Shown here: positions 1-64,000 of the stretch, piece by piece
How positions within the stretch are numbered: the stretch's first letter is position 1
Layout of the letters: each line of letters opens with the position of its first letter
Assembly: GCA_964410125.1 (NCBI GenBank)
Contig: CAYPGQ010000005.1
Location: 21,395-85,394 of the forward strand
Source: an uncultured Eubacteriales bacterium
GTDB lineage: Bacteria; Acidobacteriota; Aminicenantia; Aminicenantales; Aminicenantaceae
Length of the DNA stretch: 64,000 nucleotides
Direction of reading: 5' to 3'
Translations under genes and position numbers: made by a program
The notes under the pieces: generated by a model
What the model saw: only the letters and a program-made list of their open reading frames with translations
Told to the model about the DNA's origin: nothing
Database searches by the model: none

Positions 1-1511
1 ATGAAACCACACCCTGCTTGAGCGGATCGTTTGATACGCCCGGTGAGGCGCGGGATGTGGCGGTTTCGGGAAATTTCGCCTTCGTGGCCGATGCTTCCGA
101 AGGGCTCCAGGTCTTAGATATAAGCCGACCTGAGGCGCTGGTATTAAGCGCTGCCCTGGACACTCCCGGTAATGCAGAAGACATTGTCTTGGCCGGAAGC
201 TATGCCTATGTGGCGGATGGAGACTTCGGACTGCAAATCATAGATATCCAGGACCCTGCAGCTCCGTGGCTGACCGGGACATACGATACGCCGGATAAGG
301 CTGAGCAGGTGGCGGTCTCAGGAGAATATGCTTATGTGGCGGATGGTTCGTCGGGCCTTCAGATCCTGAACATCAAACAACCGGAAGCGCCGGAACTGGT
401 GACTACCTTCACTACCGCCGGCTATGCCCACAGTATCAAGGTACAGGGGAATTACGCCTATATCGGTAATCTTTACGATGGTGGCTTCCAGATCGTGGAT
501 ATCTCCGACCCTGAAGCGCCGTTTCAGGCAGGGTGGCGCAAGTACACCATGTACAATGAAAGCTGGGAAGTGGCGGTGGATGACGGATTCGCCTATGTGG
601 TGGATTATTTTGCCGGAGTGTATGTGATCTCGGTCCAAGACCCGGCCAAGCCGCGCCCGCTCGGATATTATTATACACCCGGTTCGATTCTAGCAGCGGA
701 AGTTCTGGGAGACCGGATCTGTGCCTTGGGCGACCTCTCCGGGTTCAAGGTTATTGACGGGGCTGTTCCCGAAGCTCTGAATGTGATTGGCTCGACCTCA
801 CCCTTTCGGGGAGTGCACGGTATGACAGCAGCAGGACAGCTCGGGTTGACAACCGACCGCTGGGGGCTGCGTATTTTTGATTTCAGCGATCTGGAATCCA
901 TCAAGCCAGTGGGTCGCTTGGCCATTCCAGGCGTCGCCCATGCGGTGGTGGTGCGTGGAAATTTTGCGTACTTGACCGCAGATCTCACAGGATTTCATGT
1001 GGTCTTCCTGAAAGATCCAACATCACCTGAACTTTTGGGGAGTTTTGAGATGGCAGGCTTTGCCTACGGTTTGGATGTGAGGGATGATCGTGCCTATGTT
1101 GCTAACAGCGACACCGGATTCCATATCCTGGATATCAATGATCCTGCGACTATCTCCCAGATTGGCTTTCTGGAGACGCCCGGATTGGCCTATGGCGTCT
1201 CGGTGCAGGGTGCTTACGCCTATGTGGCCGACGGAGACGCGGGTCTGCAGGTGGTGGATGTGAGCGATCCGGTGGCCCCTAAAATCGTGGGTAGCTGTGC
1301 TGTCGATGGTTTTGCCAACAGCGTAAAAGTGAACGGAACGTATGCTTATATCTCGGACGAGTCCTTCGGTCTGCTGAAAATCGATGTTAAAAATCCCCGA
1401 GCCCCGAAAGTGGTTGCCTCGTTTGAAACTCCCGGTGAATCCGCCTCTGTAAATGTTTGGGGCGAGTACGTGCTCATCGCGGATTCATTTTCTCTGATCG
1501 TGGTAAAATAG
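1..1511 (+). CDS. LVIVD-repeat beta-propeller protein (5'-partial; reading frame is open to the window edge)
   Basis: Repeated motifs YAYVADGDFGLQIIDI / YAYVADGSSGLQILNI / YAYVADGDAGLQVVDV are typical of LVIVD repeats. The frame containing 18..1511 has no stop back to position 1, so the gene continues upstream. Confidence 0.6.
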   Translation, partial: ETTPCLSGSFDTPGEARDVAVSGNFAFVADASEGLQVLDISRPEALVLSAALDTPGNAEDIVLAGSYAYVADGDFGLQIIDIQDPAAPWLTGTYDTPDKAEQVAVSGEYAYVADGSSGLQILNIKQPEAPELVTTFTTAGYAHSIKVQGNYAYIGNLYDGGFQIVDISDPEAPFQAGWRKYTMYNESWEVAVDDGFAYVVDYFAGVYVISVQDPAKPRPLGYYYTPGSILAAEVLGDRICALGDLSGFKVIDGAVPEALNVIGSTSPFRGVHGMTAAGQLGLTTDRWGLRIFDFSDLESIKPVGRLAIPGVAHAVVVRGNFAYLTADLTGFHVVFLKDPTSPELLGSFEMAGFAYGLDVRDDRAYVANSDTGFHILDINDPATISQIGFLETPGLAYGVSVQGAYAYVADGDAGLQVVDVSDPVAPKIVGSCAVDGFANSVKVNGTYAYISDESFGLLKIDVKNPRAPKVVASFETPGESASVNVWGEYVLIADSFSLIVVK

Positions 1512-1544
1512 AGCCTGTCCTTTCCAAGACTCTCCATCTTCTCC

Positions 1545-3212
1545 TTAAATTTTAAAAACTTGCAGCATTAGGATGCCGACAATGGCAGCCACGATTAAAT
1601 AATATGTCATCGGAATAAGAGTTTTCCGGATGAGGTGTCCTTCTTTTCCGATCAATCCGACGACTGCTGATGCGGCGACAACGTTATGCACACAGATCAT
1701 ATTTCCCGCAGCCCCTCCCACAGCCTGGAGTGCGACTATGACTCCAGGGACAGCTCCTATTTTGATGGCCGTGGCAAATTGAAAAAGACTGAACATCATG
1801 TTGGAGAACGTGTTGCTGCCAGCGATGAAAGCACCCAAAGCGCCGATCACAGCAGCCAGTCCTACCCAGGCTTTACCCACCAGCGCAGAGGCTCCCGCTG
1901 CCAATACAACGGGCATCTTGTCCAATCCTCCAGGAATTCCGCTGTTGATAAAAACCTTGACCATAGGCACAGCGAATGCAAGGGCTATAGTTGGGCCTAG
2001 GAGCATGCGAAAAGATCGTCTGATCGCTTTTTTTGCCTGTTTTTTAGAAATTTTTTGCACAAATAGAGTGAGGATAGACACGATTAAAAACAGGAATCCG
2101 GGTAAAAATAAAGGCTGAAAACTGGTATCGATCGGAGTGCCTAGGATTTGCCGCCAGCTCAAAGTTAGAGAAGCCAGAGTTTCCTTGAGCCACGGCCAGA
2201 GGCGGCTGGCCAGAAGAAAAATGGCCACGAGACCGTAGGGAAGCCAGGCTTTGAAGATGCTTTTTTCAGTCTGGATTTCCGTTTTTGTCTCGAATTTTTG
2301 GCCCTCCCATTCGGAAGGCCAGGTTTTTCGCATTGGAAAGTCCCAAACATCCTTCGGGATGAGAAAACCTGATTTGGCTGCGGGGATGACAAAAATCAGT
2401 CCGAGGAGGGATCCTACGAGTGTAGGAAATTCCGGTCCCAAAAACACACCGGTCAAGGTGTAGGGGATGGTGAAACAAAGACCGGAAAAGAGAGCAAAAG
2501 GCAGGATAGAAAATCCATCTGTCCATTTTCGATTTTTACCAAAAAACCGGCACATCATCAGTACCAGAATAAAGGGAATGAGAGTTCCTGTTATCCCATG
2601 GATGATGGCCACTTTGCCTCCGATGGCATTGAGATAGACGGGGTAATCAACGGAATGGAGGCTTAAATAGTTTGTGACTTCGGCTTGGCCGCTCAAACCA
2701 GCATTAACGCCGATCAGGATGGGTGTCCCTACGGCTCCGAAGGAAACGGGTGTGCTCTGGATGATAAGTGTGACCATGACCGCTGCCATGGCCGGGAAAC
2801 CGACGGCGACCAAAAGAGGGGCGGCGACAGCCGCTGGTGTACCGAATCCGGCCGAGCCCTCGATAAAAGCGCCAAAAAAGAAAGCCACAATGATGGCTTG
2901 AACCCGGCGGTCAGGAGAGATTAGAAACATGCTCTTGCGGATGGCGTGGATAGACCCGCTTTCCTGAAGCAGATTGAGCAGAAGAACAGCTCCCAGGATG
3001 ATATAAAGAATGGAGGCCGCAGTCACGAGGCCGTCGATAGATGCGGCGCCGACTTGGAGCAAAGGGACTTTCCAAACGAGCAGGGCCAAAAGAATGGTGA
3101 GTAGGTACGCCACGGGCATGGCGCGGGTGGCAGGCCACCGGAAAAGAACGATCAAGACGAACACAGAGAGAATGGGGAAAAGTGCGAGGACAGAAAGAAT
3201 TCCCAAACTCAT
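1545..3212 (-). CDS. L-lactate permease (LctP family)
   Basis: 555-aa polytopic membrane protein. The N-terminus [26 protein letters not shown] and overall hydrophobic profile match the LctP/LldP family. Confidence 0.75.
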
Positions 3213-3419
3213 GGATAAATCAGTTTCTGGGATTTATAAAACATCGATCGCCCAATGTCAAATCTGCTGTCGATTTAACCTGATCTTCTATTCCTCGCTG
3301 AGAAAAATCTTCCAAGCTGACGTTTCATCTGTGGCTTAAGTCATTTTTTTTGAAGGACTTGACTAAGGCCGATCCCAATAAATACAATAGAGAAGAATTT
3401 ATCAACGGAGGCCGAGTCT

Positions 3420-4304
3420 ATGGAATATGAATTTTATATCGTGGATGTGTTTGCCGAGGAGAAATATGCCGGGAACCAGCTGGGGGTATTCCGGAATGCG
3501 TCTGATCTTTCAGACTTGGACATGCAGATGATTGCCAAGGAGATGAACTACTCGGAGACGACGTTTATTCTCACCGACGATGAAAAGGATGGAGGATTTG
3601 ATGTCCGCATTTTCACGCCCGAAGAAGAGCTCCCGTTTGCCGGACATCCCACCTTGGGCACAGCTTTTGTGATCCAGCAGGAAATACTGAAAAGGCTGGT
3701 TGATAAAGTCGTTTTGAACCTTAAGGTCGGGCAGATCCCTGTCACTTTCGGCTATAAGGAGAATCAACCAGATATCTTATGGATGAAGCAGAAACCTCCT
3801 GTTTTTGGACAGGAAATCGACAAAGGACAAATGGCCCGGTCTTTGAACCTTGAAGAAAGTGCCCTTGATGAAAGATTCCCGATCCAGGAGGTTTCCACAG
3901 GCATCCCTTTCCTGATCGTTCCGCTCAAGAGTTTGGTCCATCTTAAAAAAGCAAAGGTCGATTTTCCAAAATTCATGAAACTGGTGGAAAATATTCAGGC
4001 CAAAGCTCCTCTCATATTCTGTCCCGAATCAAGGGAAAACCTGAATGATCTCAGCGTGCGGGTTTTTGTGGATTATTATGGTATACCTGAGGATCCCGCA
4101 ACCGGGAGTGCCAACGGATGCCTGGCTGGCTACCTTACAAAGCACTTCTACTTCGGCCAAAATCGAGTCGATGTTCGTGTGGAACAAGGCCACGAAATCG
4201 GCCGACCATCTCTTTTATACTTGAAGGCCGAAGAAAAAGCGGATGATATCGATGTTTTTGTGGGAGGTAAAGCTATAATGGTTGCCAAAGGAAAATTTGT
4301 GTAA
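3420..4304 (+). CDS. PhzF-family isomerase (phenazine biosynthesis-like protein)
   Basis: N-terminal [21 protein letters not shown] and overall length match PhzF/YddE-like epimerase-fold proteins. Confidence 0.7.
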
Positions 4305-4333
4305 TATGGTTAAACTGGCATTTTAAGGATATC

Positions 4334-5551
4334 GTGATGAAATCGCTTCCCAAAATAGCTATTTGTTCTGTCCTGTCGGTCCTTGTTTTTATCAATGGCT
4401 GTCAGACCAGACCTAAAATAGAACCTTATGAGATACCTGAATCGGTAGGGATGTCCTCATCCTGTCTTGCCCGTATAGACAAGATCATAAAAGAAGCCAT
4501 AGTCCGGAGAGATTTTCCCGGCGCGGTTATTCTGGTCGTTCGGAAGGGAAAGACCGTGTGGCGCAAAGCCTTTGGCCACAGCCAATGGGTTCCTGAGTTG
4601 GCTCCGATGGACGTTTCGAAAATATTCGACATGGCTTCGATCACCAAACCCGTCGCCACAGCCACATCGGTTATGATGCTGGTCGAGCAGGGCCGATTCC
4701 GGTTGTGGGATAAAGTTACGGATTTTGTGCCGGAATTTGTTGCCTACACCGATGAAGAAGGAAAATCCGGAGAGGATTCCCGCCTGTGGCATCTGCTCAC
4801 CCACACTTCAGGCCTTCCTCCTTACACGGATGCAGAGGATTTGAAGGACAAATATGGATATCCTATAACGCTGGAATCCATGATCGATCACATCGCCCAC
4901 CTGCAAAAACTCAATCCCCCGGGCCAAGAATTCCAATACAGCTGCCTGGGTTTCATAACTTTATCCTACATCGTGAAAAAAGTGACGGGAAAAACCATTG
5001 ACAAGTTTGCCTGGGAAAACATTTTTGAGCCGTTGGGGATGAATCACACTTTTTACACCCCTGTTGAAGAATTTCTGCCTTTGTGTGTGCCTACCCAGGT
5101 ATATGACGGAATCCCCCTTGTCGGAGTGGTCCATGATCCTCTGGCAAGATTGTTGGGAGGCATCTCTGGAAATGCAGGGCTGTTTTCGACTGCTGATGAC
5201 CTGGCGGTTTTTGCCAAGATGATGCTCAATCAAGGAAGTTTTAACGGCAAACGGATTCTCAGCCCTTTGGCTGTGGATAGGATGACAGAAATCTACCGCG
5301 TCACGGATTTTGCCGGGCGGGGATTGGGATGGGATCTTGAGTCTGGCTACTCAACCAACCAAGGCGACTTGTTCGGGCCGAATGCCTTTGGCCACACGGG
5401 ATATACAGGCACCTCTCTGATCATCGATCCCGATACAGAAACGATCGTCATATTTTTAACCAATAGTGTCCATCCCGAAGATAAGGGAGACATTGTTTCA
5501 ATGCGCAGCCGGGTAGCGAACGTCGTAGCCGGCTCGATTTTGATAAAATAA
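4334..5551 (+). CDS. Serine hydrolase of the beta-lactamase / PBP family (lipoprotein signal)
   Basis: Signal peptide with a lipobox-like INGC. The SxxK active-site motif appears as ASITKPV, and class C beta-lactamase-like downstream motifs are present. Confidence 0.75.
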   Translation: MMKSLPKIAICSVLSVLVFINGCQTRPKIEPYEIPESVGMSSSCLARIDKIIKEAIVRRDFPGAVILVVRKGKTVWRKAFGHSQWVPELAPMDVSKIFDMASITKPVATATSVMMLVEQGRFRLWDKVTDFVPEFVAYTDEEGKSGEDSRLWHLLTHTSGLPPYTDAEDLKDKYGYPITLESMIDHIAHLQKLNPPGQEFQYSCLGFITLSYIVKKVTGKTIDKFAWENIFEPLGMNHTFYTPVEEFLPLCVPTQVYDGIPLVGVVHDPLARLLGGISGNAGLFSTADDLAVFAKMMLNQGSFNGKRILSPLAVDRMTEIYRVTDFAGRGLGWDLESGYSTNQGDLFGPNAFGHTGYTGTSLIIDPDTETIVIFLTNSVHPEDKGDIVSMRSRVANVVAGSILIK

Positions 5552-5560
5552 CGGGACATT

Positions 5561-6421
5561 TTGATGACCAAACCCAAAAAATCAGATGGTTATGATCCTG
5601 GCGCCCTCGCTGATTATTATGACCATTTTGATGAAGAAGGTAGACTAACCATCGGATCAGGCCCGTTGGAGTTGGCCCGCACTCAGGAGATTTTGACGCG
5701 TTATCTTCCTTCACTACCCGCTGTGATCGGTGATGTGGGAGGAGGAGCAGGCATCCATGCCCTGTGGCTTGCGCAAAAGGGGTACCAGGTTCATCTTGTG
5801 GACCCTGTGCCCAAACACATCGAACAGGCAAACCGTGCTTCCCTGATTCAATCCGATTATCCCCTTGCCAGTGCCATGGTAGGAGATGCGCGTTCACTGG
5901 ATTGGGAAGATAATCATGTGGATGCGTTGCTCGCTCTCGGGCCCCTTTACCATCTGACTGAACGGGAGCCCCGGATTAAAGCCCTGAAAGAGGCGTCTCG
6001 GGTGACACGCAAAGGTGGCCTGATTTTTGCGGCTTTCATCTCTCGTTTTGCTTCCCTTATGGATGGCCTTTTCCTCAATTTTTTGGATGATCCTGTGTTT
6101 GTAAAGATCGTCGAACAGGATCTCCTTGACGGTCAACACAAAAACCCGACCGCCAATCAAGCCTACTTCACCTCAGCGTTCTTCCATCATCCCGATGACA
6201 TCGTTTCCGAAATCGAAGAATCCGGATTGACGCTCGAGAAAATCCTCGCGGTGGAAAGCATCGGGGGGCTTTTGACCAATTTCGATGCAATGTGGAAAGA
6301 CACAGAACGCCGAAAAAGATTGCTCAAGTTCATAAAAAAGATAGAGGATGAATCCTCCCTTCTGGGTGCCAGCGCCCACCTCATTGCCATCGCTAAAAAC
6401 ACGCCCGGCAATAGGAGGTAA
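5561..6421 (+). CDS. Class I SAM-dependent methyltransferase
   Basis: Glycine-rich SAM-binding motif VGGGAGIHALWLAQKGYQVHLVDP. Confidence 0.7.
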   Translation: MMTKPKKSDGYDPGALADYYDHFDEEGRLTIGSGPLELARTQEILTRYLPSLPAVIGDVGGGAGIHALWLAQKGYQVHLVDPVPKHIEQANRASLIQSDYPLASAMVGDARSLDWEDNHVDALLALGPLYHLTEREPRIKALKEASRVTRKGGLIFAAFISRFASLMDGLFLNFLDDPVFVKIVEQDLLDGQHKNPTANQAYFTSAFFHHPDDIVSEIEESGLTLEKILAVESIGGLLTNFDAMWKDTERRKRLLKFIKKIEDESSLLGASAHLIAIAKNTPGNRR

Positions 6422-6423
6422 GG

Positions 6424-6868
<445 letters not shown>

Positions 6869-7020
6869 TCCGGAGTAGTCGCCTCTCGGCGGGCTACAGA
6901 ACTGCGATGGAAGAGAATCGTTAAAACTAATCCAAAGGAAAACAATAAATTGCCCAATGTCAAGGTTTGATCCCATTAAGGTTGAGTTTGGATTTGGGTT
7001 TGGTGTATAAAAAAATAGAA

Positions 7021-8361
7021 ATGAAGGATAGGCTTCGGATAAGCGTTTCAGGAATCCGAGGGGAAGTGCCGGGGGCTCTCAACGTGGAAGTAGTTTCGAA
7101 ATTTTCCTCTGCGTTCTCTTCCACTCTTGAAAAGGGACAGATCGCCGTATGCAGGGATTCCCGTAACACGAGCCATATGCTCGAAATGGCCGTTCGTTCA
7201 TCAGTCATTGCCAGCGGACTGGACTGCGCGGATTTTGGACTTCTGCCCACGCCCTTTCTGCAATTTTTGATGGGAAAGGAAAAATATTCAGGAGGGATCG
7301 CCATTACCGGCGGGCATAATCCGGTTTCTTGGAATGCTGTGCTTCTCCTGGATTCTGAGGGAGATTACCTGGATATTTCGGAGGGATCGGAGGTTTTCAA
7401 CACCTACGAGGCGGGTGGTTTCACCAAAGCTTCCTGGAAAGAATTGGGCCATATTCAGACGAAAACTTTCCCGATGGATCTTTATTTCAAAGAGTTATCC
7501 CGCTTTGTCGATACCGACAGAATACGGAATAGTGAGTTCAAGGTGGTCGCAGATCCCTGCAACGGAGCTTCTTCGTCATTTTTGGGAGACTTTGGCGCTT
7601 TCTTTAACCTCGATCTCATCTTAATCAACGACAATCCAGAAAAGTCCTTTCCACATCCGCCTGAACCTTCAATCGAGAATGCCTCTCAGGTGGAAGCTGT
7701 TGTTGAATCCACTAGCGCGGATATCGGATTCCTGCTGAATTCAGACGGCAGCCGCATTTCTTTTGTCAATGAAAAAGGAGAAGCGTTCAGCGAGGAGATG
7801 ACTTTTCCCCTTGCACTCCTTTCTTTGCAGAGCAGCATCGATAAAGCCGTGACTACGACCGTTACCACATCTTGGGCAGATTGGGCTGCTCGTACCATTG
7901 GGATTCCCCTTACGCGCACAAAAGTAGGGCAGTCCTCGGTGGTTCATGTAATGGAATCTGAAGGAGCAGGAGTAGGCGGCGAGGGAAGCGGGAGCCTTTG
8001 CTTTTTATCTTTTTCTCTCGGGTATGATTCCCTGCTGACATTTGCTCTGATCCTGGATTTTATGGCCAGGGAGGAAAAATCCCTCTCAGAATTAACGGCT
8101 CTGTTTCCGGAGCGGCACATGAAAAAGATCAAAATCGAGGTTCCGCCGGAGAGGACCTACAGAGTGATGGATCGGCTTGAAGAAGTTTACTCTCGGGAAA
8201 ATCCCGATTACACAGATGGTGTCCGCGTGGAGAGAAAAGGTGTTTGGTTCAACATAAGACCTTCCTCGACAGAATTTGTGTTGAGGATAACGATCGAAGG
8301 GGAAAAACAGAAGGATGTGGAATCGATCGAAGATGAATTAAAAGATAGGATGAGGATTTGA
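7021..8361 (+). CDS. Alpha-D-phosphohexomutase family protein, paralog 1 (phosphoserine site replaced: GGHNP)
   Basis: ISVSGIRGEV N-terminus and four-domain phosphohexomutase organisation. The expected TASHNP phosphoserine loop reads ITGGHNP. Start placed at the internal ATG at 7021 (MKDRLRISVSGIRG). The stop overlaps the next gene by 4 nt. Confidence 0.65.
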   Translation: MKDRLRISVSGIRGEVPGALNVEVVSKFSSAFSSTLEKGQIAVCRDSRNTSHMLEMAVRSSVIASGLDCADFGLLPTPFLQFLMGKEKYSGGIAITGGHNPVSWNAVLLLDSEGDYLDISEGSEVFNTYEAGGFTKASWKELGHIQTKTFPMDLYFKELSRFVDTDRIRNSEFKVVADPCNGASSSFLGDFGAFFNLDLILINDNPEKSFPHPPEPSIENASQVEAVVESTSADIGFLLNSDGSRISFVNEKGEAFSEEMTFPLALLSLQSSIDKAVTTTVTTSWADWAARTIGIPLTRTKVGQSSVVHVMESEGAGVGGEGSGSLCFLSFSLGYDSLLTFALILDFMAREEKSLSELTALFPERHMKKIKIEVPPERTYRVMDRLEEVYSRENPDYTDGVRVERKGVWFNIRPSSTEFVLRITIEGEKQKDVESIEDELKDRMRI

Positions 8362-9695
8362 GAATTTCAGACCTTAAAATCAGTATCTCTGGTATCCGGG
8401 GAATCATCGGAGAGAGCTTGACGCCCCAGTTGATCATAAAATTTTCCGAGGCCTTTTCCACATACATCGGAGGGGGAAAGATTGCTGTAGGATCAGACAC
8501 ACGTCCCTCCGCGGCAATGGTGAAAAATGCTGTGTTTGCCGGGCTTCTCTCCTGTGGCGCGTCCCCGTTGGACCTGGGGATTCTGCCCATACCGTCGCTC
8601 CAGATCTATACCAAGGAAAAAAAACTGGATGGTGCGATATCCATCACCGCTTCCCACAACCCGGTCGAATGGAATGCTCTCAAATTGATCAGGAAAGGCG
8701 GGCATTATCTTTATCCCTATGAAGCGGAAGAACTGTTGGATGTTTATTACCAGGGAAGATTCCAGAGGGTGATAAGTCCGGATAAGATCGAGAGAGAGGA
8801 GGATCCATTTTCCATCCATCAGGATAAAATTGCCAGACTTGTCAATACGGATATTATCGGACAAAAGAAAATCCGGGTGGTTGTGGATCCCTGTGGGGGT
8901 GCGGCTTCTCCGTTCGTGAAGGATTTTCTCGAGATGCTCGGAGCCGAGGTGATTTGCGTGAACTGTGAGTTGACCGAAGGATTCCCCCGCAATCCAGAGC
9001 CCATCCCTGAGAATCTAAGCCTATTATGTGAAGCCGTGAAGGAACACAGGGCAGATGTGGGATTTGCCCAAGATGCGGATGCGGACAGGCTGGCAGCAGT
9101 GGATGAGAATGGCGTCCCGATCGGGGAAGAATACACACTTGCTCTTGCGGTGGATTATTATTTGCAGCAAAAAGAAAAGAGCCCGGTTGTGGTCAATCTG
9201 TCCACATCCAAAGTCGTAGAAGATGTCGCCCAAAAAGCGGGAGTGGAATTGCTTCGGTCGCGGGTGGGTGAGATCAATGTTGCGCGGATGATGGAAGAAA
9301 ATGGAGCAAAAATCGGGGGTGAAGGCAACGGCGGAATCATCGTAGCCGACGTCCATACTTGCCGTGACAGTTTTTCCGGCATGGCCTATCTCCTGGAATA
9401 TCTGGCATGGTCCGGAAAAAAGCTCTCCGAGCTGAGAAGGGAACTCCCGGATTATTTTATGATAAAACACAAGGTCAAAGCCTCATTTCGGGAAGCCCGG
9501 GTGATTCTGAATAAAATAGGCCAGAAGTTCAGGCAAGGAGAAATCCAGACTATAGATGGCCTTCGAGTAGATTATCCGGATTTCTGGCTGCATGTTCGTC
9601 CTTCGAATACAGAACCAGTAGTGCGGATTCAGGTAGAAGGAAAAAGTGAGGAATCGGCACACAAGGTTTTTAAACAAATCATTGAGGAGATCTGA
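8358..9695 (+). CDS. Alpha-D-phosphohexomutase (phosphoglucosamine/phosphomannomutase-like), paralog 2
   Basis: ISISGIRGIIGE N-terminus and the canonical active-site loop ITASHNPVEWNALK. A metal-binding DADADR-like segment is also present. Confidence 0.75.
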   Translation: MRISDLKISISGIRGIIGESLTPQLIIKFSEAFSTYIGGGKIAVGSDTRPSAAMVKNAVFAGLLSCGASPLDLGILPIPSLQIYTKEKKLDGAISITASHNPVEWNALKLIRKGGHYLYPYEAEELLDVYYQGRFQRVISPDKIEREEDPFSIHQDKIARLVNTDIIGQKKIRVVVDPCGGAASPFVKDFLEMLGAEVICVNCELTEGFPRNPEPIPENLSLLCEAVKEHRADVGFAQDADADRLAAVDENGVPIGEEYTLALAVDYYLQQKEKSPVVVNLSTSKVVEDVAQKAGVELLRSRVGEINVARMMEENGAKIGGEGNGGIIVADVHTCRDSFSGMAYLLEYLAWSGKKLSELRRELPDYFMIKHKVKASFREARVILNKIGQKFRQGEIQTIDGLRVDYPDFWLHVRPSNTEPVVRIQVEGKSEESAHKVFKQIIEEI

Positions 9696-10463
9696 GTGGA
9701 GATCATCATCTTAGCTGCCGAAGAGGATGTTTACGCAGAGGCCTCTGCCCGGGTTGTTGATTGGATTCACAAAAAGCCTAATGCTGTAATCGGGATGGCG
9801 ACGGGAAAAACAATGCTCGGGATATACAAAAATCTCATCGCCGATCACAAGCAGGGCCGCGTGGATTTTTCCGCTGTTAAAACTATCAACTTGGATGAAT
9901 ATTTGGGATTGGATCCGGATGATCCTTTGAGTTTTCATTCCTACATGTTTCAGAATTTTTTCCAGCATGTAAATGTGAAGATAGAGAACATCCTGATTCC
10001 CGACTCTTTGCCCGAGAACGTCGAAACGGAATGTGAGACTTACGAGCAAGCCATCAGAGAGAGGGGAGGGATAGATGTCCAGCTTCTGGGCATCGGAAGG
10101 GATGGCCACATCGGATTCAACGAGCCTTCCTCTTCACTCAAGGCTAGAACACGAGTGAAGACCTTGACCAAGGAAACACTCAAAAACAATTTTGGCAGTA
10201 CTGAAGGGCCGAGATTTGCGATTACTATGGGGATCGGGACAATCATGGATGCCAAAGAAATTATTCTGGTTGCGATCGGCGAGGAGAAGGCCAAGGCCAT
10301 CTCTCACATGGTCGAAGGTCCAGTCACTGCTTCTTGCCCGGCGTCTGTCCTCCAGCTCCATCCTAAAGTGAAAATCATTATCGATTTCGAGGCAGCACAT
10401 CTGCTCGAAAGGAAAGAGTATTACATGTGGGTTTGGGAGCACAAGAAGGAGGTGAATTCTTGA
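9696..10463 (+). CDS. nagB: Glucosamine-6-phosphate deaminase
   Basis: GMATGKTMLGIYKNL and LGIGRDGHIGFNEP motifs are characteristic of NagB. Confidence 0.85.
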   Translation: MEIIILAAEEDVYAEASARVVDWIHKKPNAVIGMATGKTMLGIYKNLIADHKQGRVDFSAVKTINLDEYLGLDPDDPLSFHSYMFQNFFQHVNVKIENILIPDSLPENVETECETYEQAIRERGGIDVQLLGIGRDGHIGFNEPSSSLKARTRVKTLTKETLKNNFGSTEGPRFAITMGIGTIMDAKEIILVAIGEEKAKAISHMVEGPVTASCPASVLQLHPKVKIIIDFEAAHLLERKEYYMWVWEHKKEVNS

Positions 10464-10481
10464 CTGCCAGATGGAAAATGA

Positions 10482-11663
10482 ATGATGTATAAAACTGCTC
10501 TCAAGGGAAATCTTGTTCTTAAAGATACCATCATTAACCAGGGATGCGTGGTTGTTGAAGGGCAAAAGATTTCTGGGATATTTGCTCCAACGGATCGATT
10601 CCAAGAGGAAGGAGTCAAATTTATCGATTATTGCAACGCATATATCGCACCGGGGTTTGTGGACCTGCACCTTCATGGGGCATTGGGGAAGGATGTGATG
10701 GATGTTCAGGAAGAAAGTGTACAAATGATCGCAGGACATCAAACTAACAATGGAGTTACAGGATTTCTGGGGTCCACGATGTCGGCTTCCCTGGACTTGG
10801 TTCTTGAGGCTATACGGGTGAGTAAAAATGCGGCAAAGGGTTCGTTGCCGTCTGAAATTTTGGGTGTCCATGTCGAAGGGCCTTTTGTGAGCATACAAAA
10901 AAAGGGTGCCCATTCGGCCTCCTTTATAAGAGGAATGACCGAAAAAGACTGTGAAAGACTGACAGATGCTGTAAACGGATTACATGTCATTCTTTCTCTA
11001 GCTCCCGAAGTGGAAGAAAACATGCGATTAATCGCAAAATTAAAAGCGCAAGGTTTTGTGGTGGCTATCGGACATACAAATGCTACCTATGATCAGGCTT
11101 TGGAGAGCTTTGCAAAAGGCGTGAGCCATGCTACCCATCTGTACAATGCCATGAGCGGATTCAACCACAGAGAGCCGGGGGTTGTCGGGGCAGTTCTGGA
11201 TTCCGATGATATCACCGCAGAGCTCATCGCCGATGGCGTCCATGTTCATCCCGCAGCCTTGCGTTTGGCTGTTGCCAGGAAAGGCCCAGAGAGAATCTGT
11301 TTGGTTACCGACTCGATGATGGCCACAGGTGTGGGAGATGGTGTTTATACTTGGGGTGAGGAAGAAATAGAAGTTCAAGGGAGCAGAGCGACGATTCGAG
11401 GAAGCGGAATTTTGGCAGGAAGTGTTTTGACCTTGAATGCAGCCATCAAAAACATGATCGGTTGGACCGGTGTAACCATAAATCAAGCCATAAATATGGC
11501 ATCCTTCAATCCTGCCTGTGTTCTCGGCATGGAAGATGAAATCGGGAGTATCCAAATCGGCAAACTTGCCAACCTTGTTGTGTTGGATAAAAATTTCCAG
11601 ATCGTGGATACGATACTGAGAGGAAAATCTACTTTGAGGAAAGGAAGCAGAAATGATGTATAA
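10482..11663 (+). CDS. nagA: N-acetylglucosamine-6-phosphate deacetylase
   Basis: Amidohydrolase metal motif GFVDLHLHG, a downstream HxH segment and Asp motifs. Length 393 aa. Confidence 0.85.
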   Translation: MMYKTALKGNLVLKDTIINQGCVVVEGQKISGIFAPTDRFQEEGVKFIDYCNAYIAPGFVDLHLHGALGKDVMDVQEESVQMIAGHQTNNGVTGFLGSTMSASLDLVLEAIRVSKNAAKGSLPSEILGVHVEGPFVSIQKKGAHSASFIRGMTEKDCERLTDAVNGLHVILSLAPEVEENMRLIAKLKAQGFVVAIGHTNATYDQALESFAKGVSHATHLYNAMSGFNHREPGVVGAVLDSDDITAELIADGVHVHPAALRLAVARKGPERICLVTDSMMATGVGDGVYTWGEEEIEVQGSRATIRGSGILAGSVLTLNAAIKNMIGWTGVTINQAINMASFNPACVLGMEDEIGSIQIGKLANLVVLDKNFQIVDTILRGKSTLRKGSRNDV

Positions 11664-14310
11664 ACCTATGAATTATGGGGCCTTTTTTCTTGTGTGTTTC
11701 AGCCTGTGTTTTATGACACTTTGCATGGGGAAAAAGATTCCTTCCCAAGACCGGTCCAAATTGCATTTGATGCCATGGCCCGCACACATGATCGTTGAAT
11801 CCGGAAAACTTCGTTTGAACTCCGGTTTTAGGGTCATTTGGCAAGGTTACGAGGAGCCGCGGTTGTCAAGAGCTGTGGACCGATTCGGTCACCAGTTTAA
11901 GGAGGTGACCGGTATTCCCCAATCTTCGATGATCGAGCCGGATGAAGCTGCCTTTTCTCTTGCCATTCACTGCGAGGGACCTGGTGAAGATGTCCAATCC
12001 ATAAGAGAAGAGGAGTCCTACACCCTTCGTGTAAGCTTCTCTGAGGTCGTTTTAAAAGCACCCACGCCGGTCGGTGTTTTGAGAGGGCTGGTGACACTTT
12101 TTCAACTCATCGAAAAGGGTAATGAGGGCTATTATATTCCGGCTGTCTGGATACAGGATGAGCCTCGTTTTCCATGGAGAGGATTACTGATCGATGTCTG
12201 CCGGCACTGGATACCGATGGAGGTTATCAAACGGAACCTGGACGGTATGGCGGCTGTGAAGCTCAATGTTTTGCACTGGCACCTCTCCGAGGATCAGGGA
12301 TTCCGTGTGGAATGCAAGAGCTTTCCCAAACTCCATGAAATGGGATCGGACGGATTATATTACACACAGAAACAGGTGCGCGAAATATTGGATTATGCCC
12401 GGGACCGCGGGATCCGGATAGTGCCAGAATTTGACATGCCCGGACACACGACAGCCTGGTTTATCGGGTATCCAGAGTTAGCCTGCACCCCCGGTCCTTT
12501 CGAGATCGGCCGTACCTGGGGAGTGCAAAATCCGTGTATGGATCCCACACGAGAAGAAACCTACATGTTCCTCGATACTTTCATCGGAGAAATGGCAGCG
12601 CTTTTTCCCGATGCCTATTTCCACATTGGCGGTGATGAGGTAAACGGAATAACTTGGGACAGCAATCCCGATATTATAGCTTTTAAAAAACAGAAGGGTA
12701 TGCAGGACAATCATGATTTGCAGGCCTATTTCAACAAAAGAATCCTGGCTATCGTTCAAAAACACGACAAAAAGATGATTGGATGGGATGAGATCTTCCA
12801 TCCTGATCTTCCCAGGGATGTGGTAGTGCACAGCTGGCGGGGTCCAAAATCGTTAGCTCAAACGGCCCGCGTGGGCTACATGGGAATCCTCTCTAATGGA
12901 TATTATATGGATTATATCCTGTCGGCCGCACATCATTATCGAGTTGATCCTCTCGGTGGCGATGCGGCTGAGCTGACAGAGGAAGAAAAGACCCGCATTT
13001 TGGGAGGAGAGGCATGCATGTGGGGAGAGTTTGTCGTGCCCGAGACAATAGATTCACGGATTTGGCCAAGAACAGCAGCAATTGCCGAGAGATTCTGGTC
13101 CCCTCAAGGTGTCAACGACGTGGAGGATATGTATCGCAGGTTAGAAAAGTTGAATTCAATACTGGATATGTTTGGGCTAAAACACCGGAATTACTATCCA
13201 GTGATGTTGAAGCGCGTGGCAGGGGAGCATCCTATTGATGCACTCAAAGTTCTGGCGGAGATCGTGGAACCGGTGAAGTATTACACACGGCCGAGAACGC
13301 GTGCTTATACCCAAATGACACCTCTCAATCGGTTGGTGGATGCGGCTCGTCCTGAAAGCCATAAGGGACGAAAGTTTGCAAACATGGTGGAGAAATTTCT
13401 GGCTGATACTCCAAGCTACAAAGTCAAAAACAAAACGATCCAAGAGTGGTTGGTCGAATGGCGAAACAACCATGAGGTCTTAAAACCAGTATTGGAAGAT
13501 TCCCCTTTGCTGGAAGAGATCATCCCACTCTCAGAGGATGTGGCTGCTCTAGCAGATGCCGGACTCCAGGCTATGGATTATCTGGAGGAAGGTCAGCAAG
13601 CGCCTCTCTCCTGGCTGGATGACGTGGTATCCTTATTGAGCCGTCCGAAAAAACCAGAGTACGAGCTTGTTGTTAAAATTGTGCCGGCCATCCAAGATCT
13701 GGTCCATGCTGTCCGGCCTCCATTGGTCAATGAAGACTTCGAGGATGGGGAGGCTCAGGGTTGGGAGCCGAATATTCCGGGAAACTGGAAAGTCGGCGGG
13801 GAATCGGGGACCCATTGCTACCAGCTTCAAGATCCAGGAACTCAGGGAAAGGTGAGAGCCCCCACATCGTGGTCTGTACTGAAAGATTTTGATATTTCCT
13901 GTTTTATTTTTACCGGGCGTCTCAGATGTAAAGCGGGTAGAGATAATCCGCATAGAGATATGGTCGTCATCTTTCATTACCAAGATCCCACGCATTTTTA
14001 TTATGTCCACTTCTCGGCCGTCAGTGATGAGGCCCACAATATAATCGGCCTTGTGAATGGCAAAGACCGGGTGAAGATCAATCATGAACCGCCAGGAGAA
14101 TCTGTCGCCAGACTGACAGACATGCAATTTCACGAGTTCAAAGTTACCTGTAATGCAGAGACCGGCGAAATCAAAGCATATTTGGACGACATGAGAATAC
14201 CGATCTTAACGGCGGTGGACACGACGTTAGGACATGGGTTGGTTGGATTGGGATCGTTCGATGACATCGGGAGTTTTGACGACATCAAGCTTTGGGGAAA
14301 AAAGGAGTAA
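11653..14310 (+). CDS. Secreted GH20 beta-N-acetylhexosaminidase with a C-terminal accessory domain
   Basis: Signal peptide. GH20 catalytic motifs LHWHLSEDQGFRVE and HIGGDEV. An extra C-terminal domain of about 250 aa follows. Confidence 0.8.
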   Translation: MMYKPMNYGAFFLVCFSLCFMTLCMGKKIPSQDRSKLHLMPWPAHMIVESGKLRLNSGFRVIWQGYEEPRLSRAVDRFGHQFKEVTGIPQSSMIEPDEAAFSLAIHCEGPGEDVQSIREEESYTLRVSFSEVVLKAPTPVGVLRGLVTLFQLIEKGNEGYYIPAVWIQDEPRFPWRGLLIDVCRHWIPMEVIKRNLDGMAAVKLNVLHWHLSEDQGFRVECKSFPKLHEMGSDGLYYTQKQVREILDYARDRGIRIVPEFDMPGHTTAWFIGYPELACTPGPFEIGRTWGVQNPCMDPTREETYMFLDTFIGEMAALFPDAYFHIGGDEVNGITWDSNPDIIAFKKQKGMQDNHDLQAYFNKRILAIVQKHDKKMIGWDEIFHPDLPRDVVVHSWRGPKSLAQTARVGYMGILSNGYYMDYILSAAHHYRVDPLGGDAAELTEEEKTRILGGEACMWGEFVVPETIDSRIWPRTAAIAERFWSPQGVNDVEDMYRRLEKLNSILDMFGLKHRNYYPVMLKRVAGEHPIDALKVLAEIVEPVKYYTRPRTRAYTQMTPLNRLVDAARPESHKGRKFANMVEKFLADTPSYKVKNKTIQEWLVEWRNNHEVLKPVLEDSPLLEEIIPLSEDVAALADAGLQAMDYLEEGQQAPLSWLDDVVSLLSRPKKPEYELVVKIVPAIQDLVHAVRPPLVNEDFEDGEAQGWEPNIPGNWKVGGESGTHCYQLQDPGTQGKVRAPTSWSVLKDFDISCFIFTGRLRCKAGRDNPHRDMVVIFHYQDPTHFYYVHFSAVSDEAHNIIGLVNGKDRVKINHEPPGESVARLTDMQFHEFKVTCNAETGEIKAYLDDMRIPILTAVDTTLGHGLVGLGSFDDIGSFDDIKLWGKKE

Positions 14311-14314
14311 TCTC

Positions 14315-15307
14315 ATGAATAGCAAACCGATCCTTAGACGCGAGTTTTTGAAAAAATGCGCAGTGGGTACCGCCGCGATAGGAATGATATCTGCAGGAAA
14401 ATTATTCTCTGGACGACCGGAATTACTCTACGATGCAAAAGGACTGCCCACGGTTATTCACGGAAAGACAGGAGCCAGGGTTCCGCGTTTAGCTGTGGGC
14501 TGCGGAAGCCGGTTTTGTGCTGTCGAGGACCCAGAGAAAAGCCAGGCGCTTCTTAACTATGCCTTGGACAGCGGATTCTATTATTGGGATACTTCCCATA
14601 ACTATGTTTACAATGGTGTTGTGAGTGAAGAGCGGCTCGGCCTTGTGCTGAAACACAGGAGGAAGGAAGTCTTTTTAGCCACCAAGGTTGGCAACCGAAC
14701 TTACGATGGAGCTATGCGTAATATCGAAGAGAGCCTAAAGCGTCTCAATACCGATCACCTGGAAATTCTCCAGATCCACAGCATCCTGTCCCTCGATGAT
14801 GTGGATAAAATAGGGGCGAAAGAAGGTGTCTTCCGTGCTGTCCAAAAAATGAAAGATGAGAAAGTCACGAAGTTCATCGGCTTTTCAGGTCATAGCAATG
14901 CCGATGCAATGGCTGCCACGGCCAAACGTTTTGATTTCGATACCATGCTGATCGCATTGAACCATTATGCGGAGAGAAAAGGGGATATGGAAAATTTTGC
15001 TATCCCTCGGGCGGCAGAGAAAAAAATGGGAATAATCGTGATGAAGGTGATCCGTCCTCGGGAAAATATCAAAGGTCTAAAAGCCGAGGATCTGATTCGA
15101 TATGCTTTGAGCCTCAAGAAACCTCACGTGGCTGTTATCGGGACGGATAGCCTGGAAGTCGTGAAAAAAAACCGGGAACTGCTGAGGAATTTTAGCTCGA
15201 TGAGTCCGGAAGAAATGGAGAAGATAAAAGGGGCCCTCGAGCCCTTTTTTGCCGGAAACGAAATGCCTTGGATGCAGCCAGGCTACACCGATGGGATAAG
15301 CATTTGA
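14315..15307 (+). CDS. Aldo/keto reductase with a Tat-type signal peptide
   Basis: ATG at 14315 preceded by aaaggag. Twin-arginine-like N-terminus RREFLKKCAVGTAAIGM. AKR fold motifs are present. The listed upstream start at 14234 overlaps the GH20 gene and is unlikely. Confidence 0.7.
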   Translation: MNSKPILRREFLKKCAVGTAAIGMISAGKLFSGRPELLYDAKGLPTVIHGKTGARVPRLAVGCGSRFCAVEDPEKSQALLNYALDSGFYYWDTSHNYVYNGVVSEERLGLVLKHRRKEVFLATKVGNRTYDGAMRNIEESLKRLNTDHLEILQIHSILSLDDVDKIGAKEGVFRAVQKMKDEKVTKFIGFSGHSNADAMAATAKRFDFDTMLIALNHYAERKGDMENFAIPRAAEKKMGIIVMKVIRPRENIKGLKAEDLIRYALSLKKPHVAVIGTDSLEVVKKNRELLRNFSSMSPEEMEKIKGALEPFFAGNEMPWMQPGYTDGISI

Positions 15308-16416
15308 GGGAGAATTTCATAAGCCGTCTGTCCTCCCTGGATGCATTCCGTGGCATTACCATTGCAGGTATGATACTGGTAAACAATCCAGGGAGCTGGC
15401 AGCATGTGTACTCGCCCCTTCGTCATGCCGAGTGGCACGGCTGGACACTCACTGATCTTATTTTCCCTTTTTTCCTGTTCATTGTCGGCGTTTCCGTTTC
15501 TCTTGCTCTTTCGAAAAGAATGGAGAGAGCGGACAGCCCTTTTTCTCTATACACAAAGATATTCCGAAGAAGCCTCATCATTTTTGCTCTCGGGATTGCG
15601 CTTCATTTGCTATTTCGGTTTGATTTTGTGCACCTCCGGATTCCGGGCGTCCTGCAACGCATTGCCATCTGCTATCTTGTCTCGGCACTGATTTTTTCGA
15701 AGGTGGGGATCAAAGGTAGAGTCGCGATCATTTTTTTTCTTCTGATCGGCTATTATTGGGTGATGAAACTTATTCCTGTACCAGGATATGGAGCAGGAGT
15801 GTGGGATTATCAGGGAAACCTCTGCGGGCATATCGATACAAAACTTCTGGGAGGACACCTGTACAAACTCCAATTCGACCCGGAAGGGATCCTCAGCACT
15901 TTTCCTGCCATTGCAACCACTTTGTTTGGAACCCTTGCAGGGGACTGGCTCCGAACCTCTAAAAATGTGCTCCAGAAATCGGGAGCGCTTATAGCTGTTG
16001 GGATCATGCTGACAGTTTCCGGGCTGCTTCTTCATCCGCTTTTTCCAATAAATAAACAGCTATGGACAAGCTCTTATGTCCTTTTTGCAGCCGGAGCGGC
16101 TTTGATTCTTTTAGGGTTATGTTTGGGGCTGATGGACGGTTTTGGGGCGAAAAAATGGGCTTATCCCCTTCTTGTTCTGGGCACAAATGCGATATTTGTT
16201 TATGTTGCTTCAACGGTTATGGTGAAGTTGCTGCTTGTGATAAAGGTTTCGACGAACAAAGGGGCAATCGCTCTCTATGCATACATCTACAATCATCTGT
16301 TGGTGCCGTTGGCTGGCCATCTTAACGGGTCCCTTCTTTTTCCTTTCTTGCTCCTTTCCCTCTGGGTTCTTATCATGATTCCTTTATACCGAAAAAAAAT
16401 ATTTATCAAAATTTAG
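15268..16416 (+). CDS. Heparan-alpha-glucosaminide N-acetyltransferase-like (DUF1624) membrane acyltransferase
   Basis: Conserved N-terminal SLDAFRG...MILVNNPG signature followed by multiple TM helices. The start is ambiguous: ATG at 15268 overlaps the AKR gene, and there is an alternative TTG at 15304. Confidence 0.6.
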   Translation: MDAARLHRWDKHLRENFISRLSSLDAFRGITIAGMILVNNPGSWQHVYSPLRHAEWHGWTLTDLIFPFFLFIVGVSVSLALSKRMERADSPFSLYTKIFRRSLIIFALGIALHLLFRFDFVHLRIPGVLQRIAICYLVSALIFSKVGIKGRVAIIFFLLIGYYWVMKLIPVPGYGAGVWDYQGNLCGHIDTKLLGGHLYKLQFDPEGILSTFPAIATTLFGTLAGDWLRTSKNVLQKSGALIAVGIMLTVSGLLLHPLFPINKQLWTSSYVLFAAGAALILLGLCLGLMDGFGAKKWAYPLLVLGTNAIFVYVASTVMVKLLLVIKVSTNKGAIALYAYIYNHLLVPLAGHLNGSLLFPFLLLSLWVLIMIPLYRKKIFIKI

Positions 16417-16431
16417 CCTGAATTATTTACG
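16417..16431. repeat. Short copy of the repeat-family terminal motif (CCTGAATTATTTACG)
   Basis: Lies directly after the stop of the HGSNAT-like gene. Related solo copies occur at 25122..25136, 25324..25334 (inverted), 30949..30963 and 63538..63552. Confidence 0.4.
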
Positions 16432-16638
16432 AGTTTAGACCCTCTACGTTCGACCATCACAGTACTCTCGCGGGTGGGCCGGATTGGTTCGCCAATTCCG
16501 AATTTTAAAGAGGTGATCCAGGAGCCCGGTGAAGATGGAACCGGACCCGACAAAGTCGGCTTCCCTCGAAGGACGATTCGTGAATGCTAGATCCTCAATG
16601 GTGCTCCGGACATGCCTGATGGGAGAGAACCGTTCAGG

Positions 16639-16782
16639 CTAATCTTGGTCGGGCGGTTTCGTGAGGTCGCGGAGCATGTCCACGATATTGCTTGCGCCTC
16701 CGATTATGACGATAATCACCAGCAGAGAGTAGCCTGAAAGAGTAAAAATTAGAACAGCTTTCCATAACAGTTCCCAATTCAT
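16639..16782 (-). CDS. Small (47 aa) hydrophobic protein translationally coupled to the symporter
   Basis: Its ATG overlaps the symporter stop as ATGA. It encodes MNWELLWKAVLIFTLSGYSLLVIIVIIGGASNIVDMLRDLTKPPDQD with one TM helix. It is below the 60-aa cutoff of the ORF track. Confidence 0.35.
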   Translation of the reverse strand: MNWELLWKAVLIFTLSGYSLLVIIVIIGGASNIVDMLRDLTKPPDQD

Positions 16783-18296
16783 CTCTTTACCTCCACTAGT
16801 TTGGTTTTATCGGGGAATATCAGGGATCCGAGGATCATCCCAAGGAATGCGATCAAGAATGTCATAACACCGATAAACTTATCGCTCAGGTAGAAGGGCA
16901 CGTTTTCCCCCGTTGTCCAAGGCCCGATTCCCAGGATGGCCAACAGGCCGGCATACAGCGCGATTTTTGCTCCGGTTTTGCTGGCTTTTTTCCAGTACAA
17001 ACCTGCAGTCACGACGGTAAAAGCACCCGCCAGGTAAATGGTGCCGGTGACTGCCATGTAATTCCAGAGAGATACGGGTGCTTCGAACCACAACCCCCAA
17101 ATAAGCAAAAAGATGCCAATAGCAACGATACAAATGCGTGTGATCAGGAGGCGGCTTTTGTCCGATAGGTTGTCTTTTTTCAAGGGAGCGACGATGTCCT
17201 GAGTGATCACAGAGCTCCAGCTGAGCAGGTAACTGTCATGGGTGGACATAAAAGCCGCAAACATGCCGGCCGCAATCAGTCCCAAAAAGCCGCTGGGAAG
17301 TACTTTTGCTATAAAGATAGGCATGCCGAATTGGCTGTTCAGGGCATCTGGTCCTTGAAAGGCCGCCAATAGCTTGGGTGATTGGGAGATGAAGATGAAA
17401 GCGCAAATGCCCCAGAGCATCGGGATGACCCGGCGGGCCAGATAAGAAACAGAGCTCCAAGCGTAGAGTTGTTTAGCCACTTTAGGTGTTTTGGCTGACA
17501 GGGCTCGGAGGGTCCCGGACTGCCAGAGAGCTCCGGCCGAAAAGGTAAGGATAACCATAAAAATCACATACAGGCTTCCAAATCCTGATCCTTCACTGAT
17601 GGGATTGAACCAAGATGCGCTGTCGACCGAAGGCGGCGCTTTGAAGAGATTTGCCCAGCCAACCTTGGAAATGGCGAACCAAGATCCGATGAGCATCCCT
17701 ATGGACAAGACGACGAATTGCATGAAATCGTTCAGAACCACAGAGACCATTCCGCCCAAAACCGTATAGACAAGCACCATAATCAACATGGCAGACATAA
17801 AAAGCTTCAATCCCGCCGGGTTGCTGTATCCGGTAACACCCATCATGAACCTGGCGCCTGCCTGAAGAAATAGACCCATGTTCAAGATCCCTCCCAACGC
17901 CAGGATGATACCCCCAACGATCCTCACATTTCTCCCAAAACGCATCTCATAAAACTCCGGGATGGTCATAACCCGCAGCTGCCGTAGCTTATAAACGATA
18001 AAACCCGTCAGTCCTATGGCCAGGATACAGAAGGTTTCGATGATCCCCACATGGAAGGCCGAAAGGCCGTGTTTAAATCCCAGCTCGGCGTTGTACATGA
18101 CAGTTACAAGCCCCAGCTCTGTTCCCGTAAGGGTTGCGATGGCTATGAAAAGCTTGAGCGAGCGGCCTGCCAGGATAAAATCACTCAATTGCCGGATGTA
18201 TTTTTTGACGATTATCCCGATCACGACAGGGATACAGATATAAACGCAGACGATCACCCAGTCGAGTGTTTTGAAATTTGTGGCAAAAACATCCAT
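16779..18296 (-). CDS. Sodium:solute symporter family (SSS) transporter
   Basis: 505-aa polytopic membrane protein with SSF-like topology and motifs. Confidence 0.75.
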   Translation of the reverse strand: MDVFATNFKTLDWVIVCVYICIPVVIGIIVKKYIRQLSDFILAGRSLKLFIAIATLTGTELGLVTVMYNAELGFKHGLSAFHVGIIETFCILAIGLTGFIVYKLRQLRVMTIPEFYEMRFGRNVRIVGGIILALGGILNMGLFLQAGARFMMGVTGYSNPAGLKLFMSAMLIMVLVYTVLGGMVSVVLNDFMQFVVLSIGMLIGSWFAISKVGWANLFKAPPSVDSASWFNPISEGSGFGSLYVIFMVILTFSAGALWQSGTLRALSAKTPKVAKQLYAWSSVSYLARRVIPMLWGICAFIFISQSPKLLAAFQGPDALNSQFGMPIFIAKVLPSGFLGLIAAGMFAAFMSTHDSYLLSWSSVITQDIVAPLKKDNLSDKSRLLITRICIVAIGIFLLIWGLWFEAPVSLWNYMAVTGTIYLAGAFTVVTAGLYWKKASKTGAKIALYAGLLAILGIGPWTTGENVPFYLSDKFIGVMTFLIAFLGMILGSLIFPDKTKLVEVKR

Positions 18297-18722
18297 CTAT
18301 ACAGGCCTCCTCTTATTAGTCTTCCCAAATCTTTCTGATCCAGGGAATAGTGGCTTTGAATGGTTAAGAAAAGTATCAAAATAAAAAATAAAAACCATAT
18401 CTTGGATAATATCATTGTTTTCATAATCGCAGGCAACAGCAGAATTTTACAACAACGGACTCTTTTTTCAAATGAATTTTTGAGGACAGATGACCTGTAA
18501 TCGATACACACTCCAAGTTCTTGCTTCCTGAAAAAGGGAGAGGGTAGTTTGGCATGTTTTTTGCTTGTTCATCTAAAGTTAAATTGTCGACATTGAATGA
18601 CCGGATGGAATAGATTAACATATTTGTATTGTCTAATAAGTATTGCAACTTTTTTGCGACAATAAAAGTTATTAAACATGTAGGATTTATAGGGAATAGG
18701 ACAACGTAAACTTTGGAGGAAA

Positions 18723-21700
18723 ATGATGTTTGCTTGTTACATTAAAAGGTATTTATTGATATTCACAATTATCTATATAGGAACCGTGTCTGCGGCCTCT
18801 CTTGTTCATGCCCAATATTTTGGACGAAACAAGGTGCAGTATGACAAATTCGATTTCAAAATTCTGAAGACACAACACTTCGATGTTTATTTTTATCCTG
18901 AGATGGAAGAATCGGCTCAACTGTCCGCTCGGATGGCTGAGCGTTGGTATGCTCGTCTCTCACGGATTTTTAACCATAAGCTCAAAGGCCGCCAACCCCT
19001 GATCTTATACGCTAGCTCTTCCCACTTCCAGCAAACGACCACTATCTCTGGGGCCATCGGGGAAGGAACAGGAGGAGTGACCGAGTCTTTTAAAAGACGT
19101 ATCATTCTTCCGGTTGGAGGCTCCCTAGCAGCAACCGATCGCGTGATCGGTCATGAGCTTGTCCATGCTTTCCAGTATGATCTCACTTCCCAAAATCGTT
19201 CGAGTTATGCTGGAGCTAGTTCAGGGCTAGCGCGTATTCCGTTGTGGTTTATTGAAGGTCTGGCCGAATACCTGTCCATCGGTTCGATCGATCCCAACAC
19301 AGCCATGTGGATGCGGGATGTGACGCAGAGGAAGGAACTTCCCACCATTAAAAAAATGGACGATCCTTACAAGTATTTTCCCTACAGGTATGGTCAGTCA
19401 CTCTGGGCCTACATCACTGGGAAGTATGGGGATGAAGCAGTGGCATCCTTGATGAAACAAGTGAGCCGCGTCGGAGAGCTGGAGTCTGCAATGCAAAAGG
19501 TTTTGAATGTGAACTTCGAGCAGTTGACAAAGGAATGGCACCAGGCCATGAATGAAACATATAATCCGATCGCAGAGAAAACCCGGCTTGTCGAAAAAAA
19601 TAGCCGTCCTCTTTTTAAGGCAACAAAGGAAAATAGACTGAATGTTTCGCCTACTCTCAGCCCGGATGGAAGCCAGATCGTTTTCCTTTCAAGCCGAGAT
19701 CTGTTTTCGATCGATATGTATTTGGCCGATGCAAAGACGGGAAAAATCATTCGCCGATTGGTAAAAACAGCTACAGACCCGCATTTTGATAGTTTGCAGT
19801 TCCTGAATTCCTCTGGCTCTTGGGATTCCAAGGGAGAGCGGTTCGTTTTTGGCGGTATAACCAAAAGTGAGCCTGTTCTTGTCGTAGTCAACACAAAAAC
19901 CGGCAAAAGAGAGAAAGAGGTCGTTTTCAAGGAATTGGGGGAGATATTGAACCCGACCTGGTCTCCGGATGGGCGTTTCGTCGCCTTTTCTGCTCTTGAT
20001 GGCGGCTTGTCGGATATTTTTTTGTTAGACCTTGAAACCGAAGAGTTGAAAAAGCTGACAGACGATCCCTTTTCCGACCTGTATCCTTCTTGGTCTCCAG
20101 ATGGCCGCACCATTGCCTTTGTCACAGACCGCTTTTCCAGTGACCTCTCGATCCTTAACATCGGGGACTTTCAGATGGCCTTGTTGGATCCCGACACGGG
20201 CGATATCGAGAAGATCCGAGGATTTCTCGGGGCGAAAAATATCAATCCTCAGTGGGCTCCTGATTCGAAAAGCCTTTTCTTTATGTCCGATCGTAATGGC
20301 ATTTCCAATGTGTACAGAGTCGATCTTGTCAGCGAGGAAATATCCCAGGTAACAAATCTCTTCACAGGTGTAAGCGGCATCATGGCCCAAAGTCCCGCCA
20401 TTTCGATTGCGCAAGAGACCGGCCAGATGGCTTTCAGCGTCTATTCGGAGAATAATTACAGCATCTACGCCATCGATTCTTATGAACTCCTTTCCGGGGA
20501 AGAGCCTAATGGTGATTTTGGAGAGATCTTGCCGTCCCTGCTCCCGCCAAGAAAAAAAGGTGAAGGAGAGGTGATCGCTCTCCTCAACAACCCGCTGTAT
20601 GGACTACCTGAAGAAGCCGATTTTGAAATTTCCGATTACAAGCCGAAACTGGCTCTGGATTATGTCAGTCCTGGCCAGATGGCTGTGGGTACAGACCGAT
20701 TCGGGATGTATGCTGGTGGGGGGATCATGCTGAATTTCAGCGACATGCTCGGCTATCACAACTTGTTCACCATGGCGCAGGTCAACAGCCGAGTCGAAGA
20801 TTCGACTCTGTTGGCTGGGTACCAGAACACGAGGAGCAGATTGAACTGGGGAGCTGTTGTGCAGCGGATTCCTTATGTGTATGGCGGGGTTTCTATGGGA
20901 TATGGGGACTTTTTGGGACAGACGGCTCTTCTCGAACAGGAATACATCTTTCGCCAGGTCAATTATCAAGCATCGATTTTTGCCTTCTATCCTTTCAATA
21001 AATCCCGCCGATTCGAACTGTCTGCGGGCTACCGGTTGATCGATTATCAACAAGAAGTCCGCACGCGGGCTTACACGATCGATGGGTTCTTTTTGGACCG
21101 AATCAAGCAGGAATTGGATGCTCCGGATAGTCTGTATTACGGATTTTTCACGGCAGCTTTTGTGTATGACAGCTCCTTCTTTGGTGCTACGGCACCAATC
21201 CTTGGGCAGAGCTACCGTATCGAATTTACGCCCTATTTTGGAGGCAATCTTAATTTCTCTTCTCTGCTCGCCGATTACCGGCGCTACCTTATGCCCGTAA
21301 GGCCGTTCACGCTGGCTTTCCGTATTATGCATTATGGTCGTTATGGGAATAACGCCACAGACGAGCGTTTTTATCCCTTGTTTTTAGGTTATGAAACTCT
21401 GCTCCGGGGATACAATTCATCCTCGTTCGGTTTCGACGAAAATGACGTTTATGCGCAGCTGTTCGGAAACAAGCTGATGATAGCCAATGTAGAACTTCGT
21501 TTCCCGCTTTTTGGGGTTCTTGGTTTAGGAAGAGGATATTACGGTATCCTTCCGGTGGATTTTGTGGCCTTTTACGATGCCGGGATAGCTTGGGGGTATG
21601 AAGTCGAAGGTGACGCCGAGAGTAAACCCTTCTTTTTGGGCGGCAATCGCAGACCACTTTCGAGTGTCGGCATAGGACTCAGGATGAACTTGATGGGATT

Positions 21701-21788
21701 CCTGATCATGGGATTCAATGCCGTGAAACCTTTCAACAGACCGAACAAAAACTGGGTGTTCCAGTTCACGATCATGCCAGGATTCTAA
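18723..21788 (+). CDS. Fusion protein: signal peptide, gluzincin metallopeptidase domain, PD40/TolB-like beta-propeller, and Omp85 (BamA/surface antigen) beta-barrel
   Basis: HELVHAFQYD (HExxH) followed by FIEGLAEY (a Glu that could be the third ligand). Repeated SPDG / SWSPDGR / QWAPDS PD40 motifs. A C-terminal barrel with the Omp85 loop-6 LLRGY motif and a terminal aromatic residue (...IMPGF). Confidence 0.55.
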   Translation: MMFACYIKRYLLIFTIIYIGTVSAASLVHAQYFGRNKVQYDKFDFKILKTQHFDVYFYPEMEESAQLSARMAERWYARLSRIFNHKLKGRQPLILYASSSHFQQTTTISGAIGEGTGGVTESFKRRIILPVGGSLAATDRVIGHELVHAFQYDLTSQNRSSYAGASSGLARIPLWFIEGLAEYLSIGSIDPNTAMWMRDVTQRKELPTIKKMDDPYKYFPYRYGQSLWAYITGKYGDEAVASLMKQVSRVGELESAMQKVLNVNFEQLTKEWHQAMNETYNPIAEKTRLVEKNSRPLFKATKENRLNVSPTLSPDGSQIVFLSSRDLFSIDMYLADAKTGKIIRRLVKTATDPHFDSLQFLNSSGSWDSKGERFVFGGITKSEPVLVVVNTKTGKREKEVVFKELGEILNPTWSPDGRFVAFSALDGGLSDIFLLDLETEELKKLTDDPFSDLYPSWSPDGRTIAFVTDRFSSDLSILNIGDFQMALLDPDTGDIEKIRGFLGAKNINPQWAPDSKSLFFMSDRNGISNVYRVDLVSEEISQVTNLFTGVSGIMAQSPAISIAQETGQMAFSVYSENNYSIYAIDSYELLSGEEPNGDFGEILPSLLPPRKKGEGEVIALLNNPLYGLPEEADFEISDYKPKLALDYVSPGQMAVGTDRFGMYAGGGIMLNFSDMLGYHNLFTMAQVNSRVEDSTLLAGYQNTRSRLNWGAVVQRIPYVYGGVSMGYGDFLGQTALLEQEYIFRQVNYQASIFAFYPFNKSRRFELSAGYRLIDYQQEVRTRAYTIDGFFLDRIKQELDAPDSLYYGFFTAAFVYDSSFFGATAPILGQSYRIEFTPYFGGNLNFSSLLADYRRYLMPVRPFTLAFRIMHYGRYGNNATDERFYPLFLGYETLLRGYNSSSFGFDENDVYAQLFGNKLMIANVELRFPLFGVLGLGRGYYGILPVDFVAFYDAGIAWGYEVEGDAESKPFFLGGNRRPLSSVGIGLRMNLMGFLIMGFNAVKPFNRPNKNWVFQFTIMPGF

Positions 21789-21858
21789 TCGTTCTTTCAA
21801 GCCGCCTGTAGTAAAAGCAGATTCATTTCGTATGCATGTGTCATTGTGCCTGTCCTTA

Positions 21859-22605
21859 CTAAAAAAGCCTGAAGAGCTTAAGGGCCATTATGCTGATGGC
21901 CACGGCAAGAATGATACGGATAACTCTTTCACCCCCTTTAACCGCCACGTGGGCGCCCCACCAACCTCCAAAGGCGTTACCTGCAGCAAGGGCGAGTCCA
22001 TATTCCCAATTTACATTGTCCGTCCACATGAATATCAGCAGTGCGGGTAAAGTGTAGATCAAAATAATAAATACCTTGTGCATGTTGACCGCTATGAGAT
22101 CGACGCGGAGAAGGTGGTAGAGGGCAGCCATGAACAAAAAACCCACGCCAATTTGGAGAAATCCACCGTAAAATCCGATTCCCAATAGGGCGGGATAAAT
22201 CCACCAGCTTCTCTGTTCTTTTTGATCTGGATTCCTATCCTTGTATGAACGTGAAAAGAACAAGGATATCACGATAAATATCAAGACCCCCCCCAAGATG
22301 CGTTCGAACAATACACTGCTGATCCGTGCGGCCAGGATGGCCCCTAGGATGGCGCCAGGGAGGGTGAACAGAGAAAGCTCTGTGCTTGTCCGGAACTGGT
22401 GCATTTTGTTCTTTCGGAAGGAAGCGACGGCAAAGATATTCTGGATAAATATAGCGATGCGGTTCGTGCCGTTAGCCAGGGCGCCGTCAAGGCCCATGAA
22501 AATCAGCGTGGGCAAAGTGAGGCTTGATCCACCGCCGGCATTCACGTTGATGAATCCCGCTATCGAGCCTACCCCGAATAAAATCAACCAGTTCCAATAG
22601 TCCAT
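21859..22605 (-). CDS. TauE/SafE family sulfite/anion exporter
   Basis: 248-aa membrane protein with two glycine-rich internal repeats typical of TauE/SafE. Confidence 0.65.
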   Translation of the reverse strand: MDYWNWLILFGVGSIAGFINVNAGGGSSLTLPTLIFMGLDGALANGTNRIAIFIQNIFAVASFRKNKMHQFRTSTELSLFTLPGAILGAILAARISSVLFERILGGVLIFIVISLFFSRSYKDRNPDQKEQRSWWIYPALLGIGFYGGFLQIGVGFLFMAALYHLLRVDLIAVNMHKVFIILIYTLPALLIFMWTDNVNWEYGLALAAGNAFGGWWGAHVAVKGGERVIRIILAVAISIMALKLFRLF

Positions 22606-22755
22606 TCACTCTTCCTGAAGCTAGAAAATTTATAGAAATCATACCTGTTGTCTTGAAAAAACGCAATGCATTGAACAAGAAAGAGTATTCGGTTTTAATC
22701 ATTGTGTAAGCAGCGGAAAATATTGATCAGTTTCCGAGGATGGAGTACTATTTGA

Positions 22756-23898
22756 TTGGGAATAGATATGAAAGATATCCATCCTCTCCTAGATGAAGAA
22801 AGCCAGAAAAAGGCCCGCTTTTATGAGAAAGAGAAACGTCTCCTTGGCTTTGCTAGCCTGATTCTATCTCTTGCCTTTCTCCTTATCTTTTATTTCAGTG
22901 GGATTAGTTCTTTACTGGCTGACCTCAATATTGCCCATTCCATCATAGGGACATTCCTCGTTTATGTGGTTACCTTTTATTCGACCATGACGATCTTCGG
23001 TTTTCCTTTGGAATTCTTTAGTGGCTATATTCATGAGCACAAATGGGACTTTTCCAACCACACGGTGAAGAGCTGGTTGTGGGAAAAGATCAAGTCCTTT
23101 TTTATAGGGTTGATCATTTTTATTCTCATATTGGGATTGTTACTTTGGATCATGGCCATAACTCCAAAATGGTGGTGGTTAGTGGCAGCATTGGTGATGG
23201 CCTTTGTGAGTGTAGTTTTTGCAATCCTTTTCCCGATTGTCATTGCTCCAATTTTTAATAAATACACGCCAATCCAAAATGAGAAATTAACCAAAGTCCT
23301 AGATAAAATGTTCGTGCGTGGAGGACTTAAGAGCAGTGGGATTTTCAAGGAGGACATGAGTCGTCAAACCAAAAAGGAGAATGCATTTCTGGCCGGATTG
23401 GGCAAAACGAGACGGATTGTATTGGGGGATAATTTGCTAGAAAATATGACGATTCACGAGATAGAATCGATCATTGCCCACGAAGTCGGTCACTATAAGT
23501 ATCAACATATCTGGAAGAATATCGGGATTGGAACACTGCAACAATTGCTGATTTTCTTTGTCATCAATTTGATATTAAAATGGGCGTTCCCTCACTTCCT
23601 ATCCTCAACACAAGGGAATCTTTCCCTTTTTCCTATATTTGCCATTTTATTGGGAGGATTTTCAGGATTCCTGTTTGCTCCGCTGAAAAATTGCCTTTCT
23701 CGAAATTTCGAAAAAGAGGCAGACAGATATGCACTGGCCAATATAAAGAATAACAGGGCATTCATGACAGCTCTCGCAGGATTGGCGAACCGAAACCTAT
23801 CCAATGCTTATCCAGAATGGTGGATGAAATCCCTGTATTATTCTCATCCGCCAATCGGCGAGCGGTTAAAAATGGCAGAGAAAAGAGATATAAAATAG
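22756..23898 (+). CDS. M48-family (Ste24/HtpX-like) zinc metalloprotease
   Basis: N-terminal TM helices followed by HEVGHYKYQH (HExxH) and a downstream Glu motif. The architecture is Ste24-like. Confidence 0.8.
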   Translation: MGIDMKDIHPLLDEESQKKARFYEKEKRLLGFASLILSLAFLLIFYFSGISSLLADLNIAHSIIGTFLVYVVTFYSTMTIFGFPLEFFSGYIHEHKWDFSNHTVKSWLWEKIKSFFIGLIIFILILGLLLWIMAITPKWWWLVAALVMAFVSVVFAILFPIVIAPIFNKYTPIQNEKLTKVLDKMFVRGGLKSSGIFKEDMSRQTKKENAFLAGLGKTRRIVLGDNLLENMTIHEIESIIAHEVGHYKYQHIWKNIGIGTLQQLLIFFVINLILKWAFPHFLSSTQGNLSLFPIFAILLGGFSGFLFAPLKNCLSRNFEKEADRYALANIKNNRAFMTALAGLANRNLSNAYPEWWMKSLYYSHPPIGERLKMAEKRDIK

Positions 23899-24210
23899 AA
23901 GGAATCATAAAACTTTTTTTGTTCAAAAGGAAAAATTCACAGGAGTACAGCTTCGTAATTTTTACGTTCGATAAACGATGTCACAACACAAGGTTTTGAT
24001 GGAATGAATTATGGGCTAAAAATCCGGGCCGAAACGAAGAAAAATGAACTCTCCTAGGGGGGTGAATATGTGATTTAAATTTCACCCCTAAAGAGGATTG
24101 CCAAATTAAGGCGATGTTGCCGATAATATTATCTTAGAATAGGAGTAGGGCAAAATATCGGAGCTCTAATCCAGGCACGAGATAAAAAGGAAACAGGAAG
24201 GGGAAAGCGT

Positions 24211-25092
24211 TTGAAAAGCCAAATGAAAAAAATTATTGGGCTTTCCATACTATTTTTATTTGTGTTGGGTCTGCATTCAGGCAGGCTTTATTCTTCCTCA
24301 AAAAAATTGAAAATTATCGTCGACAAAGCTTCTATCCATCTAGATCCGGATAAAAGAAGCACTGTGGTTGCCATGTTGAATAAAGGCTCTCTTGTGTCTC
24401 TTGGCAGTGAGCGTAAATTCCGTACAAATTGGAACTATGTTTATTTCACTTCAGAAAAATCTGGCCGGACCAAGTCTGGATACATCCTTGATATATTGGT
24501 TGAAAAACTCTTCGAAGTCACAAAAAAATCCACCATCCAACGAGAAGGGGATGAAACAGGGAACCAAGCAGGATCAAAAAAGAATTTCAGGAATACTCGA
24601 TGGGGAATGAACAAAGCGCAGGTTGTGCGGATCGAGGGAAGTCCAAATCACCGTGAAAATTCAGGCGGGTTGGATATTATTCAATATCCCCAGAAGATTT
24701 TGAACATGGATTGTATGATAGGGTACGTGTTTGCTTATAATAAATTAGCCAAGGCCAAATACAGTTTCCTTGCCAATTACGAGGACAAAAATCAGTATAT
24801 CCACAATTATAAAAAAATAAAGGATATCTTAATACAAAAATATGGAAAATCCGAAGCAGAAAAGGTTCTATGGCAGGATAAACAATATCAAAATAATCGT
24901 TCAAACTGGGGATTGGCTCTCAGCCTAGGTCATCTCGAGTTCAGTTCTCTTTGGAAGGATTCGGAAACAGAAATTCAACTCCGCGTGTATGGAGGAAGAA
25001 ATAGGGTTTTTCTTGTGGTGTTATACTCTGGTCTCGAATTCTTGGATCTGGCAAAAAAAGTGAGAGCACAAAGTCAACTTTCTATCTGGTAA
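24211..25092 (+). CDS. Secreted hypothetical protein
   Basis: ORF with an N-terminal signal peptide (IIGLSILFLFVLGL). No recognisable catalytic motifs. Confidence 0.4.
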   Translation: MKSQMKKIIGLSILFLFVLGLHSGRLYSSSKKLKIIVDKASIHLDPDKRSTVVAMLNKGSLVSLGSERKFRTNWNYVYFTSEKSGRTKSGYILDILVEKLFEVTKKSTIQREGDETGNQAGSKKNFRNTRWGMNKAQVVRIEGSPNHRENSGGLDIIQYPQKILNMDCMIGYVFAYNKLAKAKYSFLANYEDKNQYIHNYKKIKDILIQKYGKSEAEKVLWQDKQYQNNRSNWGLALSLGHLEFSSLWKDSETEIQLRVYGGRNRVFLVVLYSGLEFLDLAKKVRAQSQLSIW

Positions 25093-25121
25093 ATCGGATT
25101 CCTAGCCCCTCAACATCCTAT

Positions 25122-25334
25122 CCTGAATTATTCACGTGCCAAGATTGCTGCAGCGGCAAGGCAGTGGCTCATGAGCTGTATCTGTATACTGCGATTGGGC
25201 TACAACGAAGCCGATGTGGTGAGATTGGCTCGCCCGAAGGGTAAAAAATTCCGATGTATGATAATAATAGATATGAAATTTCAGTTTTTGCGGGAAAGAG
25301 ATAAAGCATCGGAATTTTTTATAAATAATTCAGG
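25122..25334. repeat. Pair of inverted terminal-motif copies (CCTGAATTATTCACG ... AATAATTCAGG) bracketing about 210 bp of unrelated sequence
   Basis: Located in the convergent intergenic region between the secreted hypothetical gene and the purF-like gene. The bracket length is similar to copies A and B, but the internal sequence differs. Confidence 0.35.
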
Positions 25335-25337
25335 TAT

Positions 25338-26738
25338 TTATTCAGCACCGTCCCAGCAGTAAGTGCACACCTTTTCTTTAGGAAGACCGATGGCCTCCAC
25401 AAGATCTTCCAGTCTTTGATACTGCAGAGAAGTCAAGTTTAGTCTTTTTCTGATACTTTCGACCATGGCCATATATTTATCCGAGCCTGCTTGGGCATAT
25501 TCGTTCAATTCTCCCACATTTTCTCCAACCAACTCATTGATAGCAGTCCTTGCGGCCAAGTCCATTTCTGATCTTGATCTGGAAAAGTTTAAGAACTTGC
25601 AGGCATAGATAAGGGGAGGGCAGGCTGGTCTCATGTGCACCTCCAAGGCTCCTGCATCGTACAACCTTTGGATGGTGTCCTGGAGTTGTGTTCCTCTAAC
25701 GATCGAATCCTCGCAAAACAACAATCGCTTGCCTTTGATGAATTCCTGGACCGGGAGGAGTTTCATTTTTGCGACCAAGTTCCGAATGGCCTGGTCCTGC
25801 GGCATAAAGCTTCTCGGCCAAGTCGGTGTGTATTTAACGAAGGGTCTTTTGAATGGGATTCCGGATTCGCCGGCATATCCTAAGCCATGGGCTGTTCCTG
25901 AGTCAGGGATGCCAGCCACAAAATCAATCTTGATCGAATCCCGCTGGGCAAGCTTTGCCCCGCATCGGTTACGGACATCCTCGACATTGATGCCTTCATA
26001 GCTCGATGCCGGGTACCCATAGTAGACCCACAAAAACCCACATATCTGCATTTTATCCTCTGGTGCCTTTTTTTGTTCGATCCCTTCACGCTTTAAAAGC
26101 ACGATTTCTCCGGGTCCTAGATACTGCTTGACGTTGAGTTCGAGGTTCGGGAATGCACAGGTTTCGAGGGAGGCAGCAAAACTTCCTTCTTTTTCTCCGA
26201 TGACGATCGGGGTTCGCCCCAATTTATCCCTAGCCGCATAGATACCATCATCTGTCAACAACAAGAGGGAACATGATCCCTCGATGGCTTCTTGGGCGCT
26301 TTTTATCCCTTCCACAAATGTCGATTCTTGGTTGATCAACGTGGAAACGAGTTCGGTCGGATTGATCTCCCCTCCACTCATATCCCGAAAATGGAGTTTT
26401 TTTTCCTGAAACGCTTTTTTAATGAGGTTTTCACTATTTTGAATGACCCCAACAGTGACGATGGCATAGTTCCCGAGGTGTGATCGAATCAAAAGCGGTT
26501 GGTCGTCAAAGTCGCTTATGACCCCGATGCCTTTGTTTCCGGACATCATCGTGATGTCGGTTTCGAATTTGGAGCGAAATTGAGCGTTCTCTATGTTGTG
26601 GATGAATCGGATAAATCCGGTTTCATTCTGTACAGCTAGTCCGCCCCTTTTTGTTCCGAGGTGTGAGTGGTAATCTGTACCGAAAAAAAGGTCGTTGACA
26701 CAGTCCTTGTCAGAAATGATTCCGAAGAAGCCTCCCAT
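25338..26738 (-). CDS. Amidophosphoribosyltransferase-like protein (PurF family) lacking the N-terminal Cys nucleophile
   Basis: Ntn-type glutaminase domain plus the PRTase motif LLFCEDSIVRGTQL. The N-terminus is MGGFFGI instead of the canonical MCGI. Confidence 0.65.
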   Translation of the reverse strand: MGGFFGIISDKDCVNDLFFGTDYHSHLGTKRGGLAVQNETGFIRFIHNIENAQFRSKFETDITMMSGNKGIGVISDFDDQPLLIRSHLGNYAIVTVGVIQNSENLIKKAFQEKKLHFRDMSGGEINPTELVSTLINQESTFVEGIKSAQEAIEGSCSLLLLTDDGIYAARDKLGRTPIVIGEKEGSFAASLETCAFPNLELNVKQYLGPGEIVLLKREGIEQKKAPEDKMQICGFLWVYYGYPASSYEGINVEDVRNRCGAKLAQRDSIKIDFVAGIPDSGTAHGLGYAGESGIPFKRPFVKYTPTWPRSFMPQDQAIRNLVAKMKLLPVQEFIKGKRLLFCEDSIVRGTQLQDTIQRLYDAGALEVHMRPACPPLIYACKFLNFSRSRSEMDLAARTAINELVGENVGELNEYAQAGSDKYMAMVESIRKRLNLTSLQYQRLEDLVEAIGLPKEKVCTYCWDGAE

Positions 26739-26910
26739 ACCTTACTCCTCAATTATCTAGATTTTTTGCTACTGTCAGACATTGGAATTTCGCGAGAGCT
26801 AACTATGACAAAATTCGATTCTTGTTTCAAGAAAAAACATGAGAAAATGTTATTATTGGAACTTTGGCCTCAGAAAATTGTATAATAAAAATACTAGAGA
26901 AGGAGGAACG

Positions 26911-27711
26911 ATGAAAAATAAGAGCTTTTTTCTGCTTATTCTTTCCATGCTTTTCCTAAGTTCTTGCTTTTATATACAAGTCGAATATCCACCAGAGAGG
27001 GGAAGGACTCCCTTGGAAGAATTTCATAAAAGTGTCCCTTTTTCCCCAGGTGGCACCCTTTCTTTGGCAAATGTGAATGGGAATGTTGAAATTAACGGAT
27101 GGGAGAGAGAAGAACTGGAAGTGTATGCAGAAAAAATGATTCAGCTTCCCGAACGAACCAAATTTTATATTTATCCCAGGAAAGACTTTGCCCCTGGAAT
27201 TGTTTTTGATAAGTTTGAGAATTTCATCAAAATCAGAACAAAAAACGTCTCAGAGAACAAAGAAGTAGGATTTGTGGATTACTTCATCGATGTTCCCAGT
27301 TCTATAAATTTGAAAGATATCGTGGTGAGAAAAGGGAATATAAATATCTCCGGAGTTTACGGCGATGCTTATTTGGATTTGACAGAAGGGGATATAACGG
27401 TGGAAAATTTTTCCGGATCTTTAACAGCATCGGCCAATCGAGGCTCTGTAGATGTTAGTCTGATTGACCTTCGGGAACAGGATGAGATTGTCATCACGTC
27501 CAGGGAGGGAAACATCACCTTGTCGCTCCAGGAAAATGCGAGTGCCCATCTGGTGGCTGCATTTCCCGATGGAGAGATCAGCAGTGAATTTGAAATCGAT
27601 GTGCCGCCAGGTGATAAAAAGATCGACACCCAATGGGGAGAAAATGGGCCCAGCATTTCTTTAACGGCTTTAAGGGGCAATATAAGGATCACAAAAATTA
27701 TGAAGTATTGA
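26911..27711 (+). CDS. Lipoprotein with DUF4097-like (putative adhesin beta-helix) repeats
   Basis: RBS aggagg 26901-26906. Signal peptide with lipobox LSSC. Repetitive G-N-I/V segments (GNVEINGW, GNINISGV, GDITVENFSGS, GNITLSL). Confidence 0.5.
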   Translation: MKNKSFFLLILSMLFLSSCFYIQVEYPPERGRTPLEEFHKSVPFSPGGTLSLANVNGNVEINGWEREELEVYAEKMIQLPERTKFYIYPRKDFAPGIVFDKFENFIKIRTKNVSENKEVGFVDYFIDVPSSINLKDIVVRKGNINISGVYGDAYLDLTEGDITVENFSGSLTASANRGSVDVSLIDLREQDEIVITSREGNITLSLQENASAHLVAAFPDGEISSEFEIDVPPGDKKIDTQWGENGPSISLTALRGNIRITKIMKY

Positions 27712-27737
27712 ATGTCTTTTTTTTAAAGGAGAAAAAC

Positions 27738-28514
27738 ATGGAAGAACAGAAAAAGGTCATCGTAGCCGGAATCATTTTTGTTGTATTGATAGTGGCCACA
27801 GCCTTCATTTATTACTTTTTTATTTATTCAAAACCTCAAAAGTCTGAAGAAGCGACCCAGATCGTTCAAGAGCAGCCCGTGGTTGAGGAGAAGGTCCAAC
27901 CAGAAGAGGAAAAGGTCGAACCGCTGGATGTGAGTTTGGATAAAAGTGATGATCTGGTCCGGAAACTTGCGGAAGAATTATCATCCCATCCTAAGCTGGC
28001 CATGTGGTTGATGAGCGAGGAATTGATTCGGAAGTTCGTGGCTGCCGTTGATAACATCGCCAATGGTCAAAGCCCAGCGCCGCAGATCGATTTTTTCAAA
28101 CCCGATGGAAAGTTCAAAATTGTCGAGGAGGTAGGAGAATGCTTCCTTGATCCAGAAAGTTATAAACGGTATGACCTTGCAGCTGAAGTTTTTGTATCAT
28201 TGGATTCCAAAGGATGTGTGACTCTGTATAGGCAGCTGAAACCAGCCATCCAAGAGGCATACAAAGATTTGGGATATCCAGACACAGAATTTGACAACAC
28301 ATTGAAAAAAGCTTTAATGGAACTTCTTAAGGTTCCCGTCATCAAACAGAACATCCAACTGGAAAAGAAGGTCTTGACCTATACAATAGTTGATACCGAT
28401 TTGGAATCCTTGAGTTCTGCCCAAAAACATCTTCTGCGAACGGGGCCAGACAACGTCCGAGTTATCCAGGGGAAACTTCGTGAGATGGCCGAATTTTTGG
28501 GTTTTATGAAGTAA
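27738..28514 (+). CDS. Membrane-anchored hypothetical protein
   Basis: Start MEEQKK followed by a single N-terminal TM helix, a Glu/Pro-rich linker and a globular C-terminal domain. The upstream start in the ORF track is unlikely. Confidence 0.4.
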   Translation: MEEQKKVIVAGIIFVVLIVATAFIYYFFIYSKPQKSEEATQIVQEQPVVEEKVQPEEEKVEPLDVSLDKSDDLVRKLAEELSSHPKLAMWLMSEELIRKFVAAVDNIANGQSPAPQIDFFKPDGKFKIVEEVGECFLDPESYKRYDLAAEVFVSLDSKGCVTLYRQLKPAIQEAYKDLGYPDTEFDNTLKKALMELLKVPVIKQNIQLEKKVLTYTIVDTDLESLSSAQKHLLRTGPDNVRVIQGKLREMAEFLGFMK

Positions 28515-28566
28515 AAAAAGCATCGACGTTTTTTATGAATAGTTCAGGTATAATGGCTCCATAATA

Positions 28567-30948
28567 ATGCTCAAAATCAGAAAAGGAACTCTTCTTTTTG
28601 CTCTGGAAGTCATAGCCATCTCTTCGTATTTCGCGTATGAAATAGCTCAAAATCAGCTGGATTCAAAACTCTCTCCGACCTTTACTTTTTTTCTATTTTT
28701 CCTGCTTTTATCTGCTGGCTTAGGAGGAATTTTATATTCTCTATTGAAATTTTACTCCCAAAAAATGGCATTATGGCTAGATGTGAGTGCTCAAGAGGTC
28801 AGGCGTTTTACCATCCTTTCTTTTGCTCCTTTTTTTTTTCTTGTGCTGGTGTTCATTCAGAAATTTGTCTTTCTCAATGAAATCAGCCATATTGTTTTGG
28901 TCGTCTCGACCCTTGGCTTCATTTATCTCCATTTGTTTTTTCTCTACCGCTTAAATAGGCAGCAACTAGAGATCTTTCCGAAGCTAAGCCGTGCAAAAAT
29001 CGCTCTTCTCTGTTTTGCCTTTGCAGGTATTGTTTATATCTTGGCAGCTTCTGGTATCTTGTTTACTCCATATCCCATTACTGGGGATGAACCCCATTAC
29101 CTCTTAATTACAAAAAGCCTTATATCCGATGGGGATGTCAATCTTTGGAACAACTACCAGAATAAAGATTATCTGGAATTTTATCCGGGGCGGCTTGACT
29201 CTCATACAACAACAGGTAAAAGAGGTTCCCAGTTCCAATACTCAAGGCATATGCCTGGATTATCTGTTCTGCTTTTGCCTGCTTATGTGGTAGGAACCAG
29301 AATTGGCAAAGTATCGGCATCCGTTTTAAGTAAACCGATGTCTGAAAAGGGCGTTCTGATTCTGGCCATCAGGTTTTTTTTATGTGTCTTAGCCGCGGCT
29401 TTAAGCGGAATGTTCTATTTAGTCGTGGATACCCTGCTGAAAAATCGCAAAGTATCTCTCATCACATGGGGCCTTTTTGGTTTCACGACTCCTCTTTTGT
29501 TCTATTCTTTCCAGATCTATCCCGAAGTAGTCGTCGCGCTCATTTCCATCTCTCTCATGTATCTTATTATTATCAAGTCCGATTGGAGGTTGTCCCGTTT
29601 ATTGCTTGCAGGAATCGGGATCGGGATTTTGCCTTGGTTCGGAATAAAGTATATGGTCATTTCAGCCGGATGTGGTCTTCTGTTTATATTCTCTTTTCTC
29701 AGGCAAAAGCAAAAAATAAAAAATTATTTCTATCTAGCGCTTCCAATTTTCCTTTCGGCTGTTTTTTTTCTATTTTTTCTATGGTCCCTGTATGGGAAAC
29801 TATCTCCCGTGGTTGTTTACAAAGGAACGACTGGAGATGGCAGTGTCTCATTTAATGCTTTATATCATTATAACCCGATCGAGTTCTTGAGGTGTTGGAT
29901 TGGATATTTGTTCGATCAACGAGTCGGCCTTTTCATTTATTCCCCTATTTTTGTTCTGTTTTTTCCAGGTTTGATCCTTTGGTTTAGGAAAAATAAAAAA
30001 GAAGCTTTGTCTTTGTTTTTTCCACTGATCCTGTACTGGGCTTTTTGTTCCCTGAGTTATTATTGGGGAGGCTACTGCCCCCCGGGAAGGACCTTGCTAC
30101 CGGTTTTGTGGATTATGTGTTTGTTCATGGGAGGGGCCATGTATTGGTCTGGGAAGAAAAAGCCTGTTGTCATCATGCATTTATTGGTTGGTCTTTCCTT
30201 TCTGAACACATATCTTCTAGCGCAAAACACACGCCTCCTCTACCACGAAAACCTTTCCTTTCATTGGGCAGAGTCTGGAAAAGTCAGCAATGTGTTGCAT
30301 TCGCTGAGCAATGCCTTCATCGATTTTACGAAGTTCGTTCCTTCGCTGTCCAGCCAGGAAGGAATCACTTGGATCCCGCTATTTTTTTGGATTCTTTTGT
30401 CTCTTTTGATAGGATTTTTCTTCATTAGAAGGGTGCGGAAATCCAATGGACGGATTTTGTGTCAAAAGATAATGGTTCCAATGGGAGCGGTTTTTCTCGT
30501 ATGTGCAGCTGTTGTACTTTATTCTTTTCTAGACATTCGCCTCGATGAACAAAAGTCTTTCCAAACAAAGGATGTTCATGTTTATTTCCAGGATGAAAAT
30601 ACATATGGCCATGAAATGAATGGTTTTTGGACAAAGGGAGCCAGCAAAGCAGAGATTATTGTAAAAAGCCCGAGAAAAGCATCAAGTATCGACTTGAGAC
30701 TGACATGTTCTTCCAGGGGAAAAACGATGGTGCGAGTAGGGAATGCGATTAGAATTTTGGGCAAAAAAAATAACGGAGAATCTGAGATAATGGTTTCCTT
30801 TCCCAAACCTGTGGGATTTGCATGGGGAGGGAATCATTTATATGCGATAAAAATCAGAGGGGAGAGCAGTTTTGTGCCCCGCAAGCGGGATAAGAAGTCA
30901 ACGGATAGCAGGTTTTTGGGGGTATTTGTTAGAGTTGAAGTTAATTAA
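28567..30948 (+). CDS. Large polytopic membrane protein, GT-C-fold glycosyltransferase-like
   Basis: More than 12 predicted TM helices. An acidic TGDEPHY motif in an early extracytoplasmic loop, as in GT-C enzymes (ArnT/PMT-like). A soluble C-terminal domain. It is adjacent to GT-A and GT4 genes. Confidence 0.4.
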   Translation: MLKIRKGTLLFALEVIAISSYFAYEIAQNQLDSKLSPTFTFFLFFLLLSAGLGGILYSLLKFYSQKMALWLDVSAQEVRRFTILSFAPFFFLVLVFIQKFVFLNEISHIVLVVSTLGFIYLHLFFLYRLNRQQLEIFPKLSRAKIALLCFAFAGIVYILAASGILFTPYPITGDEPHYLLITKSLISDGDVNLWNNYQNKDYLEFYPGRLDSHTTTGKRGSQFQYSRHMPGLSVLLLPAYVVGTRIGKVSASVLSKPMSEKGVLILAIRFFLCVLAAALSGMFYLVVDTLLKNRKVSLITWGLFGFTTPLLFYSFQIYPEVVVALISISLMYLIIIKSDWRLSRLLLAGIGIGILPWFGIKYMVISAGCGLLFIFSFLRQKQKIKNYFYLALPIFLSAVFFLFFLWSLYGKLSPVVVYKGTTGDGSVSFNALYHYNPIEFLRCWIGYLFDQRVGLFIYSPIFVLFFPGLILWFRKNKKEALSLFFPLILYWAFCSLSYYWGGYCPPGRTLLPVLWIMCLFMGGAMYWSGKKKPVVIMHLLVGLSFLNTYLLAQNTRLLYHENLSFHWAESGKVSNVLHSLSNAFIDFTKFVPSLSSQEGITWIPLFFWILLSLLIGFFFIRRVRKSNGRILCQKIMVPMGAVFLVCAAVVLYSFLDIRLDEQKSFQTKDVHVYFQDENTYGHEMNGFWTKGASKAEIIVKSPRKASSIDLRLTCSSRGKTMVRVGNAIRILGKKNNGESEIMVSFPKPVGFAWGGNHLYAIKIRGESSFVPRKRDKKSTDSRFLGVFVRVEVN

Positions 30949-30963
30949 CCTGGATAATTCAGG
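30949..30963. repeat. Palindromic solo motif CCTGGATAATTCAGG
   Basis: Lies between the convergent stops of the GT-C-like and GT-A genes. It matches the inner palindrome arm of repeat copies A and B. Confidence 0.35.
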
Positions 30964-30976
30964 TTAAAGGCCTTGA

Positions 30977-32197
30977 TTATACCAGTCCTGAAAGGGCGAT
31001 CGCTTCAGTTGTCACTTTTTTCGAGGAAAAAAAGTCCATCAGTTTTTCCCAATCTGTCTGAATACGAAGAAAGTTGTAATATGGATTTTCTTCAGAGTCA
31101 GCTTGAATTTTTGCTAGATAGATGTTTCTCATGCATTCCATGGCGCCTTGGGGATCTCCGGCACACATATAATCCAAGGCAAGCATTTGGTTGGATCGGT
31201 ATATTTTTTCTTCAAGGTCATCTTTAAGAAATTCTCCTGGGTAGGGATCTAGTTCTGAAGCATGAAGAGGATGCAAACCTGGATATCCCTCCTGACCATT
31301 CAGCTTCTTTTTTTCGAAAACAAACCGGAATATATCTTCCCTTACCTGTTCCCATTTGGGCGAAGTTTTTGGCGGAGCCATGTGTTTGATGGAGAGCTGA
31401 TTATCCAGGTAGGTCTTAAACCCGAACATCCGGGCATTGATCAGAAAATCAATGTCTTCTCCTCTAGGGATTGAAGGATCGAAGGGTATACGGGTGAAGA
31501 GGTCCTTGTGCAAAACCAGATTTCCTCCGAAGGCAAATGGTGTAACTTCAAGCCTCGGTTCCTCAGCAATTATCTGTTTGAATGCCCTGTTCATGCAGTC
31601 GATTTTGTTCCAGTAGGTCATCCAAGGAAGGATTTCCCTATTGAGGAGGAAGTCATCGTCAGGATTGATATAATAACCAGCCACTGCCAGGATTCTTTCT
31701 CCGTGCTTTTCTTGATCGATGAACTCAAGGGCCTTATCCATGAAATCCGGATCCTCGAATATTTCGTCATCATCGATCAGGACAGCTATCTCAGAGCCTA
31801 ACAGGTGCGGAACAAAGGTGCAGAGGTTGCGGACATTGGAATAGCCGTCAAGTTGGAGCAAGGATGTCATCTCTTCCTTTTTTTTCAGGGATAAAAATTG
31901 GTGAATTTTCGATAGATGGGAGTAAGAAAAAAGAAAAGTTTCCACATTCTTTGCGTGGTCCTCGATGATGGAAGCAATTTTGTTCTCCGCATCTTCCCGG
32001 ATATCCGATGCCGTAGCCACCCCTAGTATCACGAGTTGGAAATCTTTGCTTTTGATGATGGAAAGGCTATCGAGGAGGCGGCCGAGGGTTCCTTCTTCAT
32101 CCAAAGGTGTGGGATGGTCATAGATGGTATCCGTTTCTTTACGTCCTTCCTCTTTTTTCCGTCCCCAGTAGCTGGGGATAACCATGGTGACTTTCAT
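30977..32197 (-). CDS. GT-A fold glycosyltransferase
   Basis: N-terminal VTMVIPSYW, a DxD-type motif LIDDDE and a downstream RGEDID acidic motif. Confidence 0.5.
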   Translation of the reverse strand: MKVTMVIPSYWGRKKEEGRKETDTIYDHPTPLDEEGTLGRLLDSLSIIKSKDFQLVILGVATASDIREDAENKIASIIEDHAKNVETFLFSYSHLSKIHQFLSLKKKEEMTSLLQLDGYSNVRNLCTFVPHLLGSEIAVLIDDDEIFEDPDFMDKALEFIDQEKHGERILAVAGYYINPDDDFLLNREILPWMTYWNKIDCMNRAFKQIIAEEPRLEVTPFAFGGNLVLHKDLFTRIPFDPSIPRGEDIDFLINARMFGFKTYLDNQLSIKHMAPPKTSPKWEQVREDIFRFVFEKKKLNGQEGYPGLHPLHASELDPYPGEFLKDDLEEKIYRSNQMLALDYMCAGDPQGAMECMRNIYLAKIQADSEENPYYNFLRIQTDWEKLMDFFSSKKVTTEAIALSGLV

Positions 32198-33429
32198 TTT
32201 TTTCTCCCTTTTGTTTGGCTTAGAGGAGGTTTGGACATCATGTCCTCCAATACAGCCTCCAATCGGGCTACGCCTTTATCCCAGGCATAGCGATCCTCCA
32301 TGAGCTTTCGTGCATTGTTCTGTATCCTTTGGTAGAGATCGATGTTCCCGATCAAATCCGCGATTCCTTTGACAAAATCGTCGGGCCTATCGGCAAGGAT
32401 TATGTTTTCGCCATCGGAAGCAGGGATGCCTTCTGATCCCAACCGGGTGGATACCACAGGACGGCCCAACGCCATGGCTTCCAGTATTTTCCCCCGGAAT
32501 CCGCCTCCGAGCCTCACAGGACAGATGAACACTTTGCCTTTCCGCAAGTAGGGAGTGACATCGTCCACGGTTCCCGTCACAACAATAGATTTATCTGCAG
32601 AAAGACGGGTGATTTCTGGGGGTGGAGACTGGCCCACCACATAGAATTTCAGATCCGGCAGGGCCTTTTTCAGGCGTGGCCATATTTCTGCATGGAAATA
32701 CAGGACGGCATCCACATTCGGATAATGGAGGTAGTTGCCAAGAAATACCAGGCTGTTATCTTCTTCAGCTTGAGGGGAAAAGGCGAAGGTTTCCACATCC
32801 ACGCCATGGGGGACGATGGCGATGTCAAGATCCGGGCAGATCGCTAAAAGTTTGTCTTTTCCTTGTGGGGTCAAGGCAAGGACTTTGTCGGCGTTCCTGT
32901 ACATGTCGAATTCATATTTTTTCAAGCCTTTGAGATTGATCGCCTCTTTCAGTTTATCGAGACCGAGATTCTGATGCTGGAAACTTTTGAGACGGGCCAG
33001 ATAATAACATTCGTGGACGGACATGATCCTTCTTGTGGGAGGTAGATCTGGATTTTTATGAAGAAATTGGCCCATGACCGAATATTCGGCGATGACAAAA
33101 TCGTAGTTGTCTTTTTTCACCATTTCTGCGATGGTGTGCGCCATCTCTTCGGAATCATGAATCCGGAGAAAGTAGTAGGGGACAGGGGATAAAAAAAAGT
33201 GCGCCGCTGCTTTTATTAGAGAGCGTTTGGCTGGCAACGGAACGAGTTTTAAGTCATGGCAGAACGGCTGTACAGAGGGAATGTGTATTTCGTCTCCCGG
33301 TTTGCTGAAGGCCGTGAGAGAGACCAAGTGCTTTTTCGCAAGATATTTCAGCCGGTTGTAGATAATGATCGGCCCGCCAATGACTTTCGAATGCGGGAAT
33401 TCCTTGCAGGCGATCAAGATTTTCATCAT
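32194..33429 (-). CDS. GT4-family (GT-B) glycosyltransferase
   Basis: C-terminal EX7E-type region RGKILEAMALGRPVVSTRLGSEGI. Overlaps the upstream GT gene by 4 nt, consistent with an operon. Confidence 0.75.
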   Translation of the reverse strand: MMKILIACKEFPHSKVIGGPIIIYNRLKYLAKKHLVSLTAFSKPGDEIHIPSVQPFCHDLKLVPLPAKRSLIKAAAHFFLSPVPYYFLRIHDSEEMAHTIAEMVKKDNYDFVIAEYSVMGQFLHKNPDLPPTRRIMSVHECYYLARLKSFQHQNLGLDKLKEAINLKGLKKYEFDMYRNADKVLALTPQGKDKLLAICPDLDIAIVPHGVDVETFAFSPQAEEDNSLVFLGNYLHYPNVDAVLYFHAEIWPRLKKALPDLKFYVVGQSPPPEITRLSADKSIVVTGTVDDVTPYLRKGKVFICPVRLGGGFRGKILEAMALGRPVVSTRLGSEGIPASDGENIILADRPDDFVKGIADLIGNIDLYQRIQNNARKLMEDRYAWDKGVARLEAVLEDMMSKPPLSQTKGRKK

Positions 33430-33539
33430 CGCACTTTCATATCAAAATCAGGCAGCTTTTGTCCAGCAAAATAAAATAAGGAGGTTTTTTTCCATTATAA
33501 CTTACCCACACAAAATGGAAGAGAACCAAGAGGGAAAGC

Positions 33540-33938
33540 CTATTTTATTTTCAGGGCAATAAGCTTTTTCACCTGTTTTATAATGGCGGAAACCGTATTT
33601 TCGACGATTATCCGGCCTTTTTCCCTGGTTGCCAGGGTAGGATCCCCCCATATTCCTGTGGGGCTGAAGTGCTCTTTTCCATCAGGATCGCGCGTCAAAC
33701 CTCTTCGGTCAGGCCGAGAATCATAGTCTTTCACGGCCTTGGACATGTCGACCGTTTCCGGAGCGAGATACAGCATCATGGATGTTTCCCCCTCGTCCGC
33801 ATGTGTGCCGCCTTCTTGGAGTGCTTTTTCCGCTTCCATCCAAGTGAGGTTTTCGAGGACCACAGATGCTTTGTCTGCATAGGATACAAAGGGATTCAGA
33901 ATAAAAAGGATTAAAACTAACAGTTTAAGTTTCTTCAT
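33540..33938 (-). pseudogene. Creatininase-family remnant (internal deletion) with an acquired signal-peptide-like N-terminus
   Basis: A signal-peptide-like N-terminus is followed directly by creatininase N- and C-terminal segments (LENLTWMEAEKAL, HADEGETSMMLYLAPETVD, ATREKGRIIVENTVSAI). The central metal-binding core is missing. Its ATG abuts the radical SAM stop (TAGAATG). Confidence 0.35.
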
Positions 33939-33939
33939 T

Positions 33940-34935
33940 CTAACTCCAGTCGAAAGGATTTTTGCGATTAAAATCCGGTGTCCGGTGTTCCTCTGATGTG
34001 AAAGGCTCGGGTTGGATAAACAAGGTTTCGAATCCGCAATCGAGCGCTTTCTCCACCACTTTGTTATATTCCTCGACATCCAGGGGCCTTTGCAGGCTGG
34101 CGGGAGCTTTGTGGCAGGGTTTGTATTGGCTCATCAAGCTAAGAGCGGTTCCAACCCTGCAATTTTGGGCCAGCCACCGGAGGACCTTTATTGAGTCTTC
34201 GTTTTGTCCGGGCAGAACCAAGTGCCGAATGATAAGTCCTTTTTGTGCAATGTCTTGGTCATCACAAATAAATGCCGGCATTTGGCGATACATTTCTTGG
34301 ATCGAAGCACTGGCAAAAAGGAAGTAGTCGGATGCTTGAGAAAGAGTCTGGCTCAGCTGGGAGGAGAAGTACTTGCAGTCCGGGAGATAGATGTCCACGA
34401 TTCCATCTAAATATTGAATAACTTCGGCTTTTTCATACCCGTTTGAGTTGTACACCAAGGGAATTCGGAGTCCATGGTTGTAGGCCTTTTGTAAGGCTTT
34501 CAAAATGGGAAGAAGAATGTGGGTAGGGGAGACCAGGTTGATGTTCAGCGCCCCAATATTCTGGAGGCCGATCATTTGTGCAGCAATATCATCCGCAGTC
34601 TGTTCTTTTCCTTGGTTGAACCAGCTGAGTTGGTAGTTTTGGCAGAAGCAGCATTTCAGGTTGCATCCGGAGAAAAAAAGAGTTCCCGATCCTGGCCGGG
34701 GAACTGTTGATTTATCCGTTTTTTCGGCACAGTCATGAAGACCGCTTAAAACGGGTTCCTCCCCGAAATGGAGGATAGCATGGGAAAGAATGGCTAGATC
34801 CGCCGTCTGGCAAAATCCTTTTTCGCCGGATTTTCTGTCGACTCCACATTCTCTCGGGCAGAGCTTGCACTCTGTTTCGTGTCTAGCTAGATGATACAGA
34901 GCTTCTTCGATTTTATCTAGTTTTTGCTTTTGCAT
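33940..34935 (-). CDS. Radical SAM protein (PflX / COG1313-like activating-enzyme family)
   Basis: CX3CX2C cluster FFSGCNLKCCFCQNY, an additional N-terminal Cys cluster CKLCPREC, and a TIM-barrel length (331 aa). Confidence 0.7.
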   Translation of the reverse strand: MQKQKLDKIEEALYHLARHETECKLCPRECGVDRKSGEKGFCQTADLAILSHAILHFGEEPVLSGLHDCAEKTDKSTVPRPGSGTLFFSGCNLKCCFCQNYQLSWFNQGKEQTADDIAAQMIGLQNIGALNINLVSPTHILLPILKALQKAYNHGLRIPLVYNSNGYEKAEVIQYLDGIVDIYLPDCKYFSSQLSQTLSQASDYFLFASASIQEMYRQMPAFICDDQDIAQKGLIIRHLVLPGQNEDSIKVLRWLAQNCRVGTALSLMSQYKPCHKAPASLQRPLDVEEYNKVVEKALDCGFETLFIQPEPFTSEEHRTPDFNRKNPFDWS

Positions 34936-35002
34936 TTAGACATGTATTTTCTGTCTTTAGGCTCTCCTTTACTATAATTATTTTTCCTCCGTTCGTAAAT
35001 AG

Positions 35003-35209
35003 CCTGAATTATTCATAAACATGATTTTTTTTACGGAATTTAATGTTATATGCATTGAAATCAGGGACATATTGCCAGAAATTGGGGACATGTACCGATT
35101 TGTTTTGAAATCGGTAACGTGTCCCCTGAATTTCTGGTACATGTCCCTTGATTTTAAGCTCGTACATGAATAATTCAGGGTAACCTGGATAATTTATGAA
35201 TTATCCAGG
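35003..35209. repeat. Structured palindromic repeat element, copy A (MITE-like; TIRs CCTGAATTATTCAT / ATGAATAATTCAGG)
   Basis: About 90% identical to 63347..63508 except for two roughly 20-bp insertions. It contains the central hairpin GGGACATGTACCGATTT...AAATCGGTAACGTGTCCC and a second perfect palindrome CCTGGATAATT-TATG-AATTATCCAGG. It lies immediately upstream of the gene at 35264. Confidence 0.65.
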
Positions 35210-35263
35210 ATAGCTAAAAAAGCCTGATTGACATTCTTTTTTAATTGAATATTATAGGAACAA

Positions 35264-35743
35264 ATGCTGAATGATTTTGTGGAATTCCTGAATAATTTTC
35301 AATTGAACAGGGAGTTCATTGTCCTGATCGTGAGCATGCTCCCGATATTCGAGCTCCGGGGAGCCATTCCGTTGGCAGTGCTCCATTTTAACATGCCGGT
35401 GCTCACCGCATTCCTGCTATCCTGGATAGGCAATTTGATCCCCATCCTGCCCATAATTTATTTTCTGGAGCCGATTAGAAAAGCCCTCTCCCACATAAGG
35501 ATTGTGGATAAGTTTTTTAAATGGTTTTACTCTCGGACCTACAGGCGAGGAAAAAAAGCCATGAAATGGGGTGCCATCGGCCTTTCTCTTTTTGTCGCTA
35601 TTCCCTTGCCCGTGACAGGTGCGTGGACCGGCTCTGTGGTGGCGATTCTATTTGATATCAAACCCCGGTATGCTTTTCCGGCGATAATCTTGGGGGTAAC
35701 TATTGCCGGAATCCTTGTGTCCGCTTTTGTCTCAATATTTTAA
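35264..35743 (+). CDS. Small polytopic membrane protein (COG2426 / Sm_multidrug_ex-like)
   Basis: 159 aa with four predicted TM helices. The conserved ELRGAIPLAV segment resembles the putative small multidrug export protein family. Confidence 0.45.
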   Translation: MLNDFVEFLNNFQLNREFIVLIVSMLPIFELRGAIPLAVLHFNMPVLTAFLLSWIGNLIPILPIIYFLEPIRKALSHIRIVDKFFKWFYSRTYRRGKKAMKWGAIGLSLFVAIPLPVTGAWTGSVVAILFDIKPRYAFPAIILGVTIAGILVSAFVSIF

Positions 35744-35772
35744 CTAATCCGGATTATTCACGATCTTAAGAT

Positions 35773-36576
35773 TTATAGGATTTCCGTTTCGAGCGATTCC
35801 AGCATTTTATGGAGTTTGACAGACTGGACATAGGTTAGGTCTGTGGAGTCGTTTTGGAGAGGCGTTACGGTTATGTATCCTTGTTTAATGATCATAACAT
35901 CGCTGTCTTTATCCCCGATAGCCTTGGGATTCCCGGTCCCGATCCAATAATAAAGCCGTCCTCTGGGATCCTCTTTTTCGATGACGCGCGGATTGTACCT
36001 TTTTTGGCCGAGGTGCGCTATTTTGATACCTCTCAAGGGAGGAGCGGGAATATTGATGTTCAGGAATATTCCTTGAGGAAGGGGATTTTCCAGGATTTCC
36101 CTGGCGAGGGTGTGCACGATCTTAGCAGCCGCAGCGAAGAAAAAACAGCCCTCCTTGTCGGGAATAAGAGAAACGGCCATCGAAGGGATGTCGAGAAAAG
36201 CTCCCTGTCTGGCGCCCGCTACGGTCCCGGAGTAAAAGGTATCCTGTTGTCCGAGATTCGGCCCATGATTGATCCCGGAGATGAGCAGATCGGGAATTCG
36301 AGGCAGGAACTTCTGGACAGCCAGGTACACACAATCTGCCGGTGTTCCGGTCACTGCATATCTATTTTTTTTGACGGGCTTAACACGCAAAGGATGATGG
36401 AGTGTTAGGGCCAGGGAAGAAGCGCTTTTTTCTTGATCCGGGGCGACGATATAAATCTGACCCAAATTGGTGAGTTCATCGGATAAAACAGAAATTCCCT
36501 CTGCATACAAACCGTCATCATTGGTCAACAAGATCAGCGGTTTTGTCATTATCATCGGTTTAATTACCTCTTTCAA
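35773..36576 (-). CDS. surE: 5'/3'-nucleotidase SurE
   Basis: LILLTNDDGLYAEGI and YIVAPDQEKSASS motifs. The true start may be an internal Met (MIMTKP). Confidence 0.85.
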   Translation of the reverse strand: MKEVIKPMIMTKPLILLTNDDGLYAEGISVLSDELTNLGQIYIVAPDQEKSASSLALTLHHPLRVKPVKKNRYAVTGTPADCVYLAVQKFLPRIPDLLISGINHGPNLGQQDTFYSGTVAGARQGAFLDIPSMAVSLIPDKEGCFFFAAAAKIVHTLAREILENPLPQGIFLNINIPAPPLRGIKIAHLGQKRYNPRVIEKEDPRGRLYYWIGTGNPKAIGDKDSDVMIIKQGYITVTPLQNDSTDLTYVQSVKLHKMLESLETEIL

Positions 36577-36736
36577 GCCAATGCTGTCAATTTAAAACTG
36601 TCCTTAAATAACCTTCTATTTCATCAAACGTTCCCAGCATACACGACGTTGCGACTGAAGGGAGCAATGTCCCGAAGGGCGAGGGCAATATAACCCGTAG
36701 CGTATATGCTGTGCTATATGAAGTGGCGGGATCATT

Positions 36737-39283
36737 TTATCCCTTCAATGCTGAAATTAATTCTTTAACACTTTTAAATATGTATTTTTCAAAGTCTTCC
36801 TGACCTACTCTCATGAATGACCACTTACTCCCCGATAGACCCATAGCATCCTTGCACCATTTTTTCATCCTTTTGTCCTTATGCTCAACATCAACATCTT
36901 CTCTTCCTTTTGTTTCAATAATTAATCGTTCGCTCTCGTCAATTGTCACTAAAAAGTCGGGGTAATATAATCTAAGGTTATCCTTTGAATCTTTATACTC
37001 TACAAAGAACCCTATTTTGGGAACGATTTTACTGAAAGCCTCTACATCCTCAGCTCTGTCTAAAAATTTGGCAAAATCTAGCTCAAAATCATTATCACAT
37101 GGCACATAGTTAAAAATGCATCTATTGGCTAAATAAACCAATTTTGACCATACAAAAGGTCTAGTATCCGAGAGTCTTATGACATCCCTCTTTTCGGGCT
37201 CTCTTTCGGTGAAAGTCATATCTCTGAATGCATTTATGAATAAACTTATCAATTGTTCTTGAACTTCAGGAGAACTCAACTTATAAAGAACTCTGGGGTC
37301 TTCAAGGTCCACTTTCTCTGTAAACAATTTTTCCTCAACATATCTTTTCACCACGGGATAAAAACTTGCAAAGGCACCACCTATTTTTAGTTGTTTAAGT
37401 ATCTGGTCTGTATAATAAGCGATTACACTTTTGGAATCCTGAGGCACAGGCAAATCCCATTTTCTCTTTATAACTTCCATCCCTTTGAGCATATCCACAG
37501 CAATATATTCCATTTCTAAGCTTTTATTTTCTAAAGGAATCTTCAAGAAAGTTAGATTATCAATCTCTATTTCATCCAAATAAAATTCTCTTATGAGAAT
37601 TCTTGGACTCAGGATCGGTATTTCAATGTCCTTATCCAATTTATTTTCATCTATAAATATGGTGGTTAAATTAATCGACTTCCTGATGTCAAATTCGGCA
37701 AACTTTATATCTTCCTGATTTTCTAATTCTTCAAGAATATCTATCAGCCCGGGAGGTCCAATGACTTCGAGAACATTTACGGATTTGACTATATTTGCAT
37801 CTTCTTCTGGAAACATCTTCCTTAAGCCTCTTCCAATAACTTGTTCTGGAAGTACTTTTCTTTTTGAAGTATAAGACCGTAGTCCCACAATCACATTTAC
37901 ATTTCTCACATCCCACCCCTCATTTAACATTAATGTGCTGACTATTGCCTCGTAGGGATTTTTTTCAGGGTCAGGGTTATCAATAGTCTTTGCAAACTCT
38001 CTCGCCTTGGGCAAGTCTGCTTTTTTTACTTCTCCAGTACTATCCGTGTGTATCAATAATACTTTATCTTTAAGGTCTGGAACAGCAGAGTTCACATACC
38101 CAAATATTTCGTCTGCCTCCTTGTTCTCAGGGCATTGAAAGAAAAGCACAGGCTTCTTTGATAAGGGTCTCAATGCCTTTTTGTATTCTCGCCATCTTCT
38201 TATTCCCGCATCAATCCATGCTCTATATCTCTCAACAGCTTTAGTTGAAGCAATCTCGGAAGCATCTTTGACTATACCCTTTAGTGGTAATTTTACGATG
38301 TTCATTTCAATTGCTTCCTTGAGTGAGAAGTCCACGACAATCCATGGGAATAGGGCACCGGTCTCAGTTTTAGGCGTAGCCGAGAAGTCCAACTCCATAT
38401 TAATGCCTTTACCGGATTGAGAAACTAGATCTTTGTTAAGACCTAAAAGTATTTTCTTCCATGCCTTTTCAAAACTGTATATATGGTGGGCTTCGTCCTT
38501 CAAAATCATGATATTAGAGCAGGAAGTCAAAACCTCTTTTATTCTATTTTCTTGATAAATATCAGAAACATTATAAACTTCTGGCAATTCCATAACTTTA
38601 TCTACATACTCTTCTACTTCTTTCTTTTTGCTCTGCCGTTGTTCTAACTGCTGAATATTGGTTAAAAATAGCACACCCTCAGGAATAACATGAATTGGGT
38701 CTTCCTTAAGGATTACTTTTAAGTCGAACTCCTCTTGCCATTCTGGTGGAACAATCGGCAATTCTCTAAATATTTTTCCATCCTTAAAATCTCTGCAAAG
38801 CCTATCATAAATGACATTTTTCTCACCAGCGATAACCAGAAACTTGGATGTGTAATCATCTTTGTTTTCTCTCTTATGATTAAAGTAAGACCAGACTGTT
38901 GTTAATATCATCACAAAAGTTTTACCGGAGCCAGTTGCCATCTTGAATGCATAAAGAGGATATTGGTCATAAGAAGGGTCATACCCTTGTATGGGTCCCG
39001 CTCCAAAGTCCCTTGCCATATCTATAAAGTTTCTCTTTTTCATTACTTCATAAACATAAATCAGTGTTTCAATCGCTTCTCTCTGGCAGAACCAGAACTT
39101 GAAAGGCTCACCATCTACAATATGATCTTCACTAAACCAGAATCGCAACAAACGACGGCTGGTATCTGTTATGTTGGGATAGTCGTCTTCTCGCCAAGTG
39201 ATTACTGCTTTTCTTAGTTCATTAACCAAATATGCCTTACTTGGTCGTCTTTGTTCTGGGTGTAAGAGTTCAGTTGATTTCAT
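36737..39283 (-). CDS. Type III restriction enzyme Res subunit (SF2 helicase + PD-(D/E)xK endonuclease)
   Basis: Walker A MATGSGKTFVM, DEAH box ILKDEAHH, helicase motif VI-like VIGRGLR, and a C-terminal IIETKG endonuclease motif. Confidence 0.7.
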   Translation of the reverse strand: MKSTELLHPEQRRPSKAYLVNELRKAVITWREDDYPNITDTSRRLLRFWFSEDHIVDGEPFKFWFCQREAIETLIYVYEVMKKRNFIDMARDFGAGPIQGYDPSYDQYPLYAFKMATGSGKTFVMILTTVWSYFNHKRENKDDYTSKFLVIAGEKNVIYDRLCRDFKDGKIFRELPIVPPEWQEEFDLKVILKEDPIHVIPEGVLFLTNIQQLEQRQSKKKEVEEYVDKVMELPEVYNVSDIYQENRIKEVLTSCSNIMILKDEAHHIYSFEKAWKKILLGLNKDLVSQSGKGINMELDFSATPKTETGALFPWIVVDFSLKEAIEMNIVKLPLKGIVKDASEIASTKAVERYRAWIDAGIRRWREYKKALRPLSKKPVLFFQCPENKEADEIFGYVNSAVPDLKDKVLLIHTDSTGEVKKADLPKAREFAKTIDNPDPEKNPYEAIVSTLMLNEGWDVRNVNVIVGLRSYTSKRKVLPEQVIGRGLRKMFPEEDANIVKSVNVLEVIGPPGLIDILEELENQEDIKFAEFDIRKSINLTTIFIDENKLDKDIEIPILSPRILIREFYLDEIEIDNLTFLKIPLENKSLEMEYIAVDMLKGMEVIKRKWDLPVPQDSKSVIAYYTDQILKQLKIGGAFASFYPVVKRYVEEKLFTEKVDLEDPRVLYKLSSPEVQEQLISLFINAFRDMTFTEREPEKRDVIRLSDTRPFVWSKLVYLANRCIFNYVPCDNDFELDFAKFLDRAEDVEAFSKIVPKIGFFVEYKDSKDNLRLYYPDFLVTIDESERLIIETKGREDVDVEHKDKRMKKWCKDAMGLSGSKWSFMRVGQEDFEKYIFKSVKELISALKG

Positions 39284-40439
39284 CGCTTGTCACCTTGCAT
39301 CGGGGTATGGATAATATAAATTCCGTTTCCGTTGCATTTAACTTAATCTCTTTGTTTAATCTTTCTCTTATCGTTTTAATCATTCTGGGAACACCACTAC
39401 CGATATCTGTTACCATCCCAATTTTCAAAAGTAGATTATAAATAGTTGGATTTCGAAGGACATGACAGGATATCTTCATGCTATCTATAGTAACTGTATT
39501 AGGTAACCTTCCTGGCGTTCTGATTTCTATTCTGTCCTCAAATATGAATAATCTTATCGGAGCATTAATTGTATAATCTCGATGAGCTATCGCATTTACA
39601 ATCCCTTCTCTTAAAACTTTTTCAGGAATTTCAGGGTATAATTCTGATTCAAAACCTTTTATTTTGTGTTCTTCCTTTATATACAACTTCAGAAATTTTA
39701 ATGAGTTCTCAAGTATATCCGGAATTTTTGCTTCTAAATCTTTTTTATCAGATGGAGGAATAGAAACATCTATACCAGGTATGTAAGCGGCTATAATCTT
39801 TGCGTATGGAATAAATTGCTGAGGGTTTTTTCCAAAAAATAATATCCCAGCAATTGTAAGTTTTTTCTTATTTGTAATAACTTTAAGATTTTTGAGATAA
39901 TTCTCAATTAAACTTTCTTCTGGAGAAATATCTAAATATTTCTCCAGAAAATATATAAAGTAATCCATGTTAAGGCTGCCAAGTGGGGTTTTAGAGATAG
40001 GGGTCTCGTCATAATAAATGCTTCCGCTTGTTTGATAAAGCCTCCTAACTTCTAGCCATGAGGCTTGCCTACATCTATTCCCTGACTTAATATAATAAAG
40101 ACCACTTTTTGTTCGATAAGGTCTTTGCTCCCCTTTAGGAATATTGATAATTAAAACAATTTCACCATCCATATCCACTGTTTCTGGGAGAATACTAATA
40201 GGAGATTCACATCTATTGAATGCAACATCATCAATCTTTCTTACTGCTTCATCCAAATCTTCAACTCCTACAATATCACCTGAGTTGCCAATACCAATTA
40301 TTAATTGCCCACCATCTGTATTTGCAAAACAGACAATTGATTTTGCGAGAGTTTCATTATCAGGTAATCTTTCCTTGAACTCGGTATGTAAATTTTCACC
40401 TTTTAATATTTTTTCCTGTAGTTCCAATGTATCCATCAA
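39270..40439 (-). CDS. AlbA_2 / Schlafen-like divergent-AAA protein with a C-terminal HATPase-like domain
   Basis: N-terminal NLHTEFKERLPDNE...IVCFANTDGGQLIIGI is typical of the AlbA_2 domain. The C-terminal domain resembles HATPase_c_4. Its start overlaps the upstream gene by 4 nt and its end overlaps res. Confidence 0.55.
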   Translation of the reverse strand: MMDTLELQEKILKGENLHTEFKERLPDNETLAKSIVCFANTDGGQLIIGIGNSGDIVGVEDLDEAVRKIDDVAFNRCESPISILPETVDMDGEIVLIINIPKGEQRPYRTKSGLYYIKSGNRCRQASWLEVRRLYQTSGSIYYDETPISKTPLGSLNMDYFIYFLEKYLDISPEESLIENYLKNLKVITNKKKLTIAGILFFGKNPQQFIPYAKIIAAYIPGIDVSIPPSDKKDLEAKIPDILENSLKFLKLYIKEEHKIKGFESELYPEIPEKVLREGIVNAIAHRDYTINAPIRLFIFEDRIEIRTPGRLPNTVTIDSMKISCHVLRNPTIYNLLLKIGMVTDIGSGVPRMIKTIRERLNKEIKLNATETEFILSIPRCKVTSDEIN

Positions 40440-43159
40440 ACTCCCCCATATTTTTCTGCTCTTATTCTGAATGCTTCTTCTCCACCTTCCATAATATTTT
40501 TTACATCTGCCCTAATATCTTCTTTATCAATAGAGCCTTTGTTATTAATAACGCACCTTTCATTTTTAGTCTCTAAAACAAGAACCAATTCAGAGTCTCC
40601 TAAGACAGGGATGTTCGCATTATGTGTAGCAATAAATAATTGTCTTTTCCCCTTTATTTCTCTAAGGATTTTCACTACGTCCTCGTATATAAAACGGTTA
40701 TCAAGGTCCTCTTCAGGCTGGTCAAGAACAACAATCCTATCCTCTTGAGCAAATAGAAGCAATAATAAGGCAGTAGCTTTTTGACCAATAGAAAGTTTAT
40801 TAATTAATTTATATTCTTCATTCACTTTCAAAAATATTTCAATTTTGTCCTCGGGAAAAAAAGTTTCAAGCTCATAAAGTCTTTCGGAATCTTTAAACCA
40901 TTCTAATATTCTACTGGACATTGCCTGAGTGAGATTGAATTCTTCACGCAATTTCTGCTCATTACCCTTGATATATTGGGAAAGCAGAAGACCATCGGTA
41001 ACTTTATTGGGTGATTTAACCAACGCTTCAATAGCATCGCTTGAAACTTTTGAGCCTTTTAATAAGTTTTTTAAATCTTCCATAAAGTTGTCTCTTTCTT
41101 CTTCATATTTCACCTCAATTTTGAGTCTTCCTTTTAAGGCATCGTTTATTTTTTCAAGTTGTTCTTTTCTTATATTAAAAATATCATGCCTCTTCTTACC
41201 TATTTTATTCTTCGATTTCTCCCTATCATTTTCCAATTTTTCAATTTCCATTTCTAGCCTTATTAATTCTTCAATTAACGGTATTAACTTTGCCCTTTCC
41301 TTAGTCAATCTTTCGAGTTCGTCTGGTTTAAGTCCTTTCTCGGCCAATTCTTTTTTTATTTTTTGAATTTTTGTTTCTACTTTTTTCTTTTTTTCTAACC
41401 ATTCAGCATACAAGCCTTCAATACTTTTTCTGGTCTGGTCTGTTGTCTTGGAAAGCTGTTTTTTACTTTGCTCAAATGCTCTTTTAATTTGACTTATCTC
41501 TCCAGCTACCTTTTCCAGTATAAATTTATTTTCACTCTTGCCTCTCTTTAAATTATTTTCTAAATAGTTTAGTTCGGATGCAGATTCATCAAAAAAGAAA
41601 AGCATTTTTTCGTTTATTCCATCAAGTTTTTCAATTGCATCTTGTAATTTTTCTTCATCATCTACTATGTTAGTCCACCTTCTGAGTCTTTCTTCTACTT
41701 TCATACCTTTATAAACTTTTATTCCTGCTTCTATTCCCTTTAATCTTTGCTCATACTCTTCCCTTTTTCTCGTCTTTTCTTTAAGAGCTAAAAGCTTTCT
41801 TCCATTTTCTCTTAATTGTTCAATTAACCTCTTGAATTCCTCATGTAAATGCCTTATCCTCTCTCCTATTAATTCATCAATTAATTGGAGTTGAAAAGTA
41901 GGGGTAATAGAAAGAAAATAGAGTTCCTTTTGACCTATTATAATCGGATATTTTGCTTCTTCGAACAAACTCTGTATAGAAAAACCTGTCTTCACACCAC
42001 TTTCATCAATAATTTCTGTATCTTTCCCTATTGTCCTTTTTATCTCGAATTCCTTTTTCTCTTTTCCATAATATCTTTCAATAAAGACAGAAAGCTCCCC
42101 TCCACTTCCAACAACACTCTCTACAAAATCCATTCGGAAAGATTTATCTGCATAAATTGGTAAATCCATAACATATCGCATAGTTTCTATGATAGCCGAT
42201 TTACCCACACCCCTTCCTCCAATAAATGTATTTAGTTCAGGATTGAATAAAATTTCTATATCCCTCAGAAAAGTTGAGCCATTGATTAGTATCTTTGATA
42301 TTCTATTATGATAAAAAGAAGGACATTCATAAGTCTTCACCCTTACTTCTGGGTCGTGTAGAGCTATTTTTAAAGCACCAATGTTAAAAGAACTTAATTT
42401 ATAATATGTGGTTCTTAATTTACCATCCCTCTTTTTAGTGCCTATATCGTCAAGACTTTTAGGGTCAGTATTTTCAAGGATTGCTATTTTTTTAAAATAA
42501 TCAGATGGAAGTTCATTTGTAGATATAAGTTTATTTTTTCCTTCCTCAGAGATATATTCAATAGCATCAGGCTTTACATTCATCAAATACTTTGCAGATT
42601 GGGAAGGATTATAAGTATGAAGAAGTCCTTTATCATTTTCTAGGTGTGGAAATACAACCAAACATTTATATTTTTCTCGAATTTTACTTATCAACTTTTC
42701 CAGTTCTAATTCACTTTCAATATCTCTATGTTTTCTTCCGTCAACTAAGGATTTTTGTGGATTCTTGTCTAAACTGTGTAGAAATGTATTTAAACCTTTA
42801 ATATCCACATTTTGCTCAAAAATTAACAACAAATGAAGACCATATTTCCCACTTAATTTTAATGAAAGCTCAACTCCTGGAAATATTACAATTCCTTTAT
42901 CTTTAGCCTTATTCTTTATTAACTCAAACCAATCCTTTCTCAATCCGTTATAATCTGTAATAGCTCCTATCTTAATCTGCGCTTCTTGTATTTTCTTTAT
43001 ATATTCTTCTACTAATTTTTCACACTCGTTATTGGAATCTAAATTAATCCCTGGTGGTAATGTAAGACTTTCTACACCTGGAGAATGCAGATGTAAATCT
43101 GTCTTCACCCAATTTGCCCCATTATAACTTTTGTCATTCATAGTAATTAACTCTTTCAT
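40436..43159 (-). CDS. PHP-domain phosphoesterase fused to a Rad50/SMC-like ABC ATPase with a long coiled coil
   Basis: N-terminal DLHLHSPG and FPGVELSL PHP motifs. Walker A IGGRGVGKSAII at about residue 316. A coiled coil of about 350 aa. C-terminal signature SIGQKATALLLLLFA, Walker B VVLDQPEEDLD and H-loop IATHN. Confidence 0.5.
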   Translation of the reverse strand: MKELITMNDKSYNGANWVKTDLHLHSPGVESLTLPPGINLDSNNECEKLVEEYIKKIQEAQIKIGAITDYNGLRKDWFELIKNKAKDKGIVIFPGVELSLKLSGKYGLHLLLIFEQNVDIKGLNTFLHSLDKNPQKSLVDGRKHRDIESELELEKLISKIREKYKCLVVFPHLENDKGLLHTYNPSQSAKYLMNVKPDAIEYISEEGKNKLISTNELPSDYFKKIAILENTDPKSLDDIGTKKRDGKLRTTYYKLSSFNIGALKIALHDPEVRVKTYECPSFYHNRISKILINGSTFLRDIEILFNPELNTFIGGRGVGKSAIIETMRYVMDLPIYADKSFRMDFVESVVGSGGELSVFIERYYGKEKKEFEIKRTIGKDTEIIDESGVKTGFSIQSLFEEAKYPIIIGQKELYFLSITPTFQLQLIDELIGERIRHLHEEFKRLIEQLRENGRKLLALKEKTRKREEYEQRLKGIEAGIKVYKGMKVEERLRRWTNIVDDEEKLQDAIEKLDGINEKMLFFFDESASELNYLENNLKRGKSENKFILEKVAGEISQIKRAFEQSKKQLSKTTDQTRKSIEGLYAEWLEKKKKVETKIQKIKKELAEKGLKPDELERLTKERAKLIPLIEELIRLEMEIEKLENDREKSKNKIGKKRHDIFNIRKEQLEKINDALKGRLKIEVKYEEERDNFMEDLKNLLKGSKVSSDAIEALVKSPNKVTDGLLLSQYIKGNEQKLREEFNLTQAMSSRILEWFKDSERLYELETFFPEDKIEIFLKVNEEYKLINKLSIGQKATALLLLLFAQEDRIVVLDQPEEDLDNRFIYEDVVKILREIKGKRQLFIATHNANIPVLGDSELVLVLETKNERCVINNKGSIDKEDIRADVKNIMEGGEEAFRIRAEKYGGV

Positions 43160-45198
43160 TTTATCTTCACCTTCAAAACTTTATTTGTGTCATTCCCAAA
43201 CACATCCACAACTTTTGTCATTATCTGATATTCCCCTGCCTCTTCGTATTTGTGTCTAGCTTCATACTCTACTTTTGGATTCTTCTTCATCCTGAAACTC
43301 TGCCATTGATTATGAAAAGTATCGCCTTTGTAACCCCAGTCAATCGCCCAGTAGTCTATGAGCTCTCTTGAATCCTTTACCTTACAAGCGATTTCTGCAA
43401 GCTCCGCAGTTGGTGCAAGCTGAAAGTCTGTGATTTTCAGTTCTACTTCTTCCTTTTTCATTTTTGTTTCAATCTCCAAATAGGCAACTTCTGGGAATCT
43501 CACATATTTAGACAGTTCTTTTTCAATAACATCATCCCTTATTTTCAATAGTTGCAGGTCGAAACCCACTAAAGAAGATTTGATTTCATTCACTGATGGT
43601 ATTTGAACCAATTTCAAATCAACTCCGTTTTTCTTTGCTAATTCTTTTGCCAGCTCATTTACCTCATAACTCCACTCCCAGCCCAAAACATCTGCCTTAT
43701 TGAAATTATTGCTTTTACATTCAATTACAACCTTCTCAACTTCTTCCATCGTAACAGGAGCGTTCAAAGGACCAACATGTACTGCCCTCTCTCCTTTCCT
43801 TCCATGCAAATATCTAAACCCTGTTAGAGGTTGAGATTGATAGAGTTTGAGCATAAAAGCGAGGTATTCATCCTCTCTTTCCTGCCAGTAAACTGTTTCA
43901 TAATTTCCGATATTCCAGAGTTCAAAAGGTTTTGCTGGCTTTTCATAATTCTTTTTGTTTTCATCTTGTAAATCCTTTGAATTGTGAATATCTAAAAGCC
44001 TCTTTCTTGTAATTTGAATCGCAAACTTGGATAAATCAGAGCCTATCCATCTTCTACCGAGTTTCTCTGCAACCGCTAAAGTTGTGCCGGAACCGCAGAA
44101 GAAGTCAGCTACAATATCGCTTGGGTTAGAAGATGCAAGAATGACGCGTTTCAGGAGAGCTTCGGGTTTTTGAGTATCGAAGTCTAAACGCTCTGCACTG
44201 TTTGCTGAAATCGGAGCAACTTCATCATCTTTCCAAAGGTCCCCCAAGTAATTGCCTGCTTTTTCATCCAAGTATCTCTTTATCCTTGGGAGGCCGGATG
44301 ACGTAAAAATAATTTGCCCTTCGTCCATGGCTTTGTTAATCTTTTCTTGGTCCCAAATCCAATGTTTACCCGGTGGCGGATACAATAGCTTATCTCCGAA
44401 ATAACGTGGCGGGCCGCTTCCTTTCTGTGTAAAATCGAAAGAACCGTATCTCCGTCCGCTTTCCTCCTCTACATATGGGTAAACCTCCTCATCTTTTTCT
44501 CCTCTAATAAATTGTGGGTTGAAAATAGCACTGTTAGACTTTGAGTATATTAAGAGCATGTCCTTAACGTTACTGAAGAATTTGCTCTGGACTTTTGCAG
44601 CAGTCAGTTTGCGCCAAGTGATTTCATTTCTAAAATTCTCATACCCAAAAATTTCATCCATCATTACCTTAACATAATGTCCCACATGCCAGTCTAAATG
44701 CACATAAATAGAACCATTCTCAGCCAATAACCCCCTAATCAAAACCAATCGTTCGTACATATACTTGAGATAAGAAGCAATGCCACCGCTCCATGTATCT
44801 TTGTATGCTCGCTCTTCAATTATAGACGGCTCTTTTTCTATTCTCTCGTCTCCGAGTTTTGTTCTAATGGTAAAATCTGCTCCAGTAAAAAAGGGTGGGT
44901 CAATATATATCAGATTTATCTTACCAGCCCAGCCCTGCTTTATTAGAGAACTCATCACAAGCTTGTTATCCCCCCAGATGAGTTTGTTTTTCCAGTCCTT
45001 TGAATAGTTCTCAGGATACTCATTCTCCGGGAATAGTGAAACTGTATATCCTCCCTTAATTCTAGGTTTATTTACTGTTTCCACTACTTGAAAGGGAAGA
45101 TTTGGTTTCTCAACAGGTATCTTTTCCCCTTTCTCATATTTATCATATTTTTCTTCCCAAAGCAGCTCCACATATTTTTTGTTATGTGCCATATTCAT
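43156..45198 (-). CDS. Type III R-M Mod subunit (beta-class N6-adenine DNA methyltransferase)
   Basis: Motif IV IYIDPPF precedes motif I FFCGSGTT, which is the beta-class order typical of Mod proteins. Length 680 aa. The stop overlaps the next gene by 4 nt. Confidence 0.75.
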   Translation of the reverse strand: MNMAHNKKYVELLWEEKYDKYEKGEKIPVEKPNLPFQVVETVNKPRIKGGYTVSLFPENEYPENYSKDWKNKLIWGDNKLVMSSLIKQGWAGKINLIYIDPPFFTGADFTIRTKLGDERIEKEPSIIEERAYKDTWSGGIASYLKYMYERLVLIRGLLAENGSIYVHLDWHVGHYVKVMMDEIFGYENFRNEITWRKLTAAKVQSKFFSNVKDMLLIYSKSNSAIFNPQFIRGEKDEEVYPYVEEESGRRYGSFDFTQKGSGPPRYFGDKLLYPPPGKHWIWDQEKINKAMDEGQIIFTSSGLPRIKRYLDEKAGNYLGDLWKDDEVAPISANSAERLDFDTQKPEALLKRVILASSNPSDIVADFFCGSGTTLAVAEKLGRRWIGSDLSKFAIQITRKRLLDIHNSKDLQDENKKNYEKPAKPFELWNIGNYETVYWQEREDEYLAFMLKLYQSQPLTGFRYLHGRKGERAVHVGPLNAPVTMEEVEKVVIECKSNNFNKADVLGWEWSYEVNELAKELAKKNGVDLKLVQIPSVNEIKSSLVGFDLQLLKIRDDVIEKELSKYVRFPEVAYLEIETKMKKEEVELKITDFQLAPTAELAEIACKVKDSRELIDYWAIDWGYKGDTFHNQWQSFRMKKNPKVEYEARHKYEEAGEYQIMTKVVDVFGNDTNKVLKVKIK

Positions 45199-45297
45199 TT
45201 CCTCTTTTACACCTCAATACCGCCATTTCATATAACATTTTTCGCTGTTTATGAAGTGCGAGCGATAGCGATCATCTGGGTGAGCGGAGCGAACCAC

Positions 45298-45310
45298 AAA
45301 CACCGTGTTA
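45298..45310. promoter_or_regulatory. Dyad-symmetric 13-mer AAACAC-C-GTGTTA about 100 bp upstream of the mod operon start
   Basis: Shares the 12-mer AACACCGTGTTA with 55998..56010, where it forms a perfect 6-1-6 palindrome (TAACAC-C-GTGTTA) about 60 bp upstream of the ATPase operon. Confidence 0.25.
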
Positions 45311-45358
45311 GATGAAGTTGCTGCCGATCTATTTTTTATCTTCTCTCTATAAATCACG

Positions 45359-46087
45359 CTATATTCCTCCTAAAAATGACTTTCTTACCTTATCATTTTC
45401 AAGGAGGTTTTTTGCTTTGTCTTCAAAGGCAATTTTGCCTATTTCAAACACATAGCCTCTATCTGCATATTCTAAAGCCATTCTCGCATTCTGCTCAACA
45501 AGGAGAATGGTTGTTCCATCTTTATTAATCTCTTTTATCTTCTCAAATACAGTATTCACATAATTCGGAGAAAGTCCCAGTGACGGTTCATCCAATAAAA
45601 GCAGTTTTGGTTTTAACATCAGGGCCCTACCAATAGCAAGCATCTGTTGTTCACCACTGCTTAATGTTCCTGCTCTTTGTCTCTGTCTCTCCTTAAGAAG
45701 TGGGAATATGCTGAATACCTTATCAATATATTCTTGAAGGGTTTTTTTATTACTTCTCGTGTATGAGCCCATTTCCAGATTCTCTAAAACGTTCATTGAA
45801 GTAAAGACCCTTCTTCCTTCTGGCACCAGACAAAGTCTTTTCTCAACTAACTGATACGGCTGCTTACTATTTATGTTTTCTCCTCGATATAAAATCTCTC
45901 CCGACTTAGGTTTCACCAGACCACAAATTGCCTTTAAGGCGGTAGATTTACCAGCACCGTTTGGACCTATCATTGCCACGATTTCTCCCTCACTTATATT
46001 GAGAGAAATGTCATCCAGAGCAAGGACAGTATCGTAATATACTGTTAAGTTTCTTACCTCAAGAAGCACTTTCACGCCTCCTGCCAA
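45359..46087 (-). CDS. Branched-chain amino acid ABC transporter ATP-binding protein (LivF-like)
   Basis: Walker [10 protein letters not shown], signature LSSGEQQ, Walker B LLLLDEPS. Confidence 0.8.
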
Positions 46088-46841
46088 GATAGGCTTCTAT
46101 AACCTTATCATTTCTGGTAATCTCTTCTGGAGGTCCTTCAGCAATCTTTTGACCATAGTTTAATACAATGACATTATCAGAAATTCCTGTTACTACTTTC
46201 ATATCATGCTCAATGAATAGAATCGTCTTGCCCTTTGTTTTTAATTTCTTTAGCACATCCAGTATCTTAACTCTCATATTAGGGAAAACCCCGGCTGTTG
46301 GTTCATCCAATAAAAAGAGTTCGGCTTCCATTGCCAATGCTCGGGCTAATTCAAGCAATCGTCTCTGTCCATGAGATAAATTCTGTGCAAGTTCTTCTTT
46401 TTTGTCTATAAGACCTACCAATTCAAGATATTCCAGAGCCTTCTCTCTATTTCTCTGCTCCTCGTCCTTCATAACCTTCGATTGAAGAAGCGCAGATATA
46501 AGTCTCTCACCTTTATCATATTTAGTTGCAAGCAACATATTCTCCATGACCGTAATCTGTGGGAAAAGCCTGATATTTTGAAATGTCCGTGAGATGCCTA
46601 ATTTAGCTATCTTGTAAGGTGGCAGATTAATAATCCTTTTATTTCTAAAATATACATCTCCAGATTGAGCATTGTAGAATCCAGAGATTATATTAAACAC
46701 TGTCGTCTTACCTGCACCATTAGGACCAACCAGGGCGTTTATAGTGGCTGGTTCAATAGAGAAGTCCAGGTTGTCTACTGCAACAATTCCATCAAATTCT
46801 TTAGAAAGATCTTTAACTTCTAATAACATCTCATCACTCAC
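46059..46841 (-). CDS. Branched-chain amino acid ABC transporter ATP-binding protein (LivG-like)
   Basis: Walker [10 protein letters not shown], signature LSHGQRR, Walker B LFLLDEPT. Confidence 0.8.
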
Positions 46842-47707
46842 TTGAATTGATACCTTCCCATTATGCCTTGTGGTCTCTTGATCATAAGCACAACCAAAAG
46901 CAATCCATATAGCATCTGTCTCATCGGAGCTGCAATTGATGACGGCATACCTAGAAATCTAAGAAGTTCAGGGAAGACCACAAGAATTACTGCTCCCGCT
47001 ATAGAGCCTGATATACTTCCCATTCCGCCAAAAATAACCATAAGGAGGATGGTAATAGATTCCATTACAGTAAAGCTCGATGGATCAATGAAGGTTATGT
47101 AATGGGCATAAAGGCTCCCAGCAATCCCAGCAAAGAATGCTCCAATAATGAAAACCAATATCTTGTGCTTGGTTGTATTTTTTCCTAATGCCTGTGAGGC
47201 AATTTCATCTTCCCTGATAGATCTCAATATTCTGCCAAAAGGGGAATTCACTACTCTTCTTACAACAAAGATAGTAATTATCACAAAAACTAAAACCAGT
47301 AATAGGTAGGACCATATTTCTGACAAGTGAAAACCGAAAACGGAAAACCCAGGTATTCCAGGAAGTCCCATTGGACCTCTTGTAAGAGATACCCAGTTCT
47401 TAGCAATGGAGTAAATAATTATCCCTAATCCGAATGTTGCCAGAGCAAGATAATCTCCCTTCAGTCGCACTGCCGGATAGCCTATTACAATGCCTGAGAG
47501 TGCCGCTACACACGCTCCTATCGACAATCCTATCCAGGGAGATAAATCCATATTTAATGCAAGGAGACTTGATGTATATGCCCCTATACAAAAAAAGGCT
47601 GCATGACCCAGTGCTGGTAGGCCTGTATATCCCACAATGAGATTAAGGCTCAGGGTAAGAATTATGTAAATCCCAGCAATAATAAGTATATGTAAGAGAT
47701 ACTCCAT
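46838..47707 (-). CDS. Branched-chain amino acid ABC transporter permease (LivM-like)
   Basis: Polytopic permease. Overlaps the adjacent genes by 4 nt. Confidence 0.7.
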
Positions 47708-47711
47708 AGCC

Positions 47712-48590
47712 TTAAATTGTGTCCTTTTCTGTTTTGGTACCTAAAAAACCCCATGGTCTTATCAAAAGAAAAATTATAAGGATAACAAACGCTATACAAT
47801 CCTTCCATCCGGCTGATATTTTCCAGATACCAAGATTCTCAGCTAATCCCAGAAAGAATCCACCCAGCACTGCACCTGGAATACTACCGATGCCACCGAT
47901 AATAGAGGCAATAATTCCCTTCAAGAGAGCGCTGAATCCCATTGTTGGTTCAATATTTGTTTCAAAGGAAATAAGTATCCCAGCAGCACCGGCTAATGCA
48001 GAGCCTATGGCAAATGAAGTCAAGACTATCTTCTCGGGATTTATACCAACAATATTTGCCGCTATGGGATCATCAGACACCGCCCTCATTGCCTTGCCGA
48101 GCTTTGTCTTCTGGATAAAAAGCAAGAGTAGTATCATAAGAATGATTGAGACCGCTAAAATTAAAATCTGGATATCAGTAATCACGGCGCCAAGAAAATG
48201 GTGTCCTTCTTTAATAGGGCCGGTTCTTATTGTAAGAATCTGTGCTCCATAGAGCAGTTGAATCAGGTTTTGAAGGAAGATAAAGACACCGAATGATGCA
48301 AGGAGAAAAATCAGGTTAGATGCATTCTGTTTGCGAAGGGGATGATAGACGAATCTATCAATGGCTATACCTAAAAGTCCTGCTAAAATTATCGCTGAAA
48401 AAAAAGAAAGGACGAAATTGAGGTGCAAGGAAATAATTAGTGTATAAGCAAAATACGCACCGGTCATATAAACCACCCCATGAGCAAAGTGAAAAAACTT
48501 TACCGTACGATAGATTACAGTAAAGCCTATAGCAATGAGGGCATAAATGCTGCCTGCGATTATGCCGTTAAGTATTAATTGTTGTATCAT
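47712..48590 (-). CDS. Branched-chain amino acid ABC transporter permease (LivH-like)
   Basis: Polytopic permease immediately upstream of the LivM-like gene. Confidence 0.7.
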   Translation of the reverse strand: MIQQLILNGIIAGSIYALIAIGFTVIYRTVKFFHFAHGVVYMTGAYFAYTLIISLHLNFVLSFFSAIILAGLLGIAIDRFVYHPLRKQNASNLIFLLASFGVFIFLQNLIQLLYGAQILTIRTGPIKEGHHFLGAVITDIQILILAVSIILMILLLLFIQKTKLGKAMRAVSDDPIAANIVGINPEKIVLTSFAIGSALAGAAGILISFETNIEPTMGFSALLKGIIASIIGGIGSIPGAVLGGFFLGLAENLGIWKISAGWKDCIAFVILIIFLLIRPWGFLGTKTEKDTI

Positions 48591-48868
48591 TTGTTTTTAT
48601 TATATATATTTTTATTCTAAAAGCCTTTCGTCTTTGTGTATCTGCTAGACAAATTTAATTTGTGTCTAATTGTGACACCCCGAATAATGAGAATGTAAAT
48701 ACTATCAACTATTACCCCATTAAGTAGAAGTTGTGAAATCATAGTTTATACTACCTTACTTTTCCAATAAAAACTTTAAATTCCATTGGTTAACCTTTTG
48801 TCAAATACAAAGACTGGAGCCCATCCTTCCCATACTCTCATTACACCATCCTGTCACTTCTGAATAAG

Positions 48869-50785
48869 TCATTGGTGAAGGTTTCTTAAGGGAAAAATCC
48901 TCTCGAAAAACTTATTGAAGACAGTTATTTGGTAAAGGGAGTACAATTCTGCTTTTTCAAGCTCTCCTGTCCAGTCTGATTGGAAAGATTCGTTGTGTAG
49001 CACACTTTTTTCAGGCAGTGCCAAAACAAAGGATTCATCTGCAACTAAAATTGAGTACACCTCTTCCCAGCCCGCGCGAGAAAAAAGCAAAGAAATGAAG
49101 AGACGCATCCACTCTTTTTCTTTGTGCCCAAAGTATAAAAGGAAAATAGCATGGGAATCTTTCAAATGTGCGTATAGAGGATTTCTTGTGGACTTATTGC
49201 CAATATCCATACTTAAAAAATCCATCGATAGATAGTGAGGAGGATCGGCTATAATAAGATTGTAATCTCCGTAATAAATATCGTTGGGTTCTTCTAACGG
49301 TGGTTGCTTTTTATAGTGATTTGTCAACGAAAATATATCAGCAGGCACGATATGAGCTGCACTTGAGACTTTCTCATTATACGGAAAAGGATTTTTATCT
49401 ATACTAGCAATGTTCAGCTGTTCGTCTGATGATCCCCGTAGGAAACACTCATTTAGACCTGTTCCGGAAAAAAGACTAAGTATCTTTAGATTATTTTTAT
49501 TTTTAATTGCTTGTACTACAGATAAGGAGATATATCCTAAAAGCGGAGAGGGGCCGACTTGCTCTGAATATCTATAAACCAAATCTAGCTCGTTTTCCCT
49601 CAATTGTACACCAAGTTTCTCAAATTTCTTTCTGTAGATCCCCAAAACAGAATCATCAGAGACTTCATTCTTTGTCCATTCATATAAGTTAACATCCATA
49701 GCTTCAGTCACCTCAATCGTTGGCGAGATAAAAACATCTACCCTTATCTTTAGTTTATCCACCGGAATTACATTTGTCTTTTCGGTAACTTTCAATTCTT
49801 TACATTGAAGAGCCTCCAAATAACCTTTCATCCAACCATTTAAGTATTCCTCTATTTTATTTAATATCATCGCTGAGTCACTATATAGAAAATTGTATCC
49901 ATCTTTGTTAGAGATATATAGTCTTATTATTAGAACATACGCTGGATGCTTCGGTGAATTTTTGTTACCTATTCGCTCTACCACAAATAAATTGTGTCCA
50001 ATATTATCAACGCTGACTATATCCCTCTTATTCCGAACTTTTATCATATTCTCAACATATCGGTTGGCTTCTCCTTTAAGATGATTAACAAAGTCTTTAT
50101 TGGATATGCAGAAGCGTTTATAGCTCTTTTTATATTCCAAACAAAAATTATATGTAGAGTGAATAACTTCCATAATCCTTTTACATAGAATCTTAAGCTC
50201 CTCATCATACTTATACATATCCGTATATTCTTCCTCTAAAACAAGGGCAATTCCCCCAAGAGTCCCATGTGAATAAATCGCAAATTTAAAGTTTTCATAT
50301 TTTTCCTTTTGAACAGTTAAAAAAGAATACGCTGTAGAAACCACACTATGCTTATAAGTCAAATCTTGAATATCACCAACCAGTTCAAAGTTTTTCCATG
50401 TAGATGGAGATTCCAATTTAAATCCTGCCGGAATGGGTTTTTTTATGCCAAAATGTCTAAGTTTTTCTTCGCTCCTCAGTGCAATATGTTTGTCCCAATA
50501 AATTTTTAAGAAGTCCGCGTACTTTTTTTGGGTTTCTTCCTTTATATTGCCAGTGTAAACGAGTTTTCTATCAGACCTTTTGTAATGGATCCCTCCTATA
50601 GTAATTCCTATAATTTTAAACTTCTTTTGTATAGATTCCCATCGTTTTTCCGCGATGCATTTAACTGGATTGTCGGTTTTATTATTATGCGACAACAAAT
50701 CTCTCCTTATTGTATCCACTATCGCACTTTCGAAAGAAAGGAGAGCTTCTTTTCTTAATTGTAGTTTTTGGTCATTGACACCCAT
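48869..50785 (-). CDS. Hypothetical 638-aa protein with a C-terminal amino-methyltransferase-like domain (FSGTG ... DPPH)
   Basis: The C-terminal third carries LSLFSGTGLNE (motif I-like) followed about 80 aa later by NLIIADPPHY (a (D/N)PPY-type motif IV, gamma-class order). The N-terminal 400 aa resemble nothing I recognise. Confidence 0.4.
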   Translation of the reverse strand: MGVNDQKLQLRKEALLSFESAIVDTIRRDLLSHNNKTDNPVKCIAEKRWESIQKKFKIIGITIGGIHYKRSDRKLVYTGNIKEETQKKYADFLKIYWDKHIALRSEEKLRHFGIKKPIPAGFKLESPSTWKNFELVGDIQDLTYKHSVVSTAYSFLTVQKEKYENFKFAIYSHGTLGGIALVLEEEYTDMYKYDEELKILCKRIMEVIHSTYNFCLEYKKSYKRFCISNKDFVNHLKGEANRYVENMIKVRNKRDIVSVDNIGHNLFVVERIGNKNSPKHPAYVLIIRLYISNKDGYNFLYSDSAMILNKIEEYLNGWMKGYLEALQCKELKVTEKTNVIPVDKLKIRVDVFISPTIEVTEAMDVNLYEWTKNEVSDDSVLGIYRKKFEKLGVQLRENELDLVYRYSEQVGPSPLLGYISLSVVQAIKNKNNLKILSLFSGTGLNECFLRGSSDEQLNIASIDKNPFPYNEKVSSAAHIVPADIFSLTNHYKKQPPLEEPNDIYYGDYNLIIADPPHYLSMDFLSMDIGNKSTRNPLYAHLKDSHAIFLLYFGHKEKEWMRLFISLLFSRAGWEEVYSILVADESFVLALPEKSVLHNESFQSDWTGELEKAELYSLYQITVFNKFFERIFPLRNLHQ

Positions 50786-50801
50786 TTATTCCGCTCCTTC
50801 G

Positions 50802-51824
50802 TTACTTCAAATGTGGGTAGGAATCAGTATATTTCCATGCAGGATCGTAAAAGAACATTAGAAATATTTTGTTCTTAACCTTCTTAGCCATTTTAAGACA
50901 TGCCATTAGGGTCAAGCAGGAGCTTCTACCAACGAGTTGTTCTTCTATTCCATGCAGAAGTTTTTCACCTTCTTTATAAGTGTCTTGTGGGAGTAGAATA
51001 AAATCATCTATTATATCTAAATTAATATCTAATTTCTCTGGAGGCAAACCGAATGGCGCGATTCCGTATATCTCATGAATAAGTTTTTCGCGGTCTAACA
51101 CTTCCCCTTTTGCTTTTAGTGTTTGAATCATAGGAAGCTCAGAAGGTTCCACAACAATAACTTTTTCTGAATTCAGAGTTGCCTTCAGATATTCTCCACT
51201 CCCACTTATAGTGGTACCTGACCCTACAACTCCTACATGAAAGTCAGGCATTACACCATAATTCTTTTTAATAATAAACAAAGTATCCTGCATAAGTTTA
51301 TGAAAAGCCTTTTTAGCACTTGGGCTTATTTTAGTAACACAGTATAGCCGATGAGGATTCTCTCCGATTTTTCCGCCCTTTTTTACTTTGTCCTCATTTA
51401 AAATTTCCTCTAACTTTTTGACATAGCCTTTTGCATATTCACCAGCAGGAGAAAAGACTACTTCGCAACCATATTCTTTTATCTGCTCTACTCTTGCCTG
51501 AGGGGTGTCTTTGTGGGTAATGACTGTGCACTTTTTGTATCCCAGTAAGGTCGCACATTTTGCAAATGCGGCTCCTGCATTCCCCGTGCTGGCTTCTATC
51601 ACTGGTGTAATACCTGCTACAATATATCCTTTCTCCTCAGCCTCCTGAAACAAAATTGGATAAATCCTGTCAAATGTGCTCCCCGTAGGATTCTTCCATT
51701 CTTCAATTGCGAATATCCTGTTTCTATTAGGTATTTCTATCTTCTTGATTTCATATACCGAGGCGCGAATTACACTTATCTCTTTATACAGTTTTTCTCT
51801 ACTTTCAGGTAACATTGTCTTCAC
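50802..51824 (-). CDS. Cysteine synthase-fold (PLP fold type II) protein lacking the Schiff-base lysine
   Basis: Aligns to the CysK/threonine synthase signature across NPTGSTFDRI (canonical NPSFSVKCRIG / NPTGSFKDRG), ASTGNAG (TSGNTG) and GVVGSGTTISG (GVGTGGT). The PLP lysine position is Phe. It overlaps the SBP gene by 4 nt. Confidence 0.6.
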   Translation of the reverse strand: MKTMLPESREKLYKEISVIRASVYEIKKIEIPNRNRIFAIEEWKNPTGSTFDRIYPILFQEAEEKGYIVAGITPVIEASTGNAGAAFAKCATLLGYKKCTVITHKDTPQARVEQIKEYGCEVVFSPAGEYAKGYVKKLEEILNEDKVKKGGKIGENPHRLYCVTKISPSAKKAFHKLMQDTLFIIKKNYGVMPDFHVGVVGSGTTISGSGEYLKATLNSEKVIVVEPSELPMIQTLKAKGEVLDREKLIHEIYGIAPFGLPPEKLDINLDIIDDFILLPQDTYKEGEKLLHGIEEQLVGRSSCLTLMACLKMAKKVKNKIFLMFFYDPAWKYTDSYPHLK

Positions 51825-52942
51825 TCTCCCACTTCTACAAATTGTCCATTTTTTATCGTTTTGAGCATTACTTGTGCTATGATATCTCCGTTCTTATCAA
51901 AACTTATAGGCCCGATCGCACCCGGAAATTTTTTAAGTGAGTACAAACCTTTTTTTATATCCTCAGAACTCCCGCTAGAAGTGGCAATTACTTCATACAA
52001 TACTCTAATTGCATCATATCCAAGAGCAGAAAAGAGATCGGGAACTTCACCATATTTCTTTTGGTACTTTTCAGAGAAGCTTTTTGCTACCTTTAATGTT
52101 TTCGGAGTGAATTTCTGCATCGTGTATATAACGCCTTCAGCTGCATTACCAGCTATTTTTATCACTTCCGGGGATTCAATCCCTATAGTGCTAAAAATTC
52201 TATCTTGAAATCCCAATTCCTTTGCCTGTCTGAGAAAATGAGCCATTTCTAATGAATGACCGATAAGATAAACTCCGTCATAGTGAGATTGTCGTAACTT
52301 TGCAATAACTGTCCGAAAATCAGATGTTCCCTGCTCATACCCCTCAGAATAACCGATGCTACCTCCCACTGACTCATATTTTTTCTTAAAAACCTCAAAG
52401 TTACCTGCACCATAGTCTGTATTCACAAAAATCACAGCCAATTTGCTTATCTTATATGTCTTAATAGCTTCTTCCGCCATTGCCTCAACTTCTAACTTTC
52501 CACTTAATCTTAATCTAAAAATATTCTCTCCGGCTTCTGTAATAAGTGGACTGGTGGCACCTGAAGATAAAAAGACAACCTTTTCTTGCTCCGCTATTGG
52601 TGCACAGGCCATAACAATAGAACTTCCCACCCCCCCGGTTACCGCCGCCACTTTCTCCGCTCGAATCAGCTTGTTAAAAGCACTTACCCCTGCCTGAGGG
52701 TTTGTTTGAGAATCTTGAACAATAAGTTCTACCTCTATAGGCTTATTCTGATTAATCTCTTCTACTGCAATTTGCATTCCCTTGTAGTTTCGTTCGCCTT
52801 GTGGAGCTAGTGGGCCTGTTAAGGGTAATATCACCCCAATCTTTATCTCCCCTTGCTCTTTCTTTGTCTGGGTGACAAAGAACACGATGGCTAAAGCCAC
52901 AACCACCACGACACCGATTCCGATCCATATGTTCCGTTTCAT
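51821..52942 (-). CDS. ABC transporter substrate-binding protein (LivK / Peripla_BP_6-like)
   Basis: N-terminal TM/signal, then IKIGVILPLTGPLAPQG typical of branched-chain amino acid/amide binding proteins. Confidence 0.75.
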   Translation of the reverse strand: MKRNIWIGIGVVVVVALAIVFFVTQTKKEQGEIKIGVILPLTGPLAPQGERNYKGMQIAVEEINQNKPIEVELIVQDSQTNPQAGVSAFNKLIRAEKVAAVTGGVGSSIVMACAPIAEQEKVVFLSSGATSPLITEAGENIFRLRLSGKLEVEAMAEEAIKTYKISKLAVIFVNTDYGAGNFEVFKKKYESVGGSIGYSEGYEQGTSDFRTVIAKLRQSHYDGVYLIGHSLEMAHFLRQAKELGFQDRIFSTIGIESPEVIKIAGNAAEGVIYTMQKFTPKTLKVAKSFSEKYQKKYGEVPDLFSALGYDAIRVLYEVIATSSGSSEDIKKGLYSLKKFPGAIGPISFDKNGDIIAQVMLKTIKNGQFVEVGE

Positions 52943-53019
52943 AATTCACTGCCTCCTTATTTCAAAAATTTCATCTTCCGCATTTTAGAATCTTTCAAAT
53001 TTCCAATTATATTATTAAG

Positions 53020-53562
53020 TCAATGATCCTGGGCCATAATTCCGACTTTTCTCAACTGTTCCTTAAGATATTGCTCACTCCTGTTCAATATACCCTTGAA
53101 GTGTTTCCGAACCACAATATCAAATTTAGGACAAAGTTGACTTTCCAAATCCTTCATCCGGTTAGGCCTTAAACTTTCAATCAACATCTCTCTTGTTGGG
53201 ATTTCATCCATCGGGATTTTCGCAAGAATCCAGTTTTCAAGAGGGGCAAGACGTAAGACTGCTATAACAGGTTGGTAGCCATCGTGAGTACGGTCACGAA
53301 GAGCCTGCACATTATCAGTGGTGAGAGGAATTGATAATTTCTCTGTGGTTTTTACCTCAACTGCAAACTTTTGATTAGATTCCGATGTTATATCAATATC
53401 AACTCCTTGCACGCCTCGTTCTACAATATTAGTAAAGCCCATTTCATGGAAGCTGAGAGCCAGTAGTTTTTGTACAATTTTGCCAAAAGGTCCAGATGGT
53501 GTACCTTTGATTCCAAACTTTTTCTGCAACTTCTGTAAAAGTTCAAGAGTTTCTACTTTCAT
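53020..53562 (-). CDS. Small PD-(D/E)xK-fold nuclease-like protein
   Basis: GVDIDITSESNQKFAVEVKT matches the D-x(n)-E-x-K restriction-endonuclease-like core. Its start is 3 nt after the upstream ATPase stop. Confidence 0.4.
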   Translation of the reverse strand: MKVETLELLQKLQKKFGIKGTPSGPFGKIVQKLLALSFHEMGFTNIVERGVQGVDIDITSESNQKFAVEVKTTEKLSIPLTTDNVQALRDRTHDGYQPVIAVLRLAPLENWILAKIPMDEIPTREMLIESLRPNRMKDLESQLCPKFDIVVRKHFKGILNRSEQYLKEQLRKVGIMAQDH

Positions 53563-53564
53563 AA

Positions 53565-55742
53565 TTATATTTCCTTCGAAATTTTCGGGCCGGAATCCGG
53601 TGCCCAGTCCGAAAGCTTATATATAGTTTTGACTTTGGTAATATTATCCTTTAAAAGCTGTTGCATTTCAGCATCCATAGTAGAGACTGTAATGTTTTTT
53701 ATATCGCTGAGTTCATTAAAGATTTCTACAAGACGAGCTTTTTGCTGTGAATCTAAACTTTGCGATGAGTCGTCCATCAAGATAAATCCGAGAGGATGAG
53801 AATCTCCAGATGCTTTAGTCAAACCTAAGAAAATAGACAAAGCAAGGCTATTCAGGTCTCCTTGACTTAGAACAGGAATGGGTCTCTTGCCGTCTTGGTC
53901 TTCGAAAATATAAAAGTTTCCGCCAGTTTTTTTATCCTCATCTACTTTAATATTGAGTGTTTGAAAAGCCGGGTTGTTGGTTATTCTACGAAAGTAGCGG
54001 CCAATTGCACTCCTGGCTGAATCAATTTTTTCTTCTGCTTCCTTTAGCATACAAGATTTGATAATTTTACTAAGTTCTTCCACGTCTCTTACTAGATTTG
54101 AGACATCGGTTCTGATTTTCTCTTGTTTCTGGTATTCATTGGTTTTTTGAATTTGGTTTATTTCTTCGAGTTTATTCTTAAATAGCAAAATATCATAAAG
54201 TAAGTTCATTATATCTGTTTTTTCTAAAATGGCGTCAATTGTAACTTGCTTATTCTTAATAGCATCTGCAATCTCTTTTAAACGTGAATCAATGTTTTTT
54301 ATTTCTATGGATAATATTGCAGCAGGATCATCCTTATCAGTCAACTCTTTATGTAGAAATTCTGAGATATTATTGATTGCCTTCTTTAATTCCTCTTTTT
54401 CTCTTCTAGCGTCTTTCTCTAAGTGGACAAGTTCCTTCTTCAATCTTTCAAAATCGGTTTTCTTTTTGTCTAATTCTGCCTGTTGTTTTTCTAACTCCTG
54501 CACTTGGGCTGTAATTTTTTCCTCCCATTCCTTTCGTAAATGCTCAAGCAAATTGGACACCTTTTCTCCGCATAAGGGACAAATGTCAGCATCAGAGGGA
54601 GCAGCTAATTTCAGAATGGAAATACCTTCTTCAATCAATTTCGCTTTCGGGCTTATTCGCTTAATTTCTTTATTAATAGCATCAATCTCTTCAAATGCTT
54701 TTCTTATTTTATTGTCGATTTCATCTTTGTTGCCATTTTCTTGTTCAAAATCCTGAAGTTCCTTCTTCTTTGATTTAAGATTCAGGTATTGAGTCTCATA
54801 TTTACTTTTGAATGAAACCATTTCGCTTCTCTTCCTTTGTTTTTCTGATTGTTCTTTCACGTCGGGAGATTCTGCCCAAAGACGGCTGCACTCATTCTTA
54901 ATATCGGTAATAAATGACTCGGTATTTTTCCAATCAGAAGGAGGAGAAATTGCCGTTGTTGTAAGTCCCAATAGTCGGGCAAAGTTACCAATGTCTTTTA
55001 TGGTTGATTCTACCAGTTCAAGCAGTTTATTTTCGTTTAATTCTTCTTCACTCAGTCCCTTCTCTTTGGCTTTATCTCTTTTATTATCCAGGTCTTTTTG
55101 CCTTATCTTTATCCCTTCTTGTACACGGGTCTGAAATTTATTAAATTCTTCTGTAAGCTCTTTCTGAAGCTTTAAGACGTCAGACTTCTTAATACCATCA
55201 AGAATATTCCGATAATCTGATAAACCTAAGAGGCGGTCCATTACAGCACTCTGTTCGCTTGGTTTTTGTATCACAAAGTCGTGGATAGTCTCCTGGTGTT
55301 GATATACGGTAGTAGCAAAGTCTTTGAATGAAACCCGAAGTAACTTTGCTATTTCTTGGTCACCCTCGTCTCCTTCTTTCTCTGTTCCATTTGGCAAAGA
55401 TATTTTTATACTTTTGCCTTTTTTGCCTTTTCCCTTGGCTTCGGCTCGAGTAATAGTAAAGATTCCCTGTTCTCCCTCGATTTTCAAATTTACCTTGGCC
55501 TTCTCAGAATTATCATTCACAACTCTCCAGGCCATCTCACCTGTGCCTACACGTTCACGAATTCCAGATTTTTCACCAATGCACTCATCTCCATACAAAC
55601 ACCATTCAATTGCATTTAATACACTACTCTTACCTTGATGATTTCCCCCATGTAGTAAAGTAACGGGATTTTCGAATTCGATAGAGGTTTTTTGAGTAAA
55701 TCCTCTGAATCCTTCTATTTCTACTTTTTTAATCTTTAACAT
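53565..55742 (-). CDS. Compact Rad50/SbcC-like ABC ATPase with coiled coil and a CxxC zinc hook
   Basis: N-terminal EIEGFRGF...HGGNHQGKSSVLNAIEWCLYG (Walker A). A central coiled coil with ICPLCGEK at its midpoint. C-terminal signature LSQGDLNSLALSIF and Walker B FILMDDSSQSLD. Confidence 0.6.
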   Translation of the reverse strand: MLKIKKVEIEGFRGFTQKTSIEFENPVTLLHGGNHQGKSSVLNAIEWCLYGDECIGEKSGIRERVGTGEMAWRVVNDNSEKAKVNLKIEGEQGIFTITRAEAKGKGKKGKSIKISLPNGTEKEGDEGDQEIAKLLRVSFKDFATTVYQHQETIHDFVIQKPSEQSAVMDRLLGLSDYRNILDGIKKSDVLKLQKELTEEFNKFQTRVQEGIKIRQKDLDNKRDKAKEKGLSEEELNENKLLELVESTIKDIGNFARLLGLTTTAISPPSDWKNTESFITDIKNECSRLWAESPDVKEQSEKQRKRSEMVSFKSKYETQYLNLKSKKKELQDFEQENGNKDEIDNKIRKAFEEIDAINKEIKRISPKAKLIEEGISILKLAAPSDADICPLCGEKVSNLLEHLRKEWEEKITAQVQELEKQQAELDKKKTDFERLKKELVHLEKDARREKEELKKAINNISEFLHKELTDKDDPAAILSIEIKNIDSRLKEIADAIKNKQVTIDAILEKTDIMNLLYDILLFKNKLEEINQIQKTNEYQKQEKIRTDVSNLVRDVEELSKIIKSCMLKEAEEKIDSARSAIGRYFRRITNNPAFQTLNIKVDEDKKTGGNFYIFEDQDGKRPIPVLSQGDLNSLALSIFLGLTKASGDSHPLGFILMDDSSQSLDSQQKARLVEIFNELSDIKNITVSTMDAEMQQLLKDNITKVKTIYKLSDWAPDSGPKISKEI

Positions 55743-55754
55743 CGTCTACCTTCA

Positions 55755-55940
55755 TCATAGCGTTTTTTCAAGATTCTCAAGTAGTTGTTCATAATCCTTT
55801 TTGATTTTATCTATTCGAGAGTTGAGCGTTGATTTTATCTGCTCAACTCCACCTTGTTCATAGGATTCGCATATTTCTTGCCAGAGATTTCTCAATTTCT
55901 CTTCTTTTATTTCTTTTTGAACTTTTTCTTTATAGGTCAT
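55755..55940 (-). CDS. Small (61 aa) charged coiled-coil protein
   Basis: Short ORF 12 nt upstream of the ATPase gene. Helical, K/E-rich. Confidence 0.3.
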   Translation of the reverse strand: MTYKEKVQKEIKEEKLRNLWQEICESYEQGGVEQIKSTLNSRIDKIKKDYEQLLENLEKTL

Positions 55941-55997
55941 AGATTTCTCCTTTATCTCTTAATTTGTAGCTCCAATTGATAATTATCAGCGATTTCA

Positions 55998-56010
55998 TAA
56001 CACCGTGTTA
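55998..56010. promoter_or_regulatory. Perfect 6-1-6 palindrome TAACAC-C-GTGTTA upstream of the small-protein / Rad50-like ATPase operon
   Basis: Read directly from the sequence. Partner site at 45298..45310. Confidence 0.25.
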
Positions 56011-56034
56011 TGTGATAGGCAATCAATTTCAATT

Positions 56035-56625
56035 TTAATCCCTCTTTCGACAAATATGATTCATCTTTTTTTGGAAATTATCTCTAAGGTTTGTATTTCT
56101 TTCATCTTTTAATTGTTCAAGGTAATGATAAAAATCGTCTTTAAGTTTTTTATGAAATTCAGTTCTGTTGATAACCATTTTATTATTGATATTTTGAACG
56201 AGTGGACCAATAGAACAAACTAAAGAATCACTTTGTATTTCAGCTTGGTGTAGAATTCCACATCTATAATTCTTGTAGAATCGCATTGCCATATCCTGTG
56301 AAAAATACTTTTTGAAAGATGGACTTGTTGTTAAGAATTTTTTAAACGCTTTTTCAGATTTATTCTTTGTAGTTTTCCACCCTTCAATAAATGATTGTAG
56401 TGTTTCAATTAACAGACAATCGATAGATAATATTGTAAATCCATATTTCTTTTCTTTGGACAGTTTATTTTTTTCTTTTTCTATTAATAAATCTACTGGT
56501 TCAAAATATCTGTTCTCTATTCTCATATTTAATATTTCTATGGCTCGGTTCCAGTCAGGACTGGATAAATCATTTAAATTCAATCTGAGCCATTCGTTAT
56601 GCTGTATTCCTGGAGCAATTTCCAA
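56035..56625 (-). CDS. Hypothetical protein (196 aa)
   Basis: ORF in the AT-rich island. No recognisable motifs. Confidence 0.35.
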   Translation of the reverse strand: MEIAPGIQHNEWLRLNLNDLSSPDWNRAIEILNMRIENRYFEPVDLLIEKEKNKLSKEKKYGFTILSIDCLLIETLQSFIEGWKTTKNKSEKAFKKFLTTSPSFKKYFSQDMAMRFYKNYRCGILHQAEIQSDSLVCSIGPLVQNINNKMVINRTEFHKKLKDDFYHYLEQLKDERNTNLRDNFQKKMNHICRKRD

Positions 56626-56757
56626 ATATATTCCTCCCTATTGAGTGCCTTTCATATAACGTTCCTAGCATAAAACAAGTTTTTGTAAATTAAATATATG
56701 GGTGAGTACCACCAGGCATGAACCTTTTGTGCTATGTTAGGCGATGTCCACACCCTC

Positions 56758-58236
56758 TTATGCTCCAAGAACCCATTGGACTGTGAGTTCCTTTTCATCA
56801 AAGAGACTCTTCGCAGTCGTAGCATCGTCTTTTGCAAGACGTGCAGCAATTTCACCTGACGGATCAGGGTCGTCCCATATCTTGTGGTCGAATATCTTCT
56901 TGACAAATCGTCTGAAGTAATTGAATTCCTCATCTGGAATGACACGGTAGAAAAAGAGCGCTCTCTCTTCGTCTGTATAATTTTTCAGGTGTATATTAAT
57001 TGCATCTCTCAATAGAATAGCCCAAGCCCTCACGGCTCCCGCGCTAAAGATTCTTTCAGCTTTTTTGTGCACAGCATCAGCACGTTCAGGCGCCCACTTA
57101 TCTTCTAATCCTTCTTCAGCGATAATAGTCATAAGTTTGACTAGATTGCGCTTTTCGTCCTTTCGAAAGTCGGTATCGGATTCGAATTCTTCATCAACGG
57201 GCGGCGACACCAGCATGTGTTGAAAAAAAGTCTTTTTTATTCGAGCAAATGTCAAGGGTTGCTTTCGACCTCTGTGCTTCTCTGATAGATACCTTGACAA
57301 CTTGTTTGACTCATCGTTTACTATTTCATTGTACAAAGCTAGTGCGATTTCATTTCTAGCTTGTGCCCATGTCTTTTGCTTTGAGTGGAAGAGGAAATTG
57401 TAGAAACCTAATTCCGACTTTTCTCCTTCCGTATCCATATATTCTATCCAGTCCTCTCCAAAGATATCGGCATATTTCTGCATCAATTCATGAGAATAAA
57501 ATGACATTTGTCTGTATGGCCCGTGTGCATCAAGATTGGTTTCCTTTAGCAATCTCTTGTCTGGGGTGATGTATATTTTACATTCTATCATTGGACGCCC
57601 AGCCCAAATTTGAGCTGCTGCTTTATGTTGTCCGTCGAAGAGATAAAGAGTGCCACTTTCATCGATTCTACAAATTGAGGGGGATATCTGTGTGTTAATT
57701 TGAAAGTGCCGATATAACTTCCATAAATTTGGCTCTCGTAGGGGGCGGGGTTGTAACTCAATGTCATTTCCGATGTATTCAACTGGTAATGTTCCGTAGA
57801 AATATTTCCAATTGGTTGTTGCGCATATGTAAAGTGGAAAGTCATGCCTGGAATCCTTATAAAATAGGCTGATATGCTCTTCTTTGATTTCGTAGCTGAG
57901 TCGTTCTCCACAATGCCCCTTTTTATGACGGATTAAATCGTCAAGAAATTTAGGCTCCCCACCTTCGAAAAATGCCGCGAGTTCTATCTTGTCACGATAC
58001 TCTTGAAGGCTCATTGTACCAATCGTGCGATGGTGACGTTTGCAAACGGGAGCAATATTATCCAAGCTAGTTGGACCACCTGAGGAAAATGGTTTAATGT
58101 GATGAAATTCGATAGACGCATCCTCAGGAATAGGTTCCCCGTCAACAAAGCACCTTCGCTCATGCTGATCGAGAACCTTTTGCTTTTCAGTTTCTGAGAG
58201 CTGTCTTTTTTTGGCCATTTCTTCCCTCCTTTTCAT
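56758..58236 (-). CDS. HNH endonuclease domain fused to a DGQHR / ParB-like (DUF262-like) domain
   Basis: N-terminal CFVDG...HHIKPFSSGG...LDNIAPVCKRHH (HNH). Mid-protein LYLFDGQHKAAAQIWAGR, a DGQHR-type ParB/DndB-like motif. Confidence 0.5.
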   Translation of the reverse strand: MKRREEMAKKRQLSETEKQKVLDQHERRCFVDGEPIPEDASIEFHHIKPFSSGGPTSLDNIAPVCKRHHRTIGTMSLQEYRDKIELAAFFEGGEPKFLDDLIRHKKGHCGERLSYEIKEEHISLFYKDSRHDFPLYICATTNWKYFYGTLPVEYIGNDIELQPRPLREPNLWKLYRHFQINTQISPSICRIDESGTLYLFDGQHKAAAQIWAGRPMIECKIYITPDKRLLKETNLDAHGPYRQMSFYSHELMQKYADIFGEDWIEYMDTEGEKSELGFYNFLFHSKQKTWAQARNEIALALYNEIVNDESNKLSRYLSEKHRGRKQPLTFARIKKTFFQHMLVSPPVDEEFESDTDFRKDEKRNLVKLMTIIAEEGLEDKWAPERADAVHKKAERIFSAGAVRAWAILLRDAINIHLKNYTDEERALFFYRVIPDEEFNYFRRFVKKIFDHKIWDDPDPSGEIAARLAKDDATTAKSLFDEKELTVQWVLGA

Positions 58237-58340
58237 TTTTCATATGTTATGGAGTGAATGTTGCCTAACCATTATGCGAAAAAGAAACTACTATTTTCCC
58301 CTGTTGTATATCTTTGCCGATTTTTAGATTTGCCATAAAT

Positions 58341-58556
58341 TTATATTATTAGTTCCTTCCAACTTACATTTAATGCTTTGGCGATTTTTGCAACTGTCTG
58401 AACAGAAGATTTTTTAACAACATTGGACTCTAATTTTGTTAAAGTGGTATAAGGAATGTCGGCTTTTCTTGCAAGTCTATCTTGTTTAAGTTCTTTTTTC
58501 TCCCGAAATTTTTTTACATTATCTACAATCATATTTGTAATTGATATTGTTTCCAA
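58341..58556 (-). CDS. XRE-family helix-turn-helix transcriptional regulator (71 aa)
   Basis: LKQDRLARKADIPYTTLTKLESN is a typical HTH_3 segment. The size resembles RM controller or cI-like proteins. Confidence 0.7.
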   Translation of the reverse strand: METISITNMIVDNVKKFREKKELKQDRLARKADIPYTTLTKLESNVVKKSSVQTVAKIAKALNVSWKELII

Positions 58557-58796
58557 TTTTTGATTGTAAATTTAGGGTAACCCCCTCTGACATTCAATAT
58601 TATACCAAATCCAAAAATAATTTGCAGCAAATTTTTGATCCCAGTTTAAAATTGATGGGCAAATATTGCCCCCACCCAAAATTTACCAAAAAAAGAAATC
58701 TGCGGGGAAAAGAATTTTGTTTTTTCTTCCTGCTTTATCCCAAAAAGGGGAGGCAGGCTCGGAGTGCAGGAAATAGCAGACAGCCAAAGTCTAATA

Positions 58797-58873
58797 TGGT
58801 CGGGACGGGCGGATTTGAACCGCCGACCCCACGCACCCCAAGCGTGTGCGCTACCAGACTGCGCCACGTCCCG
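58797..58873 (-). tRNA. tRNA-Pro (anticodon GGG), CCA encoded
   Basis: The minus-strand sequence CGGGACG-TG-GCGC-AGTCTGGTA-GCGC-A-CACGC-TTGGGGT-GCGTG-GGGTC-GGCGG-TTCAAAT-CCGCC-CGTCCCG-A-CCA folds into a canonical cloverleaf with anticodon GGG and G37. Confidence 0.8.
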
Positions 58874-58933
58874 ACCAAAAGGACCATTTATTATAACAAA
58901 GATTGGAAATCAAGCAAGTGTGGGATGAAGCTT

Positions 58934-59287
58934 TTATTTTTTCTCAAGAGATGTAGCAAGGTCTTTCAACTGCTGCCTGACATCATAAAGGGCTTTTCTC
59001 AGCCGATCGGAGTGGACAGATGTTGAACTTTTCAAACCGAATTCTTCCTCGATGCGCCTTTTTGCTCCAGCAAGAGTTAAGCCTTGTGTATCGACGAGCT
59101 CCTTCAGACGGAGGATGATAGCCAAGTCTTTTTTCCTGAAAATCTTGTGCCCTGTGGCTGTCTGGCCGGCATGGATGAAATAAAATTCTTTCTCCCAGTT
59201 GTCGATGACCTTTGGGTCCAGTTTAGTTATGCGACTGATCTCATCCAGCTTGTATACAAGCTTTTCAGGAATGTTTTCACTTTTCAT
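58934..59287 (-). CDS. MerR-family transcriptional regulator
   Basis: N-terminal YKLDEISRITKLDPKVIDNWEKEF HTH and a C-terminal coiled coil. Confidence 0.6.
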   Translation of the reverse strand: MKSENIPEKLVYKLDEISRITKLDPKVIDNWEKEFYFIHAGQTATGHKIFRKKDLAIILRLKELVDTQGLTLAGAKRRIEEEFGLKSSTSVHSDRLRKALYDVRQQLKDLATSLEKK

Positions 59288-59419
59288 CTGAGTCTAACCC
59301 TGGGCCGATGGGTGTACCAGCTTGTAAAATAACATGGATTCTCCTGTTCGTCAAGGTAAAGGAAATTCCCCATTTATATTGATATCTGGTATAATTCCTG
59401 CGGAAGGATAATCGGGAGC

Positions 59420-60730
59420 ATGACGGATAAAACCGGCCAGGAGCGCGTTCCTCTGGCGGAGAGAATGCGCCCTAAGTCATTAGAGCGATTCTGCGGTCAG
59501 GAGCACCTAGTAGGCCAAGGGAAAATCTTGTCTCAACTTATCGAGACAGATCATCTCGTTTCGATCGTATTCTGGGGGCCGCCCGGCTCTGGAAAAACGA
59601 CTCTGGGATACATCCTGGCACAACAGTACAATCTCCCATGCTTGTTTTTCAGCGCCGTTCTCTCTGGGATAAAGGAAGTCAAAAACGTTATGGCCAAGGC
59701 AGAAAGCCATAAAAAGTTGTACGGCCAGCCGACAATAATATTCATCGATGAACTGCACCGATTCAACAAAGCCCAGCAGGGCGCATTCCTGCCTTATGTG
59801 GAAAAAGGGGACATCATTCTGTTTGGTTCCACAACGGAAAATCCCTCGTTTGAAGTGATCGCACCCCTGCTTTCAAGGATGAAAGTTCTGGTGTTGAAAC
59901 CCCTGGCAGATGAGACATTGTTCCATATCCTCAAAGAGGCCATCAAGGATAAAAATGATGGTTTGGGAAGGTTGAGCCTGACGATAGGGGACCAGGCGCT
60001 CAAAATGATCATAGATTACGCAAACGGTGATGCCCGCCGGGCATTGAATACCCTTGAGATTTCAGCCAACCTCGCGAAAAAGGGCAAAATTTCGGTGGAG
60101 CAGGTTAAAGAGGCTCTCCAAAAAAGGATCCTCCTGTATGATAAAAAGGGAGAAGAACATTTTAACCTGATCTCGGCACTCCACAAAAGCCTGCGCAACA
60201 GTGATGTGGATGCATCCCTGTATTGGCTGGCTCGTATGATCGCGGCCGGAGAAGATCCCTTGTATATTGTCCGGAGGCTTGTCCGTTTTGCTTCGGAAGA
60301 TATCGGGCTGGCGGATCCCCAAGCTCTAACCATTGCCCTCAATGCCAAGGATGCTTATGATTTTATCGGTTCTCCGGAAGGGGAATTGGCTTTGGCAGAG
60401 GCCGTCATCTATTTTGCCTCAGCTCCCAAAAGCAACAGAGCTTATGTTGCGTTCGCAAAAGCCATGAAAGATGTGGAATCCAGTCCTTTCGAGCCCGTGC
60501 CTCTTCAACTACGTAATCCTGTCTCCTCATTGATGAAGGATATCGGATACGGAAAAGATTATAAATATGCACACAGCTTTGAGCCTGTGACCACGGATAT
60601 GGAAACTTTCCCTAAAAAATTCAAAGGCCGTAAGTATTATGATCCTGGCCATTTAGGATTGGAAAAAGAGATAAAGAAGAGAATCGATTGGTGGAATGAC
60701 TTGAAAAAGAAGACTAAAGCGAAAACCTGA
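59420..60730 (+). CDS. rarA: Replication-associated recombination protein A (AAA+ ATPase RarA/MgsA)
   Basis: Walker A GPPGSGKTTL, Walker B IIFIDELHRFNK, arginine finger region, and a MgsA-type C-terminal domain. Confidence 0.85.
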   Translation: MTDKTGQERVPLAERMRPKSLERFCGQEHLVGQGKILSQLIETDHLVSIVFWGPPGSGKTTLGYILAQQYNLPCLFFSAVLSGIKEVKNVMAKAESHKKLYGQPTIIFIDELHRFNKAQQGAFLPYVEKGDIILFGSTTENPSFEVIAPLLSRMKVLVLKPLADETLFHILKEAIKDKNDGLGRLSLTIGDQALKMIIDYANGDARRALNTLEISANLAKKGKISVEQVKEALQKRILLYDKKGEEHFNLISALHKSLRNSDVDASLYWLARMIAAGEDPLYIVRRLVRFASEDIGLADPQALTIALNAKDAYDFIGSPEGELALAEAVIYFASAPKSNRAYVAFAKAMKDVESSPFEPVPLQLRNPVSSLMKDIGYGKDYKYAHSFEPVTTDMETFPKKFKGRKYYDPGHLGLEKEIKKRIDWWNDLKKKTKAKT

Positions 60731-61033
60731 TCTATTTTTCTCCTTTGTTTTCTTTGAGAAGGTAATAAATTTCCCAACTTATTTCGTCAGCCAGACATCC
60801 GATGCAGGACTTTTCCGTGGTGGCGATTTCTTCATCCGTGATTTTTTCTTTGATGATTCTCTTAACTCGTTTTCTGATCTTGTAGAGCAGGATGTAATTT
60901 ATCATGGCCTGTAATCATTCGAATGATATCAGCTTATATTTCTTATGTAAACCCTGGTTTAAGCCTTGTTTCTCGGATAAGGAAAGACTTACCTCAACGA
61001 GCAAAAAATGCTATCATACGGTCTTTTGAAGGC

Positions 61034-62734
61034 ATGAAAAAATCCGCAATCCTTCTTTGTATAATCCTATTCAGCCATTTTTGCTCGATATTCAAAGCTA
61101 AGGTTGTTCCCTATCCAACGGGAGTGATTTTTCCTGTTGAGAATGCTCACGAACTCTCGTATGAAGGTGAGATCGTTTCCCTGATTCAAAAAGAAGGTAA
61201 TCTCCTTTTTTTCTCCACGAGAAAAGGGAAGATTTACTGTATCGATGGTCAAAAAAGAGAGATGTTGTGGAAAGTAGATATTTCCGCTTCTTTATCATCC
61301 CCCCCGTATCTCACAGAGAGCCGCATTTATGTCAACGACAGCGAGAACATTCTTTATTCTATAGATCGCAACGGAAAGCTTCTGTGGGAAACAACGCTCG
61401 TGAGCAAAATCACGAGCGGGATCGCAGAGAGCGGGGGGCAAGTCTTTGTCGGTACAGAAAATGGGCTCCTCTTCAGCCTGAATGTAGAAACGGGGGAAGA
61501 ACTCTGGGAATTCCAGGCCGATGATGCCGCTCGATCCAATATCGTTATTTGGCAAGATAAGGTGCTATTTGGATGTGATGATCGTTCCATCTATATTGTC
61601 GACAAAAGAGGAAGGCTTTCGGGAAAATATCATGTTGGGGGAAGAATAGGAAAAACTTTGACTGTGGCTGAAAACCTCCTATTTTTCGGGACGGACGATC
61701 GGTATCTTCACTGTTGGAATTTGAAACGACAAAAAAGAAAATGGAAGATTCGTTCCGGTGGCGCCACTTTTGTTCCTCCTGTTGTGGTTGGGAAACGGAT
61801 ATTTTTTCTGTGCTGGAATTGTGTTTTATACTGTTTGAACAAAAATAGCGGAACGATACTTTGGTGGAATTCTATTCCCTCCAGGAGCGATTATCGGATG
61901 GAGGTCATCGATAAGAAGGTTGTGGTATCCTCCTTTTCTCCGGAGCTAGTTTGTTTCGACATAAAAACAGGAGAAAACAAAGGCAGCTATGATGCTTCCC
62001 AAGAAATCAAATCTAATCCGGCCTGGTTAGCTCCTTTCCTATTGGTCAATCTCCATGACCCGGAAAACGACACAGAGAAATTGGTGTTTCTCAAAAAGAC
62101 AGTGAAAGTAACCCTTTCCTCCTCGAAAATATCTCCCAACGAACCAAATGAGGAGATAAAATTCACGGCAAATGACACCGGATTCCATCTGCCAAAGCAT
62201 GAATTTTCTTTGAATCGTTATATCAAAGCAAAGTTTTATCCGGATATTTTTTTCCTGTTTCAACAGGGAGACAGCAAAATCGTTCAAGAGAGTTCTGAGA
62301 TAGGAACCTGGGATTGGTTCCCTGAGGAAGAAGGGTATTACAGCGTGAACGTTGTTGTTGTCGATGAAAAAGAAAAGGCTCAAGCAAAGTTTCCTTTTTT
62401 AATTCAGAAAAGGGATGTCGAGCTGTCTTTGTCATCCTCGTTGGAATCCCCGCAGAAAGTCGACCAAGAAATTGTTTTTGAGGCTAACTTTTCCGGATTT
62501 GTAACCCCTCGATTTGAATTCCGCCTCAGCCGATTGGAATGGGTGAGTGTGGTTGCCAAATTTCCCATTTTATTTGTGGAGGATGAGGAGGTTGTCCAGG
62601 AAACATCGGTAGAGAATTCCTGGACTTGGACTCCAGGAAACGAAGGGTTATATTTTATCAGAATTATTGGGCAGGATGAGCAAGAATCGGCAACGGCCTA
62701 TATGGCCTTTGCCATTAAGCAAGGAATAGAATAG
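61034..62734 (+). CDS. PQQ-like beta-propeller protein with two C-terminal tandem Ig-like repeats (secreted)
   Basis: Signal peptide MKKSAILLCIILF. Repeated PQQ-like blades (YCIDGQKREMLWK, LYSIDRNGKLLWE, LFSLNVETGEELWEF...). Two repeats of about 100 aa at the C-terminus. Confidence 0.55.
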   Translation: MKKSAILLCIILFSHFCSIFKAKVVPYPTGVIFPVENAHELSYEGEIVSLIQKEGNLLFFSTRKGKIYCIDGQKREMLWKVDISASLSSPPYLTESRIYVNDSENILYSIDRNGKLLWETTLVSKITSGIAESGGQVFVGTENGLLFSLNVETGEELWEFQADDAARSNIVIWQDKVLFGCDDRSIYIVDKRGRLSGKYHVGGRIGKTLTVAENLLFFGTDDRYLHCWNLKRQKRKWKIRSGGATFVPPVVVGKRIFFLCWNCVLYCLNKNSGTILWWNSIPSRSDYRMEVIDKKVVVSSFSPELVCFDIKTGENKGSYDASQEIKSNPAWLAPFLLVNLHDPENDTEKLVFLKKTVKVTLSSSKISPNEPNEEIKFTANDTGFHLPKHEFSLNRYIKAKFYPDIFFLFQQGDSKIVQESSEIGTWDWFPEEEGYYSVNVVVVDEKEKAQAKFPFLIQKRDVELSLSSSLESPQKVDQEIVFEANFSGFVTPRFEFRLSRLEWVSVVAKFPILFVEDEEVVQETSVENSWTWTPGNEGLYFIRIIGQDEQESATAYMAFAIKQGIE

Positions 62735-62765
62735 ATCAAATAATATTTAGAGAGGAGGGAAAGAA

Positions 62766-63311
62766 ATGAATCGCGATGAAGCTTTGAATTTAGTGAAAGC
62801 TCATTTGAAGAACAAAAATCTCGTCAAACATTGTTTAGCTGTGGAAGCCTGCATGAGAGCGATGGCCCGCAGACTCGATCAGGATGAGGAGAAATGGGGG
62901 CTGGCAGGAATCCTGCATGATCTGGATTATGAGATTACCGAAAAAAGTCCGGAGCTACATACTACAGAAACTGTCAAGATTTTGAAGGAGAAAGGAATGG
63001 ATGCAGAGATTATTCGGACTATCCAAGCCCATGCCGGTCATGTTGAGTGCCAGAATGAGATGGAATGGTCCATTTTTTCTATCGATCCTCTCACAGGTTT
63101 AATTATCGCGGCCACCCTGATGCATCCCAGCAAGAAGCTCAAAGAAGTGGACTTGTCCTTTGTGAAACGCAGGTACAAAGAAAAGAGTTTTGCGCGGGGA
63201 GCCAGGCGAGAGGATATCGAACAGATCAAAAATATCGGTATGGACCTGGATGATTTTGTCGAAATTTGCTTGGAAGCCATGCAGGGAATCGATAAAGATT
63301 TGGGCCTCTAA
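62766..63311 (+). CDS. HD-domain (HDIG-type) phosphohydrolase
   Basis: H...HD metal motif (KHCLAVEA...GILHDLDY) in a 181-aa protein. Confidence 0.7.
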   Translation: MNRDEALNLVKAHLKNKNLVKHCLAVEACMRAMARRLDQDEEKWGLAGILHDLDYEITEKSPELHTTETVKILKEKGMDAEIIRTIQAHAGHVECQNEMEWSIFSIDPLTGLIIAATLMHPSKKLKEVDLSFVKRRYKEKSFARGARREDIEQIKNIGMDLDDFVEICLEAMQGIDKDLGL

Positions 63312-63346
63312 CATCTTGCTTCAAAATAGTGAAGTATTGTTTTTAT

Positions 63347-63508
63347 CCTGAATTATTCATAAATATGATTTTTTTAACGGGATTGAATGCTATATGCATT
63401 GAAATCAGGGACATGTACCGATTTTCCGAAATCGGTAACGTGTCCCTTGATTTTAAGCTTTTACATGAATAATTCAGGGTAACCTGGATAATTTATGAAT
63501 TATCCAGG
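63347..63508. repeat. Structured palindromic repeat element, copy B (MITE-like), followed by a solo terminal palindrome at 63538..63552
   Basis: Near-identical to copy A (35003..35209) but lacks A's two insertions. It has the same TIRs, central hairpin and CCTGGATAATT-TATG-AATTATCCAGG palindrome. It sits immediately upstream of the RocA-like gene. Confidence 0.65.
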
Positions 63509-63573
63509 TTATTAATGTATAATGTTAAATTCTTGAACCTGAATAATTCAGGTAAAAAAAAGGAGGAAAAGAT

Positions 63574-64000
63574 ATGAACGCTGTTGTGAAGATTCCACAT
63601 CCTTCGAATGAGCCTATATTCAGCTATGCACCTGGGACTCCTGAGAAGGCGGCTTTGAAGGTGCAGATTGAAAAAATGCTTGGTGAGAGAATGGAAATTC
63701 CCTTAATAATCGGGGGAAAAGAAGTAAAAACCGGAAATTTGGCAGACTGCCGTTGTCCACACGACCATAATCATCTTCTGGCTCAATATCACAAAGCTGG
63801 TCCAAAAGAAATCGAGATGGCTGTTGGAGAGGCCAAAAAGGCCTGGAAAGATTGGTCTGAAATGGATTGGATTTCGCGTGCCTCGGTGTTTTTAAGAGCT
63901 GCAGAACTTTTGGCAACCAAATACCGGGACATTCTGAATGCATCAACCATGCTCGGGCAGTCCAAGACCCCCCATCAAGCCGAAGTCGATGCTGCTTGTG
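63574..64000 (+). CDS. 1-pyrroline-5-carboxylate (L-glutamate gamma-semialdehyde) dehydrogenase, RocA-type (3'-partial)
   Basis: RBS AGGAGG at 63561..63566, 7 nt before the ATG. The N-terminus resembles Bacillus-type RocA aldehyde dehydrogenases. The frame is open to the window end. Confidence 0.7.
   Translation, partial: MNAVVKIPHPSNEPIFSYAPGTPEKAALKVQIEKMLGERMEIPLIIGGKEVKTGNLADCRCPHDHNHLLAQYHKAGPKEIEMAVGEAKKAWKDWSEMDWISRASVFLRAAELLATKYRDILNASTMLGQSKTPHQAEVDAAC

Follow-up and report, generated by a model that had tools for sequence, protein, structure and literature searches.

The residue taken to define a PLP enzyme is its Schiff-base lysine. A literature search for a described lysine-less fold-type II family, for PALP sensor domains and for a DAC cassette returned a single relevant case, nematode CBS-1, whose N-terminal module (CBS-1-N) is a natural fold-type II domain that lacks the PLP lysine and is non-catalytic (PMC3316156); in 2012 its authors knew of no other such case (PMC3316156). 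In this degenerate module the lysine is replaced by Glu and the phosphate-loop Gly by Asn, and PLP is not bound (PMC3316156). The lysine has also been removed in the laboratory, in OASS (K41A/K42A), DcsD (K43A), CBS (K42A) and beta-cyanoalanine synthase (K95A). These Lys-to-Ala mutants keep the pocket and still contain PLP, on which amino acids become trapped as external aldimines (PMC3316156; structure entry titles); among the structure matches of the protein described here, entry titles name K43A with O-ureido-serine, K42A CBS with methionine, and K95A. Thus, loss of the lysine does not imply loss of the cofactor.

Proteins of the CysK type can also work as sensors or regulatory partners, as CYSL-1 does with EGL-9 in C. 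elegans and CysK with CymR, CysE and CdiA-CT. All of these keep the lysine and catalytic competence, and their active site binds the C-terminal Ile tail of the partner. In fold type I, GabR, one of the MocR/GabR-type regulators, senses through the formation of an external aldimine on PLP; it retains the lysine and carries a fused DNA-binding domain. The PMP-dependent dehydratases ColD and E1, also of fold type I, act on nucleotide sugars and show that a PLP-fold enzyme can function with a His where the lysine would be.

The window, that is, the whole stretch of 64,000 nucleotides analysed here, encodes a CysK-like protein of the PALP fold in which the Schiff-base lysine is replaced by Phe. It differs from MocR/GabR and from ColD/E1 in fold type. 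Unlike CBS-1-N, which is a domain fused in a eukaryotic enzyme, it belongs to a free-standing prokaryotic family with nearly invariant loops: the lysine is lost, but G81, N82, G201, S202 and G203 are kept, which sets it apart from a dead module of the CBS-1-N type. The Lys-to-Ala mutants provide a mechanistic model for the sensor proposed below; however, they carry Ala and were made in the laboratory, whereas the replacement in the window clade is natural, ancient, conserved and aromatic, and is accompanied by K165, H104 and R300. As in CYSL-1 and the CysK-type sensors, a CysK fold would relay the state of a small molecule to a partner.

Fold, register and cofactor pocket of the window protein

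The gene lies on the minus strand at positions 50802..51824 and encodes 340 amino acids when read from a GTG codon. The true start is probably the ATG at 51815, giving 337 amino acids; this codon is favoured because the 337-residue version is identical to the database protein P0001, which has the same length, and because a Shine-Dalgarno-like sequence, GGGAGAG, is found 9 nt 5' of it. The protein contains the motifs EEWKNPTGSTFDRIY, EASTGNAGAAF and GVVGSGTTISG.

Residues 35-319 score 119.7 bits (E 2.1e-34) with the Pfam PALP family (PF00291), whose gathering cutoff is 35. The AlphaFold2 model built on the family alignment has a pLDDT of 94.8 and a pTM of 0.93, with pLDDT values of 97-98 around the position-51 motif, and predicts the two-domain CysK/TrpB-like fold; the top Foldseek matches of this model are all CysK/OASS, beta-cyanoalanine synthase or CBS structures (TM 0.75-0.87, E 1e-23 to 1e-19), and identity to the best of them, CysK/OASS, is 21-26%. 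The window protein is therefore, as modelled, a well-folded relative of cysteine synthase, in agreement with the fold-type II assignment made in the first-pass annotation. That annotation had also named it a cysteine synthase or threonine synthase, and as a statement of family membership this finds no support: scores fall below the cutoffs of cysK TIGR01139 (108.5 vs 350.95 bits), cysKM TIGR01136 (102.2 vs 344.15) and cysM TIGR01138 (67.1 vs 394.2), and the best value among the threonine synthase models (NCBIfam NF004996, TIGR00260 and others) is 30.1 bits against a cutoff of 266. No NCBIfam model is reached at cutoff by the window protein, by the Tyr-type members of its clade or by the nearest Lys-type sisters, and the clade stands outside every curated family and solved structure. 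The best sequence match of the window protein is the CysK/CysM/CBS core, at about 22-26% identity; the two have in common the Asn loop, the phosphate Gly loop, the N1-binding Ser and the C-terminal D...[KR]Y motif.

In phmmer alignments with solved CysK structures, NPTGSTFDRI pairs without gaps with NPGGSVKDRI, which places Phe51 (codon TTT, 51672..51674, minus strand) on the Schiff-base lysine, Lys41 of CysK; the residue at the internal-aldimine position of the PALP superfamily is thus Phe. The register is fixed by the flanking residues N45, P46, S49, D52 and R53, which the two sides of the alignment share. The substitution reported in the first-pass annotation is therefore real. A register shift, which according to that annotation might have brought a lysine to the PLP position, is ruled out by the gap-free alignment, by the conserved flanks and by K44, the sole lysine nearby, which is not conserved in the family. 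Lys331, in the C-terminal WKY motif, was considered as a stand-in and discarded, because its counterpart is the canonical D...[KR]-Y motif, which Lys-type relatives have as well.

The remainder of the pocket can be followed residue by residue on the minus strand. S79-T-G-N-A-G84 (51573..51590) corresponds to the asparagine loop of CysK, TSGNTG, which contacts PLP O3' and the substrate carboxylate, and the alignment of 55 family sequences shows no variation at G81, N82, A83 and G84. G201-S-G-T-T205 (51210..51224) corresponds to the phosphate-binding loop GTGGT, and R300-S-S302 of the GRSS motif (50919..50927) to G-I-S-S, with the serine that bonds the pyridine N1. The glycine loops had been described at first pass as retained, and STGNAG and GSGTT are indeed nearly invariant in the family. 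Among the Phe-type proteins, G81 is found in 66 of 66, N82 in 65, G201 and S202 in 63 each, G203 in 65 and S/T302 in 62. Besides Lys41 to Phe, the differences from CysK are an approximately 13-residue insertion before the loop equivalent to that of Gln142; Arg300, specific to the lysine-less clade, in place of the Ile or Pro that precedes the SS motif; and Lys165 (codon AAA, 51330..51332, minus strand) in place of Gln142, in the QFxNP loop of the substrate pocket. In CysK, Gln142 touches the carboxylates of ligands beside PLP (PMC3805590). The substrate-carboxylate site of CysK, formed by TSGNTG and Gln142, is accordingly represented by a similar loop and by a Lys.

The lysine-less clade

The window protein belongs to a large prokaryotic clade in which the lysine was dropped while the remaining cofactor pocket stayed under strong constraint. 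Phe51 hardly varies among the 55 closest homologs, and 66 of 66 close relatives have Phe; across 231 family proteins position 51 is F in 66, Y in 123, H in 7 and K in 30. The profile search recovers at least about 180 cluster representatives at 50% identity with Tyr (the commonest), Phe or His, a size that refers to the best 150-230 sequences examined. In a neighbour-joining tree, computed without bootstrap values, the lysine-less proteins group in a single clade of 184 leaves, from which Lys-type proteins are absent, and the nearest Lys-type sisters carry TGSHKDRxY. Members are defined by the motif NPTGS-x-[YFH]-DR-x-Y together with placement in this single clade, and the window protein has both. 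The homologs thus share the change, the point on which the first-pass annotation had proposed to check it: Phe is universal in the close relatives, and Tyr, Phe or His extends across the approximately 184 representatives.

Within the same tree the window protein falls in a subclade of 81 leaves with F, Y or H at position 51 and K165, nested in the lysine-less clade. This subclade holds all the Phe-types, and Lys165 is present in 80 of its 81 members. Of the 66 Phe-types, 65 carry Lys at residue 165, where most Tyr-types have His or Ala and Lys-type relatives have Gln; conversely, Phe at position 51 is confined to the K165 background, with none among about 100 other lysine-less members. Parsimony requires about three changes at position 51 within the subclade, and the aromatic replacement was probably Tyr ancestrally. 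Residue 104 is also characteristic, being His in 60 of the 66 Phe-types and Pro elsewhere. The first-pass annotation had concluded that the protein cannot form an internal aldimine; this is shown for position 51, but not for the protein as a whole, because the Phe subclade has gained K165 in the substrate pocket.

The missing lysine itself would be expected from a sequencing error or from a decaying cysteine synthase pseudogene, and nothing more speaks for either; their probability is vanishingly small. Three substitutions would be needed to turn the codon TTT into either lysine codon, AAA or AAG; the same protein, letter for letter, is encoded on 18 contigs that come from separate samples; the reading frame is intact and its predicted fold confident. 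The change is moreover kept across a large clade in which both Phe codons are in use, TTT in 17 and TTC in 2 of 19 distinct Phe-type loci. Both explanations are refuted by these data.

The clade has bacterial and archaeal members. A scan of the genome collection returned only two fragmentary close relatives (Patescibacteria and Woesearchaeota) and Tyr-type Micrarchaeota.

Gene neighbourhoods

The window gene is not found with cysE or sulfur-assimilation genes but in an importer operon, encoded entirely on the minus strand. Upstream is the gene for a LivJ-like substrate-binding protein (51821..52942; Peripla_BP_6, 1.8e-59), whose N terminus carries a membrane anchor or signal. The stop codon of this gene overlaps the PALP GTG or, if the ATG is the PALP start, lies 5 nt before it. 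Sixteen nucleotides downstream is the gene for X638, a 638-residue partner of no recognised family (48869..50785), followed by LivH-like (47712..48590) and LivM-like (46838..47707) ABC permeases and by LivG-like (46059..46841) and LivF-like (45359..46087) ABC ATPases. To judge from this gene layout, the PALP gene is translationally coupled to the LivJ-like gene, inside a LivHMGF importer operon.

The same linkage recurs in about ten independent loci, where a binding-protein gene is directly upstream of the PALP gene, overlapping it or a few nucleotides apart, and the binding proteins are 40-57% identical. LivHMGF comes after the binding-protein and PALP genes in these loci, and before them in L022. 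In the importer-operon loci the PALP gene is always followed by a large, variable partner gene, and this slot, the third gene, holds at least five unrelated protein families. In about six lineages the Phe-type gene occurs by itself, without transporter or partner. In L043 it lies between genes for an FAD oxidase and a PhyH dioxygenase.

Homologs of X638 with 31-37% identity occupy the same slot in L021/L022 and L024/L030. Word-indexed search finds no homolog of X638 other than itself, Pfam, NCBIfam and PADLOC give no match, and a profile search of PDB sequences returns nothing; the single-sequence AlphaFold2 model has a pLDDT of 37.6. The C-terminal motifs LSLFSGTG ... ADPPHY resemble those of amino-methyltransferases, and this putative methyltransferase-like reading, like a GAF-like one, is based on motifs. 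Comparison of the partner-protein classes by hhalign and BLAST detected no common domain, and thus no shared docking module; the C-terminal Ile tail typical of CysK partners is absent from the partner proteins.

Tyr-type relatives are found in other surroundings. In one arrangement a PutP-like symporter gene overlaps the PALP-Y gene by 14 nt; after PALP-Y come genes for a kinase-like protein of 554 residues, which matches HATPase_c weakly (7.5e-4) and has N/G-box motifs, and for a sigma-54 activator. In P0074 the PALP-Y domain is itself fused to a region with a weak GAF match and H/N/G-box motifs; these kinase-like assignments fall below the Pfam thresholds. Four loci contain the cassette HD / PEP-utilizers / PPDK_N / PALP-Y / DAC-domain protein of about 790 residues, which includes PEP-synthase-like, metabolic-looking enzymes. 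P0186 is a fusion of PALP-Y with an NADP-oxidoreductase (P5C-reductase-like) domain.

Possible roles of the lysine-less proteins

Our tentative preference is for a non-canonical ligand sensor that would hold PLP non-covalently. The kept pocket suggests that the bound molecule is most likely PLP or a closely similar phospho-aromatic ligand. An amino acid taken up through the LivJHMGF-type importer of the same operon would condense with the free aldehyde of bound PLP, and the resulting external aldimine would be stuck, without turnover, because no active-site base or lysine would be there to displace it. Lys165 would grip the carboxylate of the ligand and the two domains would close, by analogy with the Lys-to-Ala mutants of CysK-type enzymes; the closed state might then be sensed by a downstream partner, here X638, and/or by the transporter. 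The PALP protein would not be a cysteine or threonine synthase; it would supply the ligand-sensing input to a small regulatory module linked to the transporter. A sensor, rather than a cysteine-making enzyme, is suggested because the conserved lysine-less clade adjoins amino-acid importers and signalling proteins, the latter comprising kinase-like proteins, a diadenylate-cyclase protein and sigma-54 activators. The first-pass annotation had likewise spoken of a sensor or binding partner rather than a catalyst; this fits the neighbourhoods and the one fusion to a kinase-like tail, and is what we infer. If non-covalent PLP does capture amino acids, the clade would represent a new class of cytoplasmic metabolite receptor, and a natural counterpart of the Lys-to-Ala "trap" mutants.

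Some observations speak against a sensor. Several contexts look metabolic (the P0186 fusion, L043 and the PEP-synthase-like cassette enzymes), the kinase-like matches are sub-threshold in Pfam, the partner proteins have no detectable common domain, the Phe-type gene stands alone in about six lineages, and a near-invariant pocket lysine, K165, is what would be expected if catalysis had been kept.

Catalysis could have been kept in two ways. Lys165, approaching from the opposite side of the substrate pocket, might form the internal aldimine, with a packing aromatic now at the former lysine position, in an enzyme that transforms the amino acid imported by the ABC system. The near-universal K165 of the Phe-types and their subclade, where Lys-type relatives have Gln and other Tyr-types mostly His or Ala, the restriction of Phe to that background, the alignment of K165 with a carboxylate-contacting residue next to PLP and the conservation of the entire PLP pocket are all consistent with this. 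However, the correlation between positions 51 and 165 derives from few events, the approximately three changes counted by parsimony; Gln142 binds the carboxylate and does not face C4'; and Tyr-types with His, Ala or Gly at 165 are equally conserved, so that the clade as a whole needs no Lys165. We know of no relocated Schiff-base lysine in fold type II, and such a migration of the catalytic lysine within a classic enzyme fold is unlikely. It is similarly improbable that the protein is an active enzyme working without an internal aldimine, on non-covalent PLP or PMP and with another acid/base residue, Tyr or His in the relatives and Lys165 or His104 here. ColD and E1 offer a precedent in fold type I, the pocket is conserved, most of the clade has Tyr or His at position 51, which could serve as the acid/base, His104 is specific to the Phe-types, and the fusions and neighbours include enzyme-like proteins (P5C-reductase-like domain, FAD oxidase, PhyH, PPDK_N/PEP-utilizers). 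Yet the exchange of Tyr, Phe and His at position 51 indicates that the ring matters and not the functional group; transporter and kinase-like contexts, with a kinase-like fusion, are unusual for a metabolic enzyme; and the window operon, with a third gene drawn from at least five unrelated families, suggests no candidate substrate or pathway.

Two other readings were considered. The operon might be the cargo of a genomic island, with the PALP protein as the conserved sensor of a mobile conflict (defence-type) module and interchangeable effectors beside it, in line with the at least five unrelated families in the partner slot. The operon lies between surE and tRNA-Pro, in a stretch whose GC content (0.33-0.40) is lower than that of the flanks (0.40-0.475) and which is full of genes for restriction, Schlafen-like, SMC-like ATPase, DNA methylase and HNH proteins; L003 and L004 are embedded among Gabija-like, MmeI-like, AbiE, ParE and TPR-CHAT genes; the L004 partner matches the PADLOC "PN-superfamily effector" (2.3e-17); and in L058 a SLATT 2TM effector (8.6e-13) precedes the Tyr-type DAC cassette. 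Nevertheless, PADLOC-DB 2.0 gives no match at E <= 0.01 for the PALP protein or X638, the other cassette members also lack a PADLOC model match, a complete LivJHMGF importer has no known defence role, and defence genes may simply be abundant in the genomes of these lineages. In addition, X638-type and class-B partners are kept alongside the operon at 31-39% identity, which suggests stable vertical association rather than shuffling; a defence module is rather improbable. A cofactor-free scaffold or adaptor, for which the lysine-less, PLP-free nematode module is a precedent (PMC3316156), would agree with the bulky aromatic residue that replaces the lysine in every member. The phosphate-loop glycines, Asn82 and Ser302 are however nearly invariant at about 50% overall identity, unlike in CBS-1-N, a constraint that would be hard to explain without a bound ligand, and the window contains no second PALP gene with a lysine with which the protein could pair; a scaffold is quite improbable.

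Genes of the clade are currently annotated as "cysteine synthase A" or "pyridoxal-phosphate dependent enzyme". These annotations are very probably wrong, and such misannotation inflates the cysteine-biosynthesis capacity deduced for uncultured lineages, including the reduced-genome DPANN and CPR.

The Schiff-base position

The PALP gene (50802-51824, minus strand) is an intact ORF whose product, a CysK-like fold-type II protein, matches Pfam PALP at 2.1e-34. The ATG at 51815 is the start used by gene callers in public data, yielding 337 aa identical to database protein P0001, and a GGGAGAG ribosome-binding sequence lies 9 nt 5' of it, within the 3' end of the preceding gene. The first-pass annotation had proposed that the Schiff-base lysine is replaced by phenylalanine and that the glycine loops are kept, and both points are borne out: in gap-free alignments with solved CysK structures Phe51 pairs with the lysine ('eewKNPTGSTFDRI' versus 'eyqNPGGSVKDRI'), 'ASTGNAG' with 'PTSGNTG', 'VGSGTTISG' with 'VGTGGTLSG' and 'GRSSC' with 'GISSG'. 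The Phe51 codon, TTT (51672-51674, minus strand), is three substitutions away from a lysine codon, and the protein was found unchanged on 18 contigs from separate samples; together with the intact ORF, this excludes a sequencing artefact or a pseudogene. AlphaFold2 predicts the fold with confidence (pLDDT 94.8, pTM 0.93), and the model superposes on structures of CysK, beta-cyanoalanine synthase and CBS (TM 0.75-0.87, 21-26% identity); a structure search with the model found nothing closer in the PDB.

Of the initial description as a cysteine synthase or threonine-synthase-fold protein, only the CysK scaffold stands. The best NCBIfam matches, cysK/cysKM, reach about 105 bits against cutoffs near 350, and threonine synthase models only about 30 bits; with scores so far short of the cutoffs, no Schiff-base lysine and a substitution for Gln142 of CysK, the protein falls outside both the CysK/CysM and the threonine synthase families.

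A lysine-less clade and its cofactor pocket

By their sequences, the lysine-less PALP proteins are a conserved clade, and the window gene is no isolated oddity. A word-indexed protein search returned 55 homologs (34-100% identity) and in their alignment the K-to-F change is indeed shared, Phe51 being nearly invariant, with Tyr instead in the homolog furthest from the window protein; no variation is seen at G81, N82, A83 or G84, and little or none at G201, S202, G203, R300 and S302. A profile search run exhaustively over 1.84 billion cluster representatives gave 339 at E <= 1e-30. Residues were counted in 231 family proteins aligned to the family HMM, where the Schiff-base column holds Tyr in 123, Phe in 66, Lys in 30 and His in 7 (hereafter Tyr-type or PALP-Y, Phe-type and so on). 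A neighbour-joining tree was built from 213 near-full-length sequences with a canonical CysK-like protein as root; having no bootstrap values, it is only indicative. It places the lysine-less proteins in a single clade of 184 leaves (110 Tyr, 64 Phe, 7 His, 3 gapped) with no Lys-type member inside it; an 81-leaf subclade takes in all Phe-types (64 Phe, 11 Tyr, 4 His), and the adjoining Lys-types share a TGSHKDRxY motif. Named members come from Caldithrix abyssi, Latescibacterota MAGs and one archaeal MAG, further loci from Micrarchaeota, Woesearchaeota and Patescibacteria. Other proteins of the window have cluster mates named Candidatus Aminicenantaceae, which makes this group the probable source of the window. 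Public annotation calls them 'cysteine synthase A' or 'pyridoxal-phosphate dependent enzyme'; no NCBIfam model reached cutoff for any clade protein searched, and neither a Pfam subfamily nor an NCBIfam or PADLOC model, nor any PDB entry or paper in the literature searched, describes the clade. A near Lys-retaining relative (P0152, 754 aa, TGSHKDRAY) has an odd architecture, being fused to SAM methyltransferase and DHBP synthase (RibB) domains.

The roles of the CysK residues are those established for S. typhimurium OASS-A. Those of Gln142, Thr72, Asn71 and Ser69 in the CysK-type pocket are supported by PMC3805590. Although Phe-types are overall only about 50% identical, they strongly retain, as judged by alignment, the pocket motifs, namely the Asn loop (S79-T-G-N-A-G84), the phosphate loop (G201-S-G-T-T205) and the N1 serine (S302). 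Other residues are clade-specific: Arg300, before the SS motif, occurs in 57/66 Phe-types and 50/123 Tyr-types, Lys-types having Ile or Pro, and His104 is confined to Phe-types, with Pro elsewhere. Lys165 aligns with CysK Gln142 and, like Gln142, is placed by the model in a loop that leads from a short strand into a long helix. It is found in 65/66 Phe-types and 80/81 members of the subclade; other Tyr-types have mostly His (48), Ala (16) or other residues, and Lys-types Gln. In the family alignment and tree Phe51 is confined to the Lys165 background, but parsimony puts the number of changes at position 51 within the subclade at only about three, which makes the apparent coupling suggestive rather than statistical.

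Genomic contexts

In the window, the PALP gene is second in a co-directional minus-strand block, between a LivJ-like binding protein with an N-terminal anchor (51821-52942) and, after a 16-nt spacer, the gene for the 638-aa protein X638 (48869-50785), followed by LivH, LivM, LivG and LivF (48590 down to 45359). X638 has no match in Pfam, NCBIfam, PADLOC or the PDB, and its only three known homologs occupy the equivalent slot in other metagenomes. Towards the C-terminus, the conserved motifs LDLFSGT ... DPPH[YF] ... LLYFGHKEKEW are reminiscent of motifs I and IV of amino-methyltransferases, and a 'TLGGIALV' segment looks GAF-like. The operon lies in the middle of a low-GC island (0.33-0.40 versus 0.40-0.475 in the flanks) at 36737-58873, bounded by surE (35773-36576) and tRNA-Pro(GGG) (58797-58873). 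The island also encodes a type III restriction enzyme (36737-39283), a Schlafen AlbA_2/HATPase_c_4 protein (39270-40439), a PHP and AAA ATPase protein (40436-43159), an N6/N4 DNA methylase (43156-45198), a 180-aa protein with a 725-aa SMC-like ATPase (53020-55742) and an HNH protein (56758-58236).

Among the metagenomic loci fetched, a few dozen mostly short contigs, a binding-protein gene directly precedes the PALP gene in about ten distinct lineages (the window, L003, L004, L021/22, L023, L024/30, L025, L027/28, L032 and L035), the binding proteins being 40-57% identical to that of the window. LivHMGF genes lie downstream of PALP, upstream in L022. The slot after PALP always holds a large gene, from at least five unrelated families: X638-like (window, L021/22, L024/30; 31-37% identity), a 543-581-aa membrane or coiled-coil protein (L023, L027/28, L032, L035), a 533-aa PNP_UDP_1 protein matching the PADLOC 'PN-superfamily effector' (L004), and two proteins with no family assigned (L003, L025). 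In about six lineages the Phe-type gene has no transporter, and one such gene is flanked by genes for an FAD oxidase and a PhyH dioxygenase.

Some loci have peculiarities of their own. The L003 operon (9068-15631) carries toxin-antitoxin and abortive-infection genes (AbiEii, ParE with antitoxin, 23S_rRNA_IVP) inserted between individual ABC transporter genes, with a Gabija-like OLD/UvrD pair and an MmeI-like enzyme upstream. One organism (L024:1652-2656, minus, and 4198-5265, plus; L030:1-485) has a pair of Phe-type paralogs that share about 50% identity with the window protein; the first lies within the binding-protein/PALP/X638-like operon, the second is divergent directly upstream. The L032 PALP gene (1320-2360) is split into ORFs 1320-1973 and 1998-2360, by a lineage-specific frameshift or stop or an assembly error. 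In L001, L002 and L006, putative archaeal or small-genome contigs, stand-alone Phe-type genes repeatedly lie near Fic and NUDIX genes.

Tyr-types are found in other settings. In L055 (6539-12570) a PutP-like sodium/solute symporter gene overlaps PALP-Y by 14 nt and is followed by genes for a putatively kinase-like 554-aa protein, in which N- and G-boxes can be recognised beside a sub-threshold HATPase_c match, and for a sigma-54 activator. The arrangement is reminiscent of a split form of CbrA/CbrB, a transporter-kinase-type system, in which the PALP protein would take the place of the sensor. Four loci (L041:982-8020; L044; L058:1703-9478; L059:1176-8184) share a five-gene cassette of HD phosphohydrolase, PEP-utilizers mobile-domain, PPDK_N ATP-binding, PALP-Y and a protein of about 790 aa with a GAF-like region (sub-threshold or motif-based) and a C-terminal diadenylate-cyclase (DAC) domain; its core genes have no PADLOC match, a SLATT 2TM effector precedes it in L058, and the cassette may represent a nucleotide-signalling or conflict system not described before. 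Two fusions join PALP-Y to a weak GAF match with H-, N- and G-box motifs (P0074) and to an NADP-oxidoreductase domain (P0186).

Candidate functions

A solute-uptake component, a lysine-less PALP protein and a large protein whose output-like domain varies recur in this order, and one fusion joins PALP and output-like part; such a pattern would be expected if PALP were a conserved input module for sensing. When the lysine of fold-type II enzymes is mutated to Ala, they retain PLP and, in a closed conformation, capture amino acids as dead-end external aldimines (PDB entry titles; PMC3316156), which offers a concrete physical mechanism for sensing. Tentatively, and as the most probable of the readings considered, the PALP protein may, by analogy with these mutants, be a sensor: PLP would be held non-covalently, an imported amino acid would condense with it, its carboxylate would pair with Lys165, the domains would close, and the partner protein would read the closed state.

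The near-invariant Lys165 could instead be a relocated Schiff-base lysine, which appears unlikely; lysine-independent catalysis with PLP or PMP is just as doubtful. Slightly less probable still is a part in a mobile conflict module, which the defence-like genes of the island bring to mind and which overlaps with the sensor idea. Least likely is a cofactor-free scaffold. The one documented natural module of fold type II that lacks the lysine, the N-terminal half of nematode CBS-1, has been shown not to bind PLP, and its authors stated that no other such case was known to them (PMC3316156); that module has also lost a conserved glycine, whereas the pocket motifs of the window protein are intact.

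What the first reader, a model, noticed from the sequence alone, without database searches (positions are those of the whole stretch)
53020..58556. Candidate defence cluster built around a zinc-hook Rad50-like ATPase
Six tightly spaced minus-strand genes in the AT-rich island: a 71-aa XRE HTH regulator, an HNH + DGQHR(ParB-like) fusion nuclease, a 196-aa unknown, a 61-aa coiled-coil protein, a compact (725 aa) Rad50/SbcC-like ATPase with a CPLC zinc hook at the coiled-coil apex, and a PD-(D/E)xK protein (VDIDIT...EVK) starting 3 nt after the ATPase stop. An SMC-like ATPase paired with a small nuclease and a small accessory protein is reminiscent of Lamassu- or Wadjet-type logic. The gene order and partner domains do not match those systems cleanly.
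Basis: partly seen in the sequence, partly recalled or inferred. Interest (0 to 1): 0.75.

Follow-up and report, generated by a model that had tools for sequence, protein, structure and literature searches.

The report
Minimal Lamassu-like ATPase–nuclease defence operon
Only three of the six flagged genes form a real conserved unit (a tiny helical protein, a Rad50/LmuB-like zinc-hook ATPase and a Holliday-junction-resolvase-like nuclease); it looks like an undescribed, stripped-down relative of the Lamassu anti-phage system, and the other three genes are unrelated neighbours in the same defence hotspot.

Summary
All six minus-strand ORFs exist as described. Comparative genomics splits them. 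Only p61 (55755-55940), the 725-aa ATPase (53565-55742) and p180 (53020-53562) travel together: 50 of 61 related loci from many phyla keep p180 directly downstream, nearly all have a 60-100 aa ORF directly upstream, and median gaps are 12 and 3 nt. XRE, the HNH protein and p196 occur next to the ATPase in none of those loci. They are also missing from the syntenic 90%-identical relative L070.

The ATPase matches PADLOC LmuB models full-length (E=1e-49; 19/19 diverse relatives). It has an invariant CPxCG hook and a long-Lamassu-type hhhhDD Walker B, and falls far below the Rad50/SbcC/SMC cut-offs. p180 is a confident Hjc-type PD-(D/E)xK fold (pLDDT 92) with invariant D55, E69 and K71. No LmuA or LmuC profile matches the partners, and the gene order (small-ATPase-nuclease) is non-canonical.

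Close relatives sit beside Gabija-like, HerA/NurA, OLD and type III R-M/Ppl genes. Best reading: an unvalidated, minimal Lamassu-like DNA-sensing nuclease system, a new variant of a known kind. The HNH protein does carry a ParB/Srx-fold domain (its motif is DGQHK), but it is a stand-alone gene.

The parts
55755..55940 (-). p61: small helix-GG-helix protein, first gene of the conserved three-gene operon. It holds the position of Lamassu LmuC ('middle component').
   Evidence: An ORF of 60-100 aa ends just before the ATPase start in almost all loci. Three sequence sub-families cover 52 loci. The median gap to the ATPase is 12 nt over 51 loci. It is 88-92% identical in close relatives L070-L074. 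A strong SD (AAGGAG) precedes its ATG. No LmuC model hits any of 25 family members.
53565..55742 (-). LmuB-like / Rad50-like coiled-coil ABC ATPase (725 aa). Motifs: Walker A G32-x4-GKSS40, Q-loop YQHQE (147-151), zinc hook C388-P-L-C391-G, signature S626-Q-G-D629, Walker B FILMDD658.
   Evidence: PADLOC LmuB PDLC03859 E=1.1e-49, covering aa 1-702 against model positions 2-597 of 611. All 19 diverse relatives hit LmuB models. Rad50/SbcC/SMC NCBIfam scores lie far below their cut-offs. The best PDB matches are Rad50 heads at 5e-17, plus the Rad50 hook fragment. Invariant motifs are listed. There are 372 homologues of about 720 aa.
53020..53562 (-). p180: Hjc-type PD-(D/E)xK nuclease core (about aa 25-125; catalytic candidates D55, E69, K71) plus a C-terminal helical extension of about 55 aa. 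This is the predicted effector.
   Evidence: It lies immediately downstream of the ATPase in 50 of 61 loci, with a median gap of 3 nt. Its identity co-varies with that of the ATPase (r=0.90 over 43 loci). AlphaFold model: pLDDT 92.3, pTM 0.90. Foldseek top hits are archaeal Hjc (prob 1.0, TM on target 0.64-0.72), then RecU and PvuII. The family profile hits Hjc 1gef at E=0.031, aligning VDID and EVK to Hjc's VDL and EVK. JGI names several members 'Holliday junction resolvase'. No LmuA model hits any of 30 members.
55998..56010 (.). Palindrome AACAC(C/G)GTGTTA (full form CATAACAC-G-GTGTTATG) in the spacer about 60 nt upstream of p61. It overlaps a -35-like hexamer and may be an operator for the three-gene operon.
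   Evidence: It occurs at only two sites in the 64 kb window; the other is upstream of the type III mod gene. There are 4 strand-matches against 0.21 expected, and 1 of 100 shuffles reached that count. It is not conserved in relatives.
56035..56625 (-). p196: a neighbour, not part of the module. It belongs to a very large family with no Pfam/NCBIfam/PADLOC model; R121-x4-H126 is invariant (HEPN-like signature, unproven).
   Evidence: No hit in any of the 61 ATPase loci or in L070-L074. There are 1,349 cluster representatives at E<=0.001. Invariant residues are R35, R39, F63, G82, R121 and H126. Seven of the 34 aligned members carry a C-terminal AIG2/GGCT domain.
56758..58236 (-). HNH + ParB/Srx-fold protein (492 aa, motif DGQHK): a neighbour and stand-alone gene, not part of the module.
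   Evidence: Pfam HNH 1.2e-6. The family has 822 homologues of about 486-495 aa. Neighbourhoods differ in L062-L065. Fold matches are to ParB-N, Noc, sulfiredoxin and Cas9/McrA HNH domains. It is absent from every ATPase locus.
58341..58556 (-). XRE-family HTH regulator (71 aa): a neighbour at the edge of the island, not a constant partner of the module.
   Evidence: HTH_3 4.9e-12. It is absent from the 61 loci. An 84%-identical copy occurs in L071, but 4.3 kb upstream of the module and ahead of a DruA-NurA-HerA cluster.
58797..58873 (-). tRNA-Pro(GGG), bordering the variable region on the MerR/RarA side.
   Evidence: ARAGORN. No tRNA-derived direct repeat (att) was found.

Best explanation
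The finding is a composite. Its core is a conserved, horizontally mobile three-gene operon.

- p61 is a helical hairpin of about 61-66 aa.
- The 725-aa protein is an LmuB-like, Rad50-like ABC ATPase with a zinc hook.
- p180 is an Hjc-type PD-(D/E)xK nuclease with a short helical tail.

I read this operon as a minimal, non-canonical relative of the Lamassu anti-phage/anti-plasmid system.

Shown here:
- The three genes co-occur, are spaced as a translationally coupled operon would be, and co-diverge.
- The ATPase belongs to the LmuB-like radiation.
- The nuclease has an intact Hjc-like catalytic core.
- Close relatives lie among known defence genes.

Inferred by analogy with Lamassu and Rad50/SbcCD (PMC12663957, PMC10586767):
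- The ATPase dimerises through its heads and the CPxCG hook. It senses DNA ends, hairpins or branched replication intermediates of an invader.
- p61 binds near the heads, as LmuC and the SbcD C-terminal domain do.
- p180 docks through its helical tail and is kept inactive, most simply as a monomer, since Hjc enzymes act as dimers.
- When DNA is sensed in the ATP-bound state, p180 is released or brought together and cuts DNA. This either kills the infected cell or destroys the invader's replication intermediates.
- The DD Walker B and the apparent lack of an H-loop histidine suggest a slow, switch-like ATPase.

XRE, HNH-ParB and p196 are independent cargo of the same variable hotspot, which lies between tRNA-Pro/MerR/RarA and SurE.
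For: Unit of three genes:
- p180 lies directly downstream in 50 of 61 loci. Seven of the 11 exceptions end at or within the ATPase gene, two are not family members, and one is a decayed copy.
- A small ORF lies directly upstream in nearly all loci.
- Median gaps are 12 and 3 nt.
- ATPase and p180 identities correlate, r=0.90.
- No other gene recurs.

LmuB-like ATPase:
- PADLOC LmuB gives 168 bits over the full length, and 19 of 19 relatives at 18-51% identity hit LmuB models first.
- The unrelated Ppl-like coiled-coil ATPase in the same window scores only 24.7 bits on that model.
- hhhhDD plus a single CxxC is the long-Lamassu signature (PMC12663957). CPxCG is the hook motif reported for LmuB (PMC10586767).

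Nuclease.

Defence context in close relatives:
- NurA/HerA/DruA plus an OLD-TOPRIM/UvrD pair (L071).
- Type III R-M + Ppl + AlbA_2 (L072/L073, and the window itself at 36.7-45.2 kb).
- An OLD nuclease (L074) and MNT/HEPN (L070).
- PADLOC hits among the 130 flanking genes include HerA, DRT, GajB, AriA, MADS and Dodola.

Accessory and mobile character:
- Proteins 80-84% identical are attributed to Glassbacteria, Zixibacteria, Nanoarchaeota and Eubacteriales MAGs.
- Decayed copies occur in L024 and L020 (in-frame stop).
Against: - There is no experimental evidence of defence for any member.
- The partners fail sequence tests for LmuA (0/30) and LmuC (0/25).
- The gene order is small-ATPase-nuclease, not effector-LmuC-LmuB.
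- p180 has only a two-helix tail, not the 5-6-helix or larger LmuA C-terminal domain described in PMC12663957.
- Among solved structures the ATPase profile finds Rad50 heads. No chain named LmuB or DdmC is among the 60 listed of 82 matches at E<=10.
- Many flanks in more distant loci are housekeeping genes.
- No copies were found on viral contigs or PLSDB plasmids.
- The activation mechanism is purely by analogy.
- Krishnan et al. 2020, the main ABC-ATPase classification, could not be read. Prior description there cannot be excluded.
Confidence: 0.65

Rival explanations
1. The three-gene module is a defence system that works like SbcCD or Mre11-Rad50 rather than like Lamassu. The Hjc-like nuclease stays bound to the ATPase heads, in the place of Mre11/SbcD. 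The complex directly cuts invader DNA ends, hairpins or four-way junctions, with no effector release and no host suicide.
For: - The closest solved relatives of the ATPase are Rad50 heads and the Rad50 hook.
- The nuclease is small and single-domain, and its gene is spaced as if translationally coupled to the ATPase.
- Its fold is that of a structure-specific junction resolvase.
- PMC12663957 derives Lamassu itself from SbcCD.
Against: - The best profile match is LmuB, not Rad50/SbcC.
- The DD Walker B is the long-Lamassu signature.
- No tool here distinguishes release/oligomerisation from in-complex cleavage.
Confidence: 0.2
2. The module is not immune. It is an accessory DNA-repair or recombination machine, analogous to SbcCD, that processes hairpins, stalled forks or Holliday junctions of the host chromosome.
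For: - The ATPase resembles Rad50.
- The nuclease has an Hjc fold, and JGI annotates several members as 'Holliday junction resolvase'.
- Many distant loci have housekeeping neighbours.
- The module is absent from phage and plasmid collections.
Against: - The distribution is patchy and clearly shaped by horizontal transfer across bacterial and archaeal MAGs.
- Pseudogenised copies exist.
- In all four distinct close-relative contexts (five loci) it sits beside defence genes, within a variable hotspot.
- All Rad50/SbcC/RecN/RecF equivalog scores lie far below their cut-offs.
Confidence: 0.12
3. One reading: all six genes (XRE, HNH-ParB, p196, p61, ATPase, p180) form one multi-component defence system.
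For: All six share a strand and lie adjacent in an AT-rich region. An XRE homologue occurs in the same island in one relative, L071.
Against: - XRE, HNH and p196 give no hit in any of the 61 related loci, and none lies adjacent to the module in five relatives of 80-90% identity, including syntenic L070.
- The HNH gene occurs alone in four unrelated contexts.
- p196 belongs to a huge independent family.
- The gaps between these genes are 94-132 nt, against 2-12 nt inside the module.
Confidence: 0.03

Closest known systems
Lamassu (LmuA-LmuC-LmuB; DdmABC; 'ABC-3C'), especially the 'long' type of PMC12663957
   Same: - The SMC/Rad50-like ATPase is recognised full-length by LmuB profiles.
- It has a single CPxCG zinc hook and an hhhhDD Walker B, as in long LmuB.
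- A small protein is encoded immediately upstream of the ATPase, as lmuC is.
- The effector is a nuclease of the PD-(D/E)xK superfamily, to which the known Lamassu Mrr and PDDEXK effectors also belong.
- It is found in defence islands.
   Different: - The effector gene lies downstream of the ATPase, not upstream.
- The effector is a 180-aa Hjc-type nuclease with a two-helix tail. It has no recognisable LmuA C-terminal domain, and no LmuA model hits it (0/30).
- The upstream protein is only 61-66 aa and matches no LmuC model (0/25).
- At 725 aa the ATPase falls between short (about 600 aa) and long (about 800 aa) LmuB.
- No family member scores better than E=8.6e-52 on any LmuB model, so it is not one of the catalogued subtypes.
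- No solved LmuB/DdmC chain is among the 60 PDB matches listed.
Rad50-Mre11 / SbcCD DNA-end processing complexes
   Same: Both have a coiled-coil ABC ATPase with a CxxC zinc hook at the apex and a nuclease gene adjacent in the operon. Rad50 heads are the best PDB sequence matches (5e-17), and the Rad50 hook fragment 1l8d aligns across the CPLC region.
   Different: - Scores are far below the Rad50/SbcC equivalog cut-offs, for example 70 bits against 700.
- The coiled coil is much shorter.
- The nuclease is PD-(D/E)xK (Hjc-like), not an Mre11/SbcD phosphoesterase, and no Metallophos gene is a conserved neighbour.
- The nuclease gene is downstream and an extra 61-aa gene is upstream.
- Walker B is DD rather than DE.
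- The distribution is sporadic and shaped by horizontal transfer.
Archaeal Holliday junction resolvase Hjc (and RecU)
   Same: The p180 core has the Hjc fold (Foldseek prob 1.0, TM on target up to 0.72). Its D...E-x-K motif aligns with VDL and EVK of Hjc, which by my recollection are the catalytic residues.
   Different: - Sequence identity is only 15-21%.
- NCBIfam Hjc gives 15.4 bits against a cut-off of 70.
- It has extra N-terminal helices and a C-terminal helical extension of about 55 aa.
- It is always encoded after an LmuB-like ATPase.
- It occurs mostly in bacteria.
Other ABC-ATPase + nuclease defence pairs (Gabija GajA/B, PARIS AriA/B, Septu/retron PtuA/B) and Wadjet JetABCD
   Same: The general logic is shared: an ABC ATPase sensor coupled to a nuclease effector. 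The N-terminal P-loop region gives weak hits to GajA, AriA and PtuA.
   Different: Those hits cover only the N-terminal 50-240 residues, at E of 1e-6 to 1e-11. There is no TOPRIM, HNH or UvrD partner inside the module. No JetC, JetA, JetB or JetD match appears among the 25 best PADLOC families, and the protein has a zinc hook rather than an SMC hinge.

Membership tests
Lamassu | SMC/Rad50-like ATPase LmuB recognised by LmuB profiles | tested here: met
   PDLC03859 gives E=1.1e-49 (168 bits), covering aa 1-702 against model positions 2-597 of 611. All 19 diverse family members hit PDLC03859 and PDLC03865 as their top families. A control coiled-coil ATPase in the window scores only 24.7 bits.
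Lamassu | LmuB motif set: Walker A, Walker B hhhhDD (long) or hhhhD[QSTE] (short), and 0-2 CxxC hooks | tested here: met
   GKSS40, FILMDD658 and a single invariant C388-P-x-C391-G match the long-type signature in PMC12663957. The length of 725 aa is intermediate between the short (about 600 aa) and long (about 800 aa) types.
Lamassu | LmuA: an effector domain fused to a conserved C-terminal docking domain | tested here: not met
   No PADLOC LmuA model hits p180 or any of 30 family members at E<=0.01. The p180 model has only helices 128-134 and 137-172 after the nuclease core. PMC12663957 describes 5-6-helix or larger CTDs.
Lamassu | LmuC 'middle component' | tested here: not met
   No LmuC model hits any of 25 small-protein family members. 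Only the position (immediately upstream of the ATPase) and the all-helical character are shared. At 61-66 aa it is far shorter than my recollection of LmuC (roughly 150-200 aa). Structural equivalence was not tested.
Lamassu | Operon order: effector (lmuA), then lmuC, then lmuB | tested here: not met
   The order is small gene, ATPase, nuclease in the window and in the related loci that contain all three genes. Only 12 of 52 loci have any same-strand ORF within 150 nt upstream of the small gene, and those ORFs are unrelated to each other.
Lamassu | Anti-phage or anti-plasmid activity that depends on the ATPase and the effector | not testable with these tools
   This needs cloning and plaque or plasmid-stability assays.
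Rad50/SbcC (housekeeping) | Score above the curated equivalog cut-off | tested here: not met
   Rad50 PRK03918 gives 70.4 bits against a cut-off of 700. SbcC TIGR00618 gives 31.8 against 478.5. SMC gives 32.9 against 567. RecF gives 31.3 against 172.
Rad50/SbcC (housekeeping) | Adjacent Mre11/SbcD calcineurin-like phosphoesterase | tested here: not met
   No such gene flanks the ATPase in the window. No Metallophos family is among the recurrent neighbours in 61 loci.
Hjc-type PD-(D/E)xK nucleases (for p180) | alpha-beta-beta-beta-alpha-beta core with a D...(D/E)xK catalytic motif | tested here: met
   The model has pLDDT 92.3. Hjc structures are the top hits at prob 1.0. D55, D57, E69 and K71 are invariant. 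The motif aligns to VDL and EVK of Hjc 1gef.
Hjc (equivalog) | NCBIfam NF040854 score above cut-off, and junction-resolving activity | tested here: not met
   15.4 bits against a cut-off of 70. Enzymatic activity is not testable here.
DndB / DGQHR-domain family (for the 492-aa HNH protein) | Match to DGQHR/DndB profiles, and the DGQHR motif | tested here: not met
   No DndB, DGQHR or ParB profile hit in Pfam or NCBIfam, even at E<=10 on the C-terminal 397 aa. The motif is DGQHK. A ParB/Srx fold is nevertheless supported by Foldseek (ParB-N 3.9e-3; sulfiredoxin TM on target 0.72).
HEPN (for p196) | Rx4-6H motif within a four-helix HEPN fold | tested here: inconclusive
   R121-x4-H126 is invariant in 34 aligned members.

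The most novel reading that the evidence does not exclude
The three-gene module is a distinct, ancient and widespread minimal system. It would represent a lineage between SbcCD/Rad50-Mre11 and Lamassu. A zinc-hook ATPase, clamped by a 60-aa helical hairpin, directly controls a Holliday-junction-resolvase-type nuclease. Together they recognise and cut branched or hairpin replication intermediates of invading DNA. This would be a structure-specific 'resolvase' immunity mechanism not described for any defence system.
Probability: 0.3. Interest if true: 0.75.

Novelty: new variant of a known kind. Interest (0 to 1): 0.55.

Why it matters
Lamassu is one of the most widespread SMC-based immune systems, and its origin from SbcCD is a current hypothesis (PMC12663957). 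This module is compact: 61 + 725 + 180 aa. It keeps the long-LmuB hallmarks but uses different, much smaller partners in a different gene order.

Three things would follow if it is validated:
- It would show how far the partners of an LmuB-like sensor ATPase can be swapped.
- It would be a small, tractable complex for structural work on how a Rad50-like sensor gates a nuclease.
- It would extend Lamassu-type immunity to lineages such as Chloroflexota, Planctomycetota, cyanobacteria, candidate phyla and archaeal MAGs, where a detection rule that also requires LmuA (as I understand PADLOC and DefenseFinder do) would leave an orphan LmuB hit.

It also has a practical use. It flags a class of 'orphan LmuB' hits that are in fact complete systems.

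Tried and rejected
- DndB/ParB in the HNH protein: Pfam at E<=10 on the C-terminal 397 aa gave nothing. Only the fold search resolved it.
- Zinc-hook segment: a single-sequence PDB search returned only coiled-coil noise. The evidence for the hook rests on the profile hit and on motif invariance.
- Promoter and terminator scans were at chance level: 14 against 16.4 and 5 against 4.5.
- tRNA-derived att repeats or other island-boundary repeats: none found; the repeat count is what chance predicts.
- Family members on viral contigs were only distant P-loop hits, and PLSDB plasmids gave no match.
- Literature: no supplement is held for PMC12663957. Krishnan et al. 2020 is not held. No accessible paper describes an LmuB-like ATPase with an Hjc-like nuclease.
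- The afdb50 fold library was unavailable.
- Tightly coupled upstream ORFs in L021 and L017 have no PDB relatives, and there is no consistent fourth gene.
- The 167-aa ORF after the ATPase in L039 is not a p180 homologue. L039 is the one real exception.
- Wadjet, RloC and SbcC readings were rejected: PADLOC and NCBIfam give no or only sub-threshold matches.
- The subtype that PADLOC model PDLC03859 represents is not given by the tool, so I make no claim about it.

Full report
**1. Observation.**

ORF listing confirms six minus-strand ORFs at exactly the stated coordinates:
- XRE, 58341-58556
- a 492-aa protein, 56758-58236
- a 196-aa protein, 56035-56625
- a 61-aa protein, 55755-55940
- a 725-aa ATPase, 53565-55742
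- a 180-aa protein, 53020-53562

The region is AT-rich (0.33-0.42 GC) and borders tRNA-Pro(GGG) at 58797-58873.

The domain calls largely hold.
- XRE: HTH_3, 4.9e-12.
- 492-aa protein: HNH, 1.2e-6.
- ATPase: AAA_23 and SMC_N, with CPLC at residues 388-391.
- p180: the VDID...EVK motif is present.

Two corrections are needed. The ParB-like motif is DGQHK, not DGQHR. Only the last three genes are tightly packed (gaps of 12 and 2 nt); the other gaps are 94-132 nt.

**2. What belongs together.**

The ATPase has 372 homologues at E<=1e-10. Nearly all are about 720 aa, and they come from many uncultured lineages. A scan of one genome per species returned 61 loci with up to 10 kb of flank on each side. 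I then ran tblastn with the six window proteins against these loci.
- p180 lies immediately downstream of the ATPase in 50 loci.
- Of the 11 loci without it, seven end at or within the ATPase gene and two (L060, L061) are only P-loop look-alikes.
- One more (L024) is a decayed copy, and one (L039) is a real exception.
- XRE, the HNH protein and p196 give no hit in any locus.

An ORF of 60-100 aa ends just before the ATPase start in almost every locus. These small ORFs fall into three sequence sub-families covering 52 loci. Two of the sub-families are detectably related (hhalign E=2e-5), and the third is only a positional equivalent.

All-against-all clustering of the flanking ORFs found no other recurrent gene. 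The remaining clusters are antisense shadow ORFs or synteny within one genus.

Spacing and co-divergence point the same way.
- The median gap from the small gene to the ATPase is 12 nt (51 loci).
- The median gap from the ATPase to p180 is 3 nt (41 loci), and several pairs overlap.
- ATPase and p180 identities co-vary across 43 loci, with Pearson r=0.90.

**3. The closest relatives settle the six-gene question.**

- L070 (ATPase 90% identical) is syntenic with the window: RarA 80%, MerR 72% and SurE 69% identical. It carries p61, the ATPase and p180 at 92%, 90% and 93% identity. A dual-specificity-phosphatase-like gene sits where XRE, HNH and p196 sit here.
- L071 (87%) reads recombinase, XRE-like gene, DruA, NurA, HerA, [module], OLD-TOPRIM ATPase, UvrD helicase.
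- L072/L073 (86%) read transposase, 540 aa, 60 aa, 828-aa SMC_N ATPase, [module], mod, Ppl-like, AlbA_2, res. That last cluster is 77-92% identical to the window's own cluster at 36.7-45.2 kb.
- L074 (80%) has an OLD-TOPRIM ATPase directly upstream of the module.

So the module is a stable three-gene cassette inside a variable defence hotspot, and the other three genes are interchangeable cargo.

The HNH gene has 822 homologues, and its neighbours differ in four other contexts. p196 belongs to a family with 1,349 cluster representatives.

**4. The ATPase.**

PADLOC's LmuB model PDLC03859 matches residues 1-702 end to end (E=1.1e-49, 168 bits). All 19 diverse relatives (18-51% identical to ours, each still in the three-gene layout) hit LmuB models first. 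None scores better than 8.6e-52. That pattern indicates a sister clade of the catalogued LmuB subtypes rather than a member of one.

As a control, the Ppl-like coiled-coil ATPase elsewhere in the window scores 24.7 bits on the same model. The Rad50, SbcC, SMC, RecF and DndD NCBIfam models all score far below their cut-offs.

Among solved structures, the family profile finds Rad50 heads (5e-17) and the Rad50 zinc-hook fragment 1l8d, which aligns across positions 336-434 (E=0.008). No chain named LmuB or DdmC is among the 60 listed of 82 matches at E<=10.

The invariant motifs are the following:
- Walker A: GKSS40
- Q-loop: QHQE151
- zinc hook: C388-P-x-C391-G392
- signature motif: S626-x-G-D629
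- Walker B: D657-D658

PMC12663957 reports that long LmuB has an hhhhDD Walker B and a single CxxC. PMC10586767 gives 'CPxCG or similar' as the LmuB hook motif. This protein has both, at a length between the short and long types.

Read directly from the alignment, the place where Rad50 carries its H-loop histidine (S-H-D, from my own knowledge of Rad50) is an invariant T-M-D-x-E. I take this as an inference that ATP turnover is slow.

**5. The nuclease.**

The p180 family has no Pfam domain, and JGI labels several members 'Holliday junction resolvase'. In a 30-sequence alignment, E48, R49, G53, D55, D57, E69, V70, K71, T72 and T73 are invariant.

The AlphaFold model is confident (pLDDT 92.3, pTM 0.90). 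Foldseek against the PDB returns archaeal Hjc or the related Hje as the top 20 hits (prob 1.0, TM on target up to 0.72), followed by RecU, PvuII and EcoRV.

The sequence profile hits Hjc 1gef at E=0.031. That alignment places VDID and EVK on VDL and EVK of Hjc, which are the catalytic D33 and E46-x-K48 as I recall them. After the core come helices 128-134 and 137-172, a plausible docking element.

**6. Membership versus analogy.**

No LmuA model hits any of 30 p180-family members. No LmuC model hits any of 25 small-protein members. The gene order is not lmuA-lmuC-lmuB.

Only 12 of 52 loci have a same-strand ORF within 150 nt upstream of the small gene, and those ORFs are unrelated to each other. 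A cryptic upstream LmuA is therefore unlikely.

By sequence, the module is linked to Lamassu only through its ATPase. It resembles Lamassu in logic: sensor ATPase, small helical partner just upstream, nuclease effector. It fails three of the family's defining features. I therefore call it a Lamassu-like variant, not a Lamassu member.

**7. Mechanism.**

The following is inferred from established Lamassu and Rad50/SbcCD biology (PMC12663957, PMC10586767). The hook-dimerised ATPase senses DNA ends, hairpins or branched replication intermediates. p61 sits near the heads. p180 is held inactive and becomes active on sensing, most simply by dimerising as Hjc does. It then cuts DNA.

Whether this kills the cell (Lamassu-like) or destroys invader intermediates directly (SbcCD-like) cannot be decided here. 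A non-immune repair role remains possible but is disfavoured by three things:
- horizontal transfer, with proteins 80-84% identical attributed to Glassbacteria, Zixibacteria, Nanoarchaeota and Eubacteriales MAGs;
- pseudogenised copies;
- defence neighbours in all four distinct close-relative contexts.

The flanks of more distant loci are mixed. They include HerA, DRT, GajB, AriA, MADS and Dodola hits, and also SecA, isocitrate dehydrogenase and similar housekeeping genes. No formal enrichment score could be computed.

**8. The three neighbours.**

- The 492-aa protein is an HNH nuclease fused to a ParB/sulfiredoxin-fold domain. The model has pLDDT 82.4. Matches include ParB-N at 3.9e-3, Noc, KorB, Srx at TM on target 0.72, and Cas9 and McrA HNH domains. 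It is not a profile-level DndB/DGQHR member.
- p196 has an invariant R-x4-H and belongs to a large unannotated family, some members of which are fused to AIG2/GGCT domains. HEPN is only a hypothesis.
- XRE is an ordinary HTH_3 regulator.

**9. Novelty and limits.**

I found no description of this architecture in the accessible literature. The key ABC-ATPase classification (Krishnan et al. 2020) and the supplementary tables of PMC12663957 were not available. No experiment supports a defence function.

Verdict: a real, conserved, probably defensive three-gene module. It is a new variant of a known kind, of moderate to good interest. The six-gene interpretation is rejected.

Noticed in passing
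window 45298-45310 and 55998-56010: The palindrome AACAC(C/G)GTGTTA occurs at only two sites in the 64 kb window (4 strand-matches against 0.21 expected; 1 of 100 shuffles reached that count). Both sites lie in spacers upstream of minus-strand defence operons: about 100 nt before the type III mod ATG and about 60 nt before the p61 ATG. It may be a shared operator, with XRE (58341-58556) or MerR (58934-59287) as candidate binders. Relatives do not conserve it upstream of p61.
   Followed up: partly
window 36737-45198: A second defence cluster: type III R-M (res 36737-39283, mod 43156-45198) with two embedded genes. One is a Schlafen/AlbA_2 + HATPase_c_4 protein (39270-40439). The other is a 907-aa Ppl-like PHP-ATPase (40436-43159; PADLOC Ppl 3e-48). 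In relatives L072/L073 this same cluster (77-92% identical) lies immediately after p180. In the window, an 8-kb block of Liv-type ABC transporter genes plus a PLP enzyme and a 638-aa protein separates the two.
   Followed up: partly
L070 8213-9669: The syntenic relative keeps only N- and C-terminal remnants of mod and res (73-92% identical fragments). These flank an inserted MNT/HEPN (NTP_transf_2 + HEPN) pair, which looks like a scar of cargo replacement in the SurE to RarA hotspot.
   Followed up: partly
L072 2168-6590 (and L073 2012-6434): Directly upstream of the module lies a trio of a 540-aa protein, a 60-aa protein and an 828-aa SMC_N/AAA_23 ATPase, in the canonical effector, small, ATPase order. 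It may be a long-type Lamassu sitting next to the minimal module. It was not analysed because the profile searches were exhausted.
   Followed up: no
L024 9983-10818; L020 10001-12154: Decayed copies of the ATPase gene. In the Omnitrophica MAG L024 it is broken into 119-aa and 155-aa ORFs and p180 is missing. In L020 it has an in-frame stop. Both fit a dispensable accessory module.
   Followed up: partly
window 56035-56625 (p196) and its family: A large family with no Pfam/NCBIfam/PADLOC model (1,349 cluster representatives at E<=0.001) has invariant R35, R39, F63, G82, R121 and H126. Seven of the 34 aligned members carry a C-terminal AIG2/gamma-glutamyl-cyclotransferase domain. It could be a toxin or effector domain worth defining.
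   Followed up: partly
window 56758-58236 (HNH-ParB/Srx protein): A highly conserved stand-alone family (822 hits, 53-88% identical, about 486-495 aa). Many members were recovered on contigs of only 1.6-3 kb. On longer contigs it lies next to toxin-antitoxin pairs and, in one locus, a type III-like R-M system. It may be a single-gene defence or selfish nuclease.
   Followed up: partly
window 48869-50785: A 638-aa ORF with a DPPH (methyltransferase-like) motif near its C-terminus has no Pfam or PADLOC hit. It sits between the Liv transporter genes and a PLP-dependent enzyme.
   Followed up: no

Follow-up and report, generated by a model that had tools for sequence, protein, structure and literature searches.

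The minus strand of the window, by which we mean the whole stretch of 64,000 nucleotides analyzed here, carries an open reading frame at 56758-58236 that encodes 492 aa in the ORF list. The frame and both motifs quoted from it in an earlier note on this DNA were recovered, namely HHIKPFSSGGPTSLDNIAPVCKRHH (residues 45-69) and LYLFDGQHKAAAQIWAGR, the latter with DGQHK at residues 201-205. Translation most likely starts at M7 (ATG 58216-58218), giving a protein of 486 aa, because an AAGGAGG ribosome binding site lies inside the first annotated codons, homologs are ~486 aa in length and an independent gene call from the same organism is also 486 aa. The ribosome binding site and the start codon are conserved together in the alignment of the window copy with three homolog loci (L006, L007 and L008). 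They belong to, or adjoin, a conserved leader (58219-58250), in which the ribosome binding site lies; a promoter within this leader was rejected, as a sigma-70-type match was absent. The features of the gene and its surroundings are collected in Table 1, and residue numbers refer throughout to the mechanically called 492-aa frame.

Table 1. Features of the nuclease gene, its predicted protein domains and its flanks, in window positions.
Feature	Position	Strand	Remarks
Corrected coding sequence, M7 to stop	56758..58218	-	486 aa; mechanically called ORF to 58236, 492 aa
RBS AAGGAGG	58225..58231	-	6 nt before the M7 start codon; conserved in window, L006, L007, L008
HNH (beta-beta-alpha-Me) nuclease domain, residues 29-72	58021..58152	-	PF01844, invariant residues, profile and Foldseek matches
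Linker helix and beta-rich segment between HNH and ParB-like domains, residues 96-143	57808..57951	-	AF2: helix 98-106, strands 114-134, pLDDT 80-92
ParB/Srx-fold domain, residues 144-240, predicted NTP-binding	57517..57807	-	Foldseek, motifs, weak profile matches
Box I-like ELQPR (Q162-R164)	57745-57753	-	in ParB/Srx-fold domain
DGQHK, residues 201-205	57622-57636	-	in ParB/Srx-fold domain
LKETN, residues 230-234		-	in ParB/Srx-fold domain
All-alpha C-terminal domain, residues 245-492, ~15 helices	56761..57504	-	AF2, Foldseek, conservation
5' cassette arm GTTAGGCAACATTCACTCC	58251..58269	-	blastn boundary and junction alignment; similarity between genomes starts here
3' cassette arm GGTGTGGACATCGCCTAAC	56736..56754	-	similarity between genomes stops here
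XRE/HTH gene	58341-58556		upstream of the nuclease gene; Pfam HTH_3 E=4.9e-12

The N-terminus carries an HNH domain, as had been read from the letters alone. PF01844 matches residues 39-71 of the window protein with 29 bits, above the Pfam cutoff of 21.4 (E=1.2e-6), and distant members of the family score 21-37 bits. Residues C29, H46, N60, C65 and H68 are invariant in 26 members that share 53-88% identity, and the consensus of 80 sequences has a D/H-H...N...H pattern. We regard H46, N60 and H68 as candidate catalytic residues, while C29 and C65 are the remnant of a zinc site. A profile of the family matches a group II intron maturase (5e-14), Cas9, Gme-HNH and McrA in their HNH domains, and Foldseek likewise returns Cas9-HNH and McrA for this region. 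Judged by its sequence, the domain is of the classical Cas9/IscB/group-II-intron type and not of the DUF1524 type. It is found in essentially all full-length members, among ~300 representatives (50% identity) as well as in a second clade of ~515 aa. Members without an HNH domain were considered as a bridge to DndB, and this was rejected; the relatives of P0227 are all HNH proteins of ~515 aa, no PF14072-annotated match appeared, and P0227 itself is probably a truncated call.

The linker that follows (residues 96-143) is without a Pfam or NCBIfam match and leads into the region around DGQHK, which had been described as a DGQHR-type ParB/DndB/DUF262 signature. When the AF2 model of the full protein (pLDDT 82.5) was compared with known structures using Foldseek, the top matches were proteins of the ParB/Srx superfamily, with probabilities of ~1.0. 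Best in the PDB was sulfiredoxin 6ky4 (target-normalised TM 0.72, rmsd 3.0, 29% identity over 87 columns); ParB, PadC, Noc, KorB and human Srx came next. Matches in the viral library BFVD were to ParB/Srx proteins, to DndB-type proteins including a 'DNA-sulfur modification-associated protein', and to GmrSD-N proteins. A phmmer search with the domain alone also reached sulfiredoxin, at E=0.036. In the predicted structure the DGQHK region is thus modelled as a ParB/Srx-fold domain. Three motifs of DGQHR domains have positional equivalents in it, Q162-P-R164, D201-G-Q-H-K205 and L230-K-E-T-N234, which are similar but not identical, an invariant lysine standing where DGQHR/GxxR has arginine. By analogy, the QPR, DGQHK and TN motifs would form a nucleotide-triphosphate pocket. 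Across the 26 members with 53-88% identity L161-R164 (LQPR) and F200-A207 (FDGQHKAA) are invariant, and DGQHK and Q(P)R persist down to ~20% identity. With 822 homolog clusters found, and with these residues invariant along with those of the HNH domain, the frame and its motifs lie far beyond what chance would give. The domain resembles its best structural matches, sulfiredoxin and the N-terminal domains of ParB, Noc and KorB, in having a box-I-like QPR and, where a helix starts, a loop of the phosphate-binding type (GCHR / GERR / DGQHK). Unlike in those proteins, there is here no HTH, partition machinery or ParA, and the domain is linked to a nuclease rather than to segregation or redox repair.

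Sequence profiles gave a different picture. The Pfam models ParBc (PF02195), DUF262 (PF03235) and DndB (PF14072) had no match even at E<=10, and TIGR00180 (parB_part) matched only 2 of 80 diverse relatives, with a best E of 0.15. The DGQHR model TIGR03187 was sub-threshold in six of the 80 (best ~13-16 bits, E=0.004-0.06, cutoff 58.85) and did not match the window protein itself at E<=1. Searched against PDB sequences at E<=10, the family profile returned HNH proteins only and no ParB, SspE or BrxU. Matches to PDB 'Pizza' entries (E=1e-5) were discarded as an artefact of six weak repeats being summed. At the level of sequence profiles, the scan for ParB, DUF262 and DGQHR proposed in the earlier note therefore speaks against its reading of DGQHK, whereas the AF2/Foldseek fold and the motif equivalents uphold the kinship with ParB/Srx. 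The silence of the curated ParB, DUF262 and DndB models at threshold, and PDB searches that by sequence alone find nothing but HNH proteins, are what would be expected if DGQHK were a chance string and the region after the HNH domain were unrelated to ParB/Srx. We hold this to be exceedingly improbable, as the top structural matches are to proteins of the ParB/Srx superfamily, the invariant motifs sit at the positions that the fold predicts, and outside the HNH region the only recurring families among the 80 relatives were DGQHR (6/80, always below cutoff), ParB (2/80) and an antitoxin model (2/80), of which DGQHR and ParB alone fit the region.

All-alpha in its AF2 model (pLDDT 90.3, pTM 0.88), the C-terminal domain has invariant residues of its own, E275, R358, E361 and W454. 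No PDB chain was matched by this model in Foldseek (best E=1.3, probability <=0.15), nor did the domain match any Pfam family. In one relative (L037), residues 292-421 align weakly but collinearly to positions 152-274 of TIGR03187 (E=0.0057). The domain may bind DNA or act as a sensor, and it is possibly a ParBDB-type domain that has diverged very far. For the ParB-like and helical regions together, no sequence family comes closer than the DndB/DGQHR proteins (TIGR03187, PF14072): the sub-threshold matches are collinear, with profile positions 95-144 covered by the DGQHK region and 152-274 by the helical one, and the QR, DGQHR and FxxxN motifs have their equivalents. The present family differs from them in its scores (~13-16 bits against 58.85), in the lysine for arginine, in the fused HNH domain and in the lack of dnd genes nearby. 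In our reading, the ParB-like domain is distantly related to the DGQHR/DndB branch.

Like GmrSD, BrxU and SspE, the protein combines in one polypeptide a ParB/Srx NTPase-type domain with a DGQxR-like motif, a helical domain and a His-Me-finger nuclease. As with them, too, the gene is solitary, spreads horizontally and often lies beside other defence genes. It could be seen as a domain-permuted Type IV enzyme of this group that cleaves modified phage DNA, e.g. DNA with glucosyl-hmC or phosphorothioate. The shared ParB/Srx NTPase-like and His-Me-finger modules are in line with such an enzyme, as are the protein with a GmrSD N-terminal domain among the BFVD matches, the helical domain placed after the ParB-like one as is ParBDB in GmrSD and SspE (PMC12065111), a JGI record that labels one relative McrA, and a weak PADLOC match to mREase_IV. 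The order of the domains is indeed reversed, as had been noted, the nuclease lying N-terminal to the ParB-like domain, opposite to GmrSD and SspE (PMC4619093, PMC12065111). However, the parts themselves differ. The nuclease is an N-terminal PF01844 HNH of the Cas9/IscB type and not a C-terminal DUF1524, neither DUF262 (PF03235) nor DUF1524 was matched at any threshold tried, and the motif reads DGQHK rather than DGQQR. The helical domain, roughly double in size, has no PDB fold match; SspE and BrxU, if in the library, were found neither with the C-terminal model nor in the top 50 of the full model. Nothing at this locus points to a specificity for modified DNA. We therefore do not regard the protein as a permuted GmrSD, and a Type IV enzyme of that kind appears unlikely.

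Homologs form more than 1,100 clusters at 90% identity and are spread over many phyla of bacteria and some archaea, annotated as "HNH endonuclease" only. Their neighbourhoods have little in common. The XRE gene upstream, to which the earlier note had drawn attention, is physically there (Table 1) but incidental: it lies outside the unit shared between genomes, and none of five window neighbours, XRE included, was found at any of 85 homolog loci by tblastn, a search whose sensitivity for XRE is limited by the 71-aa HTH query. The sequence of the window XRE protein yielded no database record. An XRE-nuclease two-gene module of the toxin-antitoxin type was rejected, as 0/85 loci carried a homolog of the window XRE in that tblastn search, and a functional link to XRE or to the Lamassu-like operon on the other side was rejected on the same count. 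No partner gene is common to more than seven of ~80 loci; in Cobetia and at L002 the gene is a singleton amid housekeeping genes, and several homolog loci are purely metabolic. In favour of a defence context, a type III R-M block lies in the window at 36.7-45.2 kb, as does the Lamassu-like LmuB (1e-49), and the neighbours at homolog loci include R-M systems of types III and I together with genes for KAP NTPase and SMC-like proteins. PADLOC models matched numbered 239 for near ORFs versus 56 for far ORFs, a crude comparison of family counts only, with redundant models. For the nuclease family itself PADLOC has no model, and its sole match, mREase_IV, was made through the HNH domain. Nearly all genomes gave one locus, so that the gene is essentially single-copy in the loci recovered, and 50,697 phage and 72,556 plasmid records held no match to the family. 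The only known RNA family near the gene was tRNA-Pro.

These neighbourhoods also bear on the proposal that the protein, having acquired an HNH domain, regulates or assists a DNA-modification pathway (phosphorothioation or 7-deazaguanine) in the manner of DndB and acts on the modified DNA of its own host, rather than in stand-alone defence. The recurrence of a DGQHR/DndB-type domain outside the HNH region, the 'DNA-sulfur modification-associated protein' in BFVD and a weak NCBIfam PT-DNA_restrict match via the HNH domain would agree with this. Yet dnd, ssp and dpd genes were found neither in the window nor as conserved neighbours at the 85 loci, every DGQHR score is far under the cutoff, and the SMC-type ATPase two genes downstream resembles LmuB (1e-49) over DndD (1e-8) and never occurs with the homologs at those loci. 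Such a regulator is very improbable.

Comparison of nucleotide sequences revealed where the unit ends. The earlier reader had overlooked that the gene forms by itself a mobile cassette whose ends are of integron type. Copies in MAGs of Dehalococcoidia, Cloacimonadota and WOR-3 share 88-94% nucleotide identity with the window, confined to 56732-58269 (blastn), and the DNA common to these copies from other phyla is the gene plus ~30 bp per side; the single-gene unit spans 1,534 bp (56736-58269). The outer seven nucleotides of the 5' arm, GTTAGGC (58263-58269), fit the integron core site GTTRRRY, those of the 3' arm, GCCTAAC (56736-56742), fit the inverse core RYYYAAC, and the two arms of the window are complementary at 14 of 19 positions. 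Such arms occur in 11% of loci versus 1.1% of mismatched controls, i.e. ~ten-fold more often. Among the relatives, the same GTTAGGC core follows a fragment of IntI (TIGR02249, 122.6 bits over 116 aa) at locus L072, where the attC hairpin folded with z=-3.42. The attC fold at L063 is plausible (z=-1.8); inverted and direct repeats are present at L046, L063 and L068, and at L047 no fewer than 13 repeats form an array. In some genomes the gene is a bona fide integron cassette. L007 was withdrawn as an integron platform, as its divergent recombinase, found with an IntI1 probe, is XerD (NCBIfam, 337 bits, above cutoff).

In the window the situation is different. No IntI-like ORF and no repeat array were found there, and the attC candidate at 56653-56742 folds no better than shuffled sequences (z=+0.33); an intact attC was rejected for the window, L006 and L007, fold energies being no better than those of shuffles. 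The copy in the window stands alone as a partly decayed cassette between the unrelated XRE gene and the Lamassu-like operon, beside tRNA-Pro. An empty site was not found, all 15 of 15 contigs with the exact 196-aa neighbour sharing one arrangement. Since four-fold degenerate sites are 73-84% identical, neutral decay was rejected as the reason why similarity ends at GCCTAAC; yet no attC centre is common to the copies of the unit, a departure from classical cassette behaviour. Sirona and Nemetona, His-Me-finger cassettes of the V. cholerae SCI (10.1101/2024.07.02.601686), are likewise single-gene, nuclease-type units bounded by G|TTRRRY ... RYYYAAC. They are of a different family, however, and the present protein is much larger (486 aa); unlike cassettes of their type, the window copy lies outside an array and away from an integrase, and copies from different hosts are without a shared attC centre.

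An IS-like element that mobilises itself, with the arms as its terminal inverted repeats, was also considered. This was rejected because the arms are generic integron R'/R'' core sites, found on other cassettes of L047 as well, because no target-site duplications were seen and because nearly all genomes have a single locus. A wider proposal sees in the gene a selfish or addictive cassette, whose nuclease favours its own upkeep or spread with no benefit to the host against phages, by array stabilisation or by homing-like cleavage of empty sites. A gene-sized unit with inverted ends exchanged between phyla, the lack of a partner or immunity gene, an HNH domain closest to mobile-element nucleases (group II intron maturase and IscB) and the addictive toxin-antitoxin cassettes known in integron arrays (10.1101/2024.07.02.601686) would all suit such an element. 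The single copy per genome in the loci recovered, the empty search of phage and plasmid records and the failure to find target-site duplications or empty sites do not, and the inverted ends are served by IntI rather than being specific to the family. Moreover, simple homing needs neither a conserved NTP switch nor a large sensor-like domain. We therefore consider a selfish cassette quite unlikely, though less so than a DndB-like regulator.

Taken together, we lean towards a partner-free nuclease of HNH, ParB/Srx and helical domains that is gated by NTP, acts against phages or plasmids and is mobile as a single-gene unit. By analogy with GmrSD, BrxU, SspE and ParB, NTP binding or hydrolysis in the ParB-like domain would serve as a switch, probably via dimerisation. 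In GmrSD and SspE the NTPase activity of DUF262 switches on the associated nuclease (PMC12065111, PMC4619093). The helical domain would recognise foreign DNA, and the switch would couple this recognition to the licence for HNH cleavage; from such coupling an anti-phage or anti-plasmid role would follow for a single gene. A role as an anti-virus nuclease is thus probable by analogy, and defence genes are known to be stored in integron cassettes (bioRxiv 10.1101/2024.07.02.601686). More tentatively, the gene may be the founding example of a widespread, unrecognised family of NTP-switch nucleases that confers integron-borne anti-phage immunity and is exchanged across phyla via two inverted core sites with no shared attC centre.

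The association of a ParB-fold nucleotide switch with a nuclease, as in GmrSD, BrxU and SspE, is an emerging theme of bacterial immunity. A survey of 2025 flagged bacterial fusions of a ParB-CTPase fold with a PF01844 HNH domain as novel and unexplored (PMC12704722); these resemble the present protein in joining a nucleotide-switch domain of ParB fold to PF01844. The present family is probably absent from the fusion catalogue of that survey, because this part of it lists domains by Pfam accession and the family is without a Pfam ParB match. It represents a new variant on the theme of ParB-NTPase plus HNH nuclease (cf. GmrSD/SspE) and is not a member of GmrSD, its role in defence being presumptive. 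New here are the freedom from partners, the opposite domain order, the classical HNH domain, the lysine-for-arginine loop and the sensor-like helical domain. As Pfam, NCBIfam and PADLOC see only "HNH", the finders of defence systems now in use overlook the family.

With so few parts, the protein offers a clean system in which to study the gating of a nuclease by NTP and sensing by a helical domain, and cultured hosts (Arthrobacter, Cobetia, Pseudomonas) make experiments feasible. That the gene turns up repeatedly in integron arrays of uncultivated phyla adds support to the idea of integrons as stores of defence genes. The formation or exchange of cassettes is a question on which the missing shared attC centre bears; if true, exchange by the core sites alone would hint that cassettes can move and be re-fitted between arrays beyond the classical attC model.

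The 492-aa open reading frame of the HNH–ParB gene contains both motif strings from which the earlier note had read a fusion of an HNH nuclease and a DGQHR/ParB-like domain. Three observations make M7 (58218) the probable true start: the first six codons as annotated hold a conserved AAGGAGG ribosome-binding site and, after it, ATG-GCC; homologs measure about 486 aa; and a separate gene call from the same organism gives 486 aa. Homologs form 822 clusters at 90% identity. C29, H46, N60, C65 and H68 are invariant in 26 members (53–88% identity), as are L161-Q-P-R164 and F200-D-G-Q-H-K-A-A207. HNH was the sole Pfam match of the protein (residues 39–71, 29 bits, cutoff 21.4), and with the family profile, hits fell on HNH domains from a group II intron maturase (5e-14), Cas9, IscB, Gme-HNH and McrA. 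The HNH active site is intact and invariant.

ParB, DUF262 and DndB profiles (Pfam, NCBIfam, PADLOC) were not matched by the window protein at E≤1, nor at E≤10 by seven divergent relatives or the isolated domain; taken literally, the DGQHK segment does not align to the ParB/DUF262 profiles to which it had been assigned. For the AlphaFold2 model of the protein (pLDDT 82.5), the best PDB matches by Foldseek were members of the ParB/Srx superfamily, led by Arabidopsis sulfiredoxin (target-normalised TM 0.72, rmsd 3.0 Å, 29% identity over 87 columns) and followed by ParB, PadC, Noc, KorB and human sulfiredoxin, the remainder being HNH domains. A viral structure library yielded ParB/Srx, DndB-type and GmrSD-N proteins, and the isolated domain reached sulfiredoxin by phmmer (E=0.036). 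When 80 family representatives, down to about 20% identity, were surveyed for recurring NCBIfam matches, six matched TIGR03187 DGQHR (best E=0.004) and two the ParB partition model, the only recurring non-HNH models that fit the ParB-like region; one antitoxin model was found in two members and every remaining family was a singleton. The weak DGQHR matches are collinear, with the DGQHK region at profile positions 95–144 and the helical region at 152–274. DGQHR domains are defined by three motifs, a QR pair, DGQHR and FxxxN (PMC4619093), of which QPR, DGQHK and LKETN are the positional equivalents in the window protein. As modelled, the domain adopts the ParB/Srx fold and carries an invariant motif resembling a phosphate loop; its kinship to the DndB/DGQHR branch is distant, and it lies outside every curated family.

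Residues 245–492, modelled alone, form about 15 helices (pLDDT 90.3, pTM 0.88). This large, conserved helical domain, an addition to the earlier reading, is novel, with no structural relative in the PDB (Foldseek best E=1.3). In DndB, GmrSD and SspE a helical ParBDB DNA-binding domain stands after the ParB domain (Menshen study, PMC12065111), to which the C-terminal domain may correspond in a highly divergent or extended form.

An exhaustive search with residues 96–492 returned 300 representatives at 50% identity, nearly all 480–550 aa long with about 100–170 residues N-terminal to the matched region. Another clade, with proteins of about 515 aa, comprises at least 302 clusters and takes in Arthrobacter, Pseudomonas, Cobetia and Thiobacillus. 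Hosts are Chloroflexota, Actinomycetota, WOR-3, Cloacimonadota, Spirochaetota, Bacteroidota, Planctomycetota, Proteobacteria and one Methanothrix MAG. Members are annotated at source as 'HNH endonuclease' or 'hypothetical', and the string DGQHK has no mention in the searchable literature. In a 2025 survey, which gives domains by Pfam accession, ParB-CTPase + HNH fusions are described as novel and untested (PMC12704722); the HNH–ParB family is invisible to the Pfam ParB models.

The window neighbours (the XRE gene, the 196-, 61- and 180-aa ORFs and the LmuB-like SMC ATPase) were found at none of 85 homolog loci, and no partner gene is common to more than 7 of about 80 loci. The HNH–ParB gene is autonomous, and the XRE gene, pointed out earlier as its immediate upstream neighbour, is incidental. 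The sole sigma-70-like promoter match close to the cassette falls at the XRE start (58556–58528), so in this genome read-through from XRE may account for transcription of the HNH gene. Neighbourhoods vary from purely metabolic (L002 and Cobetia) to R-M-rich. The PADLOC models matched number 239 for ORFs within 2.5 kb and 56 for those 6.5 kb or more distant, which points, crudely, to defence-island enrichment. No member of the family was found in plasmid and phage collections.

Features of the window around the HNH–ParB gene and of a second defence locus
Feature	Coordinates	Strand	Remarks
HNH–ParB gene	56758-58236	minus	492 aa as annotated
Inverted arm (GTTAGGC...)	58251-58269		
Inverted arm (...GCCTAAC)	56736-56754		
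XRE/C-protein-like HTH gene	58341-58556		PADLOC 'Control_protein' E=8e-9; flanks cassette
tRNA-Pro(GGG)	58797-58873		flanks cassette
Candidate Lamassu-type operon	53020-56625	minus	directly downstream of cassette
196-aa ORF	56035-56625	minus	no family matches
61-aa ORF	55755-55940	minus	no family matches
LmuB-like SMC ATPase	53565-55742	minus	PADLOC LmuB E=1.1e-49, full length
180-aa ORF	53020-53562	minus	no family match; weak Hjc/NOV_C (PD-(D/E)XK-like) hints
Second defence locus	36737-45198	minus	low-GC block (0.33-0.40); type III R-M system
N6_N4 methylase	43156-45198	minus	type III R-M
907-aa PHP + SMC/AAA_15-like ATPase	40436-43159	minus	between methylase and ResIII/RE_endonuc genes
Schlafen AlbA_2/HATPase_c_4 protein	39270-40439	minus	between methylase and ResIII/RE_endonuc genes
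ResIII/RE_endonuc protein	36737-39283	minus	type III R-M

No LmuA effector was recognisable in the candidate Lamassu-type operon. Elsewhere, seven loci from one subclade of Actinomycetota MAGs (L023, L024, L025, L028, L032, L033, L035) carry a conserved ~770-aa gene just upstream of the family gene and often a ~118-aa gene upstream as well, which may be a clade-specific multi-gene variant. At L004 (7663-19132) the gene that starts 10 nt past the family gene encodes 858 aa and gives a faint SMC_N signal; beyond it lies a type I R-M system in which a KAP-family NTPase is embedded. In Arthrobacter (L092:9694-17518, CP104263.1) a UvrD-type helicase and a 2121-aa DEAD/Helicase_C/MZB (DUF1998) protein adjoin the family gene; the latter presumably resembles Druantia DruE-type helicases.

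The window gene shares 88–94% nucleotide similarity with copies in Dehalococcoidia, Cloacimonadota and WOR-3 MAGs, confined to 56732-58269. The limits fall at the inverted arms, which fit integron core (GTTRRRY) and inverse core (RYYYAAC) sites and are complementary at 14/19 positions; arms with at least 10/13 matches occurred at 11% of loci versus 1.1% of mismatched controls. GC content is 0.42 in the cassette versus 0.35 in the adjacent block. With no repeat array, integron integrase (IntI) or convincing attC in the window, this copy looks like a solitary, decaying cassette. Copies, including L006 and L007, are 73–84% identical at four-fold degenerate sites, yet similarity vanishes exactly at the R'' box (GCCTAAC)/G|TTAGGC, so they have no attC centre in common, and the unit exchanged between phyla brings along both inverted core sites but not a shared centre. 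This absence misfits classical cassette inheritance. The gene is horizontally mobile, and its integron-cassette nature adds to the earlier reading.

Relatives display the full integron picture. At L072 a fragment of a divergent IntI scores 122.6 bits over 116 aa with TIGR02249 (versus ~20 bits with Xer models) and is followed by G|TTAGGCGGCT, the family gene and GGCCGCCGAAC, after which come a 120-nt hairpin (z=-3.4) and a closing GTTGGGC. In-frame stops and frame shifts break up this integrase (L072:1-400), in which '*ACRS'-like insertions recur; either it is a pseudogene or the assembly is in error. On a Turneriella sp. chromosome (L047:1-21491) the family gene lies within an array whose direct repeats, at least 13 in number, are ~90–225 nt long and 0.7–4.5 kb apart; each opens ...nnnnAAC-AAAATTTAC and closes GTAAATTCCAC-GTTnnnn, with an array-specific centre and cassette-specific R boxes. 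No integrase was found within the 21 kb examined; the array points to a chromosomal integron or a CALIN whose attC-like sites are unusually long. Inverted arms of 19–23 nt and flanking direct repeats occur at L046, L063 and L068, and host-specific repeat arrays abut the family gene at L006 and L008. In the latter, a WOR-3 MAG (L008:960-9980), an intergenic repeat of ~140–220 nt precedes cassettes in 3–4 copies; it holds a consensus-like promoter (TTGACT-17-TATTAT), a mini-ORF (MKKSSHS) and a hairpin (TATATCCG-N8-CGGATATA), ends in ...AAC(A/G)AG|TTAnnCG and is atypical for attC. A recombinase encoded divergently at L007 (8692-9603), some 400 bp away from the 5' core site of the cassette, was ruled out as IntI, being a full-length XerD (TIGR02225, 337 bits).

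The HNH–ParB protein is a variant of the ParB-NTPase plus His-Me nuclease theme and not a GmrSD member; the earlier interpretation is upheld in part. In GmrSD and SspE the nuclease is activated by the NTPase activity of DUF262 (PMC12065111); the ParB nucleotide switches described in the 2025 survey (PMC12704722) offer a second analogy. By analogy with both, the ParB-like domain would bind and hydrolyse NTP and in this way control HNH cutting of DNA that the helical domain recognises, and the outcome would be single-gene defence.
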